Assembly (NCBI GenBank): GCA_964413905.1
Contig: CAYPUG010000001.1
Coordinates: forward strand, 6,962 to 70,961
Reading direction: 5' to 3'
DNA: 64,000 nt
DNA from: an uncultured Anaerolineae bacterium
Lineage (GTDB): Bacteria; Chloroflexota; Anaerolineae; JAADDB01
Of the stretch, positions 1-64,000 are shown in pieces. The notes below the pieces were generated by a model. That model searched no databases, had not been told where the DNA came from, and saw only the letters and a list, made by a program, of their open reading frames with translations. Within the stretch, counting starts at the first letter, position 1. Each line of letters opens with the position of its first letter. Both the position numbers and the translations under genes were made by a program.

Positions 1-147
1 AAACGAACACATCGGGGGCCAGAGTGCGCACATACAACAAAAACGCCAGTATTCCCCAGACTCCCGGTAGCCTCCCCCGTATCGACGGCCAAAAAGAAGG
101 GAGGCGACGCAATACGCCGCCTCCCCCACGCAAAAGGTGCGCCATGT

Positions 148-1251
148 TTACTCCAACCGCTTCTCCGTCTTCGGGTCGAAGAGGTGCATGTGATCCATAT
201 TCACTACCAAATCCACCAGATCCCCATGGCGGACACGCACACGCGGGTCCACCCGGGCCACAAACGCCTTATTATCCGCGGTCAGACAGTACAGGAAGAT
301 CTCACTTCCCATCAACTCCGTCACATCCACTTTCGCCCGCATCTCGCCCGGGAAAATCTCAGGCGGAACGTACGGCTTCGCGTGGATATCCTCCGGACGA
401 ATACCGAAGATCACCTCCTTACCTTTATACTTACGGTAAATCTCGGCCTTATCCGGGGGCACCAGAAGGCGGAAAGAGCCGCCATCGACGAACAACTTGC
501 CGTCCGCCTCCACCAACGTCGCGTCGAAGAAATTCATGCTCGGGCTGCCGATGAATCCCGCAACGAAGACATTGCCCGGGCGCTCATAAAGGTTCTGCGG
601 CGTATCCACCTGCTGGAGCACACCGTCCCGCATGACCGCGATGCGCGTGGCCATGGTCATGGCCTCGACCTGATCGTGCGTCACATAAATAAACGTGGTT
701 CCCAGGCGCTGATGCAGTTTACTTAACTCCGCGCGGGTCTGGACGCGCAATTTCGCATCCAGGTTGGAGAGAGGCTCATCGAACAAGAAAACCTTGGGCT
801 GGCGCACAATCGCGCGCCCGACCGCCACACGCTGGCGCTGACCACCGGACAATTGCTTAGGCTTCCGGTCCAGCAGCTGCTCAATGCCCAAGATGCGGGC
901 CGCCTCATGCACCCGACGGTCAATCTCGTCCTTGGGAACTTTGCGCAACTTCAAGCCGAAGGCCATATTATCGTACACACTCATGTGAGGGTACAACGCG
1001 TAGGACTGAAACACCATCGCGATGTCCCGATCCTTAGGGGGAACATCGTTGACCAATCGGTCACCGATATAAATGTTTCCTGATGTGAGCTCCTCCAAAC
1101 CGGCCAGAAGACGCAACGTGGTGGTTTTTCCACAACCAGAAGGGCCTACAAAGACAAGGAATTCCTTATCCTCAATGTGAAGAGACAAGTCGTTAACCGC
1201 AATAACGTCTCCAAATCGCTTGGTCACGTGTTCAAAGGTTACACTCGCCAT
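148..1251 (-). CDS. Sugar ABC transporter ATP-binding protein, MalK/UgpC family. True start is at MASVTFEHV, not the upstream ORF extension.
   Basis: Walker A GPSGCGKTT, LSGGQRQR signature, Walker B FLFDEPLSNLD and a C-terminal MalK-type regulatory domain. GAGGGAAAT Shine-Dalgarno precedes the ATG at 1251. Confidence 0.85.
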   Translation of the reverse strand: MASVTFEHVTKRFGDVIAVNDLSLHIEDKEFLVFVGPSGCGKTTTLRLLAGLEELTSGNIYIGDRLVNDVPPKDRDIAMVFQSYALYPHMSVYDNMAFGLKLRKVPKDEIDRRVHEAARILGIEQLLDRKPKQLSGGQRQRVAVGRAIVRQPKVFLFDEPLSNLDAKLRVQTRAELSKLHQRLGTTFIYVTHDQVEAMTMATRIAVMRDGVLQQVDTPQNLYERPGNVFVAGFIGSPSMNFFDATLVEADGKLFVDGGSFRLLVPPDKAEIYRKYKGKEVIFGIRPEDIHAKPYVPPEIFPGEMRAKVDVTELMGSEIFLYCLTADNKAFVARVDPRVRVRHGDLVDLVVNMDHMHLFDPKTEKRLE

Positions 1252-1539
1252 ATTTCCCTCGGGCTCCATTAGGATGAGGTCGGAACGACCGCGGAGACCG
1301 AACTCTTCGGTCATCGGCCGGGCCTGGACGGCATCACCGGAGCGGAGCCAAACCCCGTAAGATGGCCGGCAGGGGATCCGACCGATGGGCATGAGCGCCT
1401 ATACCGTTCCCCGAAGTCATCCCCTTATTCAACAGCAGAATACCAAAGACGACCAACAACACAAGGAGAATGTTGAACACCTAAGTTCTCCGTCGACTTT
1501 CACCCCCTTTCCATGATATAACGTTTGGATGCCTCGCCT

Positions 1540-1662
1540 CTGATCGACTGACACCTTGGCTTTGAAGGAAGAAGGGAAATTCGTGGGCTTTTCGCGGCCT
1601 TCGGCCGCGAAAAGCCCACTCTTTACGCCGAAGTACATGAAACGCGATATGTCAGTCGATCA
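1540..1662. repeat. MITE-like element copy A. Terminal inverted repeats CTGATCGACTGACA / TGTCAGTCGATCA enclose a purine-rich tract, a 37-nt GC-rich hairpin (1583-1619) and TCTTTACG.
   Basis: Perfect 13-14 bp inverted repeats 95 bp apart. Internal sequence is homologous to copies at 14661-14765, 44877-44989 and 7505-7610. Confidence 0.7.
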
Positions 1663-1802
1663 AGTCTGATAAACGAACCACATCCGTACATGCATCTCGG
1701 CTTAAAGATACCGGAAAAACTATAGCACAAAAATCGGCGAAAGGTAAAATCCTCCAATTTTCAGAAAATGGACAGGCATCTGGTGAACCCACAACACGCG
1801 CA

Positions 1803-2819
1803 CTACGCCTCACGCATATGCACATCTACCTGAGGGAATGGAATCTCAATGCCTGCCCGGTCAAATGCCTCTTTAATGCGCCGCCGCATTATGCGCTGGG
1901 CAGTCCACTGTTGGCCGCCCTTCACACGGGCCACCAACCGGAAATTAATGGACGAATCGGCCAACGCTTCCGGCCCTAACGGGATGGGCGGTTCCAAGAA
2001 GATGTTGTCGGGATTCTCCTCGTACAACGTTTTGCCGACCTCGGTCAACACATCGAGGACATGTCCCAGGTCACTATCGTAGGCCACACCTACCTCCGCG
2101 ATCGCTCGGGCCCAATCTCGCGTCTTGTTGGACACGGTGGAAATCTCACTGTTGGGAATAATGTGCAGAATACCGTTGAAATCCCGCACCTTTGTCACCC
2201 GCAAAGTCATCTCTTCCACCACCCCGCTGATCCCCGCAATCTCGACACCGTCCCCTACGTGAAACTGATCCTCCAAGAGAATGAAAATACCCGCGATAAA
2301 ATCTTGTACTAACTTCTGTGCCCCCAGACCAACGGCCAAGCCCACCACGCCGGCGCCGGTGAGCAGCGGGGCAATATTAATGTCGAACACATCGAGCATC
2401 ATCGCAGCCGCACTGAACAAAATCACCACTCGGCCCGTCCAGCGGACAACGTTGCCGATGGTCAACACCCGCCGTTCATCCACCGCTTCATAGCGGGGCC
2501 ACCGGGATTTTAAAACGCTCACGGCCAGTTCAACGGCCTCCCATCCCACGTACGCGAACAACACGATAAGCATCACCCGCACGAATACGTCCTGTACCTC
2601 CCCCGCCGCGAAACCAAACGTGTCGGCCAAAAGTCGGATGAGTACATAACCGATGAGGCCGACCAACACCAACGAACCACCACGGCGCCCCACACGAAAC
2701 ATCCACGTTTCCCCTCTCACTATCCGACGTAAGAGCAGCAACAAGATAATTAAGCCGACAAGAAACACGAGATTCATCTCGTTCAAGACGTTCAAAATGC
2801 GGTTCATCAGCAAATCCAT
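1803..2819 (-). CDS. Mechanosensitive ion channel, MscS family
   Basis: N-terminal TM helices followed by the conserved MscS beta-domain (GAQKLVQDFIAGIFILLEDQFHVGDGVEI ... VRDFNGILHIIPNSEI). GGAGGG Shine-Dalgarno lies before the MDLLMNRIL start. Confidence 0.8.
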   Translation of the reverse strand: MDLLMNRILNVLNEMNLVFLVGLIILLLLLRRIVRGETWMFRVGRRGGSLVLVGLIGYVLIRLLADTFGFAAGEVQDVFVRVMLIVLFAYVGWEAVELAVSVLKSRWPRYEAVDERRVLTIGNVVRWTGRVVILFSAAAMMLDVFDINIAPLLTGAGVVGLAVGLGAQKLVQDFIAGIFILLEDQFHVGDGVEIAGISGVVEEMTLRVTKVRDFNGILHIIPNSEISTVSNKTRDWARAIAEVGVAYDSDLGHVLDVLTEVGKTLYEENPDNIFLEPPIPLGPEALADSSINFRLVARVKGGQQWTAQRIMRRRIKEAFDRAGIEIPFPQVDVHMREA

Positions 2820-2957
2820 AAGCCCTCCCTCGGTGTGTTCGAGGATCAATTTCCCCACAAATTATAACACACTCTTCACGTAACCCTTTTCCCCCATCCT
2901 TCATCCATCTAAATGAAAAAGTTTTTCGATAACGTCGGAGTAGGGTATGCTCACTCC

Positions 2958-3407
2958 ATGAAGGACATACACCTCATCATGCAAGCATTGCGAGAGCGGG
3001 GATACCGCATGACCGCAGCACGGCAGGCCATTCTAAACGTGCTGCTGACCAGTACACGTCCTCTTTCGCCTGCAGAACTTCATCGCAAGGCGAGAGAGGC
3101 ATACCGGGGTGTGGGACTGGTGACGGTCTACCGCACTATTGAAGCCCTGATCGACCTGGGCGTACTCCGCCGCGTTCACCGGGAAGACGGGTGTCACGGA
3201 TATGTGTACGTAGGCTATGGACACCGCCACATCGCGGTGTGTCGCGTGTGCGGGAAAGTACTCATTTTCTCGGGCACCGAAGACGTCTCAGTTCTAGAAG
3301 AAAAGTTGGAGAAAGAAACCGGTTTTCGGGTGGATGATCACTTGCTGCAATTCGTCGGCGTGTGTGCCGAATGCCAGGCTAAGGAAAAGGAGGGTGCCAA
3401 ACCATGA
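2958..3407 (+). CDS. zur: Fur-family metalloregulator, probably Zur given the znuACB genes downstream. The alternative start is 2913.
   Basis: Fur-family DNA-binding helix (RMTAARQAILNVL), HxH and CxxC ... CxxC metal sites. Stop overlaps the znuA start. Confidence 0.7.
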   Translation: MKDIHLIMQALRERGYRMTAARQAILNVLLTSTRPLSPAELHRKAREAYRGVGLVTVYRTIEALIDLGVLRRVHREDGCHGYVYVGYGHRHIAVCRVCGKVLIFSGTEDVSVLEEKLEKETGFRVDDHLLQFVGVCAECQAKEKEGAKP

Positions 3408-4327
3408 ATGGACGAATATCACGAATAATGATTGGGATGCTCATCGTTGCACTTGTGGGAAGCATTGGACTGCTGGCGGCATGCCAATCCCCCCGGCCCG
3501 AATCTCCCACGGGAAAAACGCATGAGGGGCCCCTATTGGTCGTGGTGAGTATCGCTCCGCTGGGGGACTTCGTGCGCCACGTGGGTGGAGATCGCGTACA
3601 CGTTGAGGTGTTAGTACCGCCGGGTGCGAGTCCACACACGTACGAACCTACACCCGGCCAAATGACGCTTCTGCACAAAGCGGACGTTTTAGTGCTCAAC
3701 GGCATCGGACTGGAATTCTGGAAGGACAAAGTACTGAACAGCATCAACAACCCAAAACTGCACGTGGTCGTTGCGGCTGAAGGACTCCACGTGGTGCAGA
3801 CGGGTGAACACGGACAGGGAGGCAATCCCCACGTGTGGCTGGATCCCATCAACGCGGCTCTGGAAGTCGCCCGCATTCGGGACGCGCTTATCAACGTCGA
3901 CCCCGGAGACAAGGATGTGTACCTGAGGAACGGCGCCGGTTACATCGAAGACCTGAAGACCCTGGATCGAGATATTATGCTCACCACCGCGACGTTTCCG
4001 AACAAGAAATTCATCGCCTTTCACCCGGCCTGGGAGTACTTCGCCCGACGCTATGGACTGGTACAAGCCGCGGTCATCGAGCGCACGCCGGGGTCGGAAC
4101 CCTCTCCTGGGGAGATCGCCGATATTGTGAGGACGGTGCAGGAAACCGGAGCCCGGGCGATCATCGCGGAGCCCCAATTTTCCACCAAAGCCGCGGACGC
4201 CATTGCTGCGGAGAGCGGGGCGAAAGTGGTGTTACTCAACCCGTTGGGAGATCCCCCGGATTTCGATTACATCAAGACCATGCGCCGTAACTTAGAACAA
4301 TTGAAGCGTGCTATGGCCGGCAAGTAG
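3404..4327 (+). CDS. znuA: Zinc/metal ABC transporter substrate-binding protein (ZnuA/TroA family)
   Basis: Signal/TM N-terminus and a TroA-like fold with conserved His residues. Lies in an operon with an ABC ATPase and permease. Confidence 0.8.
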   Translation: MNGRISRIMIGMLIVALVGSIGLLAACQSPRPESPTGKTHEGPLLVVVSIAPLGDFVRHVGGDRVHVEVLVPPGASPHTYEPTPGQMTLLHKADVLVLNGIGLEFWKDKVLNSINNPKLHVVVAAEGLHVVQTGEHGQGGNPHVWLDPINAALEVARIRDALINVDPGDKDVYLRNGAGYIEDLKTLDRDIMLTTATFPNKKFIAFHPAWEYFARRYGLVQAAVIERTPGSEPSPGEIADIVRTVQETGARAIIAEPQFSTKAADAIAAESGAKVVLLNPLGDPPDFDYIKTMRRNLEQLKRAMAGK

Positions 4328-4427
4328 GAAATTCACGGGATGATCACGGAGACCGTGATCATCCCGTGAATGACTCCCCTCTTTATGACAAACGCGACCC
4401 AGCAGTCCATCAAAGCGAGGAGGAAGG

Positions 4428-5279
4428 ATGACATTACAACAGGTAAAAACAGCAGCCGTGGTGCCCACGGGCAATGAACCTCCTGTTGTGGAATTGCACG
4501 ATGTTTCGGTGGCATTCGACAGTTTGATCGTGTTGGAGAACGTCAACCTGGAGGTTCGGCCCGGCCAGTTCGTCGCCATCATCGGGCCGAACGGCGCGGG
4601 AAAAACCACGCTGTTACGCGTTATCCTTGGACTTATCCGTCCCCAAAAAGGCACCGTCCGCGTGTTCGGCAGGCCACCGTGGGAAATGGGCGACGCGCGA
4701 CAGCGCATTGGATACGTGCCCCAAGTCCTTACTGTAGATCTGAAATTTCCTGTCACTGCGGGGGAAGTGGTCCTCATGGGCCGCTACGGACGCATCGGAT
4801 TATTCCGACGGCCGTCTAAGGCAGACATCGCTAAAGCCCGAGAGGTCATGGCCCAAGTAGGGGTAGAACACCTTTGGAACAAGCACTTCGGCCACCTTTC
4901 AGGTGGACAACGCCAACGGGTTCTCCTGGCCCGAGCGCTGGTCAACGATCCGGACTTACTCATCCTGGATGAACCGACAACCGGCGTAGACGTCACCGCC
5001 ACAGAAACCGTCTACAGTCTGTTACGCCACTTCCACGACCAAGGCATGACCATCATCGTCGTCTCCCACGATGTGGGGGTCGTTGCCACATTCGTGGACA
5101 CAGTTGCTTGTGTGAACCGCAAACTGATCGCACACGGCCGCCCGGAGGAAGTGCTTGGGTCTGAGGAACTGGCCCAAATGTACGGCTGTGATGTGGCCTT
5201 CTTCCACCATGGCCGCGTGCCTCACATGGTCGTCCAACCGGCACCGGAAGAAATAGAAGAGGAGGAGGTGGACTTCTGA
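4428..5279 (+). CDS. znuC: Zinc/metal ABC transporter ATP-binding protein
   Basis: Walker A GPNGAGKTT, LSGGQRQRV, Walker B ILDEPT. Confidence 0.85.
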   Translation: MTLQQVKTAAVVPTGNEPPVVELHDVSVAFDSLIVLENVNLEVRPGQFVAIIGPNGAGKTTLLRVILGLIRPQKGTVRVFGRPPWEMGDARQRIGYVPQVLTVDLKFPVTAGEVVLMGRYGRIGLFRRPSKADIAKAREVMAQVGVEHLWNKHFGHLSGGQRQRVLLARALVNDPDLLILDEPTTGVDVTATETVYSLLRHFHDQGMTIIVVSHDVGVVATFVDTVACVNRKLIAHGRPEEVLGSEELAQMYGCDVAFFHHGRVPHMVVQPAPEEIEEEEVDF

Positions 5280-6097
5280 TGGAGATACTTACATACACAT
5301 TCATGCAGCGCGCGTTACTTTCCGGAACGCTCATCGGCATCCTCTGCGCAACCGTGGGGGTGTATGTGGTCTTGCGCGGGATGTCCTTTATCGGTGCAGG
5401 AATCGCACACGCGTCCTTTGGCGGTGTGGCGGTGGGTTTTTTCCTGGGGATCAATCCCCTACTGAGCGCGGTAGTCTTTTGTTTGCTCGTCGCGTGGGGC
5501 ATTGCCGGAGTGGCCCGATCTGGACAAGTGAAAGAGGATACCGCGGTAGGTGTATTCTTTGCATCCACCATGGCCTTGGGCATTCTCATCATCGGGCTGA
5601 TGAAAGGCTACAATGTGGAGTTGTTCAGTTACCTGTTCGGCAGCATCCTGGCAGTGACCCCGACAGACGTGTGGTTGACCATTGGAATCAGCGTGGGGGT
5701 GTTGGGTGTAGTGGCCCTGCTCTACAAGGAACTGGAGTTCATTACCTTTGACGCGGAGATGGCTCAGGTGGTGGGATTACCCGTGACCGCGCTCTACTTC
5801 CTGCTCCTGACGTTAATTGCGCTGACCGTCGTCGTTTCCATCAAAGTTGTCGGCATTGTTCTCGTTTCCGCGCTCATTGTGACCCCGGCCGCGGCGGCGT
5901 GGCAACTCACATATCGCTTTCGCGTGATGATGGCGTTGTCCATGATGTTCGGAGCCTTTTCCACCATCGGCGGTCTCCTGCTCTCCTATTGGCTGAACAC
6001 AGCCTCCGGCGCGACGATTGTGTTGATCGCGACAACCCTCTTCTTCCTGGCTTTTCTCTTTTCACCCAAACGGGAACGCCCTTTATGGAGCCAATAA
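5279..6097 (+). CDS. znuB: Zinc/metal ABC transporter permease
   Basis: Polytopic membrane protein of the ABC-3 family. Start overlaps the znuC stop. Confidence 0.8.
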   Translation: MEILTYTFMQRALLSGTLIGILCATVGVYVVLRGMSFIGAGIAHASFGGVAVGFFLGINPLLSAVVFCLLVAWGIAGVARSGQVKEDTAVGVFFASTMALGILIIGLMKGYNVELFSYLFGSILAVTPTDVWLTIGISVGVLGVVALLYKELEFITFDAEMAQVVGLPVTALYFLLLTLIALTVVVSIKVVGIVLVSALIVTPAAAAWQLTYRFRVMMALSMMFGAFSTIGGLLLSYWLNTASGATIVLIATTLFFLAFLFSPKRERPLWSQ

Positions 6098-6172
6098 GCG
6101 AGAATCTCTGATCAATATTTTGGGATGTTCGCCGCCGATGACGACGAACATCCCAAAACCCGACTCTGTCTA

Positions 6173-6700
6173 TCAACCACCACGAATGTCCACTTCAACG
6201 CGCAGGAGCATATCTTCCAGATGGGTGTAAGTGGGCAGATGCGCTTTCTCAAGAATGTCCAAGATGCGAAGATTATCCGGATGGATGTAGGCGTAAAGCC
6301 GCGTGATGCCCAAGCGTCGGGCTCGGGCCACCAGTTCCAACAGCAGTTGAGTCCCGATGCCCCGACACTGATAATCATCCCGCACCACGACCGCCGCCTC
6401 CGCCAGGGGGCCATGATCCTCCCGCACACAGCGGGCACTTCCCACGATCTCATCCTTCACCAGAGCCACCAGGGCCACTTCCCGGTTCGGCATGACCTCC
6501 ACCGTCTCCCCGGCTCGCTCTAACAGGGACCTTCCTTCCACGTTGGGGAGAAACGTGTGGAACCGACGATAGCGGGTTTCGGGAGAGAGGCGCAGGAGAA
6601 AGTCCACCATGCGCTGAGCATCGTCGGGACGGACATCCCGAATGAGTACTTCTTGCCCCTCACGCGTCCAAAACCGCTTGACGTTCTCCTGCGCATCCAT
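6173..6700 (-). CDS. GNAT family N-acetyltransferase. Start is at MDAQENV; the longer upstream ORF extension overlaps the next gene and is rejected.
   Basis: GNAT motif A, QCRGIGTQLL. Confidence 0.7.
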   Translation of the reverse strand: MDAQENVKRFWTREGQEVLIRDVRPDDAQRMVDFLLRLSPETRYRRFHTFLPNVEGRSLLERAGETVEVMPNREVALVALVKDEIVGSARCVREDHGPLAEAAVVVRDDYQCRGIGTQLLLELVARARRLGITRLYAYIHPDNLRILDILEKAHLPTYTHLEDMLLRVEVDIRGG

Positions 6701-6704
6701 GGGG

Positions 6705-7481
6705 CTATCGTCCCTTCCACTCAGGTTGACGCTTTTCCACAAATGCGGCCATACCCTCTTTCTGATCCTCTGTGCTGAACAGCGCGTAGAAGAGGAGTCG
6801 TTCGTGCTGGAGACCGGCCTGCAATGTGCTTTCCAACGCGTAAAGCACCGCCTCCTTGCCGAAGCGGACGGCCAACGGTGCGCGGGAGGCGATCTTCGCA
6901 GCCAACTTGATGGCCTCATCCAAGTACGTCTCTACGGGGTAAACGTGATTAACCAGGCCGAAGCGTGCGGCTTCCTCCGCGGTGAGCCGGCGATCGTTGA
7001 GGACCATCTCCATGGTCAAATACTTACCGATGGTTCGCGTCAGCCGCTGAGTGCCTCCGGCGCCGGGGATGATGCCCAGGTTGATCTCAGGCTGACCGAA
7101 CACCGCGGTCTCACTGGCAATAATCATATCGCACGCCCAGGCCAACTCCGCTCCGCCGCCCAAGGCAAACCCAGACACCGCGGCAATGACCGGCTTCTTT
7201 GCCAGAGCCACCGCGTCCCAACCGTCCACAAAAGGTTCGGTTTTCATCTGTACGGGCGTCTTGTTCATCATTTCTTTGATGTCCGCGCCCGCGGCAAACG
7301 CCTTATCGTTCCCGGTGAGCACAATAGCCCGCACACTCTCGTCTTCATCCAATGCTTTGAACGCTTGAGCCAACTCCTTGAGAACGCCCAAGTTCAGCGC
7401 GTTGTACTGCTTGGGTCGATTCAGCCGCACCAGTGCGACCCCCTCTACCGGCTTCTCGATAATCAAGTATTCGTACGTCAT
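6705..7481 (-). CDS. Enoyl-CoA hydratase/isomerase (crotonase family)
   Basis: Crotonase fold with oxyanion motifs (GNDKAFAAGADI, GGGAELA). Strong GGAGGTGA Shine-Dalgarno before MTYEYL. Confidence 0.85.
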   Translation of the reverse strand: MTYEYLIIEKPVEGVALVRLNRPKQYNALNLGVLKELAQAFKALDEDESVRAIVLTGNDKAFAAGADIKEMMNKTPVQMKTEPFVDGWDAVALAKKPVIAAVSGFALGGGAELAWACDMIIASETAVFGQPEINLGIIPGAGGTQRLTRTIGKYLTMEMVLNDRRLTAEEAARFGLVNHVYPVETYLDEAIKLAAKIASRAPLAVRFGKEAVLYALESTLQAGLQHERLLFYALFSTEDQKEGMAAFVEKRQPEWKGR

Positions 7482-7504
7482 GGGATCACCTCCGAAAGGG
7501 TTTG

Positions 7505-7610
7505 ACCTGATGGACGGACTCATCATGTTCTATGTCCCTCGGCATATTAAGAACAGAATCAATCCTTCTGCTCGGCCAAGAGACATGCCCAGAGTTTGAT
7601 CCATCCATCA
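7505..7610. repeat. MITE-like element copy F (a hairpin-less variant) in the enoyl-CoA hydratase/queA intergenic region
   Basis: Starts with CTGATGGACGGAC. Internal segments align with copy C (CATGT..CCTCGGC, GGCCAAG, CAGAGTTT). Confidence 0.5.
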
Positions 7611-7622
7611 TCTCGCAAGGAT

Positions 7623-8702
7623 TTATAAAATAAGCATCGCATCACCGAAGGAATAAAACCGATAGCGTTCTCGAATCGCCTCCTCATAGGCCCGCATCAT
7701 CAACTCCCGTCCCATAAACGCGGCCACCAACACCAACAAGGTAGACCGAGGTACATGGAAGTTCGTGATCAAGGCATCCACCGCACGAAACTCAAAACCG
7801 GGCATAATATACAAATCTGTCCAACCCCGGAAAGGTACCAAAGGGCCTCGTCGCGCCTCCTCAGGAATATCCTCCGGCCATCCCACACGAGCATCCTCCC
7901 CGTGAACGTGCTCCGGATGTGTGGCCGTCTCCAAAACGCGCACGCTGGTTGTACCCACCGCGACGAGCCGCCGGCCTTCGATCTTGGCCCGGTTCAGGGC
8001 GATGGCCGTTTCCACATCCAACTCTGCCCACTCCATGTGAATACGGTGCGCCTCCACATGCTCTTCCGTAATCGGTCGAAACGTGTCCAAGCCCACATGC
8101 AAGGTGACAAAGTAAAACGCGAGCCCTCGCTGCTTCAACCGCTCCAACAAGCGGGGCGTAAAGTGCAAGCCCGCAGTCGGTGCAGCCGCGGAACCCTCCT
8201 CACGCGCGTACACGGTCTGATACCGATCGGGATCGTGGAGGGGCTTATGAATGTAAGGCGGTAAAGGCACATGACCGATGTGCTCCAACACCCCGTTCAG
8301 CGGCCGATTAAAACGCAGCAATCGTCCACCCGCAGGCGTAATGGCCACCACCTCGGCCACAATGTCCGGATCCTGTTCCAGATGTAGGTGCAATCCCGGT
8401 CGGACACGATGGCCGCGCACCAAGGCTTCCCACGTGGTGGCATCCTTGCGCACTAAGAGAAGAATCTCCACACGGCCGCCCGTGGGCTTGCGGGCGAAGA
8501 GACGGGCCGGAATCACTCGAGTATCATTGCCCACCAGAACGTCCCCGGGCTGCAACAGCGTGGGCAGATCGTAAAAACGGTGATGGGCAATCTCGCCCGT
8601 CTCCCGTCTCACCACCATGAGGCGGGCATGATCCCGGGGTTCCACCGGTTCCTGAGCAATCAGATCCTGGGGCAATGTGTAATCGAATTCATCCGTGCGC
8701 AT
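7623..8702 (-). CDS. queA: S-adenosylmethionine:tRNA ribosyltransferase-isomerase
   Basis: Full-length QueA with collinear similarity to QueA (e.g. LPQDLIAQEPVEPRD, FNRPLNGVLEHIGHVPLPPYI). Confidence 0.85.
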   Translation of the reverse strand: MRTDEFDYTLPQDLIAQEPVEPRDHARLMVVRRETGEIAHHRFYDLPTLLQPGDVLVGNDTRVIPARLFARKPTGGRVEILLLVRKDATTWEALVRGHRVRPGLHLHLEQDPDIVAEVVAITPAGGRLLRFNRPLNGVLEHIGHVPLPPYIHKPLHDPDRYQTVYAREEGSAAAPTAGLHFTPRLLERLKQRGLAFYFVTLHVGLDTFRPITEEHVEAHRIHMEWAELDVETAIALNRAKIEGRRLVAVGTTSVRVLETATHPEHVHGEDARVGWPEDIPEEARRGPLVPFRGWTDLYIMPGFEFRAVDALITNFHVPRSTLLVLVAAFMGRELMMRAYEEAIRERYRFYSFGDAMLIL

Positions 8703-8750
8703 CGCGTGGAATGTGCTCCTCCGAGTGCCGGATGGTATGGCCTCATCCTG

Positions 8751-8981
8751 TCACCGAATAAGCCGAATGATCACGTTCAGTATAATGGTTAACAAGATGC
8801 TGATTAAAATCATACTGGTTAGTGGGAAGAAGCAAGAGAAATTGTCCTTCTGGATCACAATATCCCCGGGCAGACGTCCCCAAGGGCCCATACGTCCCAT
8901 CAGCAGGAGAAAACCGCCGATGAAGACCAGAACAACGCCAAGGAACACTAACATTCGTCCCATCTCGGCCAATCCGTTCAT
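8751..8981 (-). CDS. DUF2905 family small membrane protein
   Basis: 76 aa with two TM helices and the GRLPGDI motif typical of DUF2905. Confidence 0.7.
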   Translation of the reverse strand: MNGLAEMGRMLVFLGVVLVFIGGFLLLMGRMGPWGRLPGDIVIQKDNFSCFFPLTSMILISILLTIILNVIIRLIR

Positions 8982-8994
8982 CGCACCACCTCCC

Positions 8995-11565
8995 CTATCC
9001 TCCGCAATCGGGGGTTATTGTGACCGTCGGGGTCGCCCCCTCCCGAGCAACGATCTTTACCCGCCACGTACACGCACAACTCCCATCCGAACCGGAAATC
9101 CGGGCCCGATACATGCCTTCCAAGCGTACACCTTCCCCCAACAACGCGGAAGGGGGAAGTCCTCGATCCAACCATTGCCATCCCCATCCGGGACTCATAA
9201 CCCAACGAATGGTTTGACCGTACGCCTCTAACAGGGAAGAAGGACGAGTATAGCCCATCGTGCCCCACACCGAAGCGTCTTCCAGGGGAAACGCTTGACC
9301 GCTCCAATGCCATGAACGGGTCTGTTGGCCGCGCTCTGTGTGCCAGGACCAGGTCACCCGTCCTTCCTGCACCACTTTACAGGCAGCCGCATTGCTCCCC
9401 CGTGTCAACGCGGCCACTACGGCCACGTTGGCCCGCACCAACGTATCTTCGGTGAGCACCGCAACGGACGGCCCCAACAATGGAGTGTCCCCCACAGACC
9501 AAGGAAGGGGCAAAGGCGAAGGGCCGGAAGTGAGCACCTGCAGCGAATCGCACCCACACGCGACCTGTTCATTCCAGTGAGAAGTCTCCGTATCGAGCAC
9601 GTACACGGCTTCATCGTACAATCCCGCCGCGTCCCTCACAGTAAGACGCACCACGTACGTACCCGGTGCGTACGTGTGTTGTACGCTTTCCCCCTCTCCC
9701 GTCTGCCCATCCCCAAAATCCCAATGATAGGAGACAATGTCCTCGTCATAATCCATGCTCCCCGAAGCGTTCAACAACACACGACCGTCATCCAGGAACG
9801 AAGCGGTGGCGTACGCGTAGGGAGGATGCTCAAACGTCACCTGGCGGATGACCTGATACAGACGGCCTCGGTGATCCCACATGCGGGCGCGTAGGTGGAC
9901 CTTCTTCAGGGCAGGTACCGGGTTCCACAAAACCTCCCACACCCCATCTTCGACGAGATTCTCCATATCCGAGAGAGTGGCCACAGGTTGCCACCGCCGT
10001 CCGTCCCAATAGGAAAGATCCGCTGCAACCACATCGGTCAGAGACGTCACCACCAACAGAGGGCTTGCCCCGATCACGGGCTTACCCCCTTCCGCACCGG
10101 CCCACGTCAGAGTAATGGTGGGGGTATCCACTCCCTGTTCGGTCGAGAATGCCCCCGAGTGCACGAGCGCCCGGTATCCTAACCAGGGGAAATGAACATC
10201 CGGCGCATACCATCGCAAGGGCAGACGCAACGCCGCAATAGGCCCTTCTCCTTGCGGGTGTGCACTCACAAGCAAGGAGTCCGCCGCGGTCAGTGTGGCC
10301 GTCAACGGCACCTGCAGGGTTACGGTGAGCGTCACGCCCTGTCCCACATCCAGGTTATCCACATGGGTTGGGGACACGTGCACAGAAATCCCTTCAGGCG
10401 CGGTGGCCTGCACCTCGACAGATGCGGGATCAATGCCCCAATTCGTGAGGGAAAGGGTCCAACGGGTGGATGCCCCGCGGCGCAAAGGTTCCCAATAACC
10501 CACACCCAACCGGAGGATAGGGAGTGGACGTGGAGCACCCACATCGAGAGGAGCGTCCACCACATCGGCTAATGTCACACCCTCTGCCAACTCCACCCGG
10601 TCTGGGTTCACCCGCATGTGGGCCATACCGCCGAAAACGATCAACGGAGGGAAGCGAAACCGGATGCCCTGTAAACTCAACGTGGAAACATCTGAACCCA
10701 CAACCCACAGGCCTCGGGATCGGGCCATGACCGCCGCGGTATCGATACCGCTTAAATCCACCACAGAATGCCCATCCACAGCGAAGAAAACACCGTTGCC
10801 CCCTACGCGAGTCCTGTGGCCGGACGCGAGCAAACCCGACGAGGAGCGCAAGATGGTGTCCCCGTACGTCGCCCCCTCCCCCCCTAACACCCGGGAATCG
10901 GACATGATGATGCTATGCCCCCACAGGACCACATCCCCGCCATGTCCCTGGGTGGATGTCCCCCCGCGCACCTCGCCTACTTGCCACACCGCGGCCTTCG
11001 CTGTCAAGAAAACCGCGCCGCCGGGGAAGCCCCGAGTGCCCGCGCCACCGCGTACTGTCCCCCAATTTTCCACCATCCCCTGTAGGGATTCCAAACGCAC
11101 GGAGCCACCGGGCGAACCGGTGCGTCCGCCGTCACCGCCCAAAACAAGCCCTTTATTCACTACACCGGCGGTCACCGACCGAAGTCGCACCCCACCGCCT
11201 GCGTGCGTGTCATCGCCGTACCCGCCTAACACAGCCCCCTCGATGGTAATCGCCTTCTCCGCGAGAATGTCCACATCACAGCCGGAGGCCGCCTGCAAAA
11301 TACCGCGCGAAGCCACAAACAGCGAATCCACGGAGGGCGTCTGCCCTTCCAAGGTAACCACTACATTATCGGGAATAAGCACCGTACTATCAGGCCCCGG
11401 GATGGTCTCTCCCGGCACGGGATCGCCCGTTCTGCCCCACGTGGTGGGATCGTCCCACCGGCCGGAATGGAGGGCTTGAAAGGTTGAGACCGCCGCGACA
11501 GGTTGTGAAGGTGCCAGAACACTTAACAACAGGCCGATCGCGATGACAGCCCAAACATGTCTCAT
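8995..11565 (-). CDS. Secreted multidomain protein with an N-terminal signal peptide, Gly-rich parallel beta-helix-like repeats and a PKD domain
   Basis: Signal peptide MRHVWAVIAIGLLLSVLAPSQPVAA. PKD signature WDFGDGQTGEGESVQHTYAPGTYVVRLTVRD. GGxGxxG repeats. Confidence 0.7.
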   Translation of the reverse strand: MRHVWAVIAIGLLLSVLAPSQPVAAVSTFQALHSGRWDDPTTWGRTGDPVPGETIPGPDSTVLIPDNVVVTLEGQTPSVDSLFVASRGILQAASGCDVDILAEKAITIEGAVLGGYGDDTHAGGGVRLRSVTAGVVNKGLVLGGDGGRTGSPGGSVRLESLQGMVENWGTVRGGAGTRGFPGGAVFLTAKAAVWQVGEVRGGTSTQGHGGDVVLWGHSIIMSDSRVLGGEGATYGDTILRSSSGLLASGHRTRVGGNGVFFAVDGHSVVDLSGIDTAAVMARSRGLWVVGSDVSTLSLQGIRFRFPPLIVFGGMAHMRVNPDRVELAEGVTLADVVDAPLDVGAPRPLPILRLGVGYWEPLRRGASTRWTLSLTNWGIDPASVEVQATAPEGISVHVSPTHVDNLDVGQGVTLTVTLQVPLTATLTAADSLLVSAHPQGEGPIAALRLPLRWYAPDVHFPWLGYRALVHSGAFSTEQGVDTPTITLTWAGAEGGKPVIGASPLLVVTSLTDVVAADLSYWDGRRWQPVATLSDMENLVEDGVWEVLWNPVPALKKVHLRARMWDHRGRLYQVIRQVTFEHPPYAYATASFLDDGRVLLNASGSMDYDEDIVSYHWDFGDGQTGEGESVQHTYAPGTYVVRLTVRDAAGLYDEAVYVLDTETSHWNEQVACGCDSLQVLTSGPSPLPLPWSVGDTPLLGPSVAVLTEDTLVRANVAVVAALTRGSNAAACKVVQEGRVTWSWHTERGQQTRSWHWSGQAFPLEDASVWGTMGYTRPSSLLEAYGQTIRWVMSPGWGWQWLDRGLPPSALLGEGVRLEGMYRARISGSDGSCACTWRVKIVAREGATPTVTITPDCGG

Positions 11566-12647
11566 GTGTACTCCTCCAGTCCGCGCGCTTTGAGTTCGGC
11601 TACGACGTTGCGCACGTCCTGTGCCCGATCACGCGGGCATACGAGGATGGCATCGGCCGTTTCGATGATGACCACATCCGAAAGACCGACCACGGCCACC
11701 AATCTCCCCCCACTCAACACCAGACTGCCCTGTGTATCCAAAAGAAGAACCTGTCCCTCCACCGCGTTGCCTTGTTCGTCCTTCGGGTACTCCTTATACA
11801 CAGCCTCCCAACTGCCCACATCATTCCACCCGATCTCTGCCGGAATCACCGCACCATCGGTAATGTATTCCATAATGCCGAAATCCACCGATTGGGAAGG
11901 CAATGTAGGCCACACCTCGTTCAGAACTCGCGTCTCCTCCGACGTGTCCATAGCCTCCGCGATGCGCATCAGGCCGGCGTACAAATCCGGCATGTGCTGC
12001 CGGATCTCCTCCAAAATGCGATCCACCCGCCAAATGAACATACCACTGTTCCACGAATAACGACCGGTTCGCAAAAATCGCTCCGCGGTAGCCCGGTCGG
12101 GTTTCTCCGTAAACCGAACCAAACGGTACACATCCAGCCCCTCCCACTGCCCAAGGAGATCCCCCCGTTCGATGTATCCGTATCCGGTCGCGGGCTCTGT
12201 GGGCTCGATGCCCAGGGTAACAATCCGCCCCTCCCGAGCCACCGCGGCCGCAGCCCGCAATACCTGTCGAAAGCGGTCCACCCGGGTAATAATGTGATCT
12301 GCGGTCAGTACAGCCATCACCGCGTCCGGGTCCCGTCGTTGCAGAACCACCGCGGCCCAGCCGACAGCAGGCGCGGTGTTCCGACCTTCGGGTTCGCCCA
12401 GGACGTTCTTCGGCGGCAAGGCCGGCAACTGATCGAGAACGCGAGCCACAAACCGACGGTTGGTCACCACGTACACATGGTCGGGAGAGGTTAACTCCAC
12501 CGCGCGCCGGTAAGATTCTTGCAGGAGCGTGTATGGGCTGTTGAAACGCAAGAACTGTTTGGGGTTATCGCCGCGACTTTGCGGCCAAAGGCGGGTACCA
12601 CTTCCTCCGGCCAGGATCACCGGATAAAAGTGCTCGATACGTGCCAT
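11562..12647 (-). CDS. manC: Mannose-1-phosphate guanylyltransferase (GDP-mannose pyrophosphorylase)
   Basis: N-terminal nucleotidyltransferase motif ILAGGSGTRLWP. GGGAGG Shine-Dalgarno before MARIEHF. The 4-bp overlap with the downstream gene (ATGA) suggests translational coupling. Confidence 0.8.
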   Translation of the reverse strand: MARIEHFYPVILAGGSGTRLWPQSRGDNPKQFLRFNSPYTLLQESYRRAVELTSPDHVYVVTNRRFVARVLDQLPALPPKNVLGEPEGRNTAPAVGWAAVVLQRRDPDAVMAVLTADHIITRVDRFRQVLRAAAAVAREGRIVTLGIEPTEPATGYGYIERGDLLGQWEGLDVYRLVRFTEKPDRATAERFLRTGRYSWNSGMFIWRVDRILEEIRQHMPDLYAGLMRIAEAMDTSEETRVLNEVWPTLPSQSVDFGIMEYITDGAVIPAEIGWNDVGSWEAVYKEYPKDEQGNAVEGQVLLLDTQGSLVLSGGRLVAVVGLSDVVIIETADAILVCPRDRAQDVRNVVAELKARGLEEYT

Positions 12648-12660
12648 GAGCAAGCCTCCC

Positions 12661-13221
12661 TCAAGTTGAGAGTTTTTCGGACCCACAAACATAAGCCATG
12701 CCGCAACGAGCACAACGTCGTGGGTCGTGATGGGAACGAGGCATCGTGTCCGCGTAAAGGGCCAACTGCATCTCTGTCAGCGTATCCAAAAGGGCCGTGC
12801 GCAATTCATCGGTGTACGGCACGCGCACGGTAGTATCACGATAGCGGATATACCCGTACGGAGGCCGTTGGCCATGGACCTCCTCGACCAACAGGCAGTA
12901 CGCGGCCAATTGAAGCATATGGCCCCAATAGGGACGCCCTTCCTTGGGTAGGTTGGCGGATTTGATCTCCACCGGAATAAGCCCGTCCTCGGTTTCTACC
13001 AAGTAATCCGGCTTTCCTACCAGACGCCATCGAGTGCTCACCAGCGCTTTTTCAGGCGGACGCCCCTCGTCCACGTCTTCGTAGACCACTTCGCCTTTAG
13101 GCATCCCGGTTGTCCGCCGTACCTGCCGTCCTCGATTCCACAAGACATACGCGATGCCGATGAGCAAAAAGCCCAGGAAGAGCGTGATGATGAGTGCGAT
13201 GAGTATGGGCATGATGTCCAA
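12661..13221 (-). CDS. C-terminal part of a Cas4-like RecB-family PD-(D/E)XK Fe-S nuclease with an N-terminal TM helix. TTG start, in frame with the upstream ORF after a TGA.
   Basis: Motif II D (GKPDYLV), motif III EIK, QxxxY (QLAAY) and a C-terminal Cx2Cx5C (CARCGMAYVC). Confidence 0.6.
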   Translation of the reverse strand: MDIMPILIALIITLFLGFLLIGIAYVLWNRGRQVRRTTGMPKGEVVYEDVDEGRPPEKALVSTRWRLVGKPDYLVETEDGLIPVEIKSANLPKEGRPYWGHMLQLAAYCLLVEEVHGQRPPYGYIRYRDTTVRVPYTDELRTALLDTLTEMQLALYADTMPRSHHDPRRCARCGMAYVCGSEKLST

Positions 13222-13224
13222 ACC

Positions 13225-13500
13225 TCACATAAAGATCCAGAGGATAGCCACTGCAATGAACAACAGCGCCAACCCCGCCACCGCGATCCACAAGGCGAGT
13301 TGGTGATACACATCGGCCTCGTGTACACGTCGACCGTGGCCTGCGTGGAATCGCTTCCCCCGCTCCAATTGGATGGGGTTTGCCGGTTCGTGGCCCCGCA
13401 CGTATTGCAGCCACCAGGCTCGATGACAGAAGTCCCAACGGGCCAACTCACTGGCCCGAATTAATCGCTTATACTGATCGCGCTCGCTCATGCTGTTCAC
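13225..13500 (-). CDS. N-terminal part of the same Cas4-like nuclease. Carries the conserved N-terminal Cys motif and a C-terminal TM helix, and ends at an in-frame TGA.
   Basis: RASELARWDFCHRAWWLQY resembles the Cas4 N-terminal C-P/H-R-R Fe-S ligand region. Hydrophobic stretch LALWIAVAGLALLFIAVAILWIF. Confidence 0.55.
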   Translation of the reverse strand: MNSMSERDQYKRLIRASELARWDFCHRAWWLQYVRGHEPANPIQLERGKRFHAGHGRRVHEADVYHQLALWIAVAGLALLFIAVAILWIFM

Positions 13501-13638
13501 CCAGAAAGAACTTGTACCACTACCCCCGGCCTGATTGATAACAGCCTATGCACCTCATTGATGAAGACACAAAACTCACCCGCTCCGGCAGCGAAAATAA
13601 CCGGCTCGATTGAAAAAACTCATGGAACCCTATGGGTA

Positions 13639-13657
13639 GGTAGGCGACGGCAGTGCC
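13639..13657 (+). repeat. 19-nt repeat GGTAGGCGACGGCAGTGCC, downstream of the translin-like gene
   Basis: Near-identical copy at 14499-14517 (GGTAGGCGACGGCATTGCC). Confidence 0.6.
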
Positions 13658-13680
13658 TTCACCTATCCACCACACCTCGC

Positions 13681-14310
13681 TCAATCGGCCTCGTCCGTTT
13701 TTCGACCTAACGCGCGGATAAGCCGATCATGCTGCAATGTGAGCGTTAAATCCCCTCTCGTGCGTTCCAGCACACCGCGCAGCACATCCACCTGCCGACG
13801 CAATCCACCGGTGATGGCGTCGGGATAATCAACCAGGATCAGCACGTCGTAGACGTCCTCCATGTAGGATAACAACAATTCGGCCCGTTCCAATTCCTGC
13901 CGACGCATCAGATCTAAAATGTGTCGACGCAACTCGGTGGCTGCCTCGGCCAACCCACCCAGGTACACGTGGTCGGGCACGTTCATACTTTCCGGGGTAG
14001 GCAGAGGGGCGCCCCTGACAAACGCCAAGAGAGTCTCGGCCTCTACCCACTCCTTCAACGCGTCCCCGGTATATCCCGTGAAGTAGAGGTCAGGGTGTTC
14101 CTCGAGGGGCTGCACCAATGCCTGAGCCTGACGTCGCGCGTCTTCCAGAAGGCGTTGAGCCTCCTCGAATTGATGACGGTGAACCGCTCGCGTGATCAGT
14201 CCGCACGTGCGAATCAACGTCCTGGATCGTTGCAGGGTCTCATCTCGAACGCGGTTCTTTGTTTCCAAGCGCCCGAGAATGCGCTCAATGGCTTCCTGTA
14301 ATCCATCCAC
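13681..14310 (-). CDS. Translin-family protein (all-alpha, nucleic-acid-binding), GTG start
   Basis: Translin hallmark motifs: YLGGLAEAATELRRHIL (compare YLLGVADLTGELMR) and the C-terminal LRRQVDVLRGVLE block. Confidence 0.6.
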   Translation of the reverse strand: MDGLQEAIERILGRLETKNRVRDETLQRSRTLIRTCGLITRAVHRHQFEEAQRLLEDARRQAQALVQPLEEHPDLYFTGYTGDALKEWVEAETLLAFVRGAPLPTPESMNVPDHVYLGGLAEAATELRRHILDLMRRQELERAELLLSYMEDVYDVLILVDYPDAITGGLRRQVDVLRGVLERTRGDLTLTLQHDRLIRALGRKTDEAD

Positions 14311-14498
14311 CGGTGTTCCGCTCCTCGTCGAGGTTGGGATGTGGTGAACAATGGCCGGCCACGATATTCCCGCGATGTCTTTGTGGCTTGAGTATATTCA
14401 CGATAAAGGGTTTTTCCAAATAGCGCGAATTCGCTCCTCCCGCGCTTACCGGGATACGAGAAGGCTCGTCGTGTCCCCGGGCTTTTCAGAGAGTTTAC

Positions 14499-14544
14499 GG
14501 GTAGGCGACGGCATTGCCGTGGCCTACCCGGCCGTCGCCTACCC
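14499..14544. repeat. Repeat cluster: one forward GGTAGGCGACGGCATTGCC followed by two tandem inverted copies (GCCGTGGCCTACCC, GCCGTCGCCTACCC)
   Basis: 13-14 bp perfect inverted repeats, read directly from the sequence, 190-240 bp upstream of the translin-like gene start. Confidence 0.6.
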
Positions 14545-14660
14545 GAGGGTCTTACGATGGCTCAACCGCCGATACAGCGCCTTCGCGTGTTAGAGCATTG
14601 AAAAACTCCGTCGTGCCCCCACGCGCTTGCCTCTCTTCATGCATCTTTGTACAATTTAGT

Positions 14661-14765
14661 CTGATTGACGGACATATCGCGTTTCATGTACCTCGGCGTA
14701 AAGAAGGAGTAGCCTTCCCCTTTCTAGGCCAAGGTGCATTCACAGAGTTTTTGTCAGTCAATCAG
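14661..14765. repeat. MITE-like element copy C (without the central hairpin), lying in the serS upstream region and flanked by the 9-bp direct repeat CAATTTAGT
   Basis: TIRs CTGATTGACGGACA / TGTCAGTCAATCAG. About 45 nt of near-identity to the reverse complement of copy A (GACATATCGCGTTTCATGTACYTCGGCGTAAAGA). Direct repeats at 14652-14660 and 14766-14774. Confidence 0.7.
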
Positions 14766-14867
14766 CAATTTAGTTTACAATAGAAATAGCTCATGAAGGC
14801 ACAGAAGCCAATCCCCCCATCCACGACCGCAACACCGAGGGGAATTTTACCGCGGGGAGGTACACGT

Positions 14868-16148
14868 ATGCTTGACATCACACTGATTCGAGAACACCCA
14901 GAAGTCGTCCGGGAGGGCTTGCGCAAACGACATGAAGACACCGATATTCTCGATCGCGTTCTGGAACTGGATCGCCGACGCCGCTCGCTCCTGCAAGAAG
15001 TAGAACACCTGCGCGCGGAACGGAATCGTGTGTCCAAGGAAATCGGCCGGACCAAGGACAGCGCGGAGCGGGACGCGAAAATCAAGGCCATGCGCGAACT
15101 CAAGACGCGCCTGGAACGCCTGGAGCAAGCACTCCGCGAAGTGGAGACCCAACTTCAGGATGCGCTCTCTCGCATCCCCAACCTCCCCCATGAATCCGTC
15201 CCCGAGGGTGTGGACGATCGGGACAACGTGGTCGTGAGAACATGGGGCGAACCGCGCACCTTTGACTTTACCCCCCTTCCCCACTGGGACTTGGGTCCCA
15301 TGTTAGACATCATTGATTTCGAACGCGCCGCGAAAATCTCCGGCAGTCGATTTTACATCCTCAAAGGTCTGGGCGCACGGTTACAGCGCGCGCTCATCAC
15401 CTGGATGTTGGACGTGCACACTCAAGAGCACGGGTATGTGGAGGTGTATCCTCCCGCGCTGGTGCGCTCACGGGCCCTTTACGGAACAGGAAACCTGCCC
15501 AAGTTCGCGGACGTGCTGTACAAGGACCACGAGGAAGACCTCTGGCTCATCCCCACCGCGGAAGTGCCTGTGACAAACCTGTACGCGGACGAAATTTTGC
15601 CGCCGGGAAGTCTCCCCATCTACCACACCGCGTACACACCCTGTTTCCGGCGGGAGAAAGTCGCGGCCGGCCGCGATGTGCGAGGTATCAAGCGAGTCCA
15701 CCAATTCGACAAGGTGGAATTGGTAAAATTCGTGGAACCAGAACAGGGGTGGGAGGAGTTACAAACCCTGTTGCAAAACGCGGAAGTCCTATTGCAACGG
15801 TTGGACCTGCCCTACCGTGTGGTGTTGCTCAGTACCGGGGACCTGGGCTTCAGCGCGAGCATCACCTATGACCTGGAAGTGTGGGCTCCGGGCAGTCAGG
15901 AATGGTTGGAAGTGTCCTCCTGCAGTTGGTTCACCGACTTCCAAGCACGACGAGCGAACATCCGCTACCGCCCGGCGTCGAACGCGAAACCGCGTTTCGT
16001 GCACACCCTCAACGGATCGGGGTTGGCTCTGCCACGCACCATGATCGCCATCCTGGAAAATTACCAACAACCGGACGGATCCGTGGTCATCCCGGAGGTC
16101 CTCCGTCCGTACATGGGCGTCGACAAGATAGAGAATCCGGGTATGTAG
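14868..16148 (+). CDS. serS: Seryl-tRNA synthetase
   Basis: N-terminal coiled-coil arm plus the class II core. GGAGG Shine-Dalgarno before MLDITLIREHPE. Confidence 0.9.
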   Translation: MLDITLIREHPEVVREGLRKRHEDTDILDRVLELDRRRRSLLQEVEHLRAERNRVSKEIGRTKDSAERDAKIKAMRELKTRLERLEQALREVETQLQDALSRIPNLPHESVPEGVDDRDNVVVRTWGEPRTFDFTPLPHWDLGPMLDIIDFERAAKISGSRFYILKGLGARLQRALITWMLDVHTQEHGYVEVYPPALVRSRALYGTGNLPKFADVLYKDHEEDLWLIPTAEVPVTNLYADEILPPGSLPIYHTAYTPCFRREKVAAGRDVRGIKRVHQFDKVELVKFVEPEQGWEELQTLLQNAEVLLQRLDLPYRVVLLSTGDLGFSASITYDLEVWAPGSQEWLEVSSCSWFTDFQARRANIRYRPASNAKPRFVHTLNGSGLALPRTMIAILENYQQPDGSVVIPEVLRPYMGVDKIENPGM

Positions 16149-16333
16149 GCGGGGCGGCAGGCCTGCCCATGGTGCAACCGTACGAATTCGCCTGCACCAT
16201 AGGACCTGTCTTTCCGGAACAGACGTGGAGTTGTACGGGCCGACATGGGCGCCTTCGATGGGGGGCCTCCTACTAATAAGCCGGATGCTTACGCCTACCA
16301 TCACTTTTTATTTCGTTACTTGGAGTCAGGACG

Positions 16334-18373
16334 ATGAACTTCTTCATGTTCGTGCTCCTGTTCAGTGTACTGGTGCGCTTTCTGGCCTTTCTCGTCGTGC
16401 TGGAACTGTACTATCGCTTCCGTGATGTACACATTCTCCTGATTGCCATCACCGTGCTTCTCATGTGTGCCCCTCCGGGATTCCGCCTGTGGCAATTACT
16501 TCAAGAACCGCCCCCCCAGCACCTCGCGCTGTGGATGGTCGTCTCCCTCCCGGTCGTCAGCATCCTTATCCTCTTTTCCACCCTGATTTTCCACCGCTAC
16601 ATCCCGGTTATTCTAGAAACACAAAAACAACAAGACCGGATGCTCAACCAGTTACGGCTTCTCTATAGCCTAAGTGATACACTGGCCCGTTCAAAATCCC
16701 TAGATGAGGTGTACTCCAACGCGTTGACCAACATTCTCCAAGCGCTAAACGCGGATCGTGCCGCTGTACTCCTTCGGGATCCCGATAACGTCGTCCGGTT
16801 TAAGGCGTGGCATGGGCTTAGCGAACAATATCGGCAATCCGTAAAGGGCCACTTCCCCTGGTCCTTTGATGATCCCCACCCGGAACCCATTCTCATCGCA
16901 GATGCGCTCGATGACGAACGAACGCTCCCCTTCCGAGACGCCCTGGAACAGGAGGGCATTCGTGCCATGGGCTTCATCCCTCTATACTACAAGGGACACC
17001 TGCTGGGAAAATTCATGGTCTACTGGAATGAACCCCACCCGTTCACGGAGGATGAAATCCGGCTGGCCCAAACCGTAGCCAACCACATTGCCGCGGCCAT
17101 CATCCGCAAACAACAGGAAGAAATGCTCGCCGAACAAGCACAGCGCCTCAACGCGCTTATCCAATCATCCGGCATTCTTGTGGCCGGACACCCCCTTGAT
17201 GAGGTGCTTCAACGCATCATCGCCATCGCGAACCAAGTCATACGGTCCGATTACACGGCCATTGTCCTGTTCAAAGAAGACGAAAACGACTTCTATGAAG
17301 CATTGAACAACATGCCGACCCTGCCCACTCTTCACTACACCCGTCGTCCAGATGGCCTATCCCATTGGATTAAAGAACATCGGCGCCTTGTCATCGTGGA
17401 CAAAGTCGACGGGGACGGAAACTTTTACCCTCCCTTAGGGGAAGACGCCCCCAAGACCGTCAACGAATATATCCGCCGCATGGGCATTCAATCCTTCGCG
17501 GGTATCCCTCTCGTCATACGAGACAGATTCCTCGGCATCATGTGGGTACACAATACCCGGCCCTTCACCTTTCACGGCCAAGAAGCCATCCTCCAGGCCT
17601 TTGGATACCTCGTCTCCATTGCACTGGAGAACGCTTCCCTATACACTTCTCTTAAACGAGCCTTACAAGCTAAGGATGAGATGATACAGAACGTCTCCCA
17701 TGAACTGAGAACTCCATTAACCATTATCCGGGGTTACACCGAACTCCTCCTCGACCCTACCCTCTGGGATCTTCCCGAAGAATTGCACCCCATCCTGAGC
17801 ACCGTGGACCGACAAGCGCGCCACCTCCACACGCTGGTGGAACGATTACTGTTGCTGCAAGCACTTGACCAACGTCCACTGCATTGGCAAATCTTGCACT
17901 TGGATACCTGGCTAGAGGAGATCGTTTCCGATTGGTACATCCGGGCCCAAAAACAAGGCCTTCACCTCCATCTAGACATTGAAAAACCTCTCCCCCCCGT
18001 CCGCGCCGACCCGGACTTGTTACGGGAAATCGTGATCAACCTCCTGGACAATGCGTTCAAATTTACCCCCCAAGGGCGCAACATCTATGTACGAGCCTTT
18101 ACTGAGAAACATGAAGTCATCGTCAGTGTCCAGGATGAAGGCGAGGGTATCCCCCCGGACAAATTGAACACCATCTTCCAACGCTTCTACCAAATCAACG
18201 GCAGCATCCACCGTAAGTACAGTGGTATGGGCATTGGCCTTTCCTTATGTCAAGCCATCATCGAACGACACGGTGGCCGCATATGGGCCGAAAGCGAAGG
18301 ACTCGGCCACGGCAGCACGTTCTCCTTTGCCCTTCCAATTCACACCGCGGGTGGAGATGAACATCATGGCTGA
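16334..18373 (+). CDS. Sensor histidine kinase with an N-terminal TM region, tandem GAF domains, HisKA and HATPase_c
   Basis: H-box ELRTPLTIIRGYTELL. G-boxes GMGIGLSL and GHGSTFSF. Confidence 0.8.
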   Translation: MNFFMFVLLFSVLVRFLAFLVVLELYYRFRDVHILLIAITVLLMCAPPGFRLWQLLQEPPPQHLALWMVVSLPVVSILILFSTLIFHRYIPVILETQKQQDRMLNQLRLLYSLSDTLARSKSLDEVYSNALTNILQALNADRAAVLLRDPDNVVRFKAWHGLSEQYRQSVKGHFPWSFDDPHPEPILIADALDDERTLPFRDALEQEGIRAMGFIPLYYKGHLLGKFMVYWNEPHPFTEDEIRLAQTVANHIAAAIIRKQQEEMLAEQAQRLNALIQSSGILVAGHPLDEVLQRIIAIANQVIRSDYTAIVLFKEDENDFYEALNNMPTLPTLHYTRRPDGLSHWIKEHRRLVIVDKVDGDGNFYPPLGEDAPKTVNEYIRRMGIQSFAGIPLVIRDRFLGIMWVHNTRPFTFHGQEAILQAFGYLVSIALENASLYTSLKRALQAKDEMIQNVSHELRTPLTIIRGYTELLLDPTLWDLPEELHPILSTVDRQARHLHTLVERLLLLQALDQRPLHWQILHLDTWLEEIVSDWYIRAQKQGLHLHLDIEKPLPPVRADPDLLREIVINLLDNAFKFTPQGRNIYVRAFTEKHEVIVSVQDEGEGIPPDKLNTIFQRFYQINGSIHRKYSGMGIGLSLCQAIIERHGGRIWAESEGLGHGSTFSFALPIHTAGGDEHHG

Positions 18374-19631
18374 GCGCGGTCGAATAAACTTGCGCCAACG
18401 ACTGCGTCGCCTGGGAACGCGCAGAAGCACCCGACCTACCCCTCAGCCCACTCCGTCGCCGGCTCGTGCCGTCCAGGAACATCCTCCATTGACCCACGTT
18501 ATCGGCGGGGATGAGATCTCCACGTCTCGGGGCACATTTCACCTGCGGGAAATCACCTACGACCCGCATCACATCCACGGTCGTTACCCACTCGGTCGCA
18601 TTTTGGACGCGCCCCTTCACCCCCTCAGATACTTAAGCACCAGGGCCTTGTCCGTGCTCCCACCGGTCACAGAGATGGCCTTTCTCGATACGGAGACCCT
18701 AGGGCTCTCCCGCGGAACGGGCACTACCGTCTTCCTGGTCGGACTGGGTTTCATCACCCCAACAAAAATTTACGTCCACCAGTATTTCATCCGAGACCTC
18801 CACGAAGAAGCCGCCATGCTAGAACACCTGGCAACGGCTCTCGCCCGAGCAACGATGGTTGTTACGTATAACGGTCGCTCCTTCGACCTCCCCCTTCTGA
18901 ACACCCGTTACACCTTGCACCTCATTCCCTCCCCACTGGAGAAGTTAGGGCACGTAGATCTCCTGGTGCAAGCCCGGCGCCTGTGGGGGCACCGGTTGCC
19001 CCGTTGCACCTTAGGGGATGTGGAACGAGGCATCCTCGGCCACCATCGGGAAGAATTGGACATCCCCGGCTGGTTGGTTCCCGTTCTGTATCGGGATTAC
19101 CTGCGCACCCGCGATCCGACACCTTTACGCCAAGTGTTTTACCACAACCTCCACGACATCCTCTCCCTCATCGCGCTAACCGACATCGTGCTTCGAGCCT
19201 GGGACGATCCTTGGTCAGAGCCGAGCGTCTACCCAGAGGACTTGGTAAGTCTGGCGATGTACTTCATGACCCATGGCGAGGAGGAACGGGCAGAAGTCCT
19301 CCTGCGTTACGCCATGCACCATGTCCATCACCCCCAACGTCGGCTGGATGTTTACCGAACGTTGGGACGGCTCCTCAAGCGCCGAGAACAGTGGGCCGAA
19401 GCCCTGTCCCTGTGGGAAACCTGGACCCAAGAACTCCCACTGCCCGACCTCACCCCGTTTGAAGAACTGGCGAAATATTATGAATGGCGGGCGCGCGACT
19501 TCCGGCAGGCACTCCACTGGACCGACGCGGGATTAGCCATCCTGGATCATGCGCCTCAAGATGTCCAACATCGATGGCGGCCAACGTTGGAACACCGTCG
19601 TCGTCGCCTTGTCCGACGTTTAAGGAGCTGA
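18354..19631 (+). CDS. YprB-like RNase H-fold predicted 3'-5' exonuclease with a C-terminal TPR-like region. The alternative start is 18366.
   Basis: AFLDTETLGL ... TTVFLVGLGF ... VTYNGRSFDLPLL, characteristic of the COG3359 RNase_H_2 domain. Start overlaps the kinase stop. Confidence 0.6.
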   Translation, partial: EMNIMAERGRINLRQRLRRLGTRRSTRPTPQPTPSPARAVQEHPPLTHVIGGDEISTSRGTFHLREITYDPHHIHGRYPLGRILDAPLHPLRYLSTRALSVLPPVTEMAFLDTETLGLSRGTGTTVFLVGLGFITPTKIYVHQYFIRDLHEEAAMLEHLATALARATMVVTYNGRSFDLPLLNTRYTLHLIPSPLEKLGHVDLLVQARRLWGHRLPRCTLGDVERGILGHHREELDIPGWLVPVLYRDYLRTRDPTPLRQVFYHNLHDILSLIALTDIVLRAWDDPWSEPSVYPEDLVSLAMYFMTHGEEERAEVLLRYAMHHVHHPQRRLDVYRTLGRLLKRREQWAEALSLWETWTQELPLPDLTPFEELAKYYEWRARDFRQALHWTDAGLAILDHAPQDVQHRWRPTLEHRRRRLVRRLRS

Positions 19632-19640
19632 GGTCCCACA

Positions 19641-22016
19641 ATGTGGAAGAAGAGCGTATGTCTTATCATTCTCTTGTGGGTTTTGACCGCGTGCCACTCA
19701 ACGGGCACACAGCCTTTAGCATCCCCCACATCTTTAACATCCCCTCTCCCCTCGCGACCGGCCCCCATTTCCCCATCCCCGCGCCTCTCCTACACCGAAC
19801 CGCCCGGCACGGCCGTGGCTCACCTTCCTTTGATGAGCCACCACAGCGCGGCCACGGCCACCCTGGAGTCCTCCCCTACGCTTCCCACGCCCACGAAACA
19901 TGCCCCCTCGCCAGCTCCCACCCATACCCCAACACCGCTCTTCTCGCGACGAACCCATATTCCTCTGGTATTCGGGAATCCTCCCCATCACGAAGAGGAG
20001 CCCCTAGTAGTGACAGGTCATCCCTTCGCGCTCATTGTGGACGCGTCGGCCTTCACTGCCCATCCCTGGGACGATCACGGGATATCCCGCTGGACAGCAC
20101 AACAATCGGTCATTCCGCGCGTGCTCCGGGACAGCCTGGCCCATGCCCGAATTGCCGTACAGCGATTGGGGGGAGAGGCCACAACCTGTGAAGGGAACAC
20201 CCAAACACTCATTACCATGCACCCCCTGCCCACCATCGACTGGACACAGATATGGGGGGGGCTCCAACCCACCGGAACCGTCCCTTTGGCCGAAGCCCTC
20301 TTGCAGGCCGCAAACGCCTTTCCGGCAGGAGTCCAACGGCCTATCTTGCTCATTTCTGCTGGAGAGGAGATATGTGGAGAAGATCCCTGCAATGCGGCTC
20401 GCGTGTTGGAACGCTCCGACGCAGATGTCACCGTGCACGTTGTGGACATCGGTGACGAGAACGAAGGACAATCCGTTTTACGTTGTATTGCCGAGGTCAC
20501 AGGCGGCACATACGCGCACGCAACCGGCCCCGATGACTTGGCGAGCGCTTTGCGTACGGCCATCCACCACGCGTTGGGGGGCCAACTCCGTGTGGAGGTG
20601 GTGGGTGTGAACGGACGTCCCCTCTTTCCTGTCGTCGTGGTGGGGCGAGGCGACGAAATCATCCGCACTTTTGACGCGTGGACCGATGCGGACCTGGCAG
20701 AAGGGACGTATACGGTGACGGTGGGCACTCCGTTACCCGGCATCTTCGAAAACGTGGTCATTCACCCAGGACGGCGGACCAAATTGCACATTCCGCTGGG
20801 GGAACTCCACGTGCGCCTGGTAGACACGCAACAGCGCCCCATTGCTGCCGAAATCAGCCTCTCGACGCCCCCCTTGGGGACGTTCTTTGGCAGTGAAGGG
20901 GAAAACATTATTGTGCCCCTGCCCACAGGATATTACACAGTCAGCGCATCCTTGGAAACGTCGCCGCCCCTAGCCTTCGCGCGCCATGTGCCCGTAGTGG
21001 TGGGTTCGGTGACCGAACGCACGGTACGGGTGCCGGTAGCGCGACTTCGGGTGGAACTCATCCACCGTGGCCAACCCGGCAGCGGGTTCATCACTCTATC
21101 CCGATGGGAAAACCCGGATGTCCAGATCGCGGGGGGATGGACAAACGGGGAGATGACGTTCCTGGTCCCCCAGGGATGGTATCAACTGGACATCGGTCAA
21201 TACGCGGAGCCAACCGACGCCCACGTTCTGATCCAACAACGCGTGGATGATCCCGTACACACGCCGGACATTCACTACATTCACCACGTAGACACGGGAA
21301 CCCTCCGAGTCCTGGACACCGCGTCCGACGGCGCATCGGTTTCCGGGTGGGTGCGGGTATATCCCGCGCGCCGGACTTCCCCCATCCTAGCCGAAGGCCC
21401 CATCCTCACCTCCTTCACCCTGCCTACCGGCATGTACGACGTTCAAGTTGTTGAGGAAAACGGGCGTTCTCTTTGGGCATGGGATATCGTGCTCCAACCC
21501 CAACAGCAGGTGGATCTGACCGTGCTACGGCCCCAAGCACGGGTGTGGATTCAAGCCACTACCCCGTGGGGAGAACCGCGGGTCGCCCACACGGTCCTTT
21601 ACCGGGAACCCGACCACACCCCCACGCTGGACGTGCACATCCCATGGCGGGCCGTCCTTCCCCCCGGCACGTACCAAGCGCAACTGGACGAATACAGTGC
21701 GGTCCCTCATACTACACTCTCCGAACCGTTCACCGTCCAAGACGGAGACACATACACACTGACGGGATCCCTCCCGCTGGCGTCACTCACCTTGGTCCCC
21801 ACCGACGTGGACGAGGTAGAAGTCACCATCTACGCCCAAGCCGATCCAACCACTCCCCTGGGAGGAGTACGCTCTGGGCTTCCCCACCTGCTTCTACCTG
21901 AGGGACATTATGCCTTCCACCTAAAAGATGTGGATAATCCGGAACGCTACGTGTGGGTGAGGGATGTTCGTCTGGCCGTAGGTGAACACCGGGAGGTTAT
22001 CGTTCACTTCCCCTGA
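19641..22016 (+). CDS. Lipoprotein with a Pro/Ser/Thr-rich linker, a von Willebrand factor A domain and repeated Ig-like/carboxypeptidase-regulatory-like beta-sandwich domains
   Basis: Lipobox LTAC. The VWA fold (ALIVDAS ... ILLISAGEE ... TVHVVDIGDE) is called from overall composition; the MIDAS DxSxS motif was not confirmed. Confidence 0.6.
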   Translation: MWKKSVCLIILLWVLTACHSTGTQPLASPTSLTSPLPSRPAPISPSPRLSYTEPPGTAVAHLPLMSHHSAATATLESSPTLPTPTKHAPSPAPTHTPTPLFSRRTHIPLVFGNPPHHEEEPLVVTGHPFALIVDASAFTAHPWDDHGISRWTAQQSVIPRVLRDSLAHARIAVQRLGGEATTCEGNTQTLITMHPLPTIDWTQIWGGLQPTGTVPLAEALLQAANAFPAGVQRPILLISAGEEICGEDPCNAARVLERSDADVTVHVVDIGDENEGQSVLRCIAEVTGGTYAHATGPDDLASALRTAIHHALGGQLRVEVVGVNGRPLFPVVVVGRGDEIIRTFDAWTDADLAEGTYTVTVGTPLPGIFENVVIHPGRRTKLHIPLGELHVRLVDTQQRPIAAEISLSTPPLGTFFGSEGENIIVPLPTGYYTVSASLETSPPLAFARHVPVVVGSVTERTVRVPVARLRVELIHRGQPGSGFITLSRWENPDVQIAGGWTNGEMTFLVPQGWYQLDIGQYAEPTDAHVLIQQRVDDPVHTPDIHYIHHVDTGTLRVLDTASDGASVSGWVRVYPARRTSPILAEGPILTSFTLPTGMYDVQVVEENGRSLWAWDIVLQPQQQVDLTVLRPQARVWIQATTPWGEPRVAHTVLYREPDHTPTLDVHIPWRAVLPPGTYQAQLDEYSAVPHTTLSEPFTVQDGDTYTLTGSLPLASLTLVPTDVDEVEVTIYAQADPTTPLGGVRSGLPHLLLPEGHYAFHLKDVDNPERYVWVRDVRLAVGEHREVIVHFP

Positions 22017-22077
22017 AGTGCGTTTAGATGGGTCCGTCAATCAGCACTTCGTTTCGAATGGAGACGGAGGTGGATCT

Positions 22078-22968
22078 ATGACACACTTACTGGTGGTTAT
22101 TCTAAATGATTTGCATGTCCTGCCCGATTTGCTGGACGCGTGGAAGCGCATTGGGGTTCCTGGTGTGACCCTGTGGAACAGCGTGGGAGGGTATCAAGCA
22201 GAAAATTGGCTACAAAAGATGGGGTTAGGAGGCCTAGGCCGTCTCCTAGGAGGCGAAAGCCAACAACGAACTCTCATTAGCCTTATCGATGACGACGACT
22301 TGTTAGAGCAGGCGATCGCCGAGGCCGACGAGATCGTCCAAGGCTTTGACCGTCCCCACAACGGTATTCTCTTTGTGCTCCCGGTGACCCGGGCTGTGGG
22401 ATTACGCAAGTGGACGGTGGAGGCCGAAGAGCAAGCGCGCCGAGAGGAGGAGGCCCGTACCGGTCTGCTTAAACGAGACCGGATGGCATATCAGGACCTG
22501 GTCGTGGCGGACATTATGGACGTGCTACGCTTGGATCCCGCGATTGTGTCCGCCGACGCCGCGGTAACCGACATCATCAAAACCATGCTCGCGCACCCGA
22601 ACGTGCAAGTGGCTTGTGTGGTCAATGAAGAGCAGCGGCTTGTGGGCGTGATTGATGTCCCCAGTCTCGCGGACGCCTTCCTCCTCACCGTGTTCCCCGA
22701 GGAGTTTATGAGCGCGGTTCAAGATGTGGCCGAAGCAGAGGAATTCGCGCGGCGGACACACATGCACCAAGCTTCGGATATCATGCGCGAGCCGGTGTAC
22801 GCTCACCTCAACGATTCGGTGCGCTCCGCCTTCCATACAATGCACCAAGCCAAATTGCCCGGCATTCCTGTGGTGGATGAGCAGTATCACGTGATCGGCT
22901 ACATTAACTTGCTGGAACTTATGGGCCTCTGCCTGGAATCCTCCATCCACCGAGGAGGGCCACAATGA
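22078..22968 (+). CDS. PII-like (GlnB-fold) N-terminal domain fused to a tandem CBS pair
   Basis: A beta-alpha-beta/T-loop/beta-alpha-beta pattern (LLVVILNDLHVLPDLLDAWKRIGVPGVTLWNSVGGYQ) followed by two CBS motifs. GGAGGTGGATCT Shine-Dalgarno. The 4-bp overlap with the next gene suggests coupling. Confidence 0.6.
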   Translation: MTHLLVVILNDLHVLPDLLDAWKRIGVPGVTLWNSVGGYQAENWLQKMGLGGLGRLLGGESQQRTLISLIDDDDLLEQAIAEADEIVQGFDRPHNGILFVLPVTRAVGLRKWTVEAEEQARREEEARTGLLKRDRMAYQDLVVADIMDVLRLDPAIVSADAAVTDIIKTMLAHPNVQVACVVNEEQRLVGVIDVPSLADAFLLTVFPEEFMSAVQDVAEAEEFARRTHMHQASDIMREPVYAHLNDSVRSAFHTMHQAKLPGIPVVDEQYHVIGYINLLELMGLCLESSIHRGGPQ

Positions 22969-24230
22969 ACGACGCGTGGATTGCCGCGGGTATCTTTCTC
23001 CTGACGTACGCGATGATCGTGAGCGAACGCGTGCCGCGCACCACCGCCGCCTTGGCCGGTGGCATGTTGATGATCCTCCTGGGCATTCTCCCCCAGGAAG
23101 AAGCGTTTCACGCGGTGGATCTGAACGTACTTTTCCTCCTAACGGGCATGATGGTCATTGCCCACCTGATGGGCGAAACCGGCTTTTTTCAGTGGTTGGC
23201 TGTCCACACGGTCCGCCTGAGCCAAGGCCGCCCCGTCCAGGTCATGGTGTTCATTGCGCTCATTACAGCCTTTGCGTCCGCATTCCTGGACAACGTAACG
23301 GTGGTGGTCCTCATTGCACCGGTAACATTGTACGTCGCCAGCACCTTAGGAGTCAGCCCTGTTCCTTTCCTCATCACGGAGGTGATGGCCTCCAACATCG
23401 GTGGGGCAACGACGCTCATCGGAGACCCACCGAATATTCTTATTGCCAGCCGAGCGAACATTGACTTTCTCCAGTTCCTCCTGAACATGGCACCGCCGGC
23501 TCTCCTCTCCCTGCTCGCTTATGTGGGCATCATGGTCGTCCAATTCCGGCACGCGCTTACCGTACCCGCGGAACGTCGACAGATGCTCATGCGCCTTAAG
23601 ACAGAGGGACTCATCACGAACAGAGCTCTGTTGGTGCAAACTCTCACCGTGCTGGCTGTGGTCATTGTGGGATTTCTCCTTCACGGCGTGCTCCACCTGG
23701 AGCCGGCCACCATTGCCCTTAGCGGCGCGACCTTGCTCCTGCTGTGGACAAAACGGGATCCGCACGCCATCTTTCAACATGTGGAATGGGCTACGTTGAT
23801 GTTCTTTGTAGGACTCTTCATCGCAGTGGAGGGGTTGGTCGCCACGGGGGTGATTGAACGTGTTGCCCACGCGCTGGCGCGCTTAACCTCCAGGAATGTA
23901 CGTATCACCACGTTCTTCATTCTGTGGTTCTCCGCGCTGGCCTCGGGAATCGTGGATAATATCCCCTATACCGCAACCATGCTCCCCATCGTGGAAACAC
24001 TGGGCCGGGTCATGCCTATCCGACCGTTGTGGTGGGCCCTCGCTCTGGGCGCGGATTTGGGGGGAAACTTGACCCTGGTGGGCGCTTCGGCCAATGTGGT
24101 AGTCGCCAGCATTGCTGAACGCAGTGGACACAAGTTAACGTTCGGCGAGTTTTTCCGCTACGGTCTGACAACCGTTACGGTCTCTTTGATTATCTCGTCC
24201 ATCTGGCTGTGGGTCATGTACCTCTCCTGA
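22965..24230 (+). CDS. ArsB/NhaD (CitMHS-type) family permease
   Basis: About 12 TM helices with a duplicated ion-transporter architecture. Confidence 0.7.
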   Translation: MNDAWIAAGIFLLTYAMIVSERVPRTTAALAGGMLMILLGILPQEEAFHAVDLNVLFLLTGMMVIAHLMGETGFFQWLAVHTVRLSQGRPVQVMVFIALITAFASAFLDNVTVVVLIAPVTLYVASTLGVSPVPFLITEVMASNIGGATTLIGDPPNILIASRANIDFLQFLLNMAPPALLSLLAYVGIMVVQFRHALTVPAERRQMLMRLKTEGLITNRALLVQTLTVLAVVIVGFLLHGVLHLEPATIALSGATLLLLWTKRDPHAIFQHVEWATLMFFVGLFIAVEGLVATGVIERVAHALARLTSRNVRITTFFILWFSALASGIVDNIPYTATMLPIVETLGRVMPIRPLWWALALGADLGGNLTLVGASANVVVASIAERSGHKLTFGEFFRYGLTTVTVSLIISSIWLWVMYLS

Positions 24231-24263
24231 TAGAACGATAAAACTCTGTGTACATACCGTGGC

Positions 24264-24896
24264 TTAAAGAGAAAGAAACGGATTCAAGCGACGTTCGGTA
24301 CCCACGGTGGTAAACTCGCCGTGACCGGGCAGGAGTTGATAATCATCGGGCAGCGCGAGGATAACGCGACGGATGCTCTCCATAAGGGTCGAGAAATCAC
24401 CTCCGGGAATATCCGTCCGGCCAATGCTGCCCGCGAAAATAACATCGCCCACAAAGGCCCGACGGTGGATGTGGTCTATGAGCGTGACCGATCCCGGGGA
24501 ATGACCCGGCGTGTGTGCGATCTCCAACGCGACCCCACACACGGGAAAAGGCATCCCCGGCTCCAGGTGAGCGTCCACCTTGGGCATGGGGCCGGGATCA
24601 AACCCCAACCATGAACGGGTAATCTCCCGCTGAACGGCCAATACCGGCTCATCGTCCGGATGCAGGTAAAAGGGAACGGGCCGCTCTTGCCGTAACGCGT
24701 CCACCGCTAACACATGGTCAAAATGGGCATGAGTGGCAATAATCGCTTGCAACCGCCACCCGTGCCGCCGTAAAACCGCTTGAATGGCCGTTGGATGGCC
24801 ACCGGGATCAATGACCACGGCCTCGTTCGTGTCCTCACAGCCGAGAACAAAACAATTAACTTGCAAGGGACCCACCACCACGTGTTCCAAAACCAT
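24264..24896 (-). CDS. MBL-fold metallo-hydrolase (glyoxalase II-like)
   Basis: HAHFDH zinc-binding motif. Confidence 0.8.
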   Translation of the reverse strand: MVLEHVVVGPLQVNCFVLGCEDTNEAVVIDPGGHPTAIQAVLRRHGWRLQAIIATHAHFDHVLAVDALRQERPVPFYLHPDDEPVLAVQREITRSWLGFDPGPMPKVDAHLEPGMPFPVCGVALEIAHTPGHSPGSVTLIDHIHRRAFVGDVIFAGSIGRTDIPGGDFSTLMESIRRVILALPDDYQLLPGHGEFTTVGTERRLNPFLSL

Positions 24897-24906
24897 TCAT
24901 CCCCCC

Positions 24907-27900
24907 TTACCAACGACGTAATCCTTCCAGGACACGCTCCAACCGGGAGCGCCAGTGAGCATCGATGGGGATGTACACCCGCCGTCGCCCGACCCGACAA
25001 CCTTCCGGCAGGCGGCGTTCCAGGGTCCGCCAGTCCGGCCGGTCCAGGTCCGAACGGTGTAACGCCAGACGATCCCCTTCTCGGCCGATGCGGTCCACCC
25101 GCGCCTCCCGAGCCAGGATTTTGATGCGTACGACGAATAACAAGTCCTCCGCTTCCTCGGGCATGGGCCCAAATCGGTCCACAAGTTCCTGCTCCATCGC
25201 TGTCAGAGCGTCTAAGTCCGTAATGGCCGCGACGCGCCGATAGAGCTGCAAGCGTAATTCCTCATCGGGCACATAGGCCGTGGGGAACCCTGCGCGCACG
25301 GGAAGATCCAGGTGCACGGCCGCAGGCAGCGGGTCCGGTGTCTCCCCGGTCGCGGGAAGGTCGAATTCCCCGCGCTCGCGCAATTCCTGAACGGCCTTAG
25401 CCAACAACCGCGCGTACAGGTCAAAGCCCACCGCGGCGATGTGACCGTGTTGCCGAGCGCCCAGGAGTTCGCCCGCACCCCGCAATTCCAAATCTTGCAT
25501 CGCGATACGGAACCCTGCGCCTAAATCAGAGGCTTCATAAATGGCCTGTAACCGACGTCGCGCTTCCGGGCTAAGCCGTTTCCCCTTGTCATACAAGAGA
25601 TACGCGTACGCGCGTACCGCGCCACGCCCTACCCGTCCCCGCAACTGGTACAACTGAGCCAAACCGAATTGATCCGCCCGGTTGATGATAATAGTGTTCG
25701 CGGTAGGGATGTCCAACCCGCTCTCAATGATGGTCGTGCTTACAAGAACGTCGATCTCCCCCCGGGCAAAGGCCAACATAGTTCGTTCCAACTCCCGTTC
25801 CGACATCTGCCCATGTGCCACGGCTACTCGCGCTTCGGGGACAATACGACGTATCTGGTTGGCGACGATCGCGATGCCTTGCACCCGATTGTGAACGAAG
25901 TACACCTGCCCACCTCGATCCAACTCCCGTAAAATAGCCTGGCGAATCAGATGCTCGTCATATTCTGCCACCGTGGTTTTCACGGGCAAACGTTCCTCCG
26001 GCGGAGTGGTCATCGTGCTCATGTCACGGATGCCCGTTAAACTCATATGGAGCGTGCGGGGAATAGGGGTCGCAGTCAACGTGAGCACATCCACGCTGGT
26101 TCGCAGCCGCTTCAACTTCTCTTTGTGCACTACACCGAACCGCTGCTCTTCATCGATGATGAGAAGTCCCAAGTCCTTGAATTCCACATCGTTGGAGAGC
26201 AAGCGGTGGGTGCCGATGACAATATCCACACTGCCCGCCTTCAATCCCTCGATGACTTTCTGCTGCTGGGAACGGGTAAGGAAGCGCGAGAGCATGGCAA
26301 CGTTCACAGGGAAAGGTGCCATGCGCTCCCGAAAGGTGTTATAGTGTTGCTGGGCGAGTACGGTCGTGGGCACCAGCACGGCCACTTGTTTCCCATCCAT
26401 CACGGCTTTGAACGCGGCCCGGACGGCCAATTCCGTTTTCCCGAACCCCACATCCCCCACCACCAAACGATCCATGGGCCGAGGTTGTTCCATGTCTCGC
26501 TTGATCTCTTCTGCGGCTCGAAGTTGATCTTCGGTCTCTTCGTACGGAAAGGCCGCCTCCAGTTCCTGCTGCCAGGGGGAATCCGGGCTGAACGCGTGGC
26601 CACGAATGGCGGCCCGCCGCGCGTACAACTCCAACAATTCCTTAGCCATCTCTGCCACAGCCCGACGCGCCCGACGCTTGACCATATCCCAATCCGCGGT
26701 GCCCAAACGGTTGAGCACAGGAGGCGTCCCGTGGGGGCCCACATAACGGGCCAAGCGTTCGGCCTGGTATACCGGGACGAACAACTTGTCCCCATGCGCG
26801 TACTCAATTTCTAGGTACTCCCGTTCCTCACCGTCAAAATTCCGCCGTACCAATCCTCGATAGATTCCGATGCCGTAATCCACATGAACCACGTAATCAC
26901 CGACTTTGACATCGGAGAAGAACGTCTCCGGCGCGGCAGGACGAACACGGGTCACGCGCCGGGGCACCCGTCGAAAACCGAACAATTCCTTGTCGGTGAA
27001 GAGGTGAAGGCGTCCTCCTGACTCGGGGTGGGGGGTCAACACAAACCCACCGGCCAATACCCCCCGCACCACCGCCATTCCCCCTTCACCGGGGAGATTC
27101 TCCAACGCAGCAAGCGGGGCAATGGTCCTCCCCGCGTCCGTGAGCATGTCGGCCAAACGGTCTGCCTGGCGGGACACGACCACCACCCGCTCCCGACGGC
27201 CGGACAATTCCAGCAAAGAGCGCACAATATGTCGTACTTTACCGCCGAAATAGGGCGCCGCGTGAAACACATCGCCCAACAGCGCCTCGGGCAAGGGATG
27301 CCCATCCAAGTCACTTTGCCCCAACACCCACACAGGCACACGATCAAAGCGAATTCGTATCTCTTCCCAAGTCCAGTAAGGGCGCACCACGTTGGCCGGG
27401 AGTTCGCGGGTAACGAGCAAGTCGTTTCGGACGTGTTCGGCCTGCTCCTGCAAGTCCCGCCACACACTCTGCAATTCTTCGCCGTCCTCAACGAGAACCA
27501 CGCTCTCCCGGGGCAGGTGATCGAGCAGCGTTGCGGGTTGGGAGTAAAAATAAGGAAGGTAAAACTCCAACAGCGGGAAACGACCGCCCTCGTTCAAAAG
27601 AGCGATCTCCTCTCGAATTTGCTCCGCTAAGGCCGTGTGACACGTGCTCAGGTCCAAGTCATGCAACCGTTGGGCTGCCCGTTGCGCGTGCCGGACAAGG
27701 GCCTCCGAGGCCGGGGTTAGGAGGATGCGAGAGGGACGGGGAACATCGGACAGGGTGCGCTGAGTTTCCACGTCGAAGTACCGCATGGAATCAATCTCAT
27801 CCCCGAAGAACTCTAACCGGACGGGCCACCGAGCATGCGGTGGGAACACATCTAAAATCCCGCCACGGCGTGAAAACATTCCCGGGCTATCTACCACAGA

Positions 27901-28488
27901 GGCTTCTGTGTACCCTAACGAAAGGAGCAGGGCGATGAGGTCGTGCATAGAGATGGCGTCTCCCACGCGTAGGGGGCGTACAGATAAACGCATTTCCCGC
28001 GGGGGCAAGGTCTTCCACATAAGCGCTCGAGCCGAGGCGACCACCACCGGGGCCTCGCTGAAGCCAGAACGCCGGGACAACGCGGCCAACGCGGCCAGGC
28101 GATCACGACGAGTGTCGGCGCTCCACACGAGACGCTCGTAAGGTAAAGCCTCGGGATCGGCGAAGAGAAACACCCGGGACGCATCCCCTAGCCAGATCCG
28201 AACGGCATCCGCAATTTCTCGCGCGCGGGAAGAGGTGGCGGTGACATAAAGAAGAGGGCGGTGAAGGTGGGACGCAAGGGCAGCAGCAACGTAGGGACGG
28301 GCTGTGCGGGGAACGCCCAAGCGCCTAGGGCGCCCCGGCTCAGGCGGAGCGTTTAAGACGCGACGATAGGATGGTGCCTCGGACACCAGATCCAGGGCAC
28401 CACGCAGGTGAAAGACATGCTTTTCGCCTTGGCTCTCCACAACCGACACGGACAATGATCCACGGCCCATGTTGTATCCATTACACAA
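24907..28488 (-). CDS. mfd: Transcription-repair coupling factor
   Basis: UvrB-homology N-terminus, RNAP-interacting domain and a RecG-like SF2 translocase ([16 protein letters not shown]) plus the TRG motif. The start may be at an internal Met. Confidence 0.9.
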
Positions 28489-28619
28489 CCCACGGCTGCG
28501 TGACCGACATTTCGCGTGTCACGGCGGCGACCTGGCGCCGCTTTGATATCTTTGGAGTGCAGCAACCTGTACGAAACCGCCCGGCCGAGTTGTCACCCCG
28601 TGGACGGCTTTTCAATGTA

Positions 28620-29234
28620 TCATCCCTTTTTCGCCGTTTTCTCCGTCCCCGGACGTTCCCCACCATGTCGCGCACGGGTGTTCACAAAACGCATGGCCGG
28701 TTCAATGCCCTGAGTGACCCATATTTCGATCGCGTCCGCGGCCTCCTCACGCACCACCCGCATCGCCTCCTCTTCCTCATCGGTGAACGGGTGCAAGACG
28801 AAGTCCGCGGGATCCATACGACCCGGCGGTCGCCCGATGCCCACGCGCAAACGCGGGAAATCGGACGTTCCCAAGTGCTGGATGATGGAACGCATCCCTT
28901 TGTGCCCGCCATCCCCGCCCTTGGGACGCATCCGCAATACACCAAACGCCAGATCAAGGTCGTCATACACTACCAAGATATCTGTCAAAGGTACCTTGTA
29001 GAACCGCACAATGGGAGCTACGGATTTTCCGCTCAAGTTCATGTACGTTTGCGGTTTGACCAACAACACCTCCCCTTCACCCATGCGCACTTTCACGGCC
29101 AACGCGTCGAACTTGTGCGGTGCGAACATGACCCCATGCCGCCGGGCGAGAATGTCCAAGATTTGAAAACCGACATTGTGTCGCGTGCGCTCATACGCCC
29201 GTCCGGGATTGCCCAAACCGAACACGATCTTCAT
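28620..29234 (-). CDS. pth: Peptidyl-tRNA hydrolase. True start is MKIVFGLGNPG; the 354-aa ORF-track extension is rejected.
   Basis: Pth signature GLGNPG ... HNVGF. The upstream gene ends 2 bp before this start. Confidence 0.85.
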   Translation of the reverse strand: MKIVFGLGNPGRAYERTRHNVGFQILDILARRHGVMFAPHKFDALAVKVRMGEGEVLLVKPQTYMNLSGKSVAPIVRFYKVPLTDILVVYDDLDLAFGVLRMRPKGGDGGHKGMRSIIQHLGTSDFPRLRVGIGRPPGRMDPADFVLHPFTDEEEEAMRVVREEAADAIEIWVTQGIEPAMRFVNTRARHGGERPGTEKTAKKG

Positions 29235-29236
29235 GG

Positions 29237-29986
29237 CTATGGTCTCACCCGTACCCATATCCAAAGGATAATACGTTTCAGCACTTCGTATCCGATCCAC
29301 ACCAAATACGCCCACAACGCGTATCGGGCACCGCGCAAAGCAGCCTTCCGAATCCGCTGACTGTTGAAAATCTGCCCAAATTGGCTGAAAATACCCCGCC
29401 CGGTTCCCTGATGTTGACCGGCCACTACCGTCGCCGTAGGTGTAGGCGAAGGGATAGGGGTAGGCGTAGGTATTTCGGGCAGGACCACCACGGCCGGTGT
29501 CGGGGTGGGTGCGGGGGTCGGAGTAAAGCGCGGTGTCGGGGTAACCGTCGGCGTGGGTGTGGGCGTAGGCCTGGTGTTTGCCACGTCCACACGCACAATG
29601 GGCGATTCGATGTAGTTGCCGTCGATTTTGACCACGCGGAGTTTCAGCGCGTAAGGACCATCCGGCAGGGGGCGCGTGTCCCACAAGCCTAACAGACCGT
29701 TGGGTTGTTGGTTGTAATGCGCTTCACCGATGAAAATCCACCCCTGATCCCCAGAAGGCGGTGGCCAGGGCGCATAATACAACTCGTACCTTTGGAATTG
29801 GGGATGAACGGCGACGCCGGAAATGCGCACTTCTCCGCGCACCACGTCACCGTTTTTGGGTATGGTAATCAACGCCTCTGCGCCTTGAGCGTGCACACCC
29901 GTACCGATAATTCCCCACGCTATGAACAAAGATACGAGCAAGATGGCCGCGAGCGACATCCATCCTCGTCGTGAATACATGTACAT
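29237..29986 (-). CDS. Secreted protein: signal peptide, a beta-sandwich domain, a Pro/Thr-rich linker and a C-terminal hydrophobic anchor
   Basis: Signal peptide LAAILLVSLFIAWGIIGTGVHA. (PT)n linker. GGAGAGG Shine-Dalgarno. Confidence 0.6.
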   Translation of the reverse strand: MYMYSRRGWMSLAAILLVSLFIAWGIIGTGVHAQGAEALITIPKNGDVVRGEVRISGVAVHPQFQRYELYYAPWPPPSGDQGWIFIGEAHYNQQPNGLLGLWDTRPLPDGPYALKLRVVKIDGNYIESPIVRVDVANTRPTPTPTPTVTPTPRFTPTPAPTPTPAVVVLPEIPTPTPIPSPTPTATVVAGQHQGTGRGIFSQFGQIFNSQRIRKAALRGARYALWAYLVWIGYEVLKRIILWIWVRVRP

Positions 29987-30017
29987 GTTCTAACCTCTCC
30001 ATCCAGCCCAGAGTATC

Positions 30018-31148
30018 TCATACTTCTTCATCAAAGAGCACTTCTGCTTTGATATCTTCTTCCTCTTCCAAGTTACCGCCCAACGCGCCGGCTACAACGC
30101 CAACAGATGCCATAAAGGCTGAATATCGTTCCAAGGACAGGGCGTGTGCGGTCGGCAAACCGGCCCACGCCGCGAACACATCTTTGGGTAAGACATAAGA
30201 AATCGTCAAGGAGACAACGAAGATAATAGCCCACAAAAATGTCATGCCCAAGAGTAAGGTGCCAAAAAGCACGATTTGTGTTCGGGCAATCTGCTCCCGT
30301 AAATGAACTTCACGCGTGATTTGGCCCATGTTCTGACCGTAGTACATGAGAAAAGTTGCCAAAAGTGTCGCACCTACCGGACCGGCCAGGATGAGGGAGA
30401 AAGGCAAATGTGCACCGATCTCCCACGCTTCCGCGGTCATCAACAAGAACACCGTGGACACCGCAGCCGCGGCCGTCAGGCGTCCCAAGTAAACGGGCAT
30501 CTCCCACGGCGCGTATCGCCAGATATCCAACAAAATTCCTCCCGGGTCGGTGAAGAAAGTGCGCACGTAAAAGGCCAACCGACCCCAATGAGGCCGCTGT
30601 TCCTCCAAGCGTGCGTCGGCGATAAGGTGCAGATGATGGTTAATGGCCTCGATGACCTCTTCTGGAAACGGTTCAATCTGCAACAGCGTTGGATCCTCTA
30701 TCGGCTGGGAGGGGCCGGTGAGGGTATGCTTTACGTCCCACAGGTGAGATAACATATGGAGCACTAAGCCCCCCAGACGTTCAGGCAACACATCCTTCGC
30801 CCCTAAGCGCGCGGTGGAAACCACCGCGACTTCCAGGGCGGAGGAGGGAATCCCCATCGTAGAGATCCGGTGCCGAGGGTTCAATTCGTTGGGAACCACC
30901 ACAATCGCGTAATCCCAGCGACGGAGGATCTTCTCCTCTGCCCCGATTTCCAACAAAGGCAGGGGATCCAATGCCCCCACGGGAACGTATACCCGCCGCT
31001 CTACAAAGGGCATCTCCCATTCAAAATCGGGGAACTGCTCCTGAAGAAGGGTCAACACCTCATCACGGGCTAAAGTATACGCGGCCAACATTTCCTCGTT
31101 ACGAAGGTCCGCAGCCAGCACCCAGCCCACGCTGACCACCGAACTCAT
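30018..31148 (-). CDS. Hypothetical membrane protein with an N-terminal soluble domain and four C-terminal TM helices
   Basis: ORF and hydropathy only. The 4-bp overlap with the hisA stop suggests coupling. Confidence 0.5.
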
Positions 31149-31903
31149 CGCAACACCTCGCGAACACGAGATAACGCAGCGGAAAGGTCCACGCGGCCGG
31201 CGTACAGCGCCTGACCGATGATGACTCCGGCCACGCCCCGATGAGCCACCGACAACAAGGCGTCAATATCGGCCAGACCGGCGACCCCACCCGAGGCAAT
31301 AACACGCAAACCGGTCTGTTCGGCCAGACGGGCCACGGCCTCCGCGTCCACCCCCGAGAGCATACCATCCCGTTGGATGTCCGTGTACACAGCCCAACGC
31401 ACCCCGGCTTCACGCATGGCCTGTCCCAACGCGACAACAGAGACCTCACTCACCTGGGCCCACCCGTGCGTAGCCACCCGCCCCTCACGCGCGTCTAGCC
31501 CCACGGCAATGCGCTCCGAGCCGAAGCGACGCAGGGCTTCCCGTACTATGTCAGGGCGGGTGACTGCAACCGTGCCCAACACCACCCGCGCGACTCCCAA
31601 ATCCAACACCGACCGAATATCCTCCAACGTCCGCAAACCTCCACCAAATTGTATCGGCACAGGAACCTCATTACAGATCGCAGCAAGAGCCTGAAGATTG
31701 GGAGATAACACCTCGGGGTCGAGAGAATCCCCCAACGCGCCGTCCAAGTTGACCACGTGCAACCACGTGGCGCCCTGGTCTACCCATCGCCGCGCGATCG
31801 CTACAGGATCGTCGCCGTACACCGTCTCCGCGTTCGGATCTCCTTGGCGCAACCGAACACACTTACCACGCCGCAGATCGATGGCCGGAAATATGTCAAA
31901 CAT
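31145..31903 (-). CDS. hisA: 1-(5-phosphoribosyl)-5-[(5-phosphoribosylamino)methylideneamino]imidazole-4-carboxamide isomerase (HisA/PriA-like)
   Basis: [18 protein letters not shown] ... GGGLRT ... GVARVVLGT. Confidence 0.8.
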
Positions 31904-32345
31904 GATGTTGTTACCCATGCCCTGGCCTCATCTTTTTTCCTGATGGACGGACAAAACGTCACGGATGCTATCGAAGCGGCGAGAGGTCGTCGCACTCCAA
32001 AAACTTTCCCAGGTACTCCTATGAAACAAGTACAATCTCGAGAATTTCCTAAAATCCCTTCCCAAAATCGGCGAAAGAAGTGTTCACTATTTTACCGCAC
32101 ATAAAGGACAGGGTGAAATGCACCGCGTCCTGTTCCGGGGCTTTCCAACAGTCTGATACGTGAAGATATTGTATCGGCCATTGAGTCGTTGCATGTCCTT
32201 TTTAGAAGGCTCTTGATAAGCGAAGGCAATGCCTCCACCTCCCCCCTGTGTGTTGAAAAAAGACTGGATTGTGTCCTTGCCGGGCTTGAAGTTCTTATTG
32301 AGTCGTGTTACACTGTGTTGTGGTAAGGAGGAGAAAAATCCGAGC

Positions 32346-32999
32346 ATGTACGCAGTTCGCTACAAGACCATTTGCAAACCCATAGACGCACCCGATGCCA
32401 TCGCCTTCGCGGTGTCCCTGCTGCGCACGGGACACGTTATCGCGGTGCCCACGGATACCGTGTACGGCATCGCCGCGGACGGCCTCAACCCCGACGCGAT
32501 CCGACGCCTGTACGAAGTGAAGGAACGTCCGACCGACAAACCTATTCCCTTGCTCCTGGCGGACATCGACGATGTGTGGCATGTTATCCGATCCTTTCCC
32601 GCGGGAGCCCACCGATTAGCGCAATCTTTTTGGCCTGGTCCCCTCACTCTGGTCCTCCCCGCGCGACCGGAACTCCCTCAAGTCCTCCTGGCCGGCGGGG
32701 ATACGGTCGGTGTCCGCATCCCCGCGTACAAGTTATTACGAACGTTAATTCGACGGCTGGGACACCCGCTGGCGGCCACAAGCGCCAACCTCAGCAATCA
32801 TCCACCTGCGCTCACCGCACAAGACGTGATGGAACAATTGGGTGGCCGTATCCCCCTCATACTGGACGGCGGCCCCACCCCCGGAGGTCAACCGTCCACG
32901 GTGGTGGACTGCACGGTCGACCCACCGGTCATTCTGCGTGAGGGCCCCATCCCTGCAGAAGAGATTTTACGTGTGTGGAGAGGTTCCCCCACCGCGTAA
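32346..32999 (+). CDS. tsaC: L-threonylcarbamoyladenylate synthase (YrdC/TsaC)
   Basis: YrdC fold (VIAVPTDTVYGIAAD, KPIPLLLAD). AGGAGGAG Shine-Dalgarno. Confidence 0.8.
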   Translation: MYAVRYKTICKPIDAPDAIAFAVSLLRTGHVIAVPTDTVYGIAADGLNPDAIRRLYEVKERPTDKPIPLLLADIDDVWHVIRSFPAGAHRLAQSFWPGPLTLVLPARPELPQVLLAGGDTVGVRIPAYKLLRTLIRRLGHPLAATSANLSNHPPALTAQDVMEQLGGRIPLILDGGPTPGGQPSTVVDCTVDPPVILREGPIPAEEILRVWRGSPTA

Positions 33000-33122
33000 G
33001 TCCCTTCCCTTCTCCGAGAGAGGACTCCGCCCCAAATGACGTGTGCTCCATTTGCGCCTGTCTTACAGGGGGACTAAGATCACCGCAAAACAGCAACGCA
33101 GACAAGGAGAATTTCGGCCACT

Positions 33123-34718
33123 ATGAACGAGGCGGATTTCTGGACCCTCATCCGGGAGCGACGGTCCATTCGCCGTTACCAGGATCGACCGGTCCCCCGC
33201 TCCCTAATTAACGCGCTCCTCGAGGCCGCGCGTTGGGCTCCCTCCACCCACAATCGACAACCCTGGCGGTTTATTATTATTAAACCGGGGCCCCAACGAG
33301 AACACATGGCACAACAAATGGCCCAACGCATGATCGCGGACTTGGTGGCCGATGGGTGGCCTCGGGAAGAAGCAGAAGCACGCGGCCAACGGTCCATCCG
33401 ACGTCTGACCACCGCACCGGTCCTCATCCTTCTCGTCCTGAACACCGAGGAATTGGACCATTACGAGGATGAACGTCGAGCGCGGGCAGGATATTTACTG
33501 GGGGTTCAAAGCGTGGCCGTAGCCGCCCAGAACATCCTCTTGGCTGCTCACCACTATGGACTGGGCGCGTGCTGGATATGTGCCCCTCTGTTTGCTCAAG
33601 ATATCCTGCGAGAGGTGTTAGACCTGCCTGAGACATGGGACCCCCAAGCGTTCATCACCGTTGGCTATCCGGCCGAACACCCTCTGCGTAGCCGTCGTCC
33701 GCTGGAGGAGATCACCATGACGCTACCGAAACCGTCGGAACACACCGAACCCACACCCGAGCCCGTTTCTCCTCCCCCTTCTCATCCTCTCGTTGTTGCA
33801 CTGGCCGGGGGCGTGGGAGGCGCCAAAGGCGCGTTGGGCTTGTATCGCATCCTCCCTCCCGATGCCCTAACCGTCATTGTAAACACGGGTGACGACTTTG
33901 AACACATCGGTCTTCCCATTTCCCCCGATTTGGACACGGTGATGTACACCCTGGCCGGCATCTACCACCGCGAACAGGGGTGGGGCATCGCAGAAGACAC
34001 CTTCCACGCGCTGGACATGTTAGGCCGTTACGGTGCACCCACCTGGTTCCGACTAGGAGACAAAGACCTGGCTACACACATTGTCCGCCGGTACCTCCAA
34101 GATCAAGGATGGCCCCTCAGCCGCATCACCGACCACCTCCGACGCGCTTTGGGTATACAAGCTCGTATCCTGCCGATGAGCGACGATCCCGTGCGCACCC
34201 TTATTGTCACCCCGGAGGGCACCTTACCCTTCCAAGAATACTTTGTGCAACGACGACAAGCCCCTCCTGTAAAAGCCATCCGTTTTCAACACGTGGACCA
34301 AGCCCGCCCTGCGCCCGGCGTCCTCCAAGCATTGCAGGACGCGCAAACAATTGTCATCGCACCGTCCAACCCCTACCTAAGCGTGGATCCTATCCTCAAA
34401 CTCCCAGGTGTGCGTGATCTCCTGCGCGCACGGCGGAAACGCGTGGTTGCCATCACTCCCATTGTGGGCGGAAATGCCGTCAAAGGCCCGTTGGCTAAAC
34501 TCATGCGGGAATTCGGTCATGAACCCTCGGCCCTGGTGGTCGCGCGTTATTACCAGGACATCCTAGGAGCGTTTGTCTTGGACGAACAAGATGCTCACCT
34601 CGCGGCGGACATCCGCGCCCTGGGCATTCGCGTCGCCATCACGAATACGTTAATGACATCCGATGAGGATAAAGAGCGCGTCGCGCGGGTGGCGTTGGCT
34701 CTCATAGAGAAGGAGTAA
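33123..34718 (+). CDS. cofD: Fusion protein: an N-terminal nitroreductase-fold domain (FbiB C-terminal-like) fused to 2-phospho-L-lactate/EPPG transferase CofD (FbiA)
   Basis: Residues 1-200 carry the nitroreductase fold ([15 protein letters not shown]). Residues 215-531 are CofD/YvcK-like ([13 protein letters not shown] ... [14 protein letters not shown]). Confidence 0.75.
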
Positions 34719-34722
34719 GCCC

Positions 34723-35439
34723 ATGAGTGTACCCGACTTGGCCATCTTCATTCCGCTGAAACCCGTTCACCGGGCCAAGCGCCGCCTCGCGTCCATCCTG
34801 CCTTTGGGTCCCCGTCGGGCTCTGACCCAACACCTGTTCACCCACGTGGTACGGGCCGCCCGAAACGCCCACATCCCCGCAGATGTATGGGTCATTGCCG
34901 GCGATCGGCGCGTAGCACGATGGGCTCGCCAAGAAGGCGTGGGCGCGTTGATGGAATCCGACGCCTGGCGCTTGAGTGTAGCAGACTTTGAGCAACCCCT
35001 TACGCCGGCTCGCGACACACGTTGGGACGTCCCCCTCAATCGGGCATTGAACGACGCTCTTGCCTGGGCAGACCATCAAGGGTACCAGGCCACCCTCATC
35101 CTGCCCGCGGACCTGCCACACGTGTTACCACAGGATGTGGAACGCTTATGGCATCTCTCCCGCACGTTCGAGCCCCCCATCGTGGTCATTGCCCCGGACC
35201 GACGAGGCGAGGGCACCAATGCCTTACTCCTGCGTCCGCCCCGCGTGATTTCCCCGGCTTTCGGACAGGGAAGTTTTACCCGTCATCTCATCCGGGCTAT
35301 GCAAGCCGGAGCGTCCGTGTACATCTACACATCCCCCGGTGTCCTCCACGATCTCGACACCCCGGAAGACTGGCAACATTACATGGTCGACGTCCCACAG
35401 CGTGACCACGACTTACAGGGAGAGAGACGTTCACCATGA
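34723..35439 (+). CDS. cofC: 2-phospho-L-lactate/phosphoenolpyruvate guanylyltransferase (CofC/FbiD)
   Basis: MobA-like nucleotidyltransferase fold typical of CofC (AIFIPLKPVHRAKRRLA). Sits immediately after cofD. Confidence 0.7.
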   Translation: MSVPDLAIFIPLKPVHRAKRRLASILPLGPRRALTQHLFTHVVRAARNAHIPADVWVIAGDRRVARWARQEGVGALMESDAWRLSVADFEQPLTPARDTRWDVPLNRALNDALAWADHQGYQATLILPADLPHVLPQDVERLWHLSRTFEPPIVVIAPDRRGEGTNALLLRPPRVISPAFGQGSFTRHLIRAMQAGASVYIYTSPGVLHDLDTPEDWQHYMVDVPQRDHDLQGERRSP

Positions 35440-38400
35440 GCACGCAGACCAAGCCCATCTATATAGAACCGCCAAGCTGGCGACGTGTTATTCTCACTTT
35501 TATCGTGCTCACTCTGGCCTTGGCCCCTATTCCCTTCCTCCTGAACCACATTCAACGCCAAACCCGGGGCGTGGTGTACGGTGTGCCCCCGCGTATGCCT
35601 CACACCCACGTCCAACCCTACGCGGTCAACGTGGACCTCCGCCCCCTTTCGCCTCCTGAGCGAGATCGAGCCCTCACCCGCGTTGTCCAAGGGGGATTTG
35701 GCTGGGTACGTATACGCTTTCCCTGGTTTGACATTGAGACCGAAGCGGGAAAGTATCACTGGACTCCCTACGACCAAATCGTCCAGGCCGTACACGAGCA
35801 AGGCCTAGGAATCATCGCACTCATTGACGGCACACCGTCCTGGCTGCGTCCGCCCGGGGAAAAGGATAATCCTGTCGTACCCCCCGCGGATCTAGACCTG
35901 TTTGCCCGCTTTGCCGCGACCTTGGCCCGACGCTACGGTGACCGTATCGATTACTATCAAGTGTGGGATCAACCCAACGTCACACCTTTCTGGGGCAACA
36001 AACGGGTAGACCCGGCTGGATACGTACAAATGTTGCGCCGGGTAGGACAAGCCATTCGCGAAGCGGACGAGAGCGCCTACATCCTTAGCGCCGGTCTAGC
36101 CCCTACTACCCTCCACAAGCCGTACAACATGAGCGATATAGATTATTTGGACGCGATGTATCGGGCCGGCGCAAAAGGAACATTCGATATCCTCGGGGCC
36201 AAAGCCTACGACCTTTACCAGAACAGCCCTTGGTCCCGGGACTACTCCCCCGACCACTTAGGCATCACTCGCTTGGTTCTCCTGCGAGAGGTTATGATCC
36301 GCCATCACGATGGGAACACCCCCATTTGGGTGGTCGGATGGGGACGTCACGCAACCCCACCCCATTGGAAAGGACGCCCCAGCATTTGGGGAACGGTAAG
36401 TGAAGAAGAACAAGCTCAATACGTCAAGGACGTGTACCGACGCAAACGTCAAGAATGGCCCTGGCTTGGGCTGCTTACCTGGGATCAATTTTATCCGAAC
36501 GTGCCGCCGGATGACCCGCTATGGGGATTTGCCCTGCTACGCCCCAACTGGCAACCCCGCCCGGTGTACCGTGCGTTTCAGGAACTGACCGCCCCCCCTC
36601 CTCTTATCGGTGTAGGACGCTATGGGCCTAACACGTGGATTTGGCGGTATCCCGATGCTCAATTTCGCCACACCATCCGCGCGGAGGGTAATCGAATCAG
36701 CATCATTGCGCGGGCATTGGTCGCGGTTGAAGCGAGTTTAGACGGCGAAGAGCGGTCCATCCTGCTGGACGCAAACCGCGAACACGTGTTGGGAGACCAC
36801 CTCCCACTTCAACCACACACGTTGGTCTTCCGCTTCGACCCGGCGGGAGTCACCACCCTGCTCATCGGGCGCAACCGTCCACTGGGCCCTTATATCGTGT
36901 TAGGCATACTCGCCATGCTTGCAGTGGGGGCGCTCATCCGGCTGGGACTTTGGGCTACATGGGCTCCCACAGAACCGGTCGTGTATCCCGGGCTTATCGC
37001 CATCTTGACCGTTTTCTACATGATGGCACCGACCTTGTGGACCAGTCTGATCACCTTAATGCTTTTGGCCGGGCTGATCTTCTACCGACCGGATTGGGGA
37101 TTAGTCGCCGCGTTGGGTGTTACACCCTTTGTGGCCGTGCCAAAGCGCCTGGGACACGTACAATTCAGCCTGGTGGAAACGTACATCATCCTGGTCACCC
37201 TGGCGTGGACCCTACGGCTGGCGGGAGAGATGATCATTATCGTCGTCGAGGCTCCAAACGTTCCTTGGCGACTTCGGCTTTACCGGGCGACCCGCGTGCT
37301 GGTCAACCGCGCGGGGCCGCGCAACGCGTTGGATGTGATGGTCCTCCTGTTCGTTCCCTTGGGCGTTTGGGCTGCGTGGGGAGCACGCTATCAAGATGTA
37401 GCCTGGCGAGAGATACGTTGGGTTGTGCTTGAACCCGTTCTCTTCTACGGCATCCTCCGCTCGCGCTGGCGCGACCACATCCATATTGCCCGAAAACACA
37501 TCCCCCAGCGAGCGCGATCCTGGCTATACCGTCACCGTGTGCTGATGACCACGGAGAGTGACATTCCCCAATTCGGCGCGTACCTGGTCAACGGCTTTCT
37601 GTGGGGCAGTAGCCTCGCCGTGCTGATAGGCATCGCGCTGCTCTTTTATCACCCAGAAGGCGCGTACGCGGAAGGGGTGTGGCGATTACGCGGCCTATAC
37701 GGATCACCCAACAACCTAGCGCTCATATTGGGCCGGGCGTTCGCCATCGCGGCCGCTTTGGCGCTGTTCCTGCCCTTTGACCAACCCTCACGTGGTCGTG
37801 GTCCATCGGTGGAAGAAAGAACATGGCCACGCGTGTTACCGGGGCTGCGCCCACGGCAGGGATACGCGGTCCTGGCCGGGTGGATCTTCCTAGGAATAAT
37901 GGGCACGTTCTCACGGGGGGCCCTCCTCGTAGGTCTTCCTGTCACCCTCCTCTTTCTGGGATGGATGCATGGCAAACGGGGAAGGATGTACGCGCTGGTC
38001 GCCATCCTTCTCCTCGCAAGCTTACAAATTCCCCTCTTGACAACCCCGCGCTTCCGCACACTGGTCACGGGCACAGGAACTCCTGCGCTACGCGTGGAAC
38101 TCTGGAGATCGTCCTTGCAAATGATCAAAGATCACTGGTGGAGAGGGGTCGGCCCGGACAATTTTCTATACTACTTCCGCACCCAATATCTCCCGCGACG
38201 AAATTTTCCTGAACCCAACCTCTCCCATCCTCACAACATTCTCCTCCACTTCTGGCTGGAATTCGGCTTTGGAGGAATCCTCTGGCTCGGTGCGACGTTG
38301 TGGCTGTTTTTCCACAAAGTGCAAGAAACCCTTCGCGTCCTGCCAACGCCATCCATGTCCCGCGCACTGGTCCTCGCGGCCGCGGGTGGCATCCTCTACG

Positions 38401-38507
38401 GCATATCCCACGGCCTTGTAGATCAATCCTTTCTCTTACCGGACCTGATGCTCCTGTTCGTTTGGCACCTCGGTATGGTCGCTTCGATTGAAGAACGGCG
38501 TTTGTAA
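35436..38507 (+). CDS. Large membrane protein: an N-terminal TM helix, a GH clan-A-like TIM-barrel domain (with a DQP variant of the NEP motif), a polytopic region and a C-terminal O-antigen ligase/polymerase (Wzy_C) domain
   Basis: The TIM-barrel domain is paralogous to 53386-54825 and to the C-terminus of 54935-58081. The Wzy_C region contains GSRGALLVGLPVTLLFLGW. Start overlaps the cofC stop (ATGA). Confidence 0.65.
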   Translation: MSTQTKPIYIEPPSWRRVILTFIVLTLALAPIPFLLNHIQRQTRGVVYGVPPRMPHTHVQPYAVNVDLRPLSPPERDRALTRVVQGGFGWVRIRFPWFDIETEAGKYHWTPYDQIVQAVHEQGLGIIALIDGTPSWLRPPGEKDNPVVPPADLDLFARFAATLARRYGDRIDYYQVWDQPNVTPFWGNKRVDPAGYVQMLRRVGQAIREADESAYILSAGLAPTTLHKPYNMSDIDYLDAMYRAGAKGTFDILGAKAYDLYQNSPWSRDYSPDHLGITRLVLLREVMIRHHDGNTPIWVVGWGRHATPPHWKGRPSIWGTVSEEEQAQYVKDVYRRKRQEWPWLGLLTWDQFYPNVPPDDPLWGFALLRPNWQPRPVYRAFQELTAPPPLIGVGRYGPNTWIWRYPDAQFRHTIRAEGNRISIIARALVAVEASLDGEERSILLDANREHVLGDHLPLQPHTLVFRFDPAGVTTLLIGRNRPLGPYIVLGILAMLAVGALIRLGLWATWAPTEPVVYPGLIAILTVFYMMAPTLWTSLITLMLLAGLIFYRPDWGLVAALGVTPFVAVPKRLGHVQFSLVETYIILVTLAWTLRLAGEMIIIVVEAPNVPWRLRLYRATRVLVNRAGPRNALDVMVLLFVPLGVWAAWGARYQDVAWREIRWVVLEPVLFYGILRSRWRDHIHIARKHIPQRARSWLYRHRVLMTTESDIPQFGAYLVNGFLWGSSLAVLIGIALLFYHPEGAYAEGVWRLRGLYGSPNNLALILGRAFAIAAALALFLPFDQPSRGRGPSVEERTWPRVLPGLRPRQGYAVLAGWIFLGIMGTFSRGALLVGLPVTLLFLGWMHGKRGRMYALVAILLLASLQIPLLTTPRFRTLVTGTGTPALRVELWRSSLQMIKDHWWRGVGPDNFLYYFRTQYLPRRNFPEPNLSHPHNILLHFWLEFGFGGILWLGATLWLFFHKVQETLRVLPTPSMSRALVLAAAGGILYGISHGLVDQSFLLPDLMLLFVWHLGMVASIEERRL

Positions 38508-38541
38508 GAGCGCGGCAATTTTCGCTATTCTTACTTTCAAA

Positions 38542-38569
38542 ATTGACAGAACCCTCCGAACTTCTATAA
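38542..38569 (+). promoter_or_regulatory. Consensus sigma-70-type promoter, TTGACA-N16-TATAAT, upstream of sufR
   Basis: TTGACA at 38542-38547 and TATAAT at 38564-38569, about 120 nt upstream of the sufR GTG. Confidence 0.6.
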
Positions 38570-38692
38570 TGGAACAAAAATCAGAGAGGAGCGGAGGGGG
38601 CTCATCGCATGGGCCTTGGCTGAAACAGGCCGGGGAAATCGGTCGCTACCATGAGGTACAAGGTAATACGTATTGGAACAGGAGCATGAGAC

Positions 38693-39322
38693 GTGACATT
38701 AGAAAAGTGGAGAGACACGGCCGCGGGGCAAGTCCTGGAAGTGCTTCTCCGGGAAGGGCCGAGGACGGTGAAGGAATTGCAGACATCTTTGGGACTCAGT
38801 GGGACGGCTATTCGCGCTCATTTATCGCGCTTGTTGGCCGAAGGTCTTATTGAAGTTCACACTGAACGGCATGGCGTGGGACGGCCCATTAAAGTGTACA
38901 CGTTGACCCCTCAGGCCCGAGCCGTCATGGGCCGCCACACCGACGCGTTTATCACCGCCTTGCTGGAAGAACTCTACCAGATGGAAGGAGAGGAAAAAGT
39001 TCGGCATCTTCTCCAGCGTGTATCACACCGCTTGGCGACAAAGTACCGAGACCAAATTCGAGGACGCACCATCGAAGAACGGGTGCGAACTTTGACCCAC
39101 CTACTCAACGAACAGGGCATCGTTGCGGACATGGTCGTCAACGGAGACCGCATTGAAATTCACGAATACACTTGTCCGTACCACGAACTTGCACACCAAC
39201 ACCGAAGCGTATGCGAGATGGAGCGCAGTATTATGTCCACCATGCTTGGCGTTCCGGTCTCCATGCGTCAATGCATGATGGAAGAAGATAAGGAATGTGT
39301 GTTTGAAATCCAAATATCTTAA
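38693..39322 (+). CDS. sufR: SufR-like Fe-S-responsive transcriptional regulator (winged HTH plus a C-terminal Cys cluster), GTG start
   Basis: HTH (VKELQTSLGLSGTAIRAHLSRLLAEGLI) and a C-terminal C..C..C..C. Lies directly upstream of sufCBDSU. Confidence 0.6.
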   Translation: MTLEKWRDTAAGQVLEVLLREGPRTVKELQTSLGLSGTAIRAHLSRLLAEGLIEVHTERHGVGRPIKVYTLTPQARAVMGRHTDAFITALLEELYQMEGEEKVRHLLQRVSHRLATKYRDQIRGRTIEERVRTLTHLLNEQGIVADMVVNGDRIEIHEYTCPYHELAHQHRSVCEMERSIMSTMLGVPVSMRQCMMEEDKECVFEIQIS

Positions 39323-39358
39323 ACCTATAACTTATCCAACCCCTTAGAAAGGAGAGAA

Positions 39359-40174
39359 GTGTTCGCTATGACAAGCGTATTGGAAATCCGAGATCTTCAT
39401 GCAGGCATCGAAGGCAAGGAAATTCTAAAAGGCGTGAATCTCACCCTACGCCAAGGGGAAATCCACGCGCTGATGGGCCCGAATGGGTCGGGCAAGAGCA
39501 CACTGGCCTACGTGATCATGGGCCACCCACAATATGAGGTGTATCGGGGCGATATTCTCCTGGACGGGAAAAGCATTCTGGACATGGAACCGGATGAGCG
39601 GGCCCGTGCAGGCATTTTCCTGGCCTTCCAGTACCCCGTCGCCATCCCCGGGGTAACATTGGCGCATTTCCTACGTCAGGCTGTGAGCGCAGTCCGGGGG
39701 TACACCGCGCAGAAGGATGACAGCGCGCCCATCGGGTCAAACCTGATGCCCATGCGAGAGTTCCGACAGGAACTGACGGAAAAAATGCAGATGCTGGGCA
39801 TTGACCCGTCCTTCGCCCGCCGTTACCTGAACGAAGGGTTCAGCGGTGGGGAGAAGAAGCGCGTCGAGATCCTCCAACTCGCGATGCTAAAACCCAAATT
39901 CGCCATCCTGGACGAGACCGACTCCGGGCTGGACATCGACGCGGTGCGGGCTGTGGCCGAAGGCGTGAACCGATTGGTGGGCCCTGATTTGGGTGTGCTC
40001 ATCATCACCCACTACCAACGCATCCTGAATTACATCCGCCCCCATCACGTGCACGTCTTCTACGACGGCCGTATTGTCCTCTCCGGTGGGCCGGAATTGG
40101 CCGAAGAACTGGAGGCTAAGGGGTATGACTGGATTCGGCAGCAATTCGGCGCTCAACCGGAACCGGTTGCCTGA
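39359..40174 (+). CDS. sufC: Fe-S cluster assembly ATPase SufC
   Basis: [31 protein letters not shown]. Confidence 0.9.
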
Positions 40175-40303
40175 GATAGAAGGCCGAAGGGACACCCCGG
40201 TCGACCGACACGACGCCACGGATGCATGTTGGCTTAAAACGACATGCATCGGTCCATCAGAAGAACTTTTTACGTTGAGGTCCATGTGAAGGAGGCAACA
40301 GGT

Positions 40304-41725
40304 ATGGCAACAAAGAGCGATAAGGAATTGTTGGAAGGGTTGAAGGAGGATTACGCGGAGCGATACGGCTTTCACGATGACGTGGAGTACGTGTTCAAAC
40401 CTCGTAAGGGGCTCGACCACGAAATCATCGATATCATTTCCGACATCAAGGGCGAGCCGGACTGGATGCGTCAATTCCGGCACAAGGCCCTGGATATATT
40501 CTGGTCTAAGCCCATGCCCACGTGGGGCGCGGACCTCTCCGGCATTGACTTTGACGACATATATTACTACATCAAGCCCACGGACCACCAGGCCCATTCC
40601 TGGGATGAGGTGCCCGAGGAGATCAAACGCACCTTCGACCGCCTGGGCATCCCCGAAGCTGAACGAAAATTCCTGGCCGGCGTGGGCGCGCAGTACGATA
40701 GCGAAGTGGTGTATCACTCCCTCAAAGAACAATGGGAGAAGCAGGGCATCATCTTCCTGGATACGGATACCGCGTTGAAGAAGTATCCCGATTTGTTCCG
40801 AGAATACTTCGCGACGGTGGTGCCCCCCAACGATAATAAATTTGCCGCGCTCAACAGCGCGGTCTGGTCGGGCGGGACCTTTATTTACGTACCCGAAGGC
40901 GTCCACGTGGACATCCCCTTGCAGGCGTACTTCCGTATTAACGCGCAAAACCTCGGCCAGTTCGAACGCACGCTGATCATCGCGGAGAAGGGGAGCTTCG
41001 TCCATTACGTGGAGGGATGCACGGCCCCCATCTACTCCAAGGACAGCCTGCATGCGGCTGTGGTGGAGATCATCGTCAAAGAGGGGGCACGCGTGCGCTA
41101 CTCCACCATCCAGAATTGGTCCCACAACGTGTACAACTTGGTGACCAAGCGAGCGGTCGCGTATGAAGGTGCGACCATGGAATGGGTGGACGGGAACCTG
41201 GGCTCCAAAGTGACGATGAAATACCCCGCGGTAATCCTGCGCGGACCCAAAGCCCACGGTGAAGTGCTCTCCATTGCCTTCGCGGGCCGGGGCCAGCACC
41301 AGGACGCGGGCGCGAAGATCATTCACGCCGCGCCTTACACCACCAGCCGGGTCATCTCCAAGTCCATCAGCAAGGACGGCGGACGTGCGTCATATCGCGG
41401 GTTGCTCAAAGTCACCCGCGGCGCACACCACGCCAAAGCCAACGTCGTATGTGACGCCTTACTTTTAGACCCTCAATCCCGATCGGACACGTATCCGTAC
41501 ATCGAGATCGCCGAAGATGACGTGGAGATCGGCCACGAGGCATCGGTGAGCAAGATCGGTGAGGAGCAACTCTTTTACTTGATGAGCCGAGGGCTGAGCG
41601 AGGAAGAGGCCACGGCCATGATTGTCGCGGGCTTTATCGAGCCCATGACCAAGGAACTTCCTATGGAGTACGCCATTGAACTGAACCGGCTCATCCAACT
41701 TCAGATGGAAGGCTCCATAGGGTAA
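40304..41725 (+). CDS. sufB: Fe-S cluster assembly protein SufB
   Basis: Full-length SufB similarity. GAAGGAGG Shine-Dalgarno before MATKSDKE. Confidence 0.9.
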
Positions 41726-41784
41726 ATCGAGAAAACTCCGCAAAGGAGGAAATTTGAACATCGCGCACAGGAGGCCATATACCC

Positions 41785-43134
41785 GTGAAGAGCACACGAA
41801 CGGTAGATACAATATTCAGCCAAGACGCGGTGAAGGCGCTCTCGGAAATGTTGGACGAACCGGGCTGGATGCTGGACTTGCGCCTGACCGCGTGGCGCAT
41901 CTTTGAGGAGATGCCTTGGCCTACGGGCAAAGAAGAAACATGGCGGAGGACTTCTCTCCGAGGGTTCCAATTGGAGGCGTTTCGCCCCTTTGTGGTCGAT
42001 GAGCGGGCCGAAGTCGCACACGAGGAGGATCTAGCCCGAATTTACCGAGATCACTTGGCCGAACTCACTTCCGCGGGCGAACTGGTCATGGTGGACGGTC
42101 AGGCCCTTTACCATCATTTGCAAGAGGACCTGACCGCGCAAGGTGTTATCTACACAGACCTCCACACGGCCGTACGGGAATACCCAGACTTGGTAAAGGA
42201 AACCTTTGCCCAAAATGTTCCCATCGATGCGAACAAATTTGCAGCGCTTCATTACGCATTTTGGCACGGGGGGACGTTTATTTACGTGCCCCGAAATGTG
42301 CATGTCACCTTACCCCTCCAAACGATTGCTCGATTGACCACGCCCGGATTGGCCGGTTTCTATCACACCATCGTCCTGGTTGAAGAAGGAGGGGCGGTCA
42401 CAGTCATGGAGGATTTCTTTGGCGGCGAGAGGGGAATGCACGCGGGCGTGGTGGAACTCTACCCCGGACCCAACAGTGATTTGAACTATGTCCACGTGCA
42501 GAATTGGGATCTCAGCTTGTGGAACTTCAGCACCCAACACATCGTCGCCAAACGGGATGCACGCGTCACCCACCTTATCGCGTCCTGGGGCAGTCGGTTG
42601 AGTAAGACGTGGATCACCCTGGACATGGTGGAACCCGGCGCGCAAGGCCAACTCCTGGGGCTGTACTTCACTACGGACAGTCAACACATCGATCACCACA
42701 CCATGCAACATCACAAAGCCCCCCGGTGTAGCAGCGACTTGCTTTACAAAGGGGCACTTCAGGATACGAGTAGATCGGTGTATCAGGGATACATTAAAGT
42801 GTGGCCGGGCGCACAGAAGACCGACGCGTACCAAGCCAATCGCAACCTCCTCCTGGACGGCCGGGCACGCGCGGACTCTATCCCCGGTTTGGAAATTGAA
42901 GCGGACGACGTACGATGCACGCACGGCGCAACCGCCGGACAAATTCCTGAAGAGTACATCTTCTACTTGCAGAGCCGCGGTTTGGATAGAAAGCAAGCCG
43001 AGCGATTGGTAGTGAGCGGATTTTTCGAGGAAGTCTTAGACCGCATCTATAATAAGGATGTGCAACGGAAGTTAGAGTGGACAATCGCCGAACGACTGGG
43101 CGTAGAACTGGCGGACGTGTGGCAAGAGGAATAG
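41785..43134 (+). CDS. sufD: Fe-S cluster assembly protein SufD
   Basis: SufB/SufD beta-helix family; follows sufB. GTG start. Confidence 0.8.
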   Translation: MKSTRTVDTIFSQDAVKALSEMLDEPGWMLDLRLTAWRIFEEMPWPTGKEETWRRTSLRGFQLEAFRPFVVDERAEVAHEEDLARIYRDHLAELTSAGELVMVDGQALYHHLQEDLTAQGVIYTDLHTAVREYPDLVKETFAQNVPIDANKFAALHYAFWHGGTFIYVPRNVHVTLPLQTIARLTTPGLAGFYHTIVLVEEGGAVTVMEDFFGGERGMHAGVVELYPGPNSDLNYVHVQNWDLSLWNFSTQHIVAKRDARVTHLIASWGSRLSKTWITLDMVEPGAQGQLLGLYFTTDSQHIDHHTMQHHKAPRCSSDLLYKGALQDTSRSVYQGYIKVWPGAQKTDAYQANRNLLLDGRARADSIPGLEIEADDVRCTHGATAGQIPEEYIFYLQSRGLDRKQAERLVVSGFFEEVLDRIYNKDVQRKLEWTIAERLGVELADVWQEE

Positions 43135-43199
43135 CATCCAAGGCGGGAAAAAGTGCCTTCTCCTTGGATGTTCACGCATATTCCAACAAGAGGGTGAGC

Positions 43200-44432
43200 A
43201 TGAACACATCGATAAATGTCCAACGTATCCGTGAGGATTTTCCCGTGCTCCAACAGGAGATTTACGGAAAACCCCTCACGTTCCTGGACAGCACGGCTTC
43301 AGCGCAGAAGCCGCGCCAGGTCATCGACGCCATGAACGAAATGTACACCCGGTACTACGCCAACGTCCACCGGGGTATCTACTACCTGAGCGAAAAGGCC
43401 ACGGAACTGTATGAGGAAGCTCGGCGTAAGATTGCACGCTTTATTAACGCCCGCTCCTGGCGGGAGGTGGTGTACGTGCGCAATGCGACCGAAGCTATCA
43501 ACCTGGTGGCCTACGCGTGGGGGTTGAACAACCTAAAGCCCGGGGATGAAATCCTGGTCACGGAAATGGAACACCACGCGAACATTGTGCCGTGGCAGTT
43601 GGTGTGCGAGCGCACCGGCGCCACCCTGCGTTGGGTGCCCATCCGGGATGACGGAACGTTGGACATGGACGCGTTGGATCGCCTGCTTACGGAACGCACC
43701 CGCCTGTTTGCCTTCACGGCCATGTCCAACGTGCTGGGCACCCAAACGCCTGTCCAAGAACTGGTAGAACGAGCCCACGCGGTGGGTGCGCTGGCCCTGG
43801 TCGATGGCGCGCAGAGCGTCCCCCACCTCCCTACGGATGTTCGAGCCTGGGATTGTGACTTCCTGGCGTTCTCGGGGCACAAAATGCTGGGCCCGACGGG
43901 CATCGGCGTCTTGTACGCCAAGCGGGAACTCCTGGAAGCGATGCCTCCGTTCCTCGCAGGAGGTGACATGATTCGCACGGTCACTTTTGAGAAAACCACC
44001 TGGAACGATGTGCCCTATAAGTTCGAGGCAGGGACCCCCGCGGTGGCCGAAGCGGTGGGCCTGGGCGCTGCCGTGGACTACCTTACGAACATCGGCATGG
44101 AAAACATCCTCGCCCACGAGCACCACATTGTGCGCTACGCGTTTGAGCGCCTGCAGGAGGTGGAAGGGCTGCGCATCCTAGGGCCGGGCCCGGATCAACG
44201 CGGGGGAGTGATCGCGTTCACCCTGGCCGCGGCTCATCCCCATGACGTGGCCGCCATCCTCGATCGGGAAGGGATCGCAGTCCGTGCCGGACACCACTGC
44301 GCGCAACCTGTCCATGATCATTACGGCATCGCGGCTACCACCCGGGCCAGTTTCTACATCTACAACGACGAAGCAGATGTAGACCGCCTGGTGGCAGCAC
44401 TGCATCGAGTTGTCGAAATCTTGGGGAGTTAA
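43200..44432 (+). CDS. sufS: Cysteine desulfurase SufS
   Basis: PLP fold with SGHKMLGPTGIGVLY and the active-site Cys region RAGHHCAQP. Confidence 0.9.
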   Translation: MNTSINVQRIREDFPVLQQEIYGKPLTFLDSTASAQKPRQVIDAMNEMYTRYYANVHRGIYYLSEKATELYEEARRKIARFINARSWREVVYVRNATEAINLVAYAWGLNNLKPGDEILVTEMEHHANIVPWQLVCERTGATLRWVPIRDDGTLDMDALDRLLTERTRLFAFTAMSNVLGTQTPVQELVERAHAVGALALVDGAQSVPHLPTDVRAWDCDFLAFSGHKMLGPTGIGVLYAKRELLEAMPPFLAGGDMIRTVTFEKTTWNDVPYKFEAGTPAVAEAVGLGAAVDYLTNIGMENILAHEHHIVRYAFERLQEVEGLRILGPGPDQRGGVIAFTLAAAHPHDVAAILDREGIAVRAGHHCAQPVHDHYGIAATTRASFYIYNDEADVDRLVAALHRVVEILGS

Positions 44433-44433
44433 C

Positions 44434-44823
44434 ATGTACGACCTCTACGCAGAAGAAATCCTAGACCATTACAAATTTCCCCGCAACAAGGGGAAAATGG
44501 ATAACCCCGACCTGGTGTACCACGATGAAAACCCCGTATGCGGGGACGAAATCACCATCATGCTCAAAGTGGAAGACGGTCGGGTCGTCGATGTGAAGTG
44601 GGAAGGCCGGGGCTGCACCATCAGTCAGGCATCCGCTTCTATGCTCTCGGAAGAGGTAAAAGGGAAAACCTTGGAAGAACTACGCCACTGGGGCAAGGAA
44701 GAGGTGCTGGACCTGTTGGGGATTCCCCTCGGCCCTGTACGTTTAAAATGTGCGCTTTTGCCGCTCAAAGCCCTGAAGGCCGCGGCTTGGGGTATCACAT
44801 CCTGGCCGGATGAGGAGGAATGA
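44434..44823 (+). CDS. sufU: SufU/IscU-like sulfur-transfer scaffold protein
   Basis: NPVCGDEITI ... GRGCTISQAS ... CALLP motifs. Confidence 0.85.
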   Translation: MYDLYAEEILDHYKFPRNKGKMDNPDLVYHDENPVCGDEITIMLKVEDGRVVDVKWEGRGCTISQASASMLSEEVKGKTLEELRHWGKEEVLDLLGIPLGPVRLKCALLPLKALKAAAWGITSWPDEEE

Positions 44824-44827
44824 GTTT

Positions 44828-44862
44828 CGTGGGATGTTCGCTAAAGGCGGAAACATCCCACG
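44828..44862 (+). terminator. GC-rich hairpin (copy B1 of the GTGGG...CCCAC hairpin family) 5 nt after the sufU stop, followed by a U/C-rich tract. Probable intrinsic terminator.
   Basis: CGTGGGATGTTCGC-taaag-GCGGAAACATCCCACG, then ACCTTTCTCCTCCTCTT. Confidence 0.5.
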
Positions 44863-44876
44863 ACCTTTCTCCTCCT

Positions 44877-44989
44877 CTTGATATATCGCCCAGGCTTAAA
44901 AGGAGAAGAGGGTGTGATTTTCGCCGCCTTCGGCGGTGAAAATCACACAAATCTCTACTCTTTCTTTACGTGATATATCAATCCATCAG
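44877..44989. repeat. MITE-like element copy B, with the central hairpin at 44912-44948
   Basis: The left arm CCTCCTCTTGATATATCG ... AAAAGGAGAAGAGGG and the right arm TCTTTACGTGATATATCAATCCATCAG are collinear with copy A. The hairpin GTGTGATTTTCGCCGCC-TTC-GGCGGTGAAAATCACAC shows compensatory changes relative to copy A. Confidence 0.65.
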
Positions 44990-45031
44990 CAGCCATGAGC
45001 CAAAAACCATACAGGAGGATAGAGTAAGACG

Positions 45032-45382
45032 ATGACAGAACAGCAACAGCAGCAGACTACAGAAGCATTTAACGTCACCGAAGATGACGTGCGCGAGGTC
45101 ATCCGCGAACACGTGTACGATCCGGAGATCGGCATCAACATCGTGGACCTAGGGCTGGTGTACGACATTAAGGTTCTGCCCGAAGAGCGCAAGGCCATCA
45201 TCACCATGACGTTAACCGCACCCGGATGTCCGGTGGGCCCTCAAATCCTGGCCAGCACCGAAGGGTGGGTACGGGAGAAATTTCCGGAACTGGAAGACGT
45301 CGAAATTAACCTCGTATGGTCACCTCCTTGGAACCCCTCTATGATGAGCGACGAGGCCAAAGACATGCTAGGAATTTACTAG
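45032..45382 (+). CDS. DUF59/MIP18-family Fe-S cluster assembly factor (SufT-like)
   Basis: Conserved DPEIGINIVDLGLVY ... TLTAPGCP motif. Confidence 0.8.
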   Translation: MTEQQQQQTTEAFNVTEDDVREVIREHVYDPEIGINIVDLGLVYDIKVLPEERKAIITMTLTAPGCPVGPQILASTEGWVREKFPELEDVEINLVWSPPWNPSMMSDEAKDMLGIY

Positions 45383-45393
45383 AGGACGCGCCT

Positions 45394-46482
45394 ATGGCAC
45401 ATCATTCAGAAAGACCCTTACCCGCCACCTTTACTCCAAACAATGAATCTGTAAAGAGGGTGGGTAAGGGTCCCTTTACACATATCCCCTTTCTTCTCCT
45501 CCTCTCCGGATTCTTCACAGCCATCCTGCTGAACGGCTGTCATCATGTCACCACACTCGTGCCTCCTACACCGTCCCTTTCCCCTACCGCGACCTGGACA
45601 CTGCCCCCCACCCCGCTTCGCTTGACCGAACGCGAAAAAGAATGCCAACGTCCGTGGCTAAACACCCAACACTTGGAGACCACGCCGTCCCCCTCCCTCA
45701 CACCATCGCCCACATCTACACCCACACCCAGCCCATCCGCTACAGCGACCGCGACGCCTACTCCCGGTCCCACACCGGACGGCATTCACCGCACCGCGCG
45801 CGTGCCCATCCTCATGTACCATCACATCGCCGTCCCTCCACCGGACGCAGACCCCATCCGTTACGATCTTTCCGTCCCACCCGACCGCTTTGAAGCCCAC
45901 CTAAAATACCTGAAAGAGGAAGGCTATACCTCCATCACCCTGGACGCGTTGGTATATCACCTCACCCGGGGATGGCCGCTGCCCGAGAAACCCATCATCC
46001 TCACGTTCGATGACGGCTATGTGGACAACTACGAAAACGCGTTTCCCCTCTTACAAAAATACGGATTCATCGCCGCGTTCTTCATCATTACCGATGTGGT
46101 AAATCACCAAACGCCCGGGTACATGACCTGGGATATGGTCAGGGAAATGCGGGCCGCGGGCATGGAATTTGGTGCGCATGGCCGCACTCACATCGATCTC
46201 GCCCAGGCGGACATGGACCAACTGGTGTGGCAAGCGCTAGGATCCACCGAAGTCTTCCAAGTGGAACTGGGAGAGCCCGCACGGTACATCGCCTACCCTT
46301 CCGGCAAATATGACAACGACGTCATAGCGGTGTATCATTCAGCCCACTACTGGGCCGGATTGACCACCCAATTCGGGGTGATACAGGACAGCGAACACCT
46401 CTTTGAATTGAAACGCCTACGTATTCACCACGACACCACCGTAGCCCAATTAAACGCTCTACTTCAAATCCGCACCCCGTAA
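45394..46482 (+). CDS. Polysaccharide deacetylase (NodB homology domain) with an N-terminal TM helix and a Pro/Thr-rich linker
   Basis: NodB motifs TFDDGY and HGRTH. Confidence 0.75.
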   Translation: MAHHSERPLPATFTPNNESVKRVGKGPFTHIPFLLLLSGFFTAILLNGCHHVTTLVPPTPSLSPTATWTLPPTPLRLTEREKECQRPWLNTQHLETTPSPSLTPSPTSTPTPSPSATATATPTPGPTPDGIHRTARVPILMYHHIAVPPPDADPIRYDLSVPPDRFEAHLKYLKEEGYTSITLDALVYHLTRGWPLPEKPIILTFDDGYVDNYENAFPLLQKYGFIAAFFIITDVVNHQTPGYMTWDMVREMRAAGMEFGAHGRTHIDLAQADMDQLVWQALGSTEVFQVELGEPARYIAYPSGKYDNDVIAVYHSAHYWAGLTTQFGVIQDSEHLFELKRLRIHHDTTVAQLNALLQIRTP

Positions 46483-46571
46483 GGGAGGTCGCAAAGGGAA
46501 GAAGTGCGATAAAGACGAAACCCGACATATCTGCCCATCGGGGCACCGAAAAGAAAACAGAGGAGGATTCT

Positions 46572-47789
46572 ATGAACCGCAAAGTCATTTGGCCAATCGT
46601 CACTCTCAGCATAATGATAATCATCCTCAGCGCATGTGGTGGCACGAAAAAGACCCCCACCGCAACGTCTGTACCGGTTACACCGGAAACACACGCCATG
46701 GCCACAACTCCACCCCCCCCGACACCTGTGCCCCCATCACCCACCAAAGCCAAACCCACCGTGGCCCCTGTGGCGACCAAAGTGGAAAAACCGGCTCCCA
46801 CCCCCATCCCCACAGAAACATCTCCGCAGGCCGAAGAGGAACAAGAGGAGACGCTCACCTTCACAACGCCTGACGAACTTCAAGACATCCAATCCTATCG
46901 GATGCGCATCCTGTATCGGACGACGTATAAAGGTGAAACCATCGATGTACTGAAATACCTCATCGAAGCCGTTAAGAATCCACCGGCCAAACATATGATT
47001 ATGGAGTACATCGAAGAACCCCCCGCGGCCAACCAGAAGCCCATGCCACAAAAACTGGAAATTGTCCAGAAGGAAAACAAAATTTGGTTCAAGATGGGGG
47101 ACACCTGGATCTCCGGACAGGCCCCAGAACAGCAGAATAACATTCAGTACGGAGAGGAAATCCGCTTTTACACATCAACGGAACTGGGCACCGGTTGGAA
47201 AAAAGTAGGCACCGAAGAGATCAACGGATTCAAAACCGTCCATTACCGTAATGAAAACGTGCCTTATGAAGCAGAGGTCTCTCCCTTCTTCCCCTGGTAC
47301 AACTGGTTTGCTTCGCCGGGAGAACAACCCAAAGTGACCGTGAAACGCATCACGGCCGATGTCTACATCTCCGATAAAAATTTTGCAGTAAAAGAAATCA
47401 TTCACTGGGATGTGGATTTGGAACACGGAGGCAAAACAGAACATGCCCAAACCGAACTCATCACCGAAATCCTGGAGTTGAACCCGGACATCACCATCAA
47501 CATTCCGGAAGAAAAAGCCGGGCAGAATGCCCCCATTCCTTTACCTGGAGAACCCACATCGGTCATGGCGACTCAAGGCATGTGGATCTACGCCATCCCG
47601 GGGACCACCGTTGAAAACGTAGTCGCGTACTTCAACACCGAACTTCCCAAACAAGGGTACAACGTCCAATCGAATCCTATGATGCCGGGCATGCTCACCA
47701 TGACCACACCGGAGGGCAAAACGTACACGGTCACCGTTACCGAAGAAGGCAACAACGTCCACGTCATGATCCAGGGTCAAACCCCGTGA
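46572..47789 (+). CDS. Lipoprotein of unknown function with a Pro/Thr-rich linker
   Basis: Lipobox LSAC. The stop lies 3 bp before rqcH. Confidence 0.6.
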   Translation: MNRKVIWPIVTLSIMIIILSACGGTKKTPTATSVPVTPETHAMATTPPPPTPVPPSPTKAKPTVAPVATKVEKPAPTPIPTETSPQAEEEQEETLTFTTPDELQDIQSYRMRILYRTTYKGETIDVLKYLIEAVKNPPAKHMIMEYIEEPPAANQKPMPQKLEIVQKENKIWFKMGDTWISGQAPEQQNNIQYGEEIRFYTSTELGTGWKKVGTEEINGFKTVHYRNENVPYEAEVSPFFPWYNWFASPGEQPKVTVKRITADVYISDKNFAVKEIIHWDVDLEHGGKTEHAQTELITEILELNPDITINIPEEKAGQNAPIPLPGEPTSVMATQGMWIYAIPGTTVENVVAYFNTELPKQGYNVQSNPMMPGMLTMTTPEGKTYTVTVTEEGNNVHVMIQGQTP

Positions 47790-47792
47790 CGG

Positions 47793-49532
47793 GTGTGGGG
47801 GAAAATCACGCCGATGAAACCTATATTCACCTTTGACGCCTGGGTCACCGCGGCCATAGCCGACGAAATAAGGCAAACGTGTTTGCCCGGACGAGTACAA
47901 GAGATCATCCAGCCGGACGAATACACTTACGCGCTGGAAATCTATGCACGCCGACAGCGTCACCACCTTATCATCTCCGCGCATCCCCAACTCGCCCGCA
48001 CGCACCTCGCCCGGCAAAAACCCCGACGCGGCCTGATGACCCCGACCCCCCTTCTCCTGCTCATGCGCAAGTGGCTGCGAGGAGCGCACGTGGAGCGCGT
48101 AGAACAGACACCCTTTGAGCGGATACTCACCTTCACCTTTGATCATCCCGAGCAAGGCACTTCTTCCCTCGTCGCCGAAATCATGGGCCGATACGCGAAC
48201 ATCCTCCTCCTCAACGCGGAAGGTCGCATCCTCCATGCGGTGAAGATCGTCGGGCCGGACCGCAATCCCGTGCGCACCACTCGGCCCGGCGATCTGTATC
48301 GGCCGCCCCCGCCCCAGGACAAACTCCTGCCCATCGCGATGACGGAAAAACACTTGCGTCACTGGCTGGCCGAAGCTCCGGCCCACCATCCTGTCTGGCG
48401 CCTCCTCGTCGGGCACATAGCAGGTATCAGTCCGCTGCTGGCCCGGGAAATCACCTACCGCGCCCTAGGAGATCCACTGGCGGTGGCCGAAGATGCACGT
48501 ACACAAGGGCCATCACGACTGCTCACCGCTCTCGCCATCTTCCTCAATCAATTGGCCACCTCGGCCTGGGAACCCAGCATCGTGCGTGAAGAGGATAGAG
48601 TCATCGCTTTCGCCCCTTACCAACTAACCCATCTGGGCTCGCCAGAACCGGTGAACACCCTCAGCGAAGCGATTGAACAATGGCTCGAAAGTCACGGTCA
48701 GGCCGATCCTTACGCAGGTCAGAGGGAACGCGTCCGGCGTATATTGGAGGACGCAATATCCCAAGTCACCCACCGCATTGAAGCCCTCGAACGAGAACTG
48801 ACCGAAGCACAGAATCCAGAGGAGTGGAAGCGCAAGGCAGATTGGCTCCTTACTTACGCGTACCAAATTCCCGAAGGCGCGTCCGAAGTGACCCTAGAAA
48901 CCGACAACGGTCCTTTGACCCTCTCCCTGGATCCTGCGCTCACCCCGGTGGAAAACGCGCAGAAGTTCTACCGACGGTATCAAAAAGCCAAACGAGCCCA
49001 GAAGGAGATCCCGGCACGACTGGAAGAGGCGCGCCACACCCTCGAATTCCTAAGACAACTGACAACAGACCTCACGCTTGCCCAGGACGCCTCGGAAATC
49101 GCAGAGGTGGAACGGGCCTTGGTGGACGCCGGATTTGCCCGCCGGGACCGGAAACGAGTTCCGCCTCCCCCGGCCAAACCGTACACCTTTACCACGCCCG
49201 AAGGGTTCACCGTCCTGGTGGGGCGCAGTGCGCGACTGAACGATGAGATCACCTTCCGGCGGGCCGCGCCGGACGACCTGTGGTTCCATGCCCGTAATGT
49301 GCCCGGCGCCCATGTTGTACTGCGCAGCGGCGGCCGCCCTATCTCCCAGGAAACGTTGCGCCGAGTCGCGGCCCTGGCTGCATACTATTCTGCGGCCCGG
49401 GAAAACACCACGGTAGATGTGCAGATTGCACGAGTACGTGACATACGCCGCCATCCTTCCGGACGCCCGGGCCAAGTGCTCTTACGACGGGAAAACGTCA
49501 TCCGTGTAACACCTGCGCCTTGGGAGGAGTAA
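47793..49532 (+). CDS. rqcH: Ribosome quality-control protein RqcH (NFACT family, Rqc2/FbpA homolog)
   Basis: NFACT-N domain, coiled-coil middle and a C-terminal NFACT-R (FHARNVPGAHVVLR). Confidence 0.75.
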   Translation: MWGKITPMKPIFTFDAWVTAAIADEIRQTCLPGRVQEIIQPDEYTYALEIYARRQRHHLIISAHPQLARTHLARQKPRRGLMTPTPLLLLMRKWLRGAHVERVEQTPFERILTFTFDHPEQGTSSLVAEIMGRYANILLLNAEGRILHAVKIVGPDRNPVRTTRPGDLYRPPPPQDKLLPIAMTEKHLRHWLAEAPAHHPVWRLLVGHIAGISPLLAREITYRALGDPLAVAEDARTQGPSRLLTALAIFLNQLATSAWEPSIVREEDRVIAFAPYQLTHLGSPEPVNTLSEAIEQWLESHGQADPYAGQRERVRRILEDAISQVTHRIEALERELTEAQNPEEWKRKADWLLTYAYQIPEGASEVTLETDNGPLTLSLDPALTPVENAQKFYRRYQKAKRAQKEIPARLEEARHTLEFLRQLTTDLTLAQDASEIAEVERALVDAGFARRDRKRVPPPPAKPYTFTTPEGFTVLVGRSARLNDEITFRRAAPDDLWFHARNVPGAHVVLRSGGRPISQETLRRVAALAAYYSAARENTTVDVQIARVRDIRRHPSGRPGQVLLRRENVIRVTPAPWEE

Positions 49533-49536
49533 CTCT

Positions 49537-50607
49537 GTGGCGGAAGATGTCGTCATTGTCCACGAACGTGAGGATTGGAACCGTGGGTTGGCTTCCCTGC
49601 CCACTCCGCATGTGCTCCAAACATGGGAATGGGGGCAGGTGAAAAGGCAGACAGGATGGCATCCTCTTCCCCTACGGCTGCAAACAAGCAACCGCATTCA
49701 GGGGCAGGCCTTAATCCTCCGGCGCCGGTTACCCGCCTTGCCCTGGGCGTTGGGATATGTGCCTAAGGGCCCTATCGTGGACTGGTCCGACCCGGACGCG
49801 GTGGAAGCCATGCTGGCCATGCTGGAACGCACCGCTCGTCAACAACGTTTACTCTTCCTCAAAATCGACCCCGACGTAGACCCGAACACACCGACCGGAC
49901 AGGCGATTATTCAGCGGCTAACATCCCGCGGATGGCGCCCGTCACCGCAAGCTATCCAGTTCCGAAACACGGTGCTGGTAGATCTGCGAGGCACCGAAGA
50001 GGAACTCTTGGCGCGTATGAAATCCAAGTGGCGCTACAACATTCGCCTGGCGCGACGACGGGGCGTACGTGTGCGAGAGGGAACAGTGGCAGATCTGCCG
50101 CGATTCTATGCTCTGTACGAAGAGACGGCCCGGCGGGACGCGTTCCTCATCCGCCCGTACGCGTACTACGAACACACCTGGCGCACGTTCATGTCCAGTG
50201 AGATGGCCGTTCTCCTCCTCGCCGAGTGGGAAGGCACGACGATCGCCGGCCTCATGCTCTTCCTATTTGGCTCACGCGCCTGGTACATGTACGGTGCGTC
50301 CGCAAGCGGAGAGGTGCGTAAACACATGCCGAACCACCTGCTCCAATGGGAAGCCATGCGCACCGCCCGGGCTCGAGGGTGCTCCGTGTACGATATGTGG
50401 GGAGCGCCTGACGTGTTGGATGAACGTGATCCCATGTGGGGTGTATATCGTTTCAAAATGGGATTCGGCGGCACATTTCAACGTTGGATCGGCGCGTGGG
50501 ATTTCCCTGTCTACCCGAGAGCATATCACATTTATGTGTCCACCCTCCCCCGGGTGATGCACACACTCTCCCGTGCACTGACGCGGTTGCGCGCTTGGCG
50601 GTTATGA
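49537..50607 (+). CDS. FemAB-family aminoacyl-tRNA-dependent peptidyl/aminoacyl transferase
   Basis: FemAB/GNAT-fold pair with ALYEETARRDAF ... LFLFGSRAWYMYGAS. Confidence 0.65.
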   Translation: MAEDVVIVHEREDWNRGLASLPTPHVLQTWEWGQVKRQTGWHPLPLRLQTSNRIQGQALILRRRLPALPWALGYVPKGPIVDWSDPDAVEAMLAMLERTARQQRLLFLKIDPDVDPNTPTGQAIIQRLTSRGWRPSPQAIQFRNTVLVDLRGTEEELLARMKSKWRYNIRLARRRGVRVREGTVADLPRFYALYEETARRDAFLIRPYAYYEHTWRTFMSSEMAVLLLAEWEGTTIAGLMLFLFGSRAWYMYGASASGEVRKHMPNHLLQWEAMRTARARGCSVYDMWGAPDVLDERDPMWGVYRFKMGFGGTFQRWIGAWDFPVYPRAYHIYVSTLPRVMHTLSRALTRLRAWRL

Positions 50608-51180
50608 CCGGCTACGCTGCCACGCGATCACCATGCGCTGTACGGCCGTCAAATTCGTCAGTGGAGCCAGAATCCACAGGGTCCATTCGACTCGGTTAAA
50701 CAGCAGACCTAAAATTAGGATGGCCAACCGCTCAAAGCGGGTGAGCAAACCCTCCCGCACAGGAATATTTACCGACTCCGCTTTGGCCCGCGCGTAGGAG
50801 ATAATCAGAGAACCAACGATTGTCAAGTAAATAAGCAGAATAGGGATTTCCTGATGATGGCGAGTATAGTACACCAACAGGCCAAAGTATAGAATCCCCT
50901 CCGCATACCGATCCAACGTCGCGTCCAAAAACGCGCCAAAAGGCGTCACTTGATCACTCATACGTGCCAACGTACCGTCCACCGCATCAAACCAGACGGT
51001 AAGAAGTAACAGAAGGCCTGCCAGTTGAAAATAGCCCAAGACGATCACCACAGATACACTGGCAACCACCCAGAACGCGCCGAACGTCAACATGTTCGGC
51101 GTCACGTGAAATTTAAGGAAAATTCGTGCCGTACCTTGCAAAAAACCGGTTGCCCATCGTCGGGCCGCATCACTGAACAT
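50602..51180 (-). CDS. CDP-alcohol phosphatidyltransferase family protein
   Basis: DG(x)2AR ... G(x)3D(x)3D motif (AVDGTLARM ... GAFLDATLDRYAEG). Confidence 0.75.
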   Translation of the reverse strand: MFSDAARRWATGFLQGTARIFLKFHVTPNMLTFGAFWVVASVSVVIVLGYFQLAGLLLLLTVWFDAVDGTLARMSDQVTPFGAFLDATLDRYAEGILYFGLLVYYTRHHQEIPILLIYLTIVGSLIISYARAKAESVNIPVREGLLTRFERLAILILGLLFNRVEWTLWILAPLTNLTAVQRMVIAWQRSRS

Positions 51181-51226
51181 ACGTCTATCCCCCTCGTCGT
51201 GTTGAAAAACAAATCCAACAGTCGGG

Positions 51227-52340
51227 CTACGATGTGCTCTCCTCCGCCCCCACCTGACTTTTTAGATAAGCCTCAATAAACGGATCCAGGTCACCGTCCA
51301 ATACCGCCTGCACATTCCCCGTCTCATAGCCGGTGCGCAAGTCTTTCACCATCTGGTAAGGCTGCAACACGTAGGACCGAATTTGGTTGCCCCAGCCCGC
51401 TTCCACGTGTTTTCCTTTAAGTCGGGCCATCTCCTGTTCACGCTTCTCCAGTTCCAGCGCGTACAAGCGGGCCCGCAAGATGCGCATGGCCATTTCCCGA
51501 TTTTGATGCTGGCTGCGCTCGTTCTGGCACTGAACCACAATGCCCGTGGGGAGATGCACAATGCGCACCGCGGTCGCGTTTTTCTGGACGTGCTGGCCTC
51601 CGGCCCCCGCGGACTTGTACACATCAATGCGCAGGTCGTTTGGGTTAATCTCAACCTCGATATCGTCTTCGATGAGAGGCATCACCTCTACCAGAGCAAA
51701 GGAGGTGTGCCGCCGCGCGGACGCATCAAAGGGAGAAATGCGTACCAACCGGTGCACACCCTTCTCCGCTTTCAAGTATCCGTACGCGTACGGACCCCGT
51801 ACCGTCATGGTCACACTTTTGATCCCGGCCTCTTCACCGGGGGTCATATCGGTGATCTCCACCTCATACCCTTTCCGTTCGGCCCAGCGGGTATACATTC
51901 GCAGGAGCATTTCCGCCCAATCCTGGGCTTCGGTGCCTCCGGCCCCCGCGTGAATGGAAAGGACCGCGTCTCCCTTATCATGGGGCCCGGAAAGGGCCAA
52001 CTCGAACTCATGCCGTTCGACTTCCTGCGCCAAGGCCGTGGTCTCTTCTTCGATAACGGCCAGCGTTTCCTCGTCCTCTTCCGCCTCGGCCATGTCCAGC
52101 AGGTCGAGAGCATCCTGGACATGCTGGGCGAATTCATCCCACATTTTCACTTGGGTGCGCAGAGCAGCCGCCTCCTGGGACAGGCGTCGCGCTTCCTCCG
52201 GATCGTCCCAGAAGGAGGGGGAACCCATCGCAATCTCTATATCCTGCAGGCGTCGCTTCTTGCCAGGGATGTCAAAGACGCCTCCGTATATCTTCGATGT
52301 GTTGCTGTAATTGTACAAGTCGCTCACGTAGTTCGTTCAT
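51227..52340 (-). CDS. prfB: Peptide chain release factor 2, requiring a programmed +1 ribosomal frameshift at CUU_UGA_C (52271-52277)
   Basis: Frame 0 encodes MNELRERLVQLQQHIEDIRRRL and then TGA, with an internal Shine-Dalgarno-like GGAGG 3 nt upstream of CTT. The +1 frame continues DIPGKKRRL ... and includes SPQG and GGQHVQ motifs. Confidence 0.85.
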
Positions 52341-52342
52341 GT

Positions 52343-53299
52343 TCACCTCCCATGCTCCTGAAACAATCCGTCCACAAAGGCTACCGGGTCGAACTCCGCA
52401 AAATCTTCCACCGTCTCACCGGTTCCCACCCAACGCACCGGCACTCCTAACTCCCGTTGAATGGCAAACACCATGCCGCCTTTGGCCGTACCGTCCAGTT
52501 TTGTCAAAATCACACCGGTGATGTCTACAGCTTCCTTGAACTTCTTGGCCTGGATAATCGCATTCTGACCGGTGGTTGCGTCCAGAACCAGGTACGTCTC
52601 ATGGGGAGCCCGATGCACCTGACGAGCACAGATGTTGCGGATTTTGGCTAACTCCTTCATCAAATTGTACTTTGTATGTAGTCGCCCCGCAGTGTCAATA
52701 ATCAATACATCCGCCTGCCGCGACTCTTGAGCCGCGCGAATGGCATCGTACACCACCGCACCTGGGTCACTGCCCGGCTGATGGGAAATCACTTCCACAC
52801 CAATGCGGTCCCCCCACATGCGTAACTGGTCAATCGCTGCAGCCCGATACGTATCTGCCGCGGCCAGTAGGACCTTCTTCCCCTGCTGCTTTAAATGATA
52901 CGCCAATTTTGCAATACTGGTTGTCTTACCGGAGCCGTTCACCCCCACCACAAGAACTACCGTGAGCAAGCGCGGTTGATCCAACGCGGGCGGAGGGGCC
53001 TCTGCCAGGAGAGCGATCATCTCCTCCTTGAGCAGATTGTAAGCATCCGCCGCCCGTCTGATACCGGCTTGACGCACCCGCTCTTTGAACCGTTCGAGGA
53101 GATAAAAGGTCGTATCCACGCCTACATCGGCCTGGATGAGAAGCGCTTCCAAGTCCTCCCAGAATTCATCATCCAGTTCATTGGCTTGAAACAGCGTTGC
53201 GATTTGTCCAAAAACCCCGCGTCGCGTCTTGGAGAGGCTGCGTTCCAGTTTTTCTTGGTCCTCTTTAGGCGCCCGCTTAAATAATTTTCCAAGTACCAC
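52343..53299 (-). CDS. ftsY: Signal recognition particle receptor FtsY (GTG start)
   Basis: NG domain with [15 protein letters not shown] and TKLD motifs. Its TGA stop lies within the prfB Shine-Dalgarno (GGGAGGTGA). Confidence 0.85.
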
Positions 53300-53385
53300 C
53301 GTTCCCTCCTCACCGCCGTTCACACATCTGCATGCCCACGGATAGGCGAAGAACGTGCCTTCGTCTACCCGTTCCAACCTCCATT

Positions 53386-54825
53386 TTACTTTTTACATCG
53401 ATCCTCGATAATGCCCTTCGTCAAATAGTTTTTCACCATGACATAGGGAGCCCGCACACGCCATTCCCCTAAAGGACTGGGCTCAACAATGGACCACCAC
53501 CACTGTTCGTCATCAGGCGTCCACTCTAACTTGGGCATATAGATGAGCGTCATCACCCCGATCCAGGGACGCCAATGATGTTTGGCCCACTCGAACGCGC
53601 GCACAATGTAACACCCTTGGACAAAGAAATCAATACCTGCCCCTGCGCCGTGCCAGTAATAGGGCGAATCGGGCCGGTTGTCGGTCGTCCAACCGAACTC
53701 CAAAATAACCACCCTTTTGTCCTCATCCCCGTTCTCCACCATGATACGACGGATGTCCTCTACATGTCGGAAAGTGAAGAAGCGTTCGCCTCCGTACTTG
53801 GCCTTGTTCGCCGCGGCTTCTTCAGGACTGACTTCGGGGGGCGCCGCGAACCCCGCGCCGTGAACGCCCAGCATGTCAAAGTAGCCGTCACTGTTGCCCC
53901 CCATGGCCCGATACATCTCCCTGTAGAATTTTTCATCGGGCATGGCAATCTCATTATCCGTGCCTGTGGGAGCCATCCCTGCACTGATGACAATGGCGTT
54001 CGGATCGGCACTCTTGATGGCCGTGTACGCGGCCTTCAACATTTGCACGTACTCCGCGGGGTTCGGACGCTTGCCGCCCCACTCTCGCGCCAAGTTAGGT
54101 TCGTTCCATATCTGATAGGCGTGAATGCGGCCTCGATACCGGGACGCCATGGCGTGCAAAAAGTCGGCAAAATCGCGGATGTTCTGGGGCGGTGGGCCGG
54201 CCCACTTTACCCCCCCTTGAGGATCGGTACTCACCCGCGCGATCAACTTCAATCCCTTACTGTTGACCTGCTCAACCACTCGATCCGCTTGGGTCCAATT
54301 GAAATGCCCTTTTCCGGCCCCCTCAATATCCTCCCACGCGAACGTCTGTTTAACCCACCGGAAGCCCGCTTCCTTGATCTTGTTCAAATCCCGATCCGCG
54401 ACTTCCGGCCGCCACCACAAGAAGGCCTGGATGCCGTAATCGGGTGAGGACATGATGTCCATATAATCCGACGCGTGAACCGGTTCCGGAGTGGGCGTCG
54501 GCGGAACAGGTGTCGGCGTAAACGTCGGAGGTACCGGGGTGGCCGTCGGAGGGGGCAACGTCGGTGTGGCCGGTTCCCTTGTAGCCATAGGCTGAACGCC
54601 GGATTCCGTGGACTGGGCCGTAGGCTTGGAAGGGACCGGTGTGGCGGTAGCGATAATCAGCGTAGGCCGTACGGGCAACGGGGTTGGCGTGGACGTTGAC
54701 ATCCCCACAGGAGTGGGGGTCTTCGTGGGCGTAGGTGTGAAGGTAGGGGTGGGTGCAGCACACCCGGAGATCATCACCGCAAGGACGAGGACAATGGCAA
54801 GCCACAGAGCGTTCATACGACGCAT
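53386..54825 (-). CDS. Lipoprotein glycoside hydrolase (clan GH-A TIM barrel) with a Pro/Thr-rich linker
   Basis: Lipobox ISGC. Putative acid/base motif IWNEPN. GAAGGAGG Shine-Dalgarno. Confidence 0.65.
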
Positions 54826-54934
54826 AAAAACCTCCTTCGTTCTCTTCAACGTACTCACACGGAAGACGCGCACGTGCGCGGCGCTTTGACGTGTGAGACG
54901 CCAAACACGCCGCGCACGTTCCCCATTGACAACA

Positions 54935-57900
54935 TTAGCAGGATCCGTTCTCCCGACACGCCTTTAGCGCGTTAAACGCGGGGAGCGGACTCCAATCCGG
55001 GGCCACAATACCCCATTGCGCTTGCTCGGATCCGGGGGCTACAACGCGGAAATTCAAATTCCAGAGGAAGGCCACTCCGACCCACCCCCACTGTTTCATC
55101 ATCTGATAGGCCCGCACGGTGAACTGGGCCTGCTCTTCCAGCGTGTTATCGGCCGCGTACTCGTAACCGGGTACCGGGTTAGGGTTCGATGCCCAACCAA
55201 ACTCCGTCGGCCAGATACGCTTCCCTGCATCGCCATACCGCACCATGATGGTCCGATACCCCTCCATCGTCTGCCGGAAGGACCACGAGTGATGTGGGTT
55301 CTCGCACGGGCCGCGGAACGTCTGCACGTTAGGATGGCACCCGGTGGCATCAGGCGGCACGTTGTAACCGCTGGGATGTGCACCGATGGCGTCGGAGTAC
55401 TGCTTGAGCCCATGTTGGTACATGCCTTCCAGGTATGCGAAGTCGTCCATGGCCAACGGCGGCGGCGCACCGGTCGGTGTGAGCGCACCGCTGATAACGA
55501 TCATACTGGGACACGCCCGCTTGATAGAGGTATACGCGGCCTTAAGCAACTGCATGTATCGGGCCGGATCAATGGGCTCATGGCCCCACTCATACCACAA
55601 GTTCTGCTCATTCCACACTTCGATGGCCTTCAAGCTACGACCACAATATCGCTGAGCTACCGCCCCCACGAAATCCGCGTAATCCTGCGGGTTCTGGGGC
55701 GGACCGTTCACGCTGAAGTCCGTGTTCCCCGGTCGGGCCCAGCGCGGGGCTTTCACAATACTGAACATGACCTTGATGCCCTTCTGATCGCCCGTGTTGA
55801 CGATCATGTCCATCATGCCCCAGTCAATTTGACCCTTATTTGGCTCCATGCGGAACCACTCAATTTGCTGTTTAACCCAATGGAAGTGCATGAGATTGAT
55901 CATGTCCATGACCTTCGCGGTCATGCCCGGGCTGTCCATATGCGCCTGGATGCCGTAATCAAAGAAGCCCGGCGCCCGAGCCGCGACCGGGCGAGGCCGG
56001 GGGGTGGGTTCCGGCGGGATGTTTTTGGCCACCTGAACGTTCTCCACCGGGCCGATTAACTTCACCAGCTTGCCGAACACCCAGCCTAACTTACCTCCGC
56101 CCAGGTCGATCTGCCACCACGTTCCCTGCTTGTTCTTACCCACAATCTTGAACTCTTGTCCCTGAGAGACCTGAGTCACCACCCCGTAATTGGTGCTCGG
56201 CCCCTGGCGCACGTTCATCTTCGTCGCCTGGATACGGGCAATCGCGACCATGGGTGTCGGGGTCATCGTCGGGGTAGGCGTCGCGCTGGGTACCGGGGTC
56301 GGCGTGGGTGTGGCAGTCGCTACGGCCATGTACATCTCACTGGGTTCGCCGATGACATACCCCCCTTGGCGCAATACCGTCTGCAAGCGATAGTTCCCCT
56401 TCTCAGGAGCCTGTACGTGAATCACTTGCGATCCGACCGGGATCTCTCCTTGCTGAACAATGTTGCCCTGGCTGTCCACAATGACCCAAGACACACTATA
56501 ATCGGACGGAGCAACGGAGACCTGCGCTTCACTCTGATACGCGCGTAACACATCCCAAATCGCGGGATCCGCGTCGCCGGAAAGCAGGTGCTGGCTGGTT
56601 ACCCCCGCGATGTTAAACTTGTCGAGGATTTCCAGTTTATGGGCTAAACTGGCCGCATTCTCGATGTACACCGTGCGCTGGTTGCCTTGCTCATCCAGAT
56701 ACGTGTACCAGTATTGGAACAATTCTTCGTCAAACTGAAGCGGGCTGACCGGACGCTGTGTGGTCACGGATACCTGAACATCCTGACCGGGTTGCACGAC
56801 CTGCTCTTTCGCCCCTTGGATTTGGGCCACAATCGGCGCCAAAGCCTCGCTGTACGACCGGAGGAAGTAGTAAGCCCCTGCCACCTCCACACTGCGAGCA
56901 GGCAGGACGACTTCGATCTTATGTCGGTCGATCTCACCGACAGCCCATTGGAGCATTTGCTCGAACGCGCCGCCGTTTCGATAGGCTTCGGGATCCACCG
57001 GCGCGGGAATGCGGACCACGTCCACGGCTCGGCCAATTTTACGCCAATCGTACCCTCCGGTCAGCCAGACGCCCTCGGCAATCTGGCGGGGGAGCCCCAC
57101 GCGCACACTGAGAATCTTCCCTTCCGCGTGAAGTCGGTCGGCCAGCGCCTTGATGAATTCGGTGAACTGGGCCCGCATAAGGGGATCCACATCGCGGTAA
57201 TCGATGTCCACCCCCGCGTAGCCGTTCTTCACCACCAACTCTACAATCGAGTCAATATTGTTCTTTCCCCACTGTTCATTCGCCAGAATATTCCACGTTA
57301 GATCGGTACGCACCACGCCTTCTTTATAATTACGAATGGTGGGCACAATCTGATAGGAAACCCCACTCCCTGGAGCGGGTACGGCCACCTCGCCGTCTAA
57401 GAACCCCTCATCCCCCACATAAATCCCCACAGGATGCACCTCAGCCACTGCAGTGGCACCGGCATCAGGCAGGACCATACCCTCGGGCAGATCGACATCG
57501 GCCACTTTGGGGCCGGGCGTGGTCTGCATAACCATGAAATTGGAGGGAATCCAATCCAATACCGCCTCGATGGTATCATCCGCGGCGACACGATGGTGAG
57601 GCAACCACATCCAGGTATGGGATTCCACATCCCACGTGTACAGGTCAAGCGTCTCATAGGGCATAGCATCGTTCGGGGTAGGAATGCTAATGTACACGGC
57701 TTTGGGCAGGCTGCCCTTCAGATCAAGCATGTAAAAGGGGCTCTTCGGGATCAGACCTTGAGCCTCTACAGCCTTCACGGCCTCGCTCAACGAATCGGGC
57801 ACATGCCCGGCCACGAACTCTTGCATGGGGATGGATGTCAACTTAGCCTTTAAAGGCCCGGTCAACGATGCATCGGGAAACGTCACTTGGGTACCGTCCG

Positions 57901-58081
57901 GATCGCGAACGTCCCCCCGGACGGGGGTGATGTCCACGTAGCCGCGATAGCGAATCCGATCCAGCGCGGAGATAGGCGGCAACAGGATAGCCGCCATCAA
58001 GGCCAGAATAATGAGCACACTGAGCACAATATTCAATGTGCGATTTTGCGAAGGTGACGCCGACATATGCGTACTTGTCAT
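54935..58081 (-). CDS. Large membrane-anchored multidomain glycosidase: an N-terminal TM helix, a GH18-like domain (GVDIDYRD), a bacterial SH3 domain, a PT linker and a C-terminal clan GH-A domain (VWNEQN)
   Basis: Domain-level motif reading. The C-terminal domain is paralogous to 53386-54825. Confidence 0.6.
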
Positions 58082-58197
58082 GGTGAATACACTCCTCCAG
58101 CACTAAGATGCGGGCGATTGTACCATAGTCCTGTTATCGTTGCAAACGGATTAGCGGAAAGGTGCCCTGCAAATTCGGACGTGCCATCACAATCTTC

Positions 58198-58932
58198 TCA
58201 ACGTAAGCGCCGGGAGGGTAGATGGAAAAGCCAGTGCGCTCGCGGCACCAGAAGAACATTGTGCGGTCGTGCGACATCCTGCGCGTCCAGCACCCCTAAG
58301 TGCCGGAGAACAGGCATGGCTATCTTCGTTACACGGGCCACACGTGGTTGAAAGCGTGGGTGCCACACGGCCATTTCTCTCACCTTTCCTTCCCCCCCGA
58401 ACAGAGTGACCAGCGCATCCGTGAAATAAATGACCGCTTCTGAGGGCGAAGCAAAGGGGGCCAAAGAGTCCAACCGTGGCGCGATCTCATCCGCTTCCAC
58501 CTCCACGGTTCCCAGCCAAGATCCTTCCATTCGATAACCGCGATACCGCAGCCGCTCATCTCTATCCGGTGTAATCCTAAAATCCGCGAAGTCCACCCTC
58601 ATGCCCATAAACCGAGCCAACCGCACAGCCCCCATCACGGTCATCGCGCCATGAAGGTGATACGTAGCATGTTCTCCGGTGTGAGGATGCTTCACATATG
58701 TACACACATGAACCTGATAATACGTGAACCGAGGAGAAGGAAGACGGGCGGCCTTTGCCTCCCGGACGAAACTCATCACTACCGACAAGAATACGTGCTC
58801 ATCATCCACTGTATCCAAGGCAAGGTGAGAAGGAACCAGGGGACGCACGCGGTCCGAGGGTAAAAGGTAAGAAATGTAGAGCACATCGTACAAGATCATC
58901 TCCAGGGACGTCAACCGAGCAGGCAAGTTCAT
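58198..58932 (-). CDS. Hypothetical protein, possibly of the DUF2071 family
   Basis: ORF with only weak family resemblance. Confidence 0.4.
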   Translation of the reverse strand: MNLPARLTSLEMILYDVLYISYLLPSDRVRPLVPSHLALDTVDDEHVFLSVVMSFVREAKAARLPSPRFTYYQVHVCTYVKHPHTGEHATYHLHGAMTVMGAVRLARFMGMRVDFADFRITPDRDERLRYRGYRMEGSWLGTVEVEADEIAPRLDSLAPFASPSEAVIYFTDALVTLFGGEGKVREMAVWHPRFQPRVARVTKIAMPVLRHLGVLDAQDVARPHNVLLVPRAHWLFHLPSRRLR

Positions 58933-58944
58933 TGTTGACTTACC

Positions 58945-60153
58945 TCACCGGGTCACCCCATAGGATTTCAGGATCTTCTCTCGCTTTTCCGCGCCCTCTT
59001 CGATAACCTGCAACAGCCTCTGGGCCTCACCCAGCTGATGCGAACCGATGTGTTCCTGTAACCGCCAAATCGCATCCAACAACTCACCGTACATGGCCAA
59101 TTGCTTCTGCACGGCTTTGAGCACTTCATCCAACGCATCAATGCGCCGGTTTTGCTCCTGCCACTTATAGTCCCATTCCAGTACTTGTTTCTTCCAACGC
59201 TTCTCCTGTTCACTTTCAAACTCACGCATGGCCCGACGAAGGGCTTCTTCGGCCACGCGTTGCGCTTCCCGGATTTCGTGAACATCCTTGTGCAGGCTCT
59301 CCTTCCACCGTTCAATATCCGCAACCGCCCGAACCGCTTTATCGTACTGGACCTCAAAGCGCTCGAACCGCTTCAGAGCGTCTGCCACCTGGGCTTTCAT
59401 TTCCTCAAAGACCTTTTGCCACTCATGCACCTTCTTCTCCCGATCCACCTCGGCTTGACGCACCTCTTCCAGAAACGCGGACTCCTCACGTCGAATGCTC
59501 TCTACCACCTCACGCACATCTCTAACAATGTTATCCTGACGCTGCAATTTCTCCTCAAGCAGCGGTAACTTTCCTGCAAGAGCTTCTAAGCGCCGAAACA
59601 ATTCCACCGTTTCGCCCTGCAATTGTCCGATACGCTTGTGGTCCTGAGAGCGTTGTTCGCTTAACAAGGTGACCGTGCGCAACGCTTCCTCCGAGCGCCG
59701 GTCGATCTCCACCACCTGCTCCCGCAAGCGCATAACCTGCTCACCTAGGCGCCGATCTTCGGCCTTAAAGCCGTCCAGGATTTCCTCCAATGCGGCAATT
59801 CGTTCCAGTTCCTTGCGCAGTTCCGCGATCTCGCGGCCCCACTTTTCCCGTTCCGCAGCCCGCAGCCGTTCCTGATCCCGCTCTCGCGCCAACCGTTCTT
59901 CCTCGCGACGTTCAATCGTGGCTCGCACGTCCTTGCGCAAGTTCTCCAGTGCCTCCTGCAAGGAAGCATACTCGGCCAGTTGGGAACGGGCAGCCGCAAG
60001 TTCACTTTCCAACTGTTGAATGCGTCGGGCCTGATCCTCAATGATGCCGGCCTGGCTGGTCAGGCGCTGTTCCAGTTTACGCATCTCCTGATCGGTCCGG
60101 CGACGTTGTTGATCCAGCCAAGTGACCATTTGCTCCAATTGCGTCAGGTCCAT
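58945..60153 (-). CDS. Highly charged coiled-coil protein (402 aa, Glu/Arg/Lys/Leu/Gln-rich heptads)
   Basis: AAAGGAGGGGG Shine-Dalgarno before MDLTQLEQ. Coiled-coil character throughout. Confidence 0.6.
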   Translation of the reverse strand: MDLTQLEQMVTWLDQQRRRTDQEMRKLEQRLTSQAGIIEDQARRIQQLESELAAARSQLAEYASLQEALENLRKDVRATIERREEERLARERDQERLRAAEREKWGREIAELRKELERIAALEEILDGFKAEDRRLGEQVMRLREQVVEIDRRSEEALRTVTLLSEQRSQDHKRIGQLQGETVELFRRLEALAGKLPLLEEKLQRQDNIVRDVREVVESIRREESAFLEEVRQAEVDREKKVHEWQKVFEEMKAQVADALKRFERFEVQYDKAVRAVADIERWKESLHKDVHEIREAQRVAEEALRRAMREFESEQEKRWKKQVLEWDYKWQEQNRRIDALDEVLKAVQKQLAMYGELLDAIWRLQEHIGSHQLGEAQRLLQVIEEGAEKREKILKSYGVTR

Positions 60154-60499
60154 AAAAACTGCCCCCTCCTTTGAGTGGTCAACCTGATCGACCGATAGCC
60201 CTCCGCATGTGCACTTTGGCTTAAAAGAGCGATGTCGCAATGCCTTCGTCTACCCGTTGAAGTTCGGCCGGTCAATCAGGCATGTTCTTTTTGGTCTATA
60301 CGTGGGAGATATTTTACCATAAGGCGCAAAGAATCATAATCGAACCGGCCCGCACGCCGGGTTTTCCATATGCACAGGTTTGATGGACCGATAACACATC
60401 ATCCGAGATGGAGGAAATGCGTGAGATTTTTACCACTCTCGGTGGCGTAAATCCCGCTCGTATATCTACTAATGAACACGTATTCGCACGGGGGCAAAC

Positions 60500-60973
60500 A
60501 TGAGTGAGGATGTACACATTGAGGGCGTAGAGATTAAACCTCTGATTACCCATCGGGATGCTCGTGGATTCTTCCGGGAAATTATTCGTGTCACCGACGA
60601 TTTCTTCGGCGAAGGATTTGGCCAATGGAGCCACAGCCGCATGTTCGCGGGAGTGGCTAAAGCCTGGCACATTCATTGGAAACAGGTGGATTGGTGGTAC
60701 GTGCCCATCGGCAACGTCAAAGCCGTACTCTGTGACTTGCGCCCGGAATCCCCTACGTACAAGATCATCCAAGAAGTGTACATGGGGGACAATTACGATC
60801 CCATTGTGCTGAAGATCCCGCCCGGAGTCGCCCACGGGGTAAAAGTCCTCAGCGGCGAAGCGCACCTCTTCTACATCACGTCCCGTGTGTACGATCCCGA
60901 AGATGAAGGACGCATTCCTCATGACGATCCGGACATAGGGTACGACTGGACGGCTCTACCACCCATCAAATGA
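60500..60973 (+). CDS. dTDP-4-dehydrorhamnose 3,5-epimerase-like cupin (RmlC family)
   Basis: RmlC-like motifs DARGFFRE and WHIHWKQ. Confidence 0.65.
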   Translation: MSEDVHIEGVEIKPLITHRDARGFFREIIRVTDDFFGEGFGQWSHSRMFAGVAKAWHIHWKQVDWWYVPIGNVKAVLCDLRPESPTYKIIQEVYMGDNYDPIVLKIPPGVAHGVKVLSGEAHLFYITSRVYDPEDEGRIPHDDPDIGYDWTALPPIK

Positions 60974-61006
60974 TCCTGGCAACGCGAACGGGGAGGAGAA
61001 TCACCG

Positions 61007-62317
61007 ATGACCCTGCGAATGGTCGATATCATCGTTAAAAAACGAGACGGGGGAGAGCACACACAAGAGGAGATTAACTTCTTCATCCACGGGTACGTGA
61101 AAGATGAGATCCCCGACTACCAAGCGAGCGCCTGGTGTATGGCCGTGTACTTCCAGGGCATGACACCTCGGGAGACGGCTTGGCTCACCGAAGCCATGGC
61201 CCGATCAGGCGCTATGTTAGACCTGCACGACGTGGCCCCCATTATTGTGGACAAACACTCCAGCGGTGGTGTGGGCGATAAGACCAGTCTAGCCGTGGGA
61301 CCCATTGTCGCGGCCAACGGCTTGCCCGTAGGGAAGATGAGCGGCCGTGGCCTGGCACATACCGGAGGCACCCTCGACAAGTTGGAATCCTTTCGCGGCT
61401 GGCGTGCCGAGCTCTCCTTTGAGGAATTTAAGCGCCAACTGCGTGAAGTGGGCTTGGTTATCGCGGGCGCCACCCATGATCTGGCCCCCGCGGACAAGAA
61501 ACTCTACGCACTGCGGGATGTGACGGGCACGGTGCCCAGCATCCCACTGATCGCCGCGAGCATTATGAGCAAGAAGATCGCCACAGGCTCCGATGCCATC
61601 GTCCTGGATGTGAAGGTAGGCAAGGGCGCGTTTATGAAGACCTTGGAAGATGCCCGTACGTTGGCCCAACGCATGGTGGACATCGGCACTCGTCTGGGAC
61701 GCCGCATGTCCGCGGTGATCAGCGATATGAACCAACCCCTGGGACGAGCCGTGGGAAATGCCTTGGAGGTGAAGGAAGCCATCGCCACTCTGCGCGGGGA
61801 AGGGCCCTCCGACTTCACGGAACTGGTCCACACCGTAGCCGGAGAAATGCTGCGTCTGGGAGGGAAAGCAGATACCCACGAAGCCGCCCGGAAATTGGTC
61901 GATAAAGTCATCGAGGATGGAAGCGCCCTACGTAAGTTCCGCGAGTTCATCGCGGCTCAGGGCGGAGATGTACGTCAAGTAGATAACCCCGACCTGTTGC
62001 CCAAAGCCCGATATGTGTTCTACCTACCTAGCCCCCGTAGCGGATACGTTGCAGAGATTGACGCGCTGGCCGTGGGGGTCACAACAATGATCCTGGGCGG
62101 AGGGCGTGAAAAGAAGGGCGATCCCATTGACCATGCAGTAGGCGTTGTGCTCCGCAAAAAGATAGGAGACCGGGTAGAAGCAGGAGAACCCTTGTGCGAA
62201 ATTCACGCGAACGACGAGGCCAAAGCAGAAGAGGCCCGACAACGGCTCCTCAACGCCTATCGCATCGACGCCACCCCTACTACCCCGCCCCCTTTGATTT
62301 ACGAGATTCTCTCCTAA
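61007..62317 (+). CDS. pdp: Pyrimidine-nucleoside (thymidine) phosphorylase
   Basis: [13 protein letters not shown] phosphate-binding loop plus a glycosyltransferase family 3 core. Confidence 0.9.
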
Positions 62318-62404
62318 CGGATGAGCCTTTACTAAGAGGTGGAAAAACGCCTCCATTCGGCGACATGGAGGTCTCTGACAGAGCCGCCTCTTCTGCACCG
62401 AAGA

Positions 62405-62884
62405 CTAGGTTCTAAAACGCTCCTGCAAGGCGCGGGCCACGTTAGGCGTCACCATTCGGGAAACATCACCGTGGTGACGGGCTACATCCTTGACGATCGT
62501 CGAACTCAAAAACGCGTATTCCACTCGCGCCATAAGACATACCGTCTCCACGTCCGGGGCCAGTTCCCGGTTGGTCAATGCCAACTGTAGTTCCCATTCA
62601 AAATCGGAGATGGCTCGCAACCCTCGCACAATGACGTTAGCGCCCAGACGCCGAACCAAGTCCACGGTTAAGTCCGTATAGGTAATCACCGAAACGTTCG
62701 GCACATCGGCCAGAGCGTCCTCGGCCAAAGCCCGACGTTCCTCAACGCTGAACAATATATTCTTCAGGGGGCGGGCATAAATGGCAAAGTACACGTGATC
62801 AAACAACCGCGAGGCACGGCGAGCAATATCCACATGCCCCATGTGGATCGGATCAAACGACCCTGGGTATACAGCAATGGCCAT
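62405..62884 (-). CDS. coaD: Phosphopantetheine adenylyltransferase
   Basis: YPGSFDPIHMGH nucleotidyltransferase motif; 159 aa. Confidence 0.9.
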   Translation of the reverse strand: MAIAVYPGSFDPIHMGHVDIARRASRLFDHVYFAIYARPLKNILFSVEERRALAEDALADVPNVSVITYTDLTVDLVRRLGANVIVRGLRAISDFEWELQLALTNRELAPDVETVCLMARVEYAFLSSTIVKDVARHHGDVSRMVTPNVARALQERFRT

Positions 62885-62895
62885 TGAACGCTCCT

Positions 62896-64000
62896 TTAGC
62901 TAAAATCCGTTTGTTGTTCCCAAAACACCCGCACCCGTTCGGCCAGAGCCGTGTGCTCGGGTTGGGAGAGGGCCGGATCTTCCTCGTAAATGTGCCGCGC
63001 CACACGACGAGCTAATTCCAACGTTTGGGTATCACTGAGTTTGGCTAAGCGCAACGGGGGCAATCCACTTTGGCGGGTACCGAAGAAATCACCAGGGCCC
63101 CGCAATTCCAAATCTTTCTCGGCCAGCCGAAAGCCATCCTGAATGGTTTCCATGGCCCGCAGACGCTCTACCGCCTCGGGTGTTTCCCCCGGGGAGATGA
63201 GAATACAATACGACTTGTGTTTTCCCCGGCCCACACGACCGCGGAACTGATGCAACTGTGCCAATCCGAAGCGTTCCGCAGATTCTATCATAATCACTGT
63301 CGCGTTGGGAACGTCAATGCCTACTTCCACCACCGAGGTGGAAACAAGGATATCGATCTCGCTCGCGGCAAACGCGCGCATGATTTTGTCCTTCTCGCTG
63401 CCCTTCATGCGCCCGTGAAGAAGACCCAAGCGGAATTTAGGGAAAATGTCCTTCTGAAGACGCTGATACGCGTTGACCGCCGCCTTCTCTTCAGCCTCCT
63501 CGTCGTCCCCCTCCACGCGAGGGTAAATAATGAACGCTTGCCGCCCTTCCTCCACCTGCTTACGAATGAACGCGTAGGCTCGTTCCCGCTCCGTGGGCTT
63601 CAGCCAGCGGGTGAGAATGGGCTGGCGTCCCGGAGGCAGTTCATCGATCACAGAAACGTCTAAGTCGCCGTACACCGTTAGGGCTAATGTACGAGGAATG
63701 GGCGTGGCACTCATCACCAAAAGGTGCGGATGGGATCCCTTACTTCGCAAGGCCGCCCGCTGTTCCACGCCGAAGCGATGTTGCTCATCCACAACCGCAA
63801 AGGCCAAATCCCGAAACGTGACCCCTTGTTGAATAAGCGCGTGGGTGCCTACCACAATGTGGACCCGCCCCGCCGCGATGTCCGCCAAAAGAGCCTCCCG
63901 CTCCTTGCCCCGCACACTGCCGGTCAGTAAAGCAATGCGCAAGGGCGTACCGTCGGGTAACGTCATCTCCTCAAGAAGGGTACTTAAACTACGGAAGTGT
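62896..64000 (-). CDS. recG: ATP-dependent DNA helicase RecG, C-terminal part. The ORF stays open to the window edge, so the N-terminus lies beyond 64000.
   Basis: SF2 helicase motifs [29 protein letters not shown] and the TRG-type C-terminus. No stop between 63967 and 64000 in frame. Confidence 0.75.

Follow-up and report, generated by a model that had tools for sequence, protein, structure and literature searches.

A nitroreductase–CofD fusion protein predicted to act in the late steps of F420 biosynthesis in a Chloroflexota lineage

The window analyzed here, a stretch of 64,000 nucleotides from an uncultured Anaerolineae bacterium, carries a gene in which a nitroreductase-fold (NTR) domain and a complete CofD/FbiA domain are encoded by one uninterrupted ORF of 531 amino acids. 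We propose, at a probability of about 0.7, that the product is a bifunctional late-step F420 enzyme of the PEP route, best named FbiE–FbiA, whose gene arose when the NTR stop codon was lost. Both activities are likely to reside in the protein, as judged from its sequence. The novelty lies in the domain architecture; the enzymes and the pathway are already known, and neither a new reaction nor a new kind of system is involved. The NTR–cofD fusion is a rare yet real rearrangement of an ordinary, widely conserved gene pair.

The fused gene and its surroundings

An earlier note on this DNA had described an NTR domain joined to a complete CofD/FbiA, and both the start and the end of the plus-strand ORF agreed exactly with that description (Table 1). 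Pfam Nitroreductase (PF00881) matched residues 10–182 over its whole length (profile positions 1–167 of 167; 133.9 bits), and Pfam CofD (PF01933) matched residues 224–496 (164.1 bits). The C-terminal half also matched TIGR01819 (F420_cofD) over profile positions 1–299 of 301, scoring 321.9 bits (cut-off, 257.45). The profile matches of the fusion and cofC had E-values from 1e-39 to 1e-96, far beyond chance. The AF2 model of the 531-aa protein (mean pLDDT 90.4) shows two well-folded domains connected by a disordered linker; as a monomer model, it bears on the separate domains and the linker.

Table 1 Features of the fused gene and its downstream neighbors (positions in the window)
Feature	Position	Strand	Basis
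Fused NTR–linker–CofD gene	33123..34718	+	ORF call, Pfam/NCBIfam domain matches, fused full-length homologues P0002–P0007, AF2
N-terminal nitroreductase-fold domain, residues 1–193, predicted FMN-dependent dehydro-F420-0 reductase	33123..33701	+	PF00881, TIGR03553, 4xom, Foldseek
Inter-domain linker, residues 194–223 (30 residues), Pro/Glu/Thr-rich	33702..33791	+	AF2 pLDDT, homologue comparison
Relic start site of cofD within the fused ORF, a possible internal initiation site: GGAGGAG 33704–33710, 6-nt spacer, in-frame ATG 33717–33719 (Met199)	33704..33719	+	Sequence
C-terminal CofD/FbiA domain, residues 224–531, predicted Fo:EPPG/LPPG phospho-transferase	33792..34715	+	TIGR01819, PDB matches, Foldseek
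cofC/fbiD, 238 aa, predicted guanylyltransferase making EPPG or LPPG	34723..35439	+	TIGR03552, alignment to 7p97 and 2i5e
1023-aa membrane protein with Wzy_C (O-antigen-ligase-like) domain	35436..38507	+	ORF list, Pfam

Among PDB sequences, the CofD half matched 3c3d (241 bits) and 6uvx (193.6 bits). In the Foldseek comparison, the TM-scores were 0.93–0.95 with 3c3d (rmsd 1.7 Å at TM 0.95) and 0.83–0.85 with 6uvx. The catalytic metal ligands of Mycobacterium smegmatis FbiA are D45 and D57 (PMC7253369). These residues align to D257 (in NTGDD) and D269 (in SPDLD) of the fusion protein and are invariant in 50 sequences, as well as throughout alignments A1 and A3. Judged by these matches and residues, the CofD half is complete and should be catalytically competent.

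The next gene starts 4 nt past the stop codon of the fusion and has its own GAAGGAG. As the earlier note had proposed, it is cofC/fbiD, scoring 138.1 bits for TIGR03552 (F420_cofC), whose cut-off is 105. When aligned to 7p97 and 2i5e, the protein showed the known substrate and metal residues (PMC8764529, PMC6450877), namely Asp130 of PADLP, Asp210/212 of DxD, GTN at 164–166, and Ser184. Gly181 occupies the column in which Ser is diagnostic for 3-PG use (PMC8764529). The start of the following Wzy_C gene overlaps the cofC stop codon by 4 nt, and the two genes are thus probably co-transcribed. The same Wzy_C gene follows cofC in two loci with the fusion (L082 and L083) and in one with separate genes (L086). 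Pfam and neighborhood analyses found nothing tying the Wzy_C protein to F420. A perfect sigma-70 consensus at 38543–38570 marks the start of the next operon, and a promoter/terminator scan of the NTR–cofD/cofC operon yielded none above chance.

The window was said to lack cofE, cofG, and cofH, and the searches agree. The Pfam scan of 48 of the 51 gene calls (at least 90 aa) detected no F420_ligase, radical-SAM CofG/H, FbiC, Fno, or luciferase-like enzyme. The remaining three calls are the fusion and cofC, which were scanned separately, and a 209-aa call (13681–14310) without a match. A tblastn search of the window with 12 probes each for CofE, Fno, LLM, and PPOX enzymes gave no match.

Assignment of the NTR domain

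TIGR03553 (FbiB C-terminal domain) was the best NCBIfam model for the NTR domain, with 136–139 bits. The profile check suggested by the earlier note, which named TIGR03553 and CofD, thus gave a mixed outcome: the CofD match lies above its cut-off, and the TIGR03553 match falls below the curated value of 249.55. This miss is uninformative because the cofD-linked NTR of Thermomicrobium roseum (163.4 bits) and a true CofE–NTR protein (P0136; 133.8 bits) also miss the cut-off, as does a CofC–NTR protein (P0129; 142.8 bits). The cut-off appears to delimit actinobacterial FbiB, not function. The NfsA and NfsB models scored more than 85 bits worse than TIGR03553 on this domain. The full-length FbiB model NF009810 aligned only over profile positions 259–440 (135 bits versus a cut-off of 304), and the CofE ligase domain (PF01996) was absent from the 531-aa protein in the Pfam scan.

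The top PDB sequence match of the NTR domain was 4xom (M. tuberculosis FbiB-C; E 7e-29), and the top folds found by Foldseek with the AF2 model were all FbiB-C chains (4xoo, 4xoq, and 4xom; TM 0.85–0.91). Sequence identity is 44% to the T. roseum NTR (WP_012643075.1; E 6e-48) and roughly 24% to Escherichia coli NfsB, which otherwise served only as the tree root. The generic FMN motif of NTR proteins is present (RRSxR at 13–17, plus P40 and S41; predicted FMN binding). These profile, sequence, and fold matches, together with the relatives linked to cofD–cofC, place the domain in the FbiB-C/"FbiE" subfamily, nearer to FbiB-C than to other characterized NTR subfamilies, and uphold the earlier view that it is FbiB-C-like and not NfsB-type.

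The docking model of M. tuberculosis FbiB-C has P289, R337, and M372 as pocket residues (PMC6450877). The corresponding residues here are T42 (different), R90 (identical), and L126 (conservative). All 11 fused sequences have Arg in the R337 column, and Leu or Met occupies the M372 column. The T. roseum NTR has P, G, and M in the three columns, and because of its Gly at the R337 column, the docking-pocket residues are weak diagnostics. In the NJ tree, an uncharacterized Clostridioides difficile NTR (3gfa) lies inside the broad group, nearer than the M. tuberculosis FbiB-C clade; hence, the FbiE-like subfamily is not cleanly delimited by sequence alone. The NTR-domain NJ trees are unstable at depth (P0008 shifted when one sequence was added), and only shallow groupings were used.

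The score below the TIGR03553 cut-off, the difference at two of the three pocket residues, and the position of 3gfa are also what would be expected if the NTR domain were another FMN enzyme (a generic nitro/quinone/flavin reductase or a BluB-like protein). The pathway would then run via 2-phospho-L-lactate (2-PL), and the reductase would be unnecessary. Neither the sequences of CofC and CofD nor CofC assays discriminate between PEP and 2-PL (PMC8764529), but no bacterial route to 2-PL is known (PMC6450877). BluB (TIGR02476) was the second model with 91–94 bits, but this is also below its own cut-off of 150 and 45 bits behind TIGR03553. Moreover, this reading hardly explains the recurrent tight linkage or fusion of the NTR subfamily with CofD, CofC, and CofE, and the T. 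roseum homologue lies within a cofD–cofC cluster. We regard it as quite unlikely. [quoted passage not shown]

Origin and spread of the fusion

The survey of genomes proposed in the earlier note recovered the same fusion in six homologues (P0002–P0007; 59–88% identity), whereas other apparent fusions came from error-prone assemblies. The homologues have the same uninterrupted two-domain ORF in NCBI, JGI, ENA, and Logan assemblies. Because these independent assemblies share the ORF while the linker lengths differ, the fusion is not an assembly artifact. That the single ORF stems from a sequencing or assembly indel where NTR and cofD overlap, or is a recent read-through resembling a pseudogene, is extremely improbable. 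P0002 is identical across the NCBI, JGI, Logan, and ENA assemblies with intact neighbors, seven divergent homologues have one ORF with in-frame linkers of 25–80 aa, the junction is in frame at a Met without frameshifted read-through, and the 51 gene calls of the window appear intact. Such errors may, on the other hand, account for P0008, P0019, P0273, and P0274, which come from assemblies with "contig_" names that are full of split genes. They were withdrawn as independent fusions because an indel where NTR and cofD overlap by 4 nt would look like a fusion. A "CofE–PNPOx fusion" (L087) was likewise rejected; its contig is error-prone, and CofE and PNPOx are separate genes in L089 and L090.

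On the sequences compared, the robust fusion is confined to one small clade, comprising the window and P0002–P0007. Their NTR domains were monophyletic in 27 of 30 bootstraps (NJ), and the unfused NTRs of L084 and L085 formed the sister group of the P0001–P0007 clade. Of the 80 related reference-genome loci fetched, nearly all labeled Chloroflexota, 53 carry NTR, cofD, and cofC as separate adjoining genes in that order, in many cases overlapping by 4 nt. The nearest relatives of the NTR domain are encoded by stand-alone genes right upstream of cofD–cofC in dozens of Chloroflexota genomes, with a 4-nt overlap with cofD. A stand-alone cofE, which is 258 aa in the relatives, was found near NTR–cofD in 36 of the 87 loci clustered, and stand-alone CofE, Fno, and LLM- and PPOX-class F420 enzymes adjoin the NTR–cofD(–cofC) genes in relatives. 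The contig matches listed from the genome scan were all at most 55% identical to the window protein. Among the best 150 NTR-domain relatives from 1.84 billion representatives, 25 are multi-domain proteins, 10 with a CofE domain and 1 with CofC. All fusion counts are lower bounds, as the junction-spanning protein search missed even the identical P0001.

The junction retains traces of the separate genes. Stand-alone NTRs terminate at "..LxEIT..stop", which matches exactly the M199 junction point, and the unfused relatives have an ATGA or GTGA overlap or an in-frame stop at this position. The linker, predicted to be disordered (pLDDT 42–47 at residues ~199–222 in AF2), differs in length and sequence among the fused homologues and corresponds to the C-terminal tail of NTR and the N-terminal tail of CofD of the unfused relatives, joined together. 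The GGAGGAG and ATG motif is kept in L082 (P0002), and the unfused L084 has GGAGGA 9 nt ahead of the cofD ATG. By this comparison, M199 is the old start Met of cofD, with a Shine–Dalgarno-like site also retained, and Met199 is a possible internal initiation site for free CofD. In one Chloroflexota lineage, a conserved, translationally coupled NTR–cofD pair became fused when the NTR gene lost its stop codon.

Loss of the stop codon does not by itself imply a benefit. The fusion may be real and have both activities as proposed but have arisen by a near-neutral accident of stop or frame loss, with the domains acting by diffusion and free CofD perhaps made from Met199; we give this nearly an even chance. 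The overlapping or in-frame stop codons of the unfused relatives exactly at the junction, the ribosome-binding motif and ATG still inside the ORF, and the disordered, variable linker fit such an origin. In the CofD tree, the unfused P0009 and P0010 group with the fused P0006 and P0007. Moreover, the domains of FbiC are reported to be independent, without direct substrate transfer (PMC8498797), which advises caution in assuming channeling in the window fusion. Against these points, the fused state is kept down to ~59% identity in P0002–P0007, suggesting that the fusion has been at least tolerated over a long time. FbiA also co-purifies with dehydro-F420-0, which is reported to be less stable than F420 (PMC7253369, PMC8498797, PMC8764529), and proximity of the reductase could therefore help. 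Tethering may bring a kinetic benefit; the channeling of the unstable intermediate put forward in the earlier note is speculation: given the disordered linker, the intermixing of fused and unfused forms, and the surviving start, near-neutral stop loss fits as well as selection for channeling. A stronger version, in which an NTR dimer, a CofD dimer, and CofC assemble compactly and turn PEP, GTP, and Fo into F420-0 without releasing EPPG or dehydro-F420-0, and in which the dehydro-F420 reductase is a "roving" domain attached independently to CofC, CofD, and CofE, is unlikely. If true, the roving reductase would mark the hand-over of dehydro-F420-0 as a step under selection.

Proposed pathway and comparison with known systems

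Here, we propose a pathway for the bifunctional FbiE–FbiA protein. CofC/FbiD from the next gene would form EPPG from PEP and GTP. The CofD/FbiA domain would then move the enolpyruvyl-phosphate onto the ribityl hydroxyl of Fo, giving dehydro-F420-0; D257 and D269 probably bind the single divalent metal used in this transfer. In the following step, the N-terminal FMN-binding NTR domain would use FMNH2 to reduce the enolpyruvyl methylene, yielding F420-0. A distinct CofE, whose gene would lie in another part of the genome, is expected to add the glutamate tail. The protein itself would have originated when the coupled NTR–cofD pair lost the NTR stop codon, leaving the two old tails as a disordered tether of ~30 residues.

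Adjacent pathway genes are often fused. The fusion gives independent "Rosetta-stone" evidence that NTR and CofD work together and thereby supports the route from PEP via dehydro-F420-0 to F420-0. This support extends past Actinobacteria and Thermomicrobia into a large, mostly uncultured part of Chloroflexota. Together with FbiB (CofE–NTR) and the CofC–NTR protein, the fusion has the reductase joined to more than one pathway partner. The protein may also be a natural single-polypeptide FbiE–FbiA part for heterologous F420 production, where the build-up of dehydro-F420 is a practical problem.

Compared with CofD of Methanosarcina mazei (3C3D) and FbiA of M. smegmatis (6UVX), the C-terminal half shows full-length homology and keeps the metal-binding Asp pair and the GGVGGAK, NTGDD, and SPDLD motifs, but the window protein has an extra N-terminal region of 223 residues (NTR and linker). 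FbiC (CofH::CofG) likewise fuses two consecutive enzymes of the F420 pathway that other lineages encode in separate genes, although its enzymes, which are radical SAM proteins, are unrelated to those described here.

The stand-alone NTR of T. roseum has been reported as a dehydro-F420 reductase (PMC8498797, PMC8764529, reviewing Braga 2020). WP_012643075.1, the candidate for the enzyme assayed, resembles the window NTR in having TIGR03553 as the first and BluB as the second model, in addition to the sequence identity given above. The gene order in T. roseum is cofD–cofC–DMT–NTR (DMT, a transporter), whereas the window clade and the majority of fetched Chloroflexota loci have NTR–cofD–cofC. Unlike this and other stand-alone FbiE proteins, the window NTR no longer ends in a stop codon but continues covalently into CofD.

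M. tuberculosis FbiB (CofE::NTR; 4XOM, 4XOO, and 4XOQ) carries an FMN-binding NTR-fold domain of the same type and is the best solved relative in both sequence and fold. FbiB likewise joins the dehydro-F420-0 reductase to a second enzyme of the late F420 steps, and its R337 corresponds to R90. The two proteins differ in that the window protein lacks a CofE domain and does not reach the cut-offs of TIGR03553 and NF009810, and the NTR domains share ~35% identity, with P289 replaced by Thr and M372 by Leu. The NTR domain is N-terminal here and C-terminal in FbiB, and its partner here is the preceding enzyme, CofD/FbiA, whereas in FbiB it is the following enzyme, CofE.

Gene content of the window

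The earlier note had proposed a fusion of a nitroreductase-fold (NTR) domain to CofD, with CofC encoded next, and both open reading frames were found at exactly the claimed coordinates in the ORF listing. Pfam and NCBIfam matches agree with this arrangement. PF00881 (Nitroreductase) covers residues 10-182 and PF01933 (CofD) residues 224-496 of the fused protein, which scored 321.9 bits against TIGR01819 (F420_cofD; cut-off 257.45), and the downstream ORF matched PF01983 (CofC) and TIGR03552 (F420_cofC; 138.1 bits, cut-off 105). Over its whole length the CofD half can be aligned with M. mazei CofD (241 bits) and with FbiA of M. smegmatis (193.6 bits). FbiA coordinates its metal through D45 and D57 (PMC7253369), and the equivalent residues here, D257 and D269, are invariant across 50 aligned sequences. 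In CofC the GTN motif and the acidic residues are preserved, as is Ser184, which binds the carboxylate, and Gly181 occupies the position at which a Ser would indicate use of 3-phosphoglycerate (PMC8764529). CofC is thus a PEP/2-PL-type enzyme, the two substrates not being separable by sequence.

Coordinates of features in the window
Feature	Position	Strand	Remarks
NTR-CofD fused gene	33123-34718	+	531-aa ORF
Relic cofD start	ATG 33717-33719 (M199); GGAGGAG 33704-33710	+	In frame inside fused ORF
cofC	34723-35439	+	238-aa ORF
Membrane protein	35436-38507	+	1023 aa; Wzy_C (O-antigen-ligase-like) at C-terminus; residues ~1-800 without Pfam match
Sigma-70 consensus promoter	38543-38570	+	TTGACA, 16 nt, TATAAT; 12/12 matches
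Peptidyl-tRNA hydrolase gene call	28620-29684	-	353 aa; Pth domain at residues 152-333 only
ORF without Pfam match (E <= 1e-5)	19641-22016	+	791 aa
ORF without Pfam match (E <= 1e-5)	46572-47789	+	405 aa
ORF without Pfam match (E <= 1e-5)	58945-60240	-	430 aa
ORF without Pfam match (E <= 1e-5)	30018-31148	-	375 aa
ORF without Pfam match (E <= 1e-5)	6642-7505	+	287 aa
Small Cas4/PD-(D/E)XK-like nuclease	12661-13221	-	PF01930 + PF12705, E ~1e-8

Outside these two genes, which lie between Mfd, Pth, HisA, and Sua5 upstream and a Wzy_C-type membrane protein, an HTH regulator, and the SUF operon downstream, the window is ordinary chromosomal context. The claimed absence of cofE, cofG, and cofH was borne out: Pfam scans detected none of these, fbiC, or other F420 genes among the remaining gene calls, and CofE, Fno, LLM, and PPOX probes had no tblastn match in the window. 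The start (ATG) of the Wzy_C gene and the stop of cofC share 4 nt, a translational coupling of a cell-envelope gene to cofC in the window's clade, and the same gene also follows cofC in L082 and L083 (loci of the fused homologue P0002) and in the unfused locus L086. The sigma-70 promoter lies ~120 nt 5' of an HTH + MetOD1 regulator gene (38693-39322), which stands before a sufCBDSU cluster. The Pth call has either a ~150-aa N-terminal extension or a start placed too far 5'. The 375-aa protein overlaps the hisA stop and has a membrane-protein-like C-terminus, and no CRISPR or cas genes are found near the Cas4-like nuclease gene.

The neighboring ORFs were clustered for 87 sequences (86 related loci and the window). 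A 258-aa stand-alone CofE (TIGR01916, 292 bits) without an NTR domain occurs near NTR-cofD-cofC in 36, accompanied by an LLM-class F420 oxidoreductase (46/87), Fno (31/87), and a PPOX-class F420 enzyme (19/87); the usual order is Fno, CofE, PPOX, NTR, CofD, CofC, LLM. For the window's clade, cofE was not found in the 64-kb window or in the L082 and L083 flanks. An SsnA-like amidohydrolase (NF005540, 524 bits) adjoins the F420 cluster in 34/87 loci, often with xanthine-dehydrogenase-family (MoCoBD/Fer2/FAD_binding_5) and XdhC genes, which suggests a recurrent link of F420 genes with purine or N-heterocycle catabolism in Chloroflexota.

Identity of the N-terminal domain

The best model for the N-terminal 200 residues is TIGR03553, the FbiB C-terminal domain (139.2 bits), followed by BluB (94.3 bits) and classical nitroreductases (<=52.6 bits). 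The best PDB match by sequence is the Mycobacterium tuberculosis (Mtb) FbiB C-terminal domain (4xom, E 7e-29; 3gfa, 7e-23). When the AF2 model (mean pLDDT 90.4) was compared with the PDB by Foldseek, CofD/FbiA matches to the C-terminal half came first, and ranks 11-20 were taken exclusively by chains of FbiB-C (E about 1e-15, TM 0.85-0.91), with all remaining nitroreductases lower in the list. The FbiB-C likeness claimed earlier thus stands on model, sequence, and fold, with a TIGR03553 score below the cut-off of 249.55. This shortfall does not separate the domain from functional or architecture-validated relatives, since a stand-alone protein from Thermomicrobium roseum (163.4 bits), the true CofE-NTR protein P0136 (133.8 bits), and a CofC-NTR protein (142.8 bits) also fall below it. 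The T. roseum protein (WP_012643075.1, "nitroreductase family protein"; 44% identity to the window domain, E 6e-48) is encoded on the megaplasmid after cofD, cofC, and a DMT transporter, and reduction of dehydro-F420 is reported for the stand-alone NTR of this species (Braga 2020, reviewed in PMC8498797 and PMC8764529).

An exhaustive HMMER search with the NTR domain alone against 1.84 billion representatives gave 103 matches at E <= 1e-30. Among the 25 multi-domain proteins in the best 150 relatives, 10 carry CofE (the FbiB architecture), one carries CofC, and only the P0003 cluster carries CofD. Mtb P289, R337, and M372, named by a docking model (PMC6450877), align with T42, R90, and L126, a weak residue-level test. 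The R337 column is Arg in 11/11 fused sequences and 27/38 cofD-adjacent stand-alone NTRs, and Gly in T. roseum; the M372 column carries Met in the majority of relatives and Leu in the subclade of the window, and P289 is Ala in most relatives. Because NJ trees place the uncharacterized C. difficile NTR 3gfa within the broad group, the functional family is not sharply delimited by sequence alone, and most weight is placed on synteny and fusion evidence.

Distribution and origin of the fusion

At least seven further clusters (P0002-P0008; 51-88% identical, 533-585 aa) share the NTR-CofD architecture, and their alignment has conserved domains connected by a linker of ~25 to 80 residues; such protein-search counts are lower bounds, as a word-indexed query of residues 100-330 missed the 100%-identical window protein and P0002-P0008. 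P0002 is identical in NCBI, JGI, Logan, and ENA assemblies, and its loci L082 and L083 have the gene order of the window (Sua5, fusion, cofC, Wzy_C, HTH, SUF), with intact neighbors. Both domains are also present in P0008, P0019, P0273, and P0274. These were set aside because a 1-base indel at the NTR/cofD overlap would fake a fusion and their contigs ("contig_..." names) are rich in split genes: L081 has a broken luciferase, L087 a frameshift within the NTR, and L089 and L090 fragments of cofE, cofD, and amidohydrolase genes. The window and P0002-P0007 form the robust fused clade, whose NTR domains are monophyletic in 27/30 NJ bootstraps.

A scan of genome contigs listed at least 80 loci, analyzed as stop-to-stop ORFs. 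None of 80 listed reference loci has the fusion, and 53, almost all labeled Chloroflexota (Anaerolineales, Caldilineaceae, and others), have a separate NTR ORF directly 5' of cofD, usually with cofC next. In L001-L007 the two ORFs share a frame with one stop between them. The closest unfused relatives by CofD, P0009 and P0012 (domain 71-72% identical), carry an NTR gene of 203-208 aa that shares 4 nt with cofD, and in unfused L086 cofC and the Wzy_C gene follow downstream as they do in the window. The stand-alone NTR end, L-x-E-I-T-(0-3 aa)-stop, coincides with the cofD start (ATGA in L084, GTGA in L086; in L001, an in-frame spacer of 15 nt). The window has LEEIT followed immediately by M199-TLPKP, so the linker is the former NTR tail joined to the former CofD N-terminal tail. 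The relic ATG and GGAGGAG are likewise kept in L082, and unfused L084 has GGAGGA 9 nt 5' of its cofD ATG; internal initiation yielding free CofD is possible given this surviving in-frame start. Unfused P0009 and P0010 cluster with fused P0006 and P0007 in the CofD-domain NJ tree, which probably reflects two or more fusion or fission events in this small group, or else a tree lacking resolution.

Five proteobacterial loci (L021, L025, L041, L050, L051) have CofD ORFs of ~540-595 aa (stop-to-stop), in which CofD takes up only the final ~300 residues and no NTR precedes it; these may be open frame in high-GC DNA or another N-terminal extension.

Proposed function and comparison with known systems

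The most likely function, at roughly 70%, is that of a bifunctional FbiE-FbiA enzyme. CofC would supply EPPG, the CofD domain would convert Fo and EPPG to dehydro-F420-0, and the tethered NTR domain would reduce this product with FMNH2. Disorder is predicted for the linker (pLDDT 42-47, residues ~199-222), and the pTM of 0.62 is consistent with two domains lacking a fixed mutual orientation. Channeling of dehydro-F420-0 would be plausible in principle because FbiA is purified together with its own product and dehydro-F420 is reported to have lower stability (PMC7253369, PMC8498797). A near-neutral fusion would explain the tether equally well, given the easy mutational path, the retained internal cofD start, and the precedent of FbiC, whose domains are independent (PMC8498797).

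A 393-aa CofC::NTR fusion from outside the window (P0129/P0272; TIGR03552, 157.8 bits, residues 5-195; TIGR03553, 142.8 bits, residues 203-381) was found in ENA, NCBI, and Logan contigs. It may be an assembly artefact; if genuine, it makes the guanylyltransferase another fusion partner of this reductase subfamily.

The NTR-CofD architecture is not described in the 2021 F420 review, Bashiri 2019, Grinter 2020, or Hasan 2022, is absent from a domain co-occurrence study, and carries no name in the source databases. Its parts, CofD/FbiA, the FbiB-C/FbiE reductase, and CofC/FbiD, are already known, as is the principle of joining the reductase to a pathway neighbor, which FbiB exemplifies. In FbiB the partner is CofE, whereas here it is the upstream enzyme CofD, and the domain order differs.
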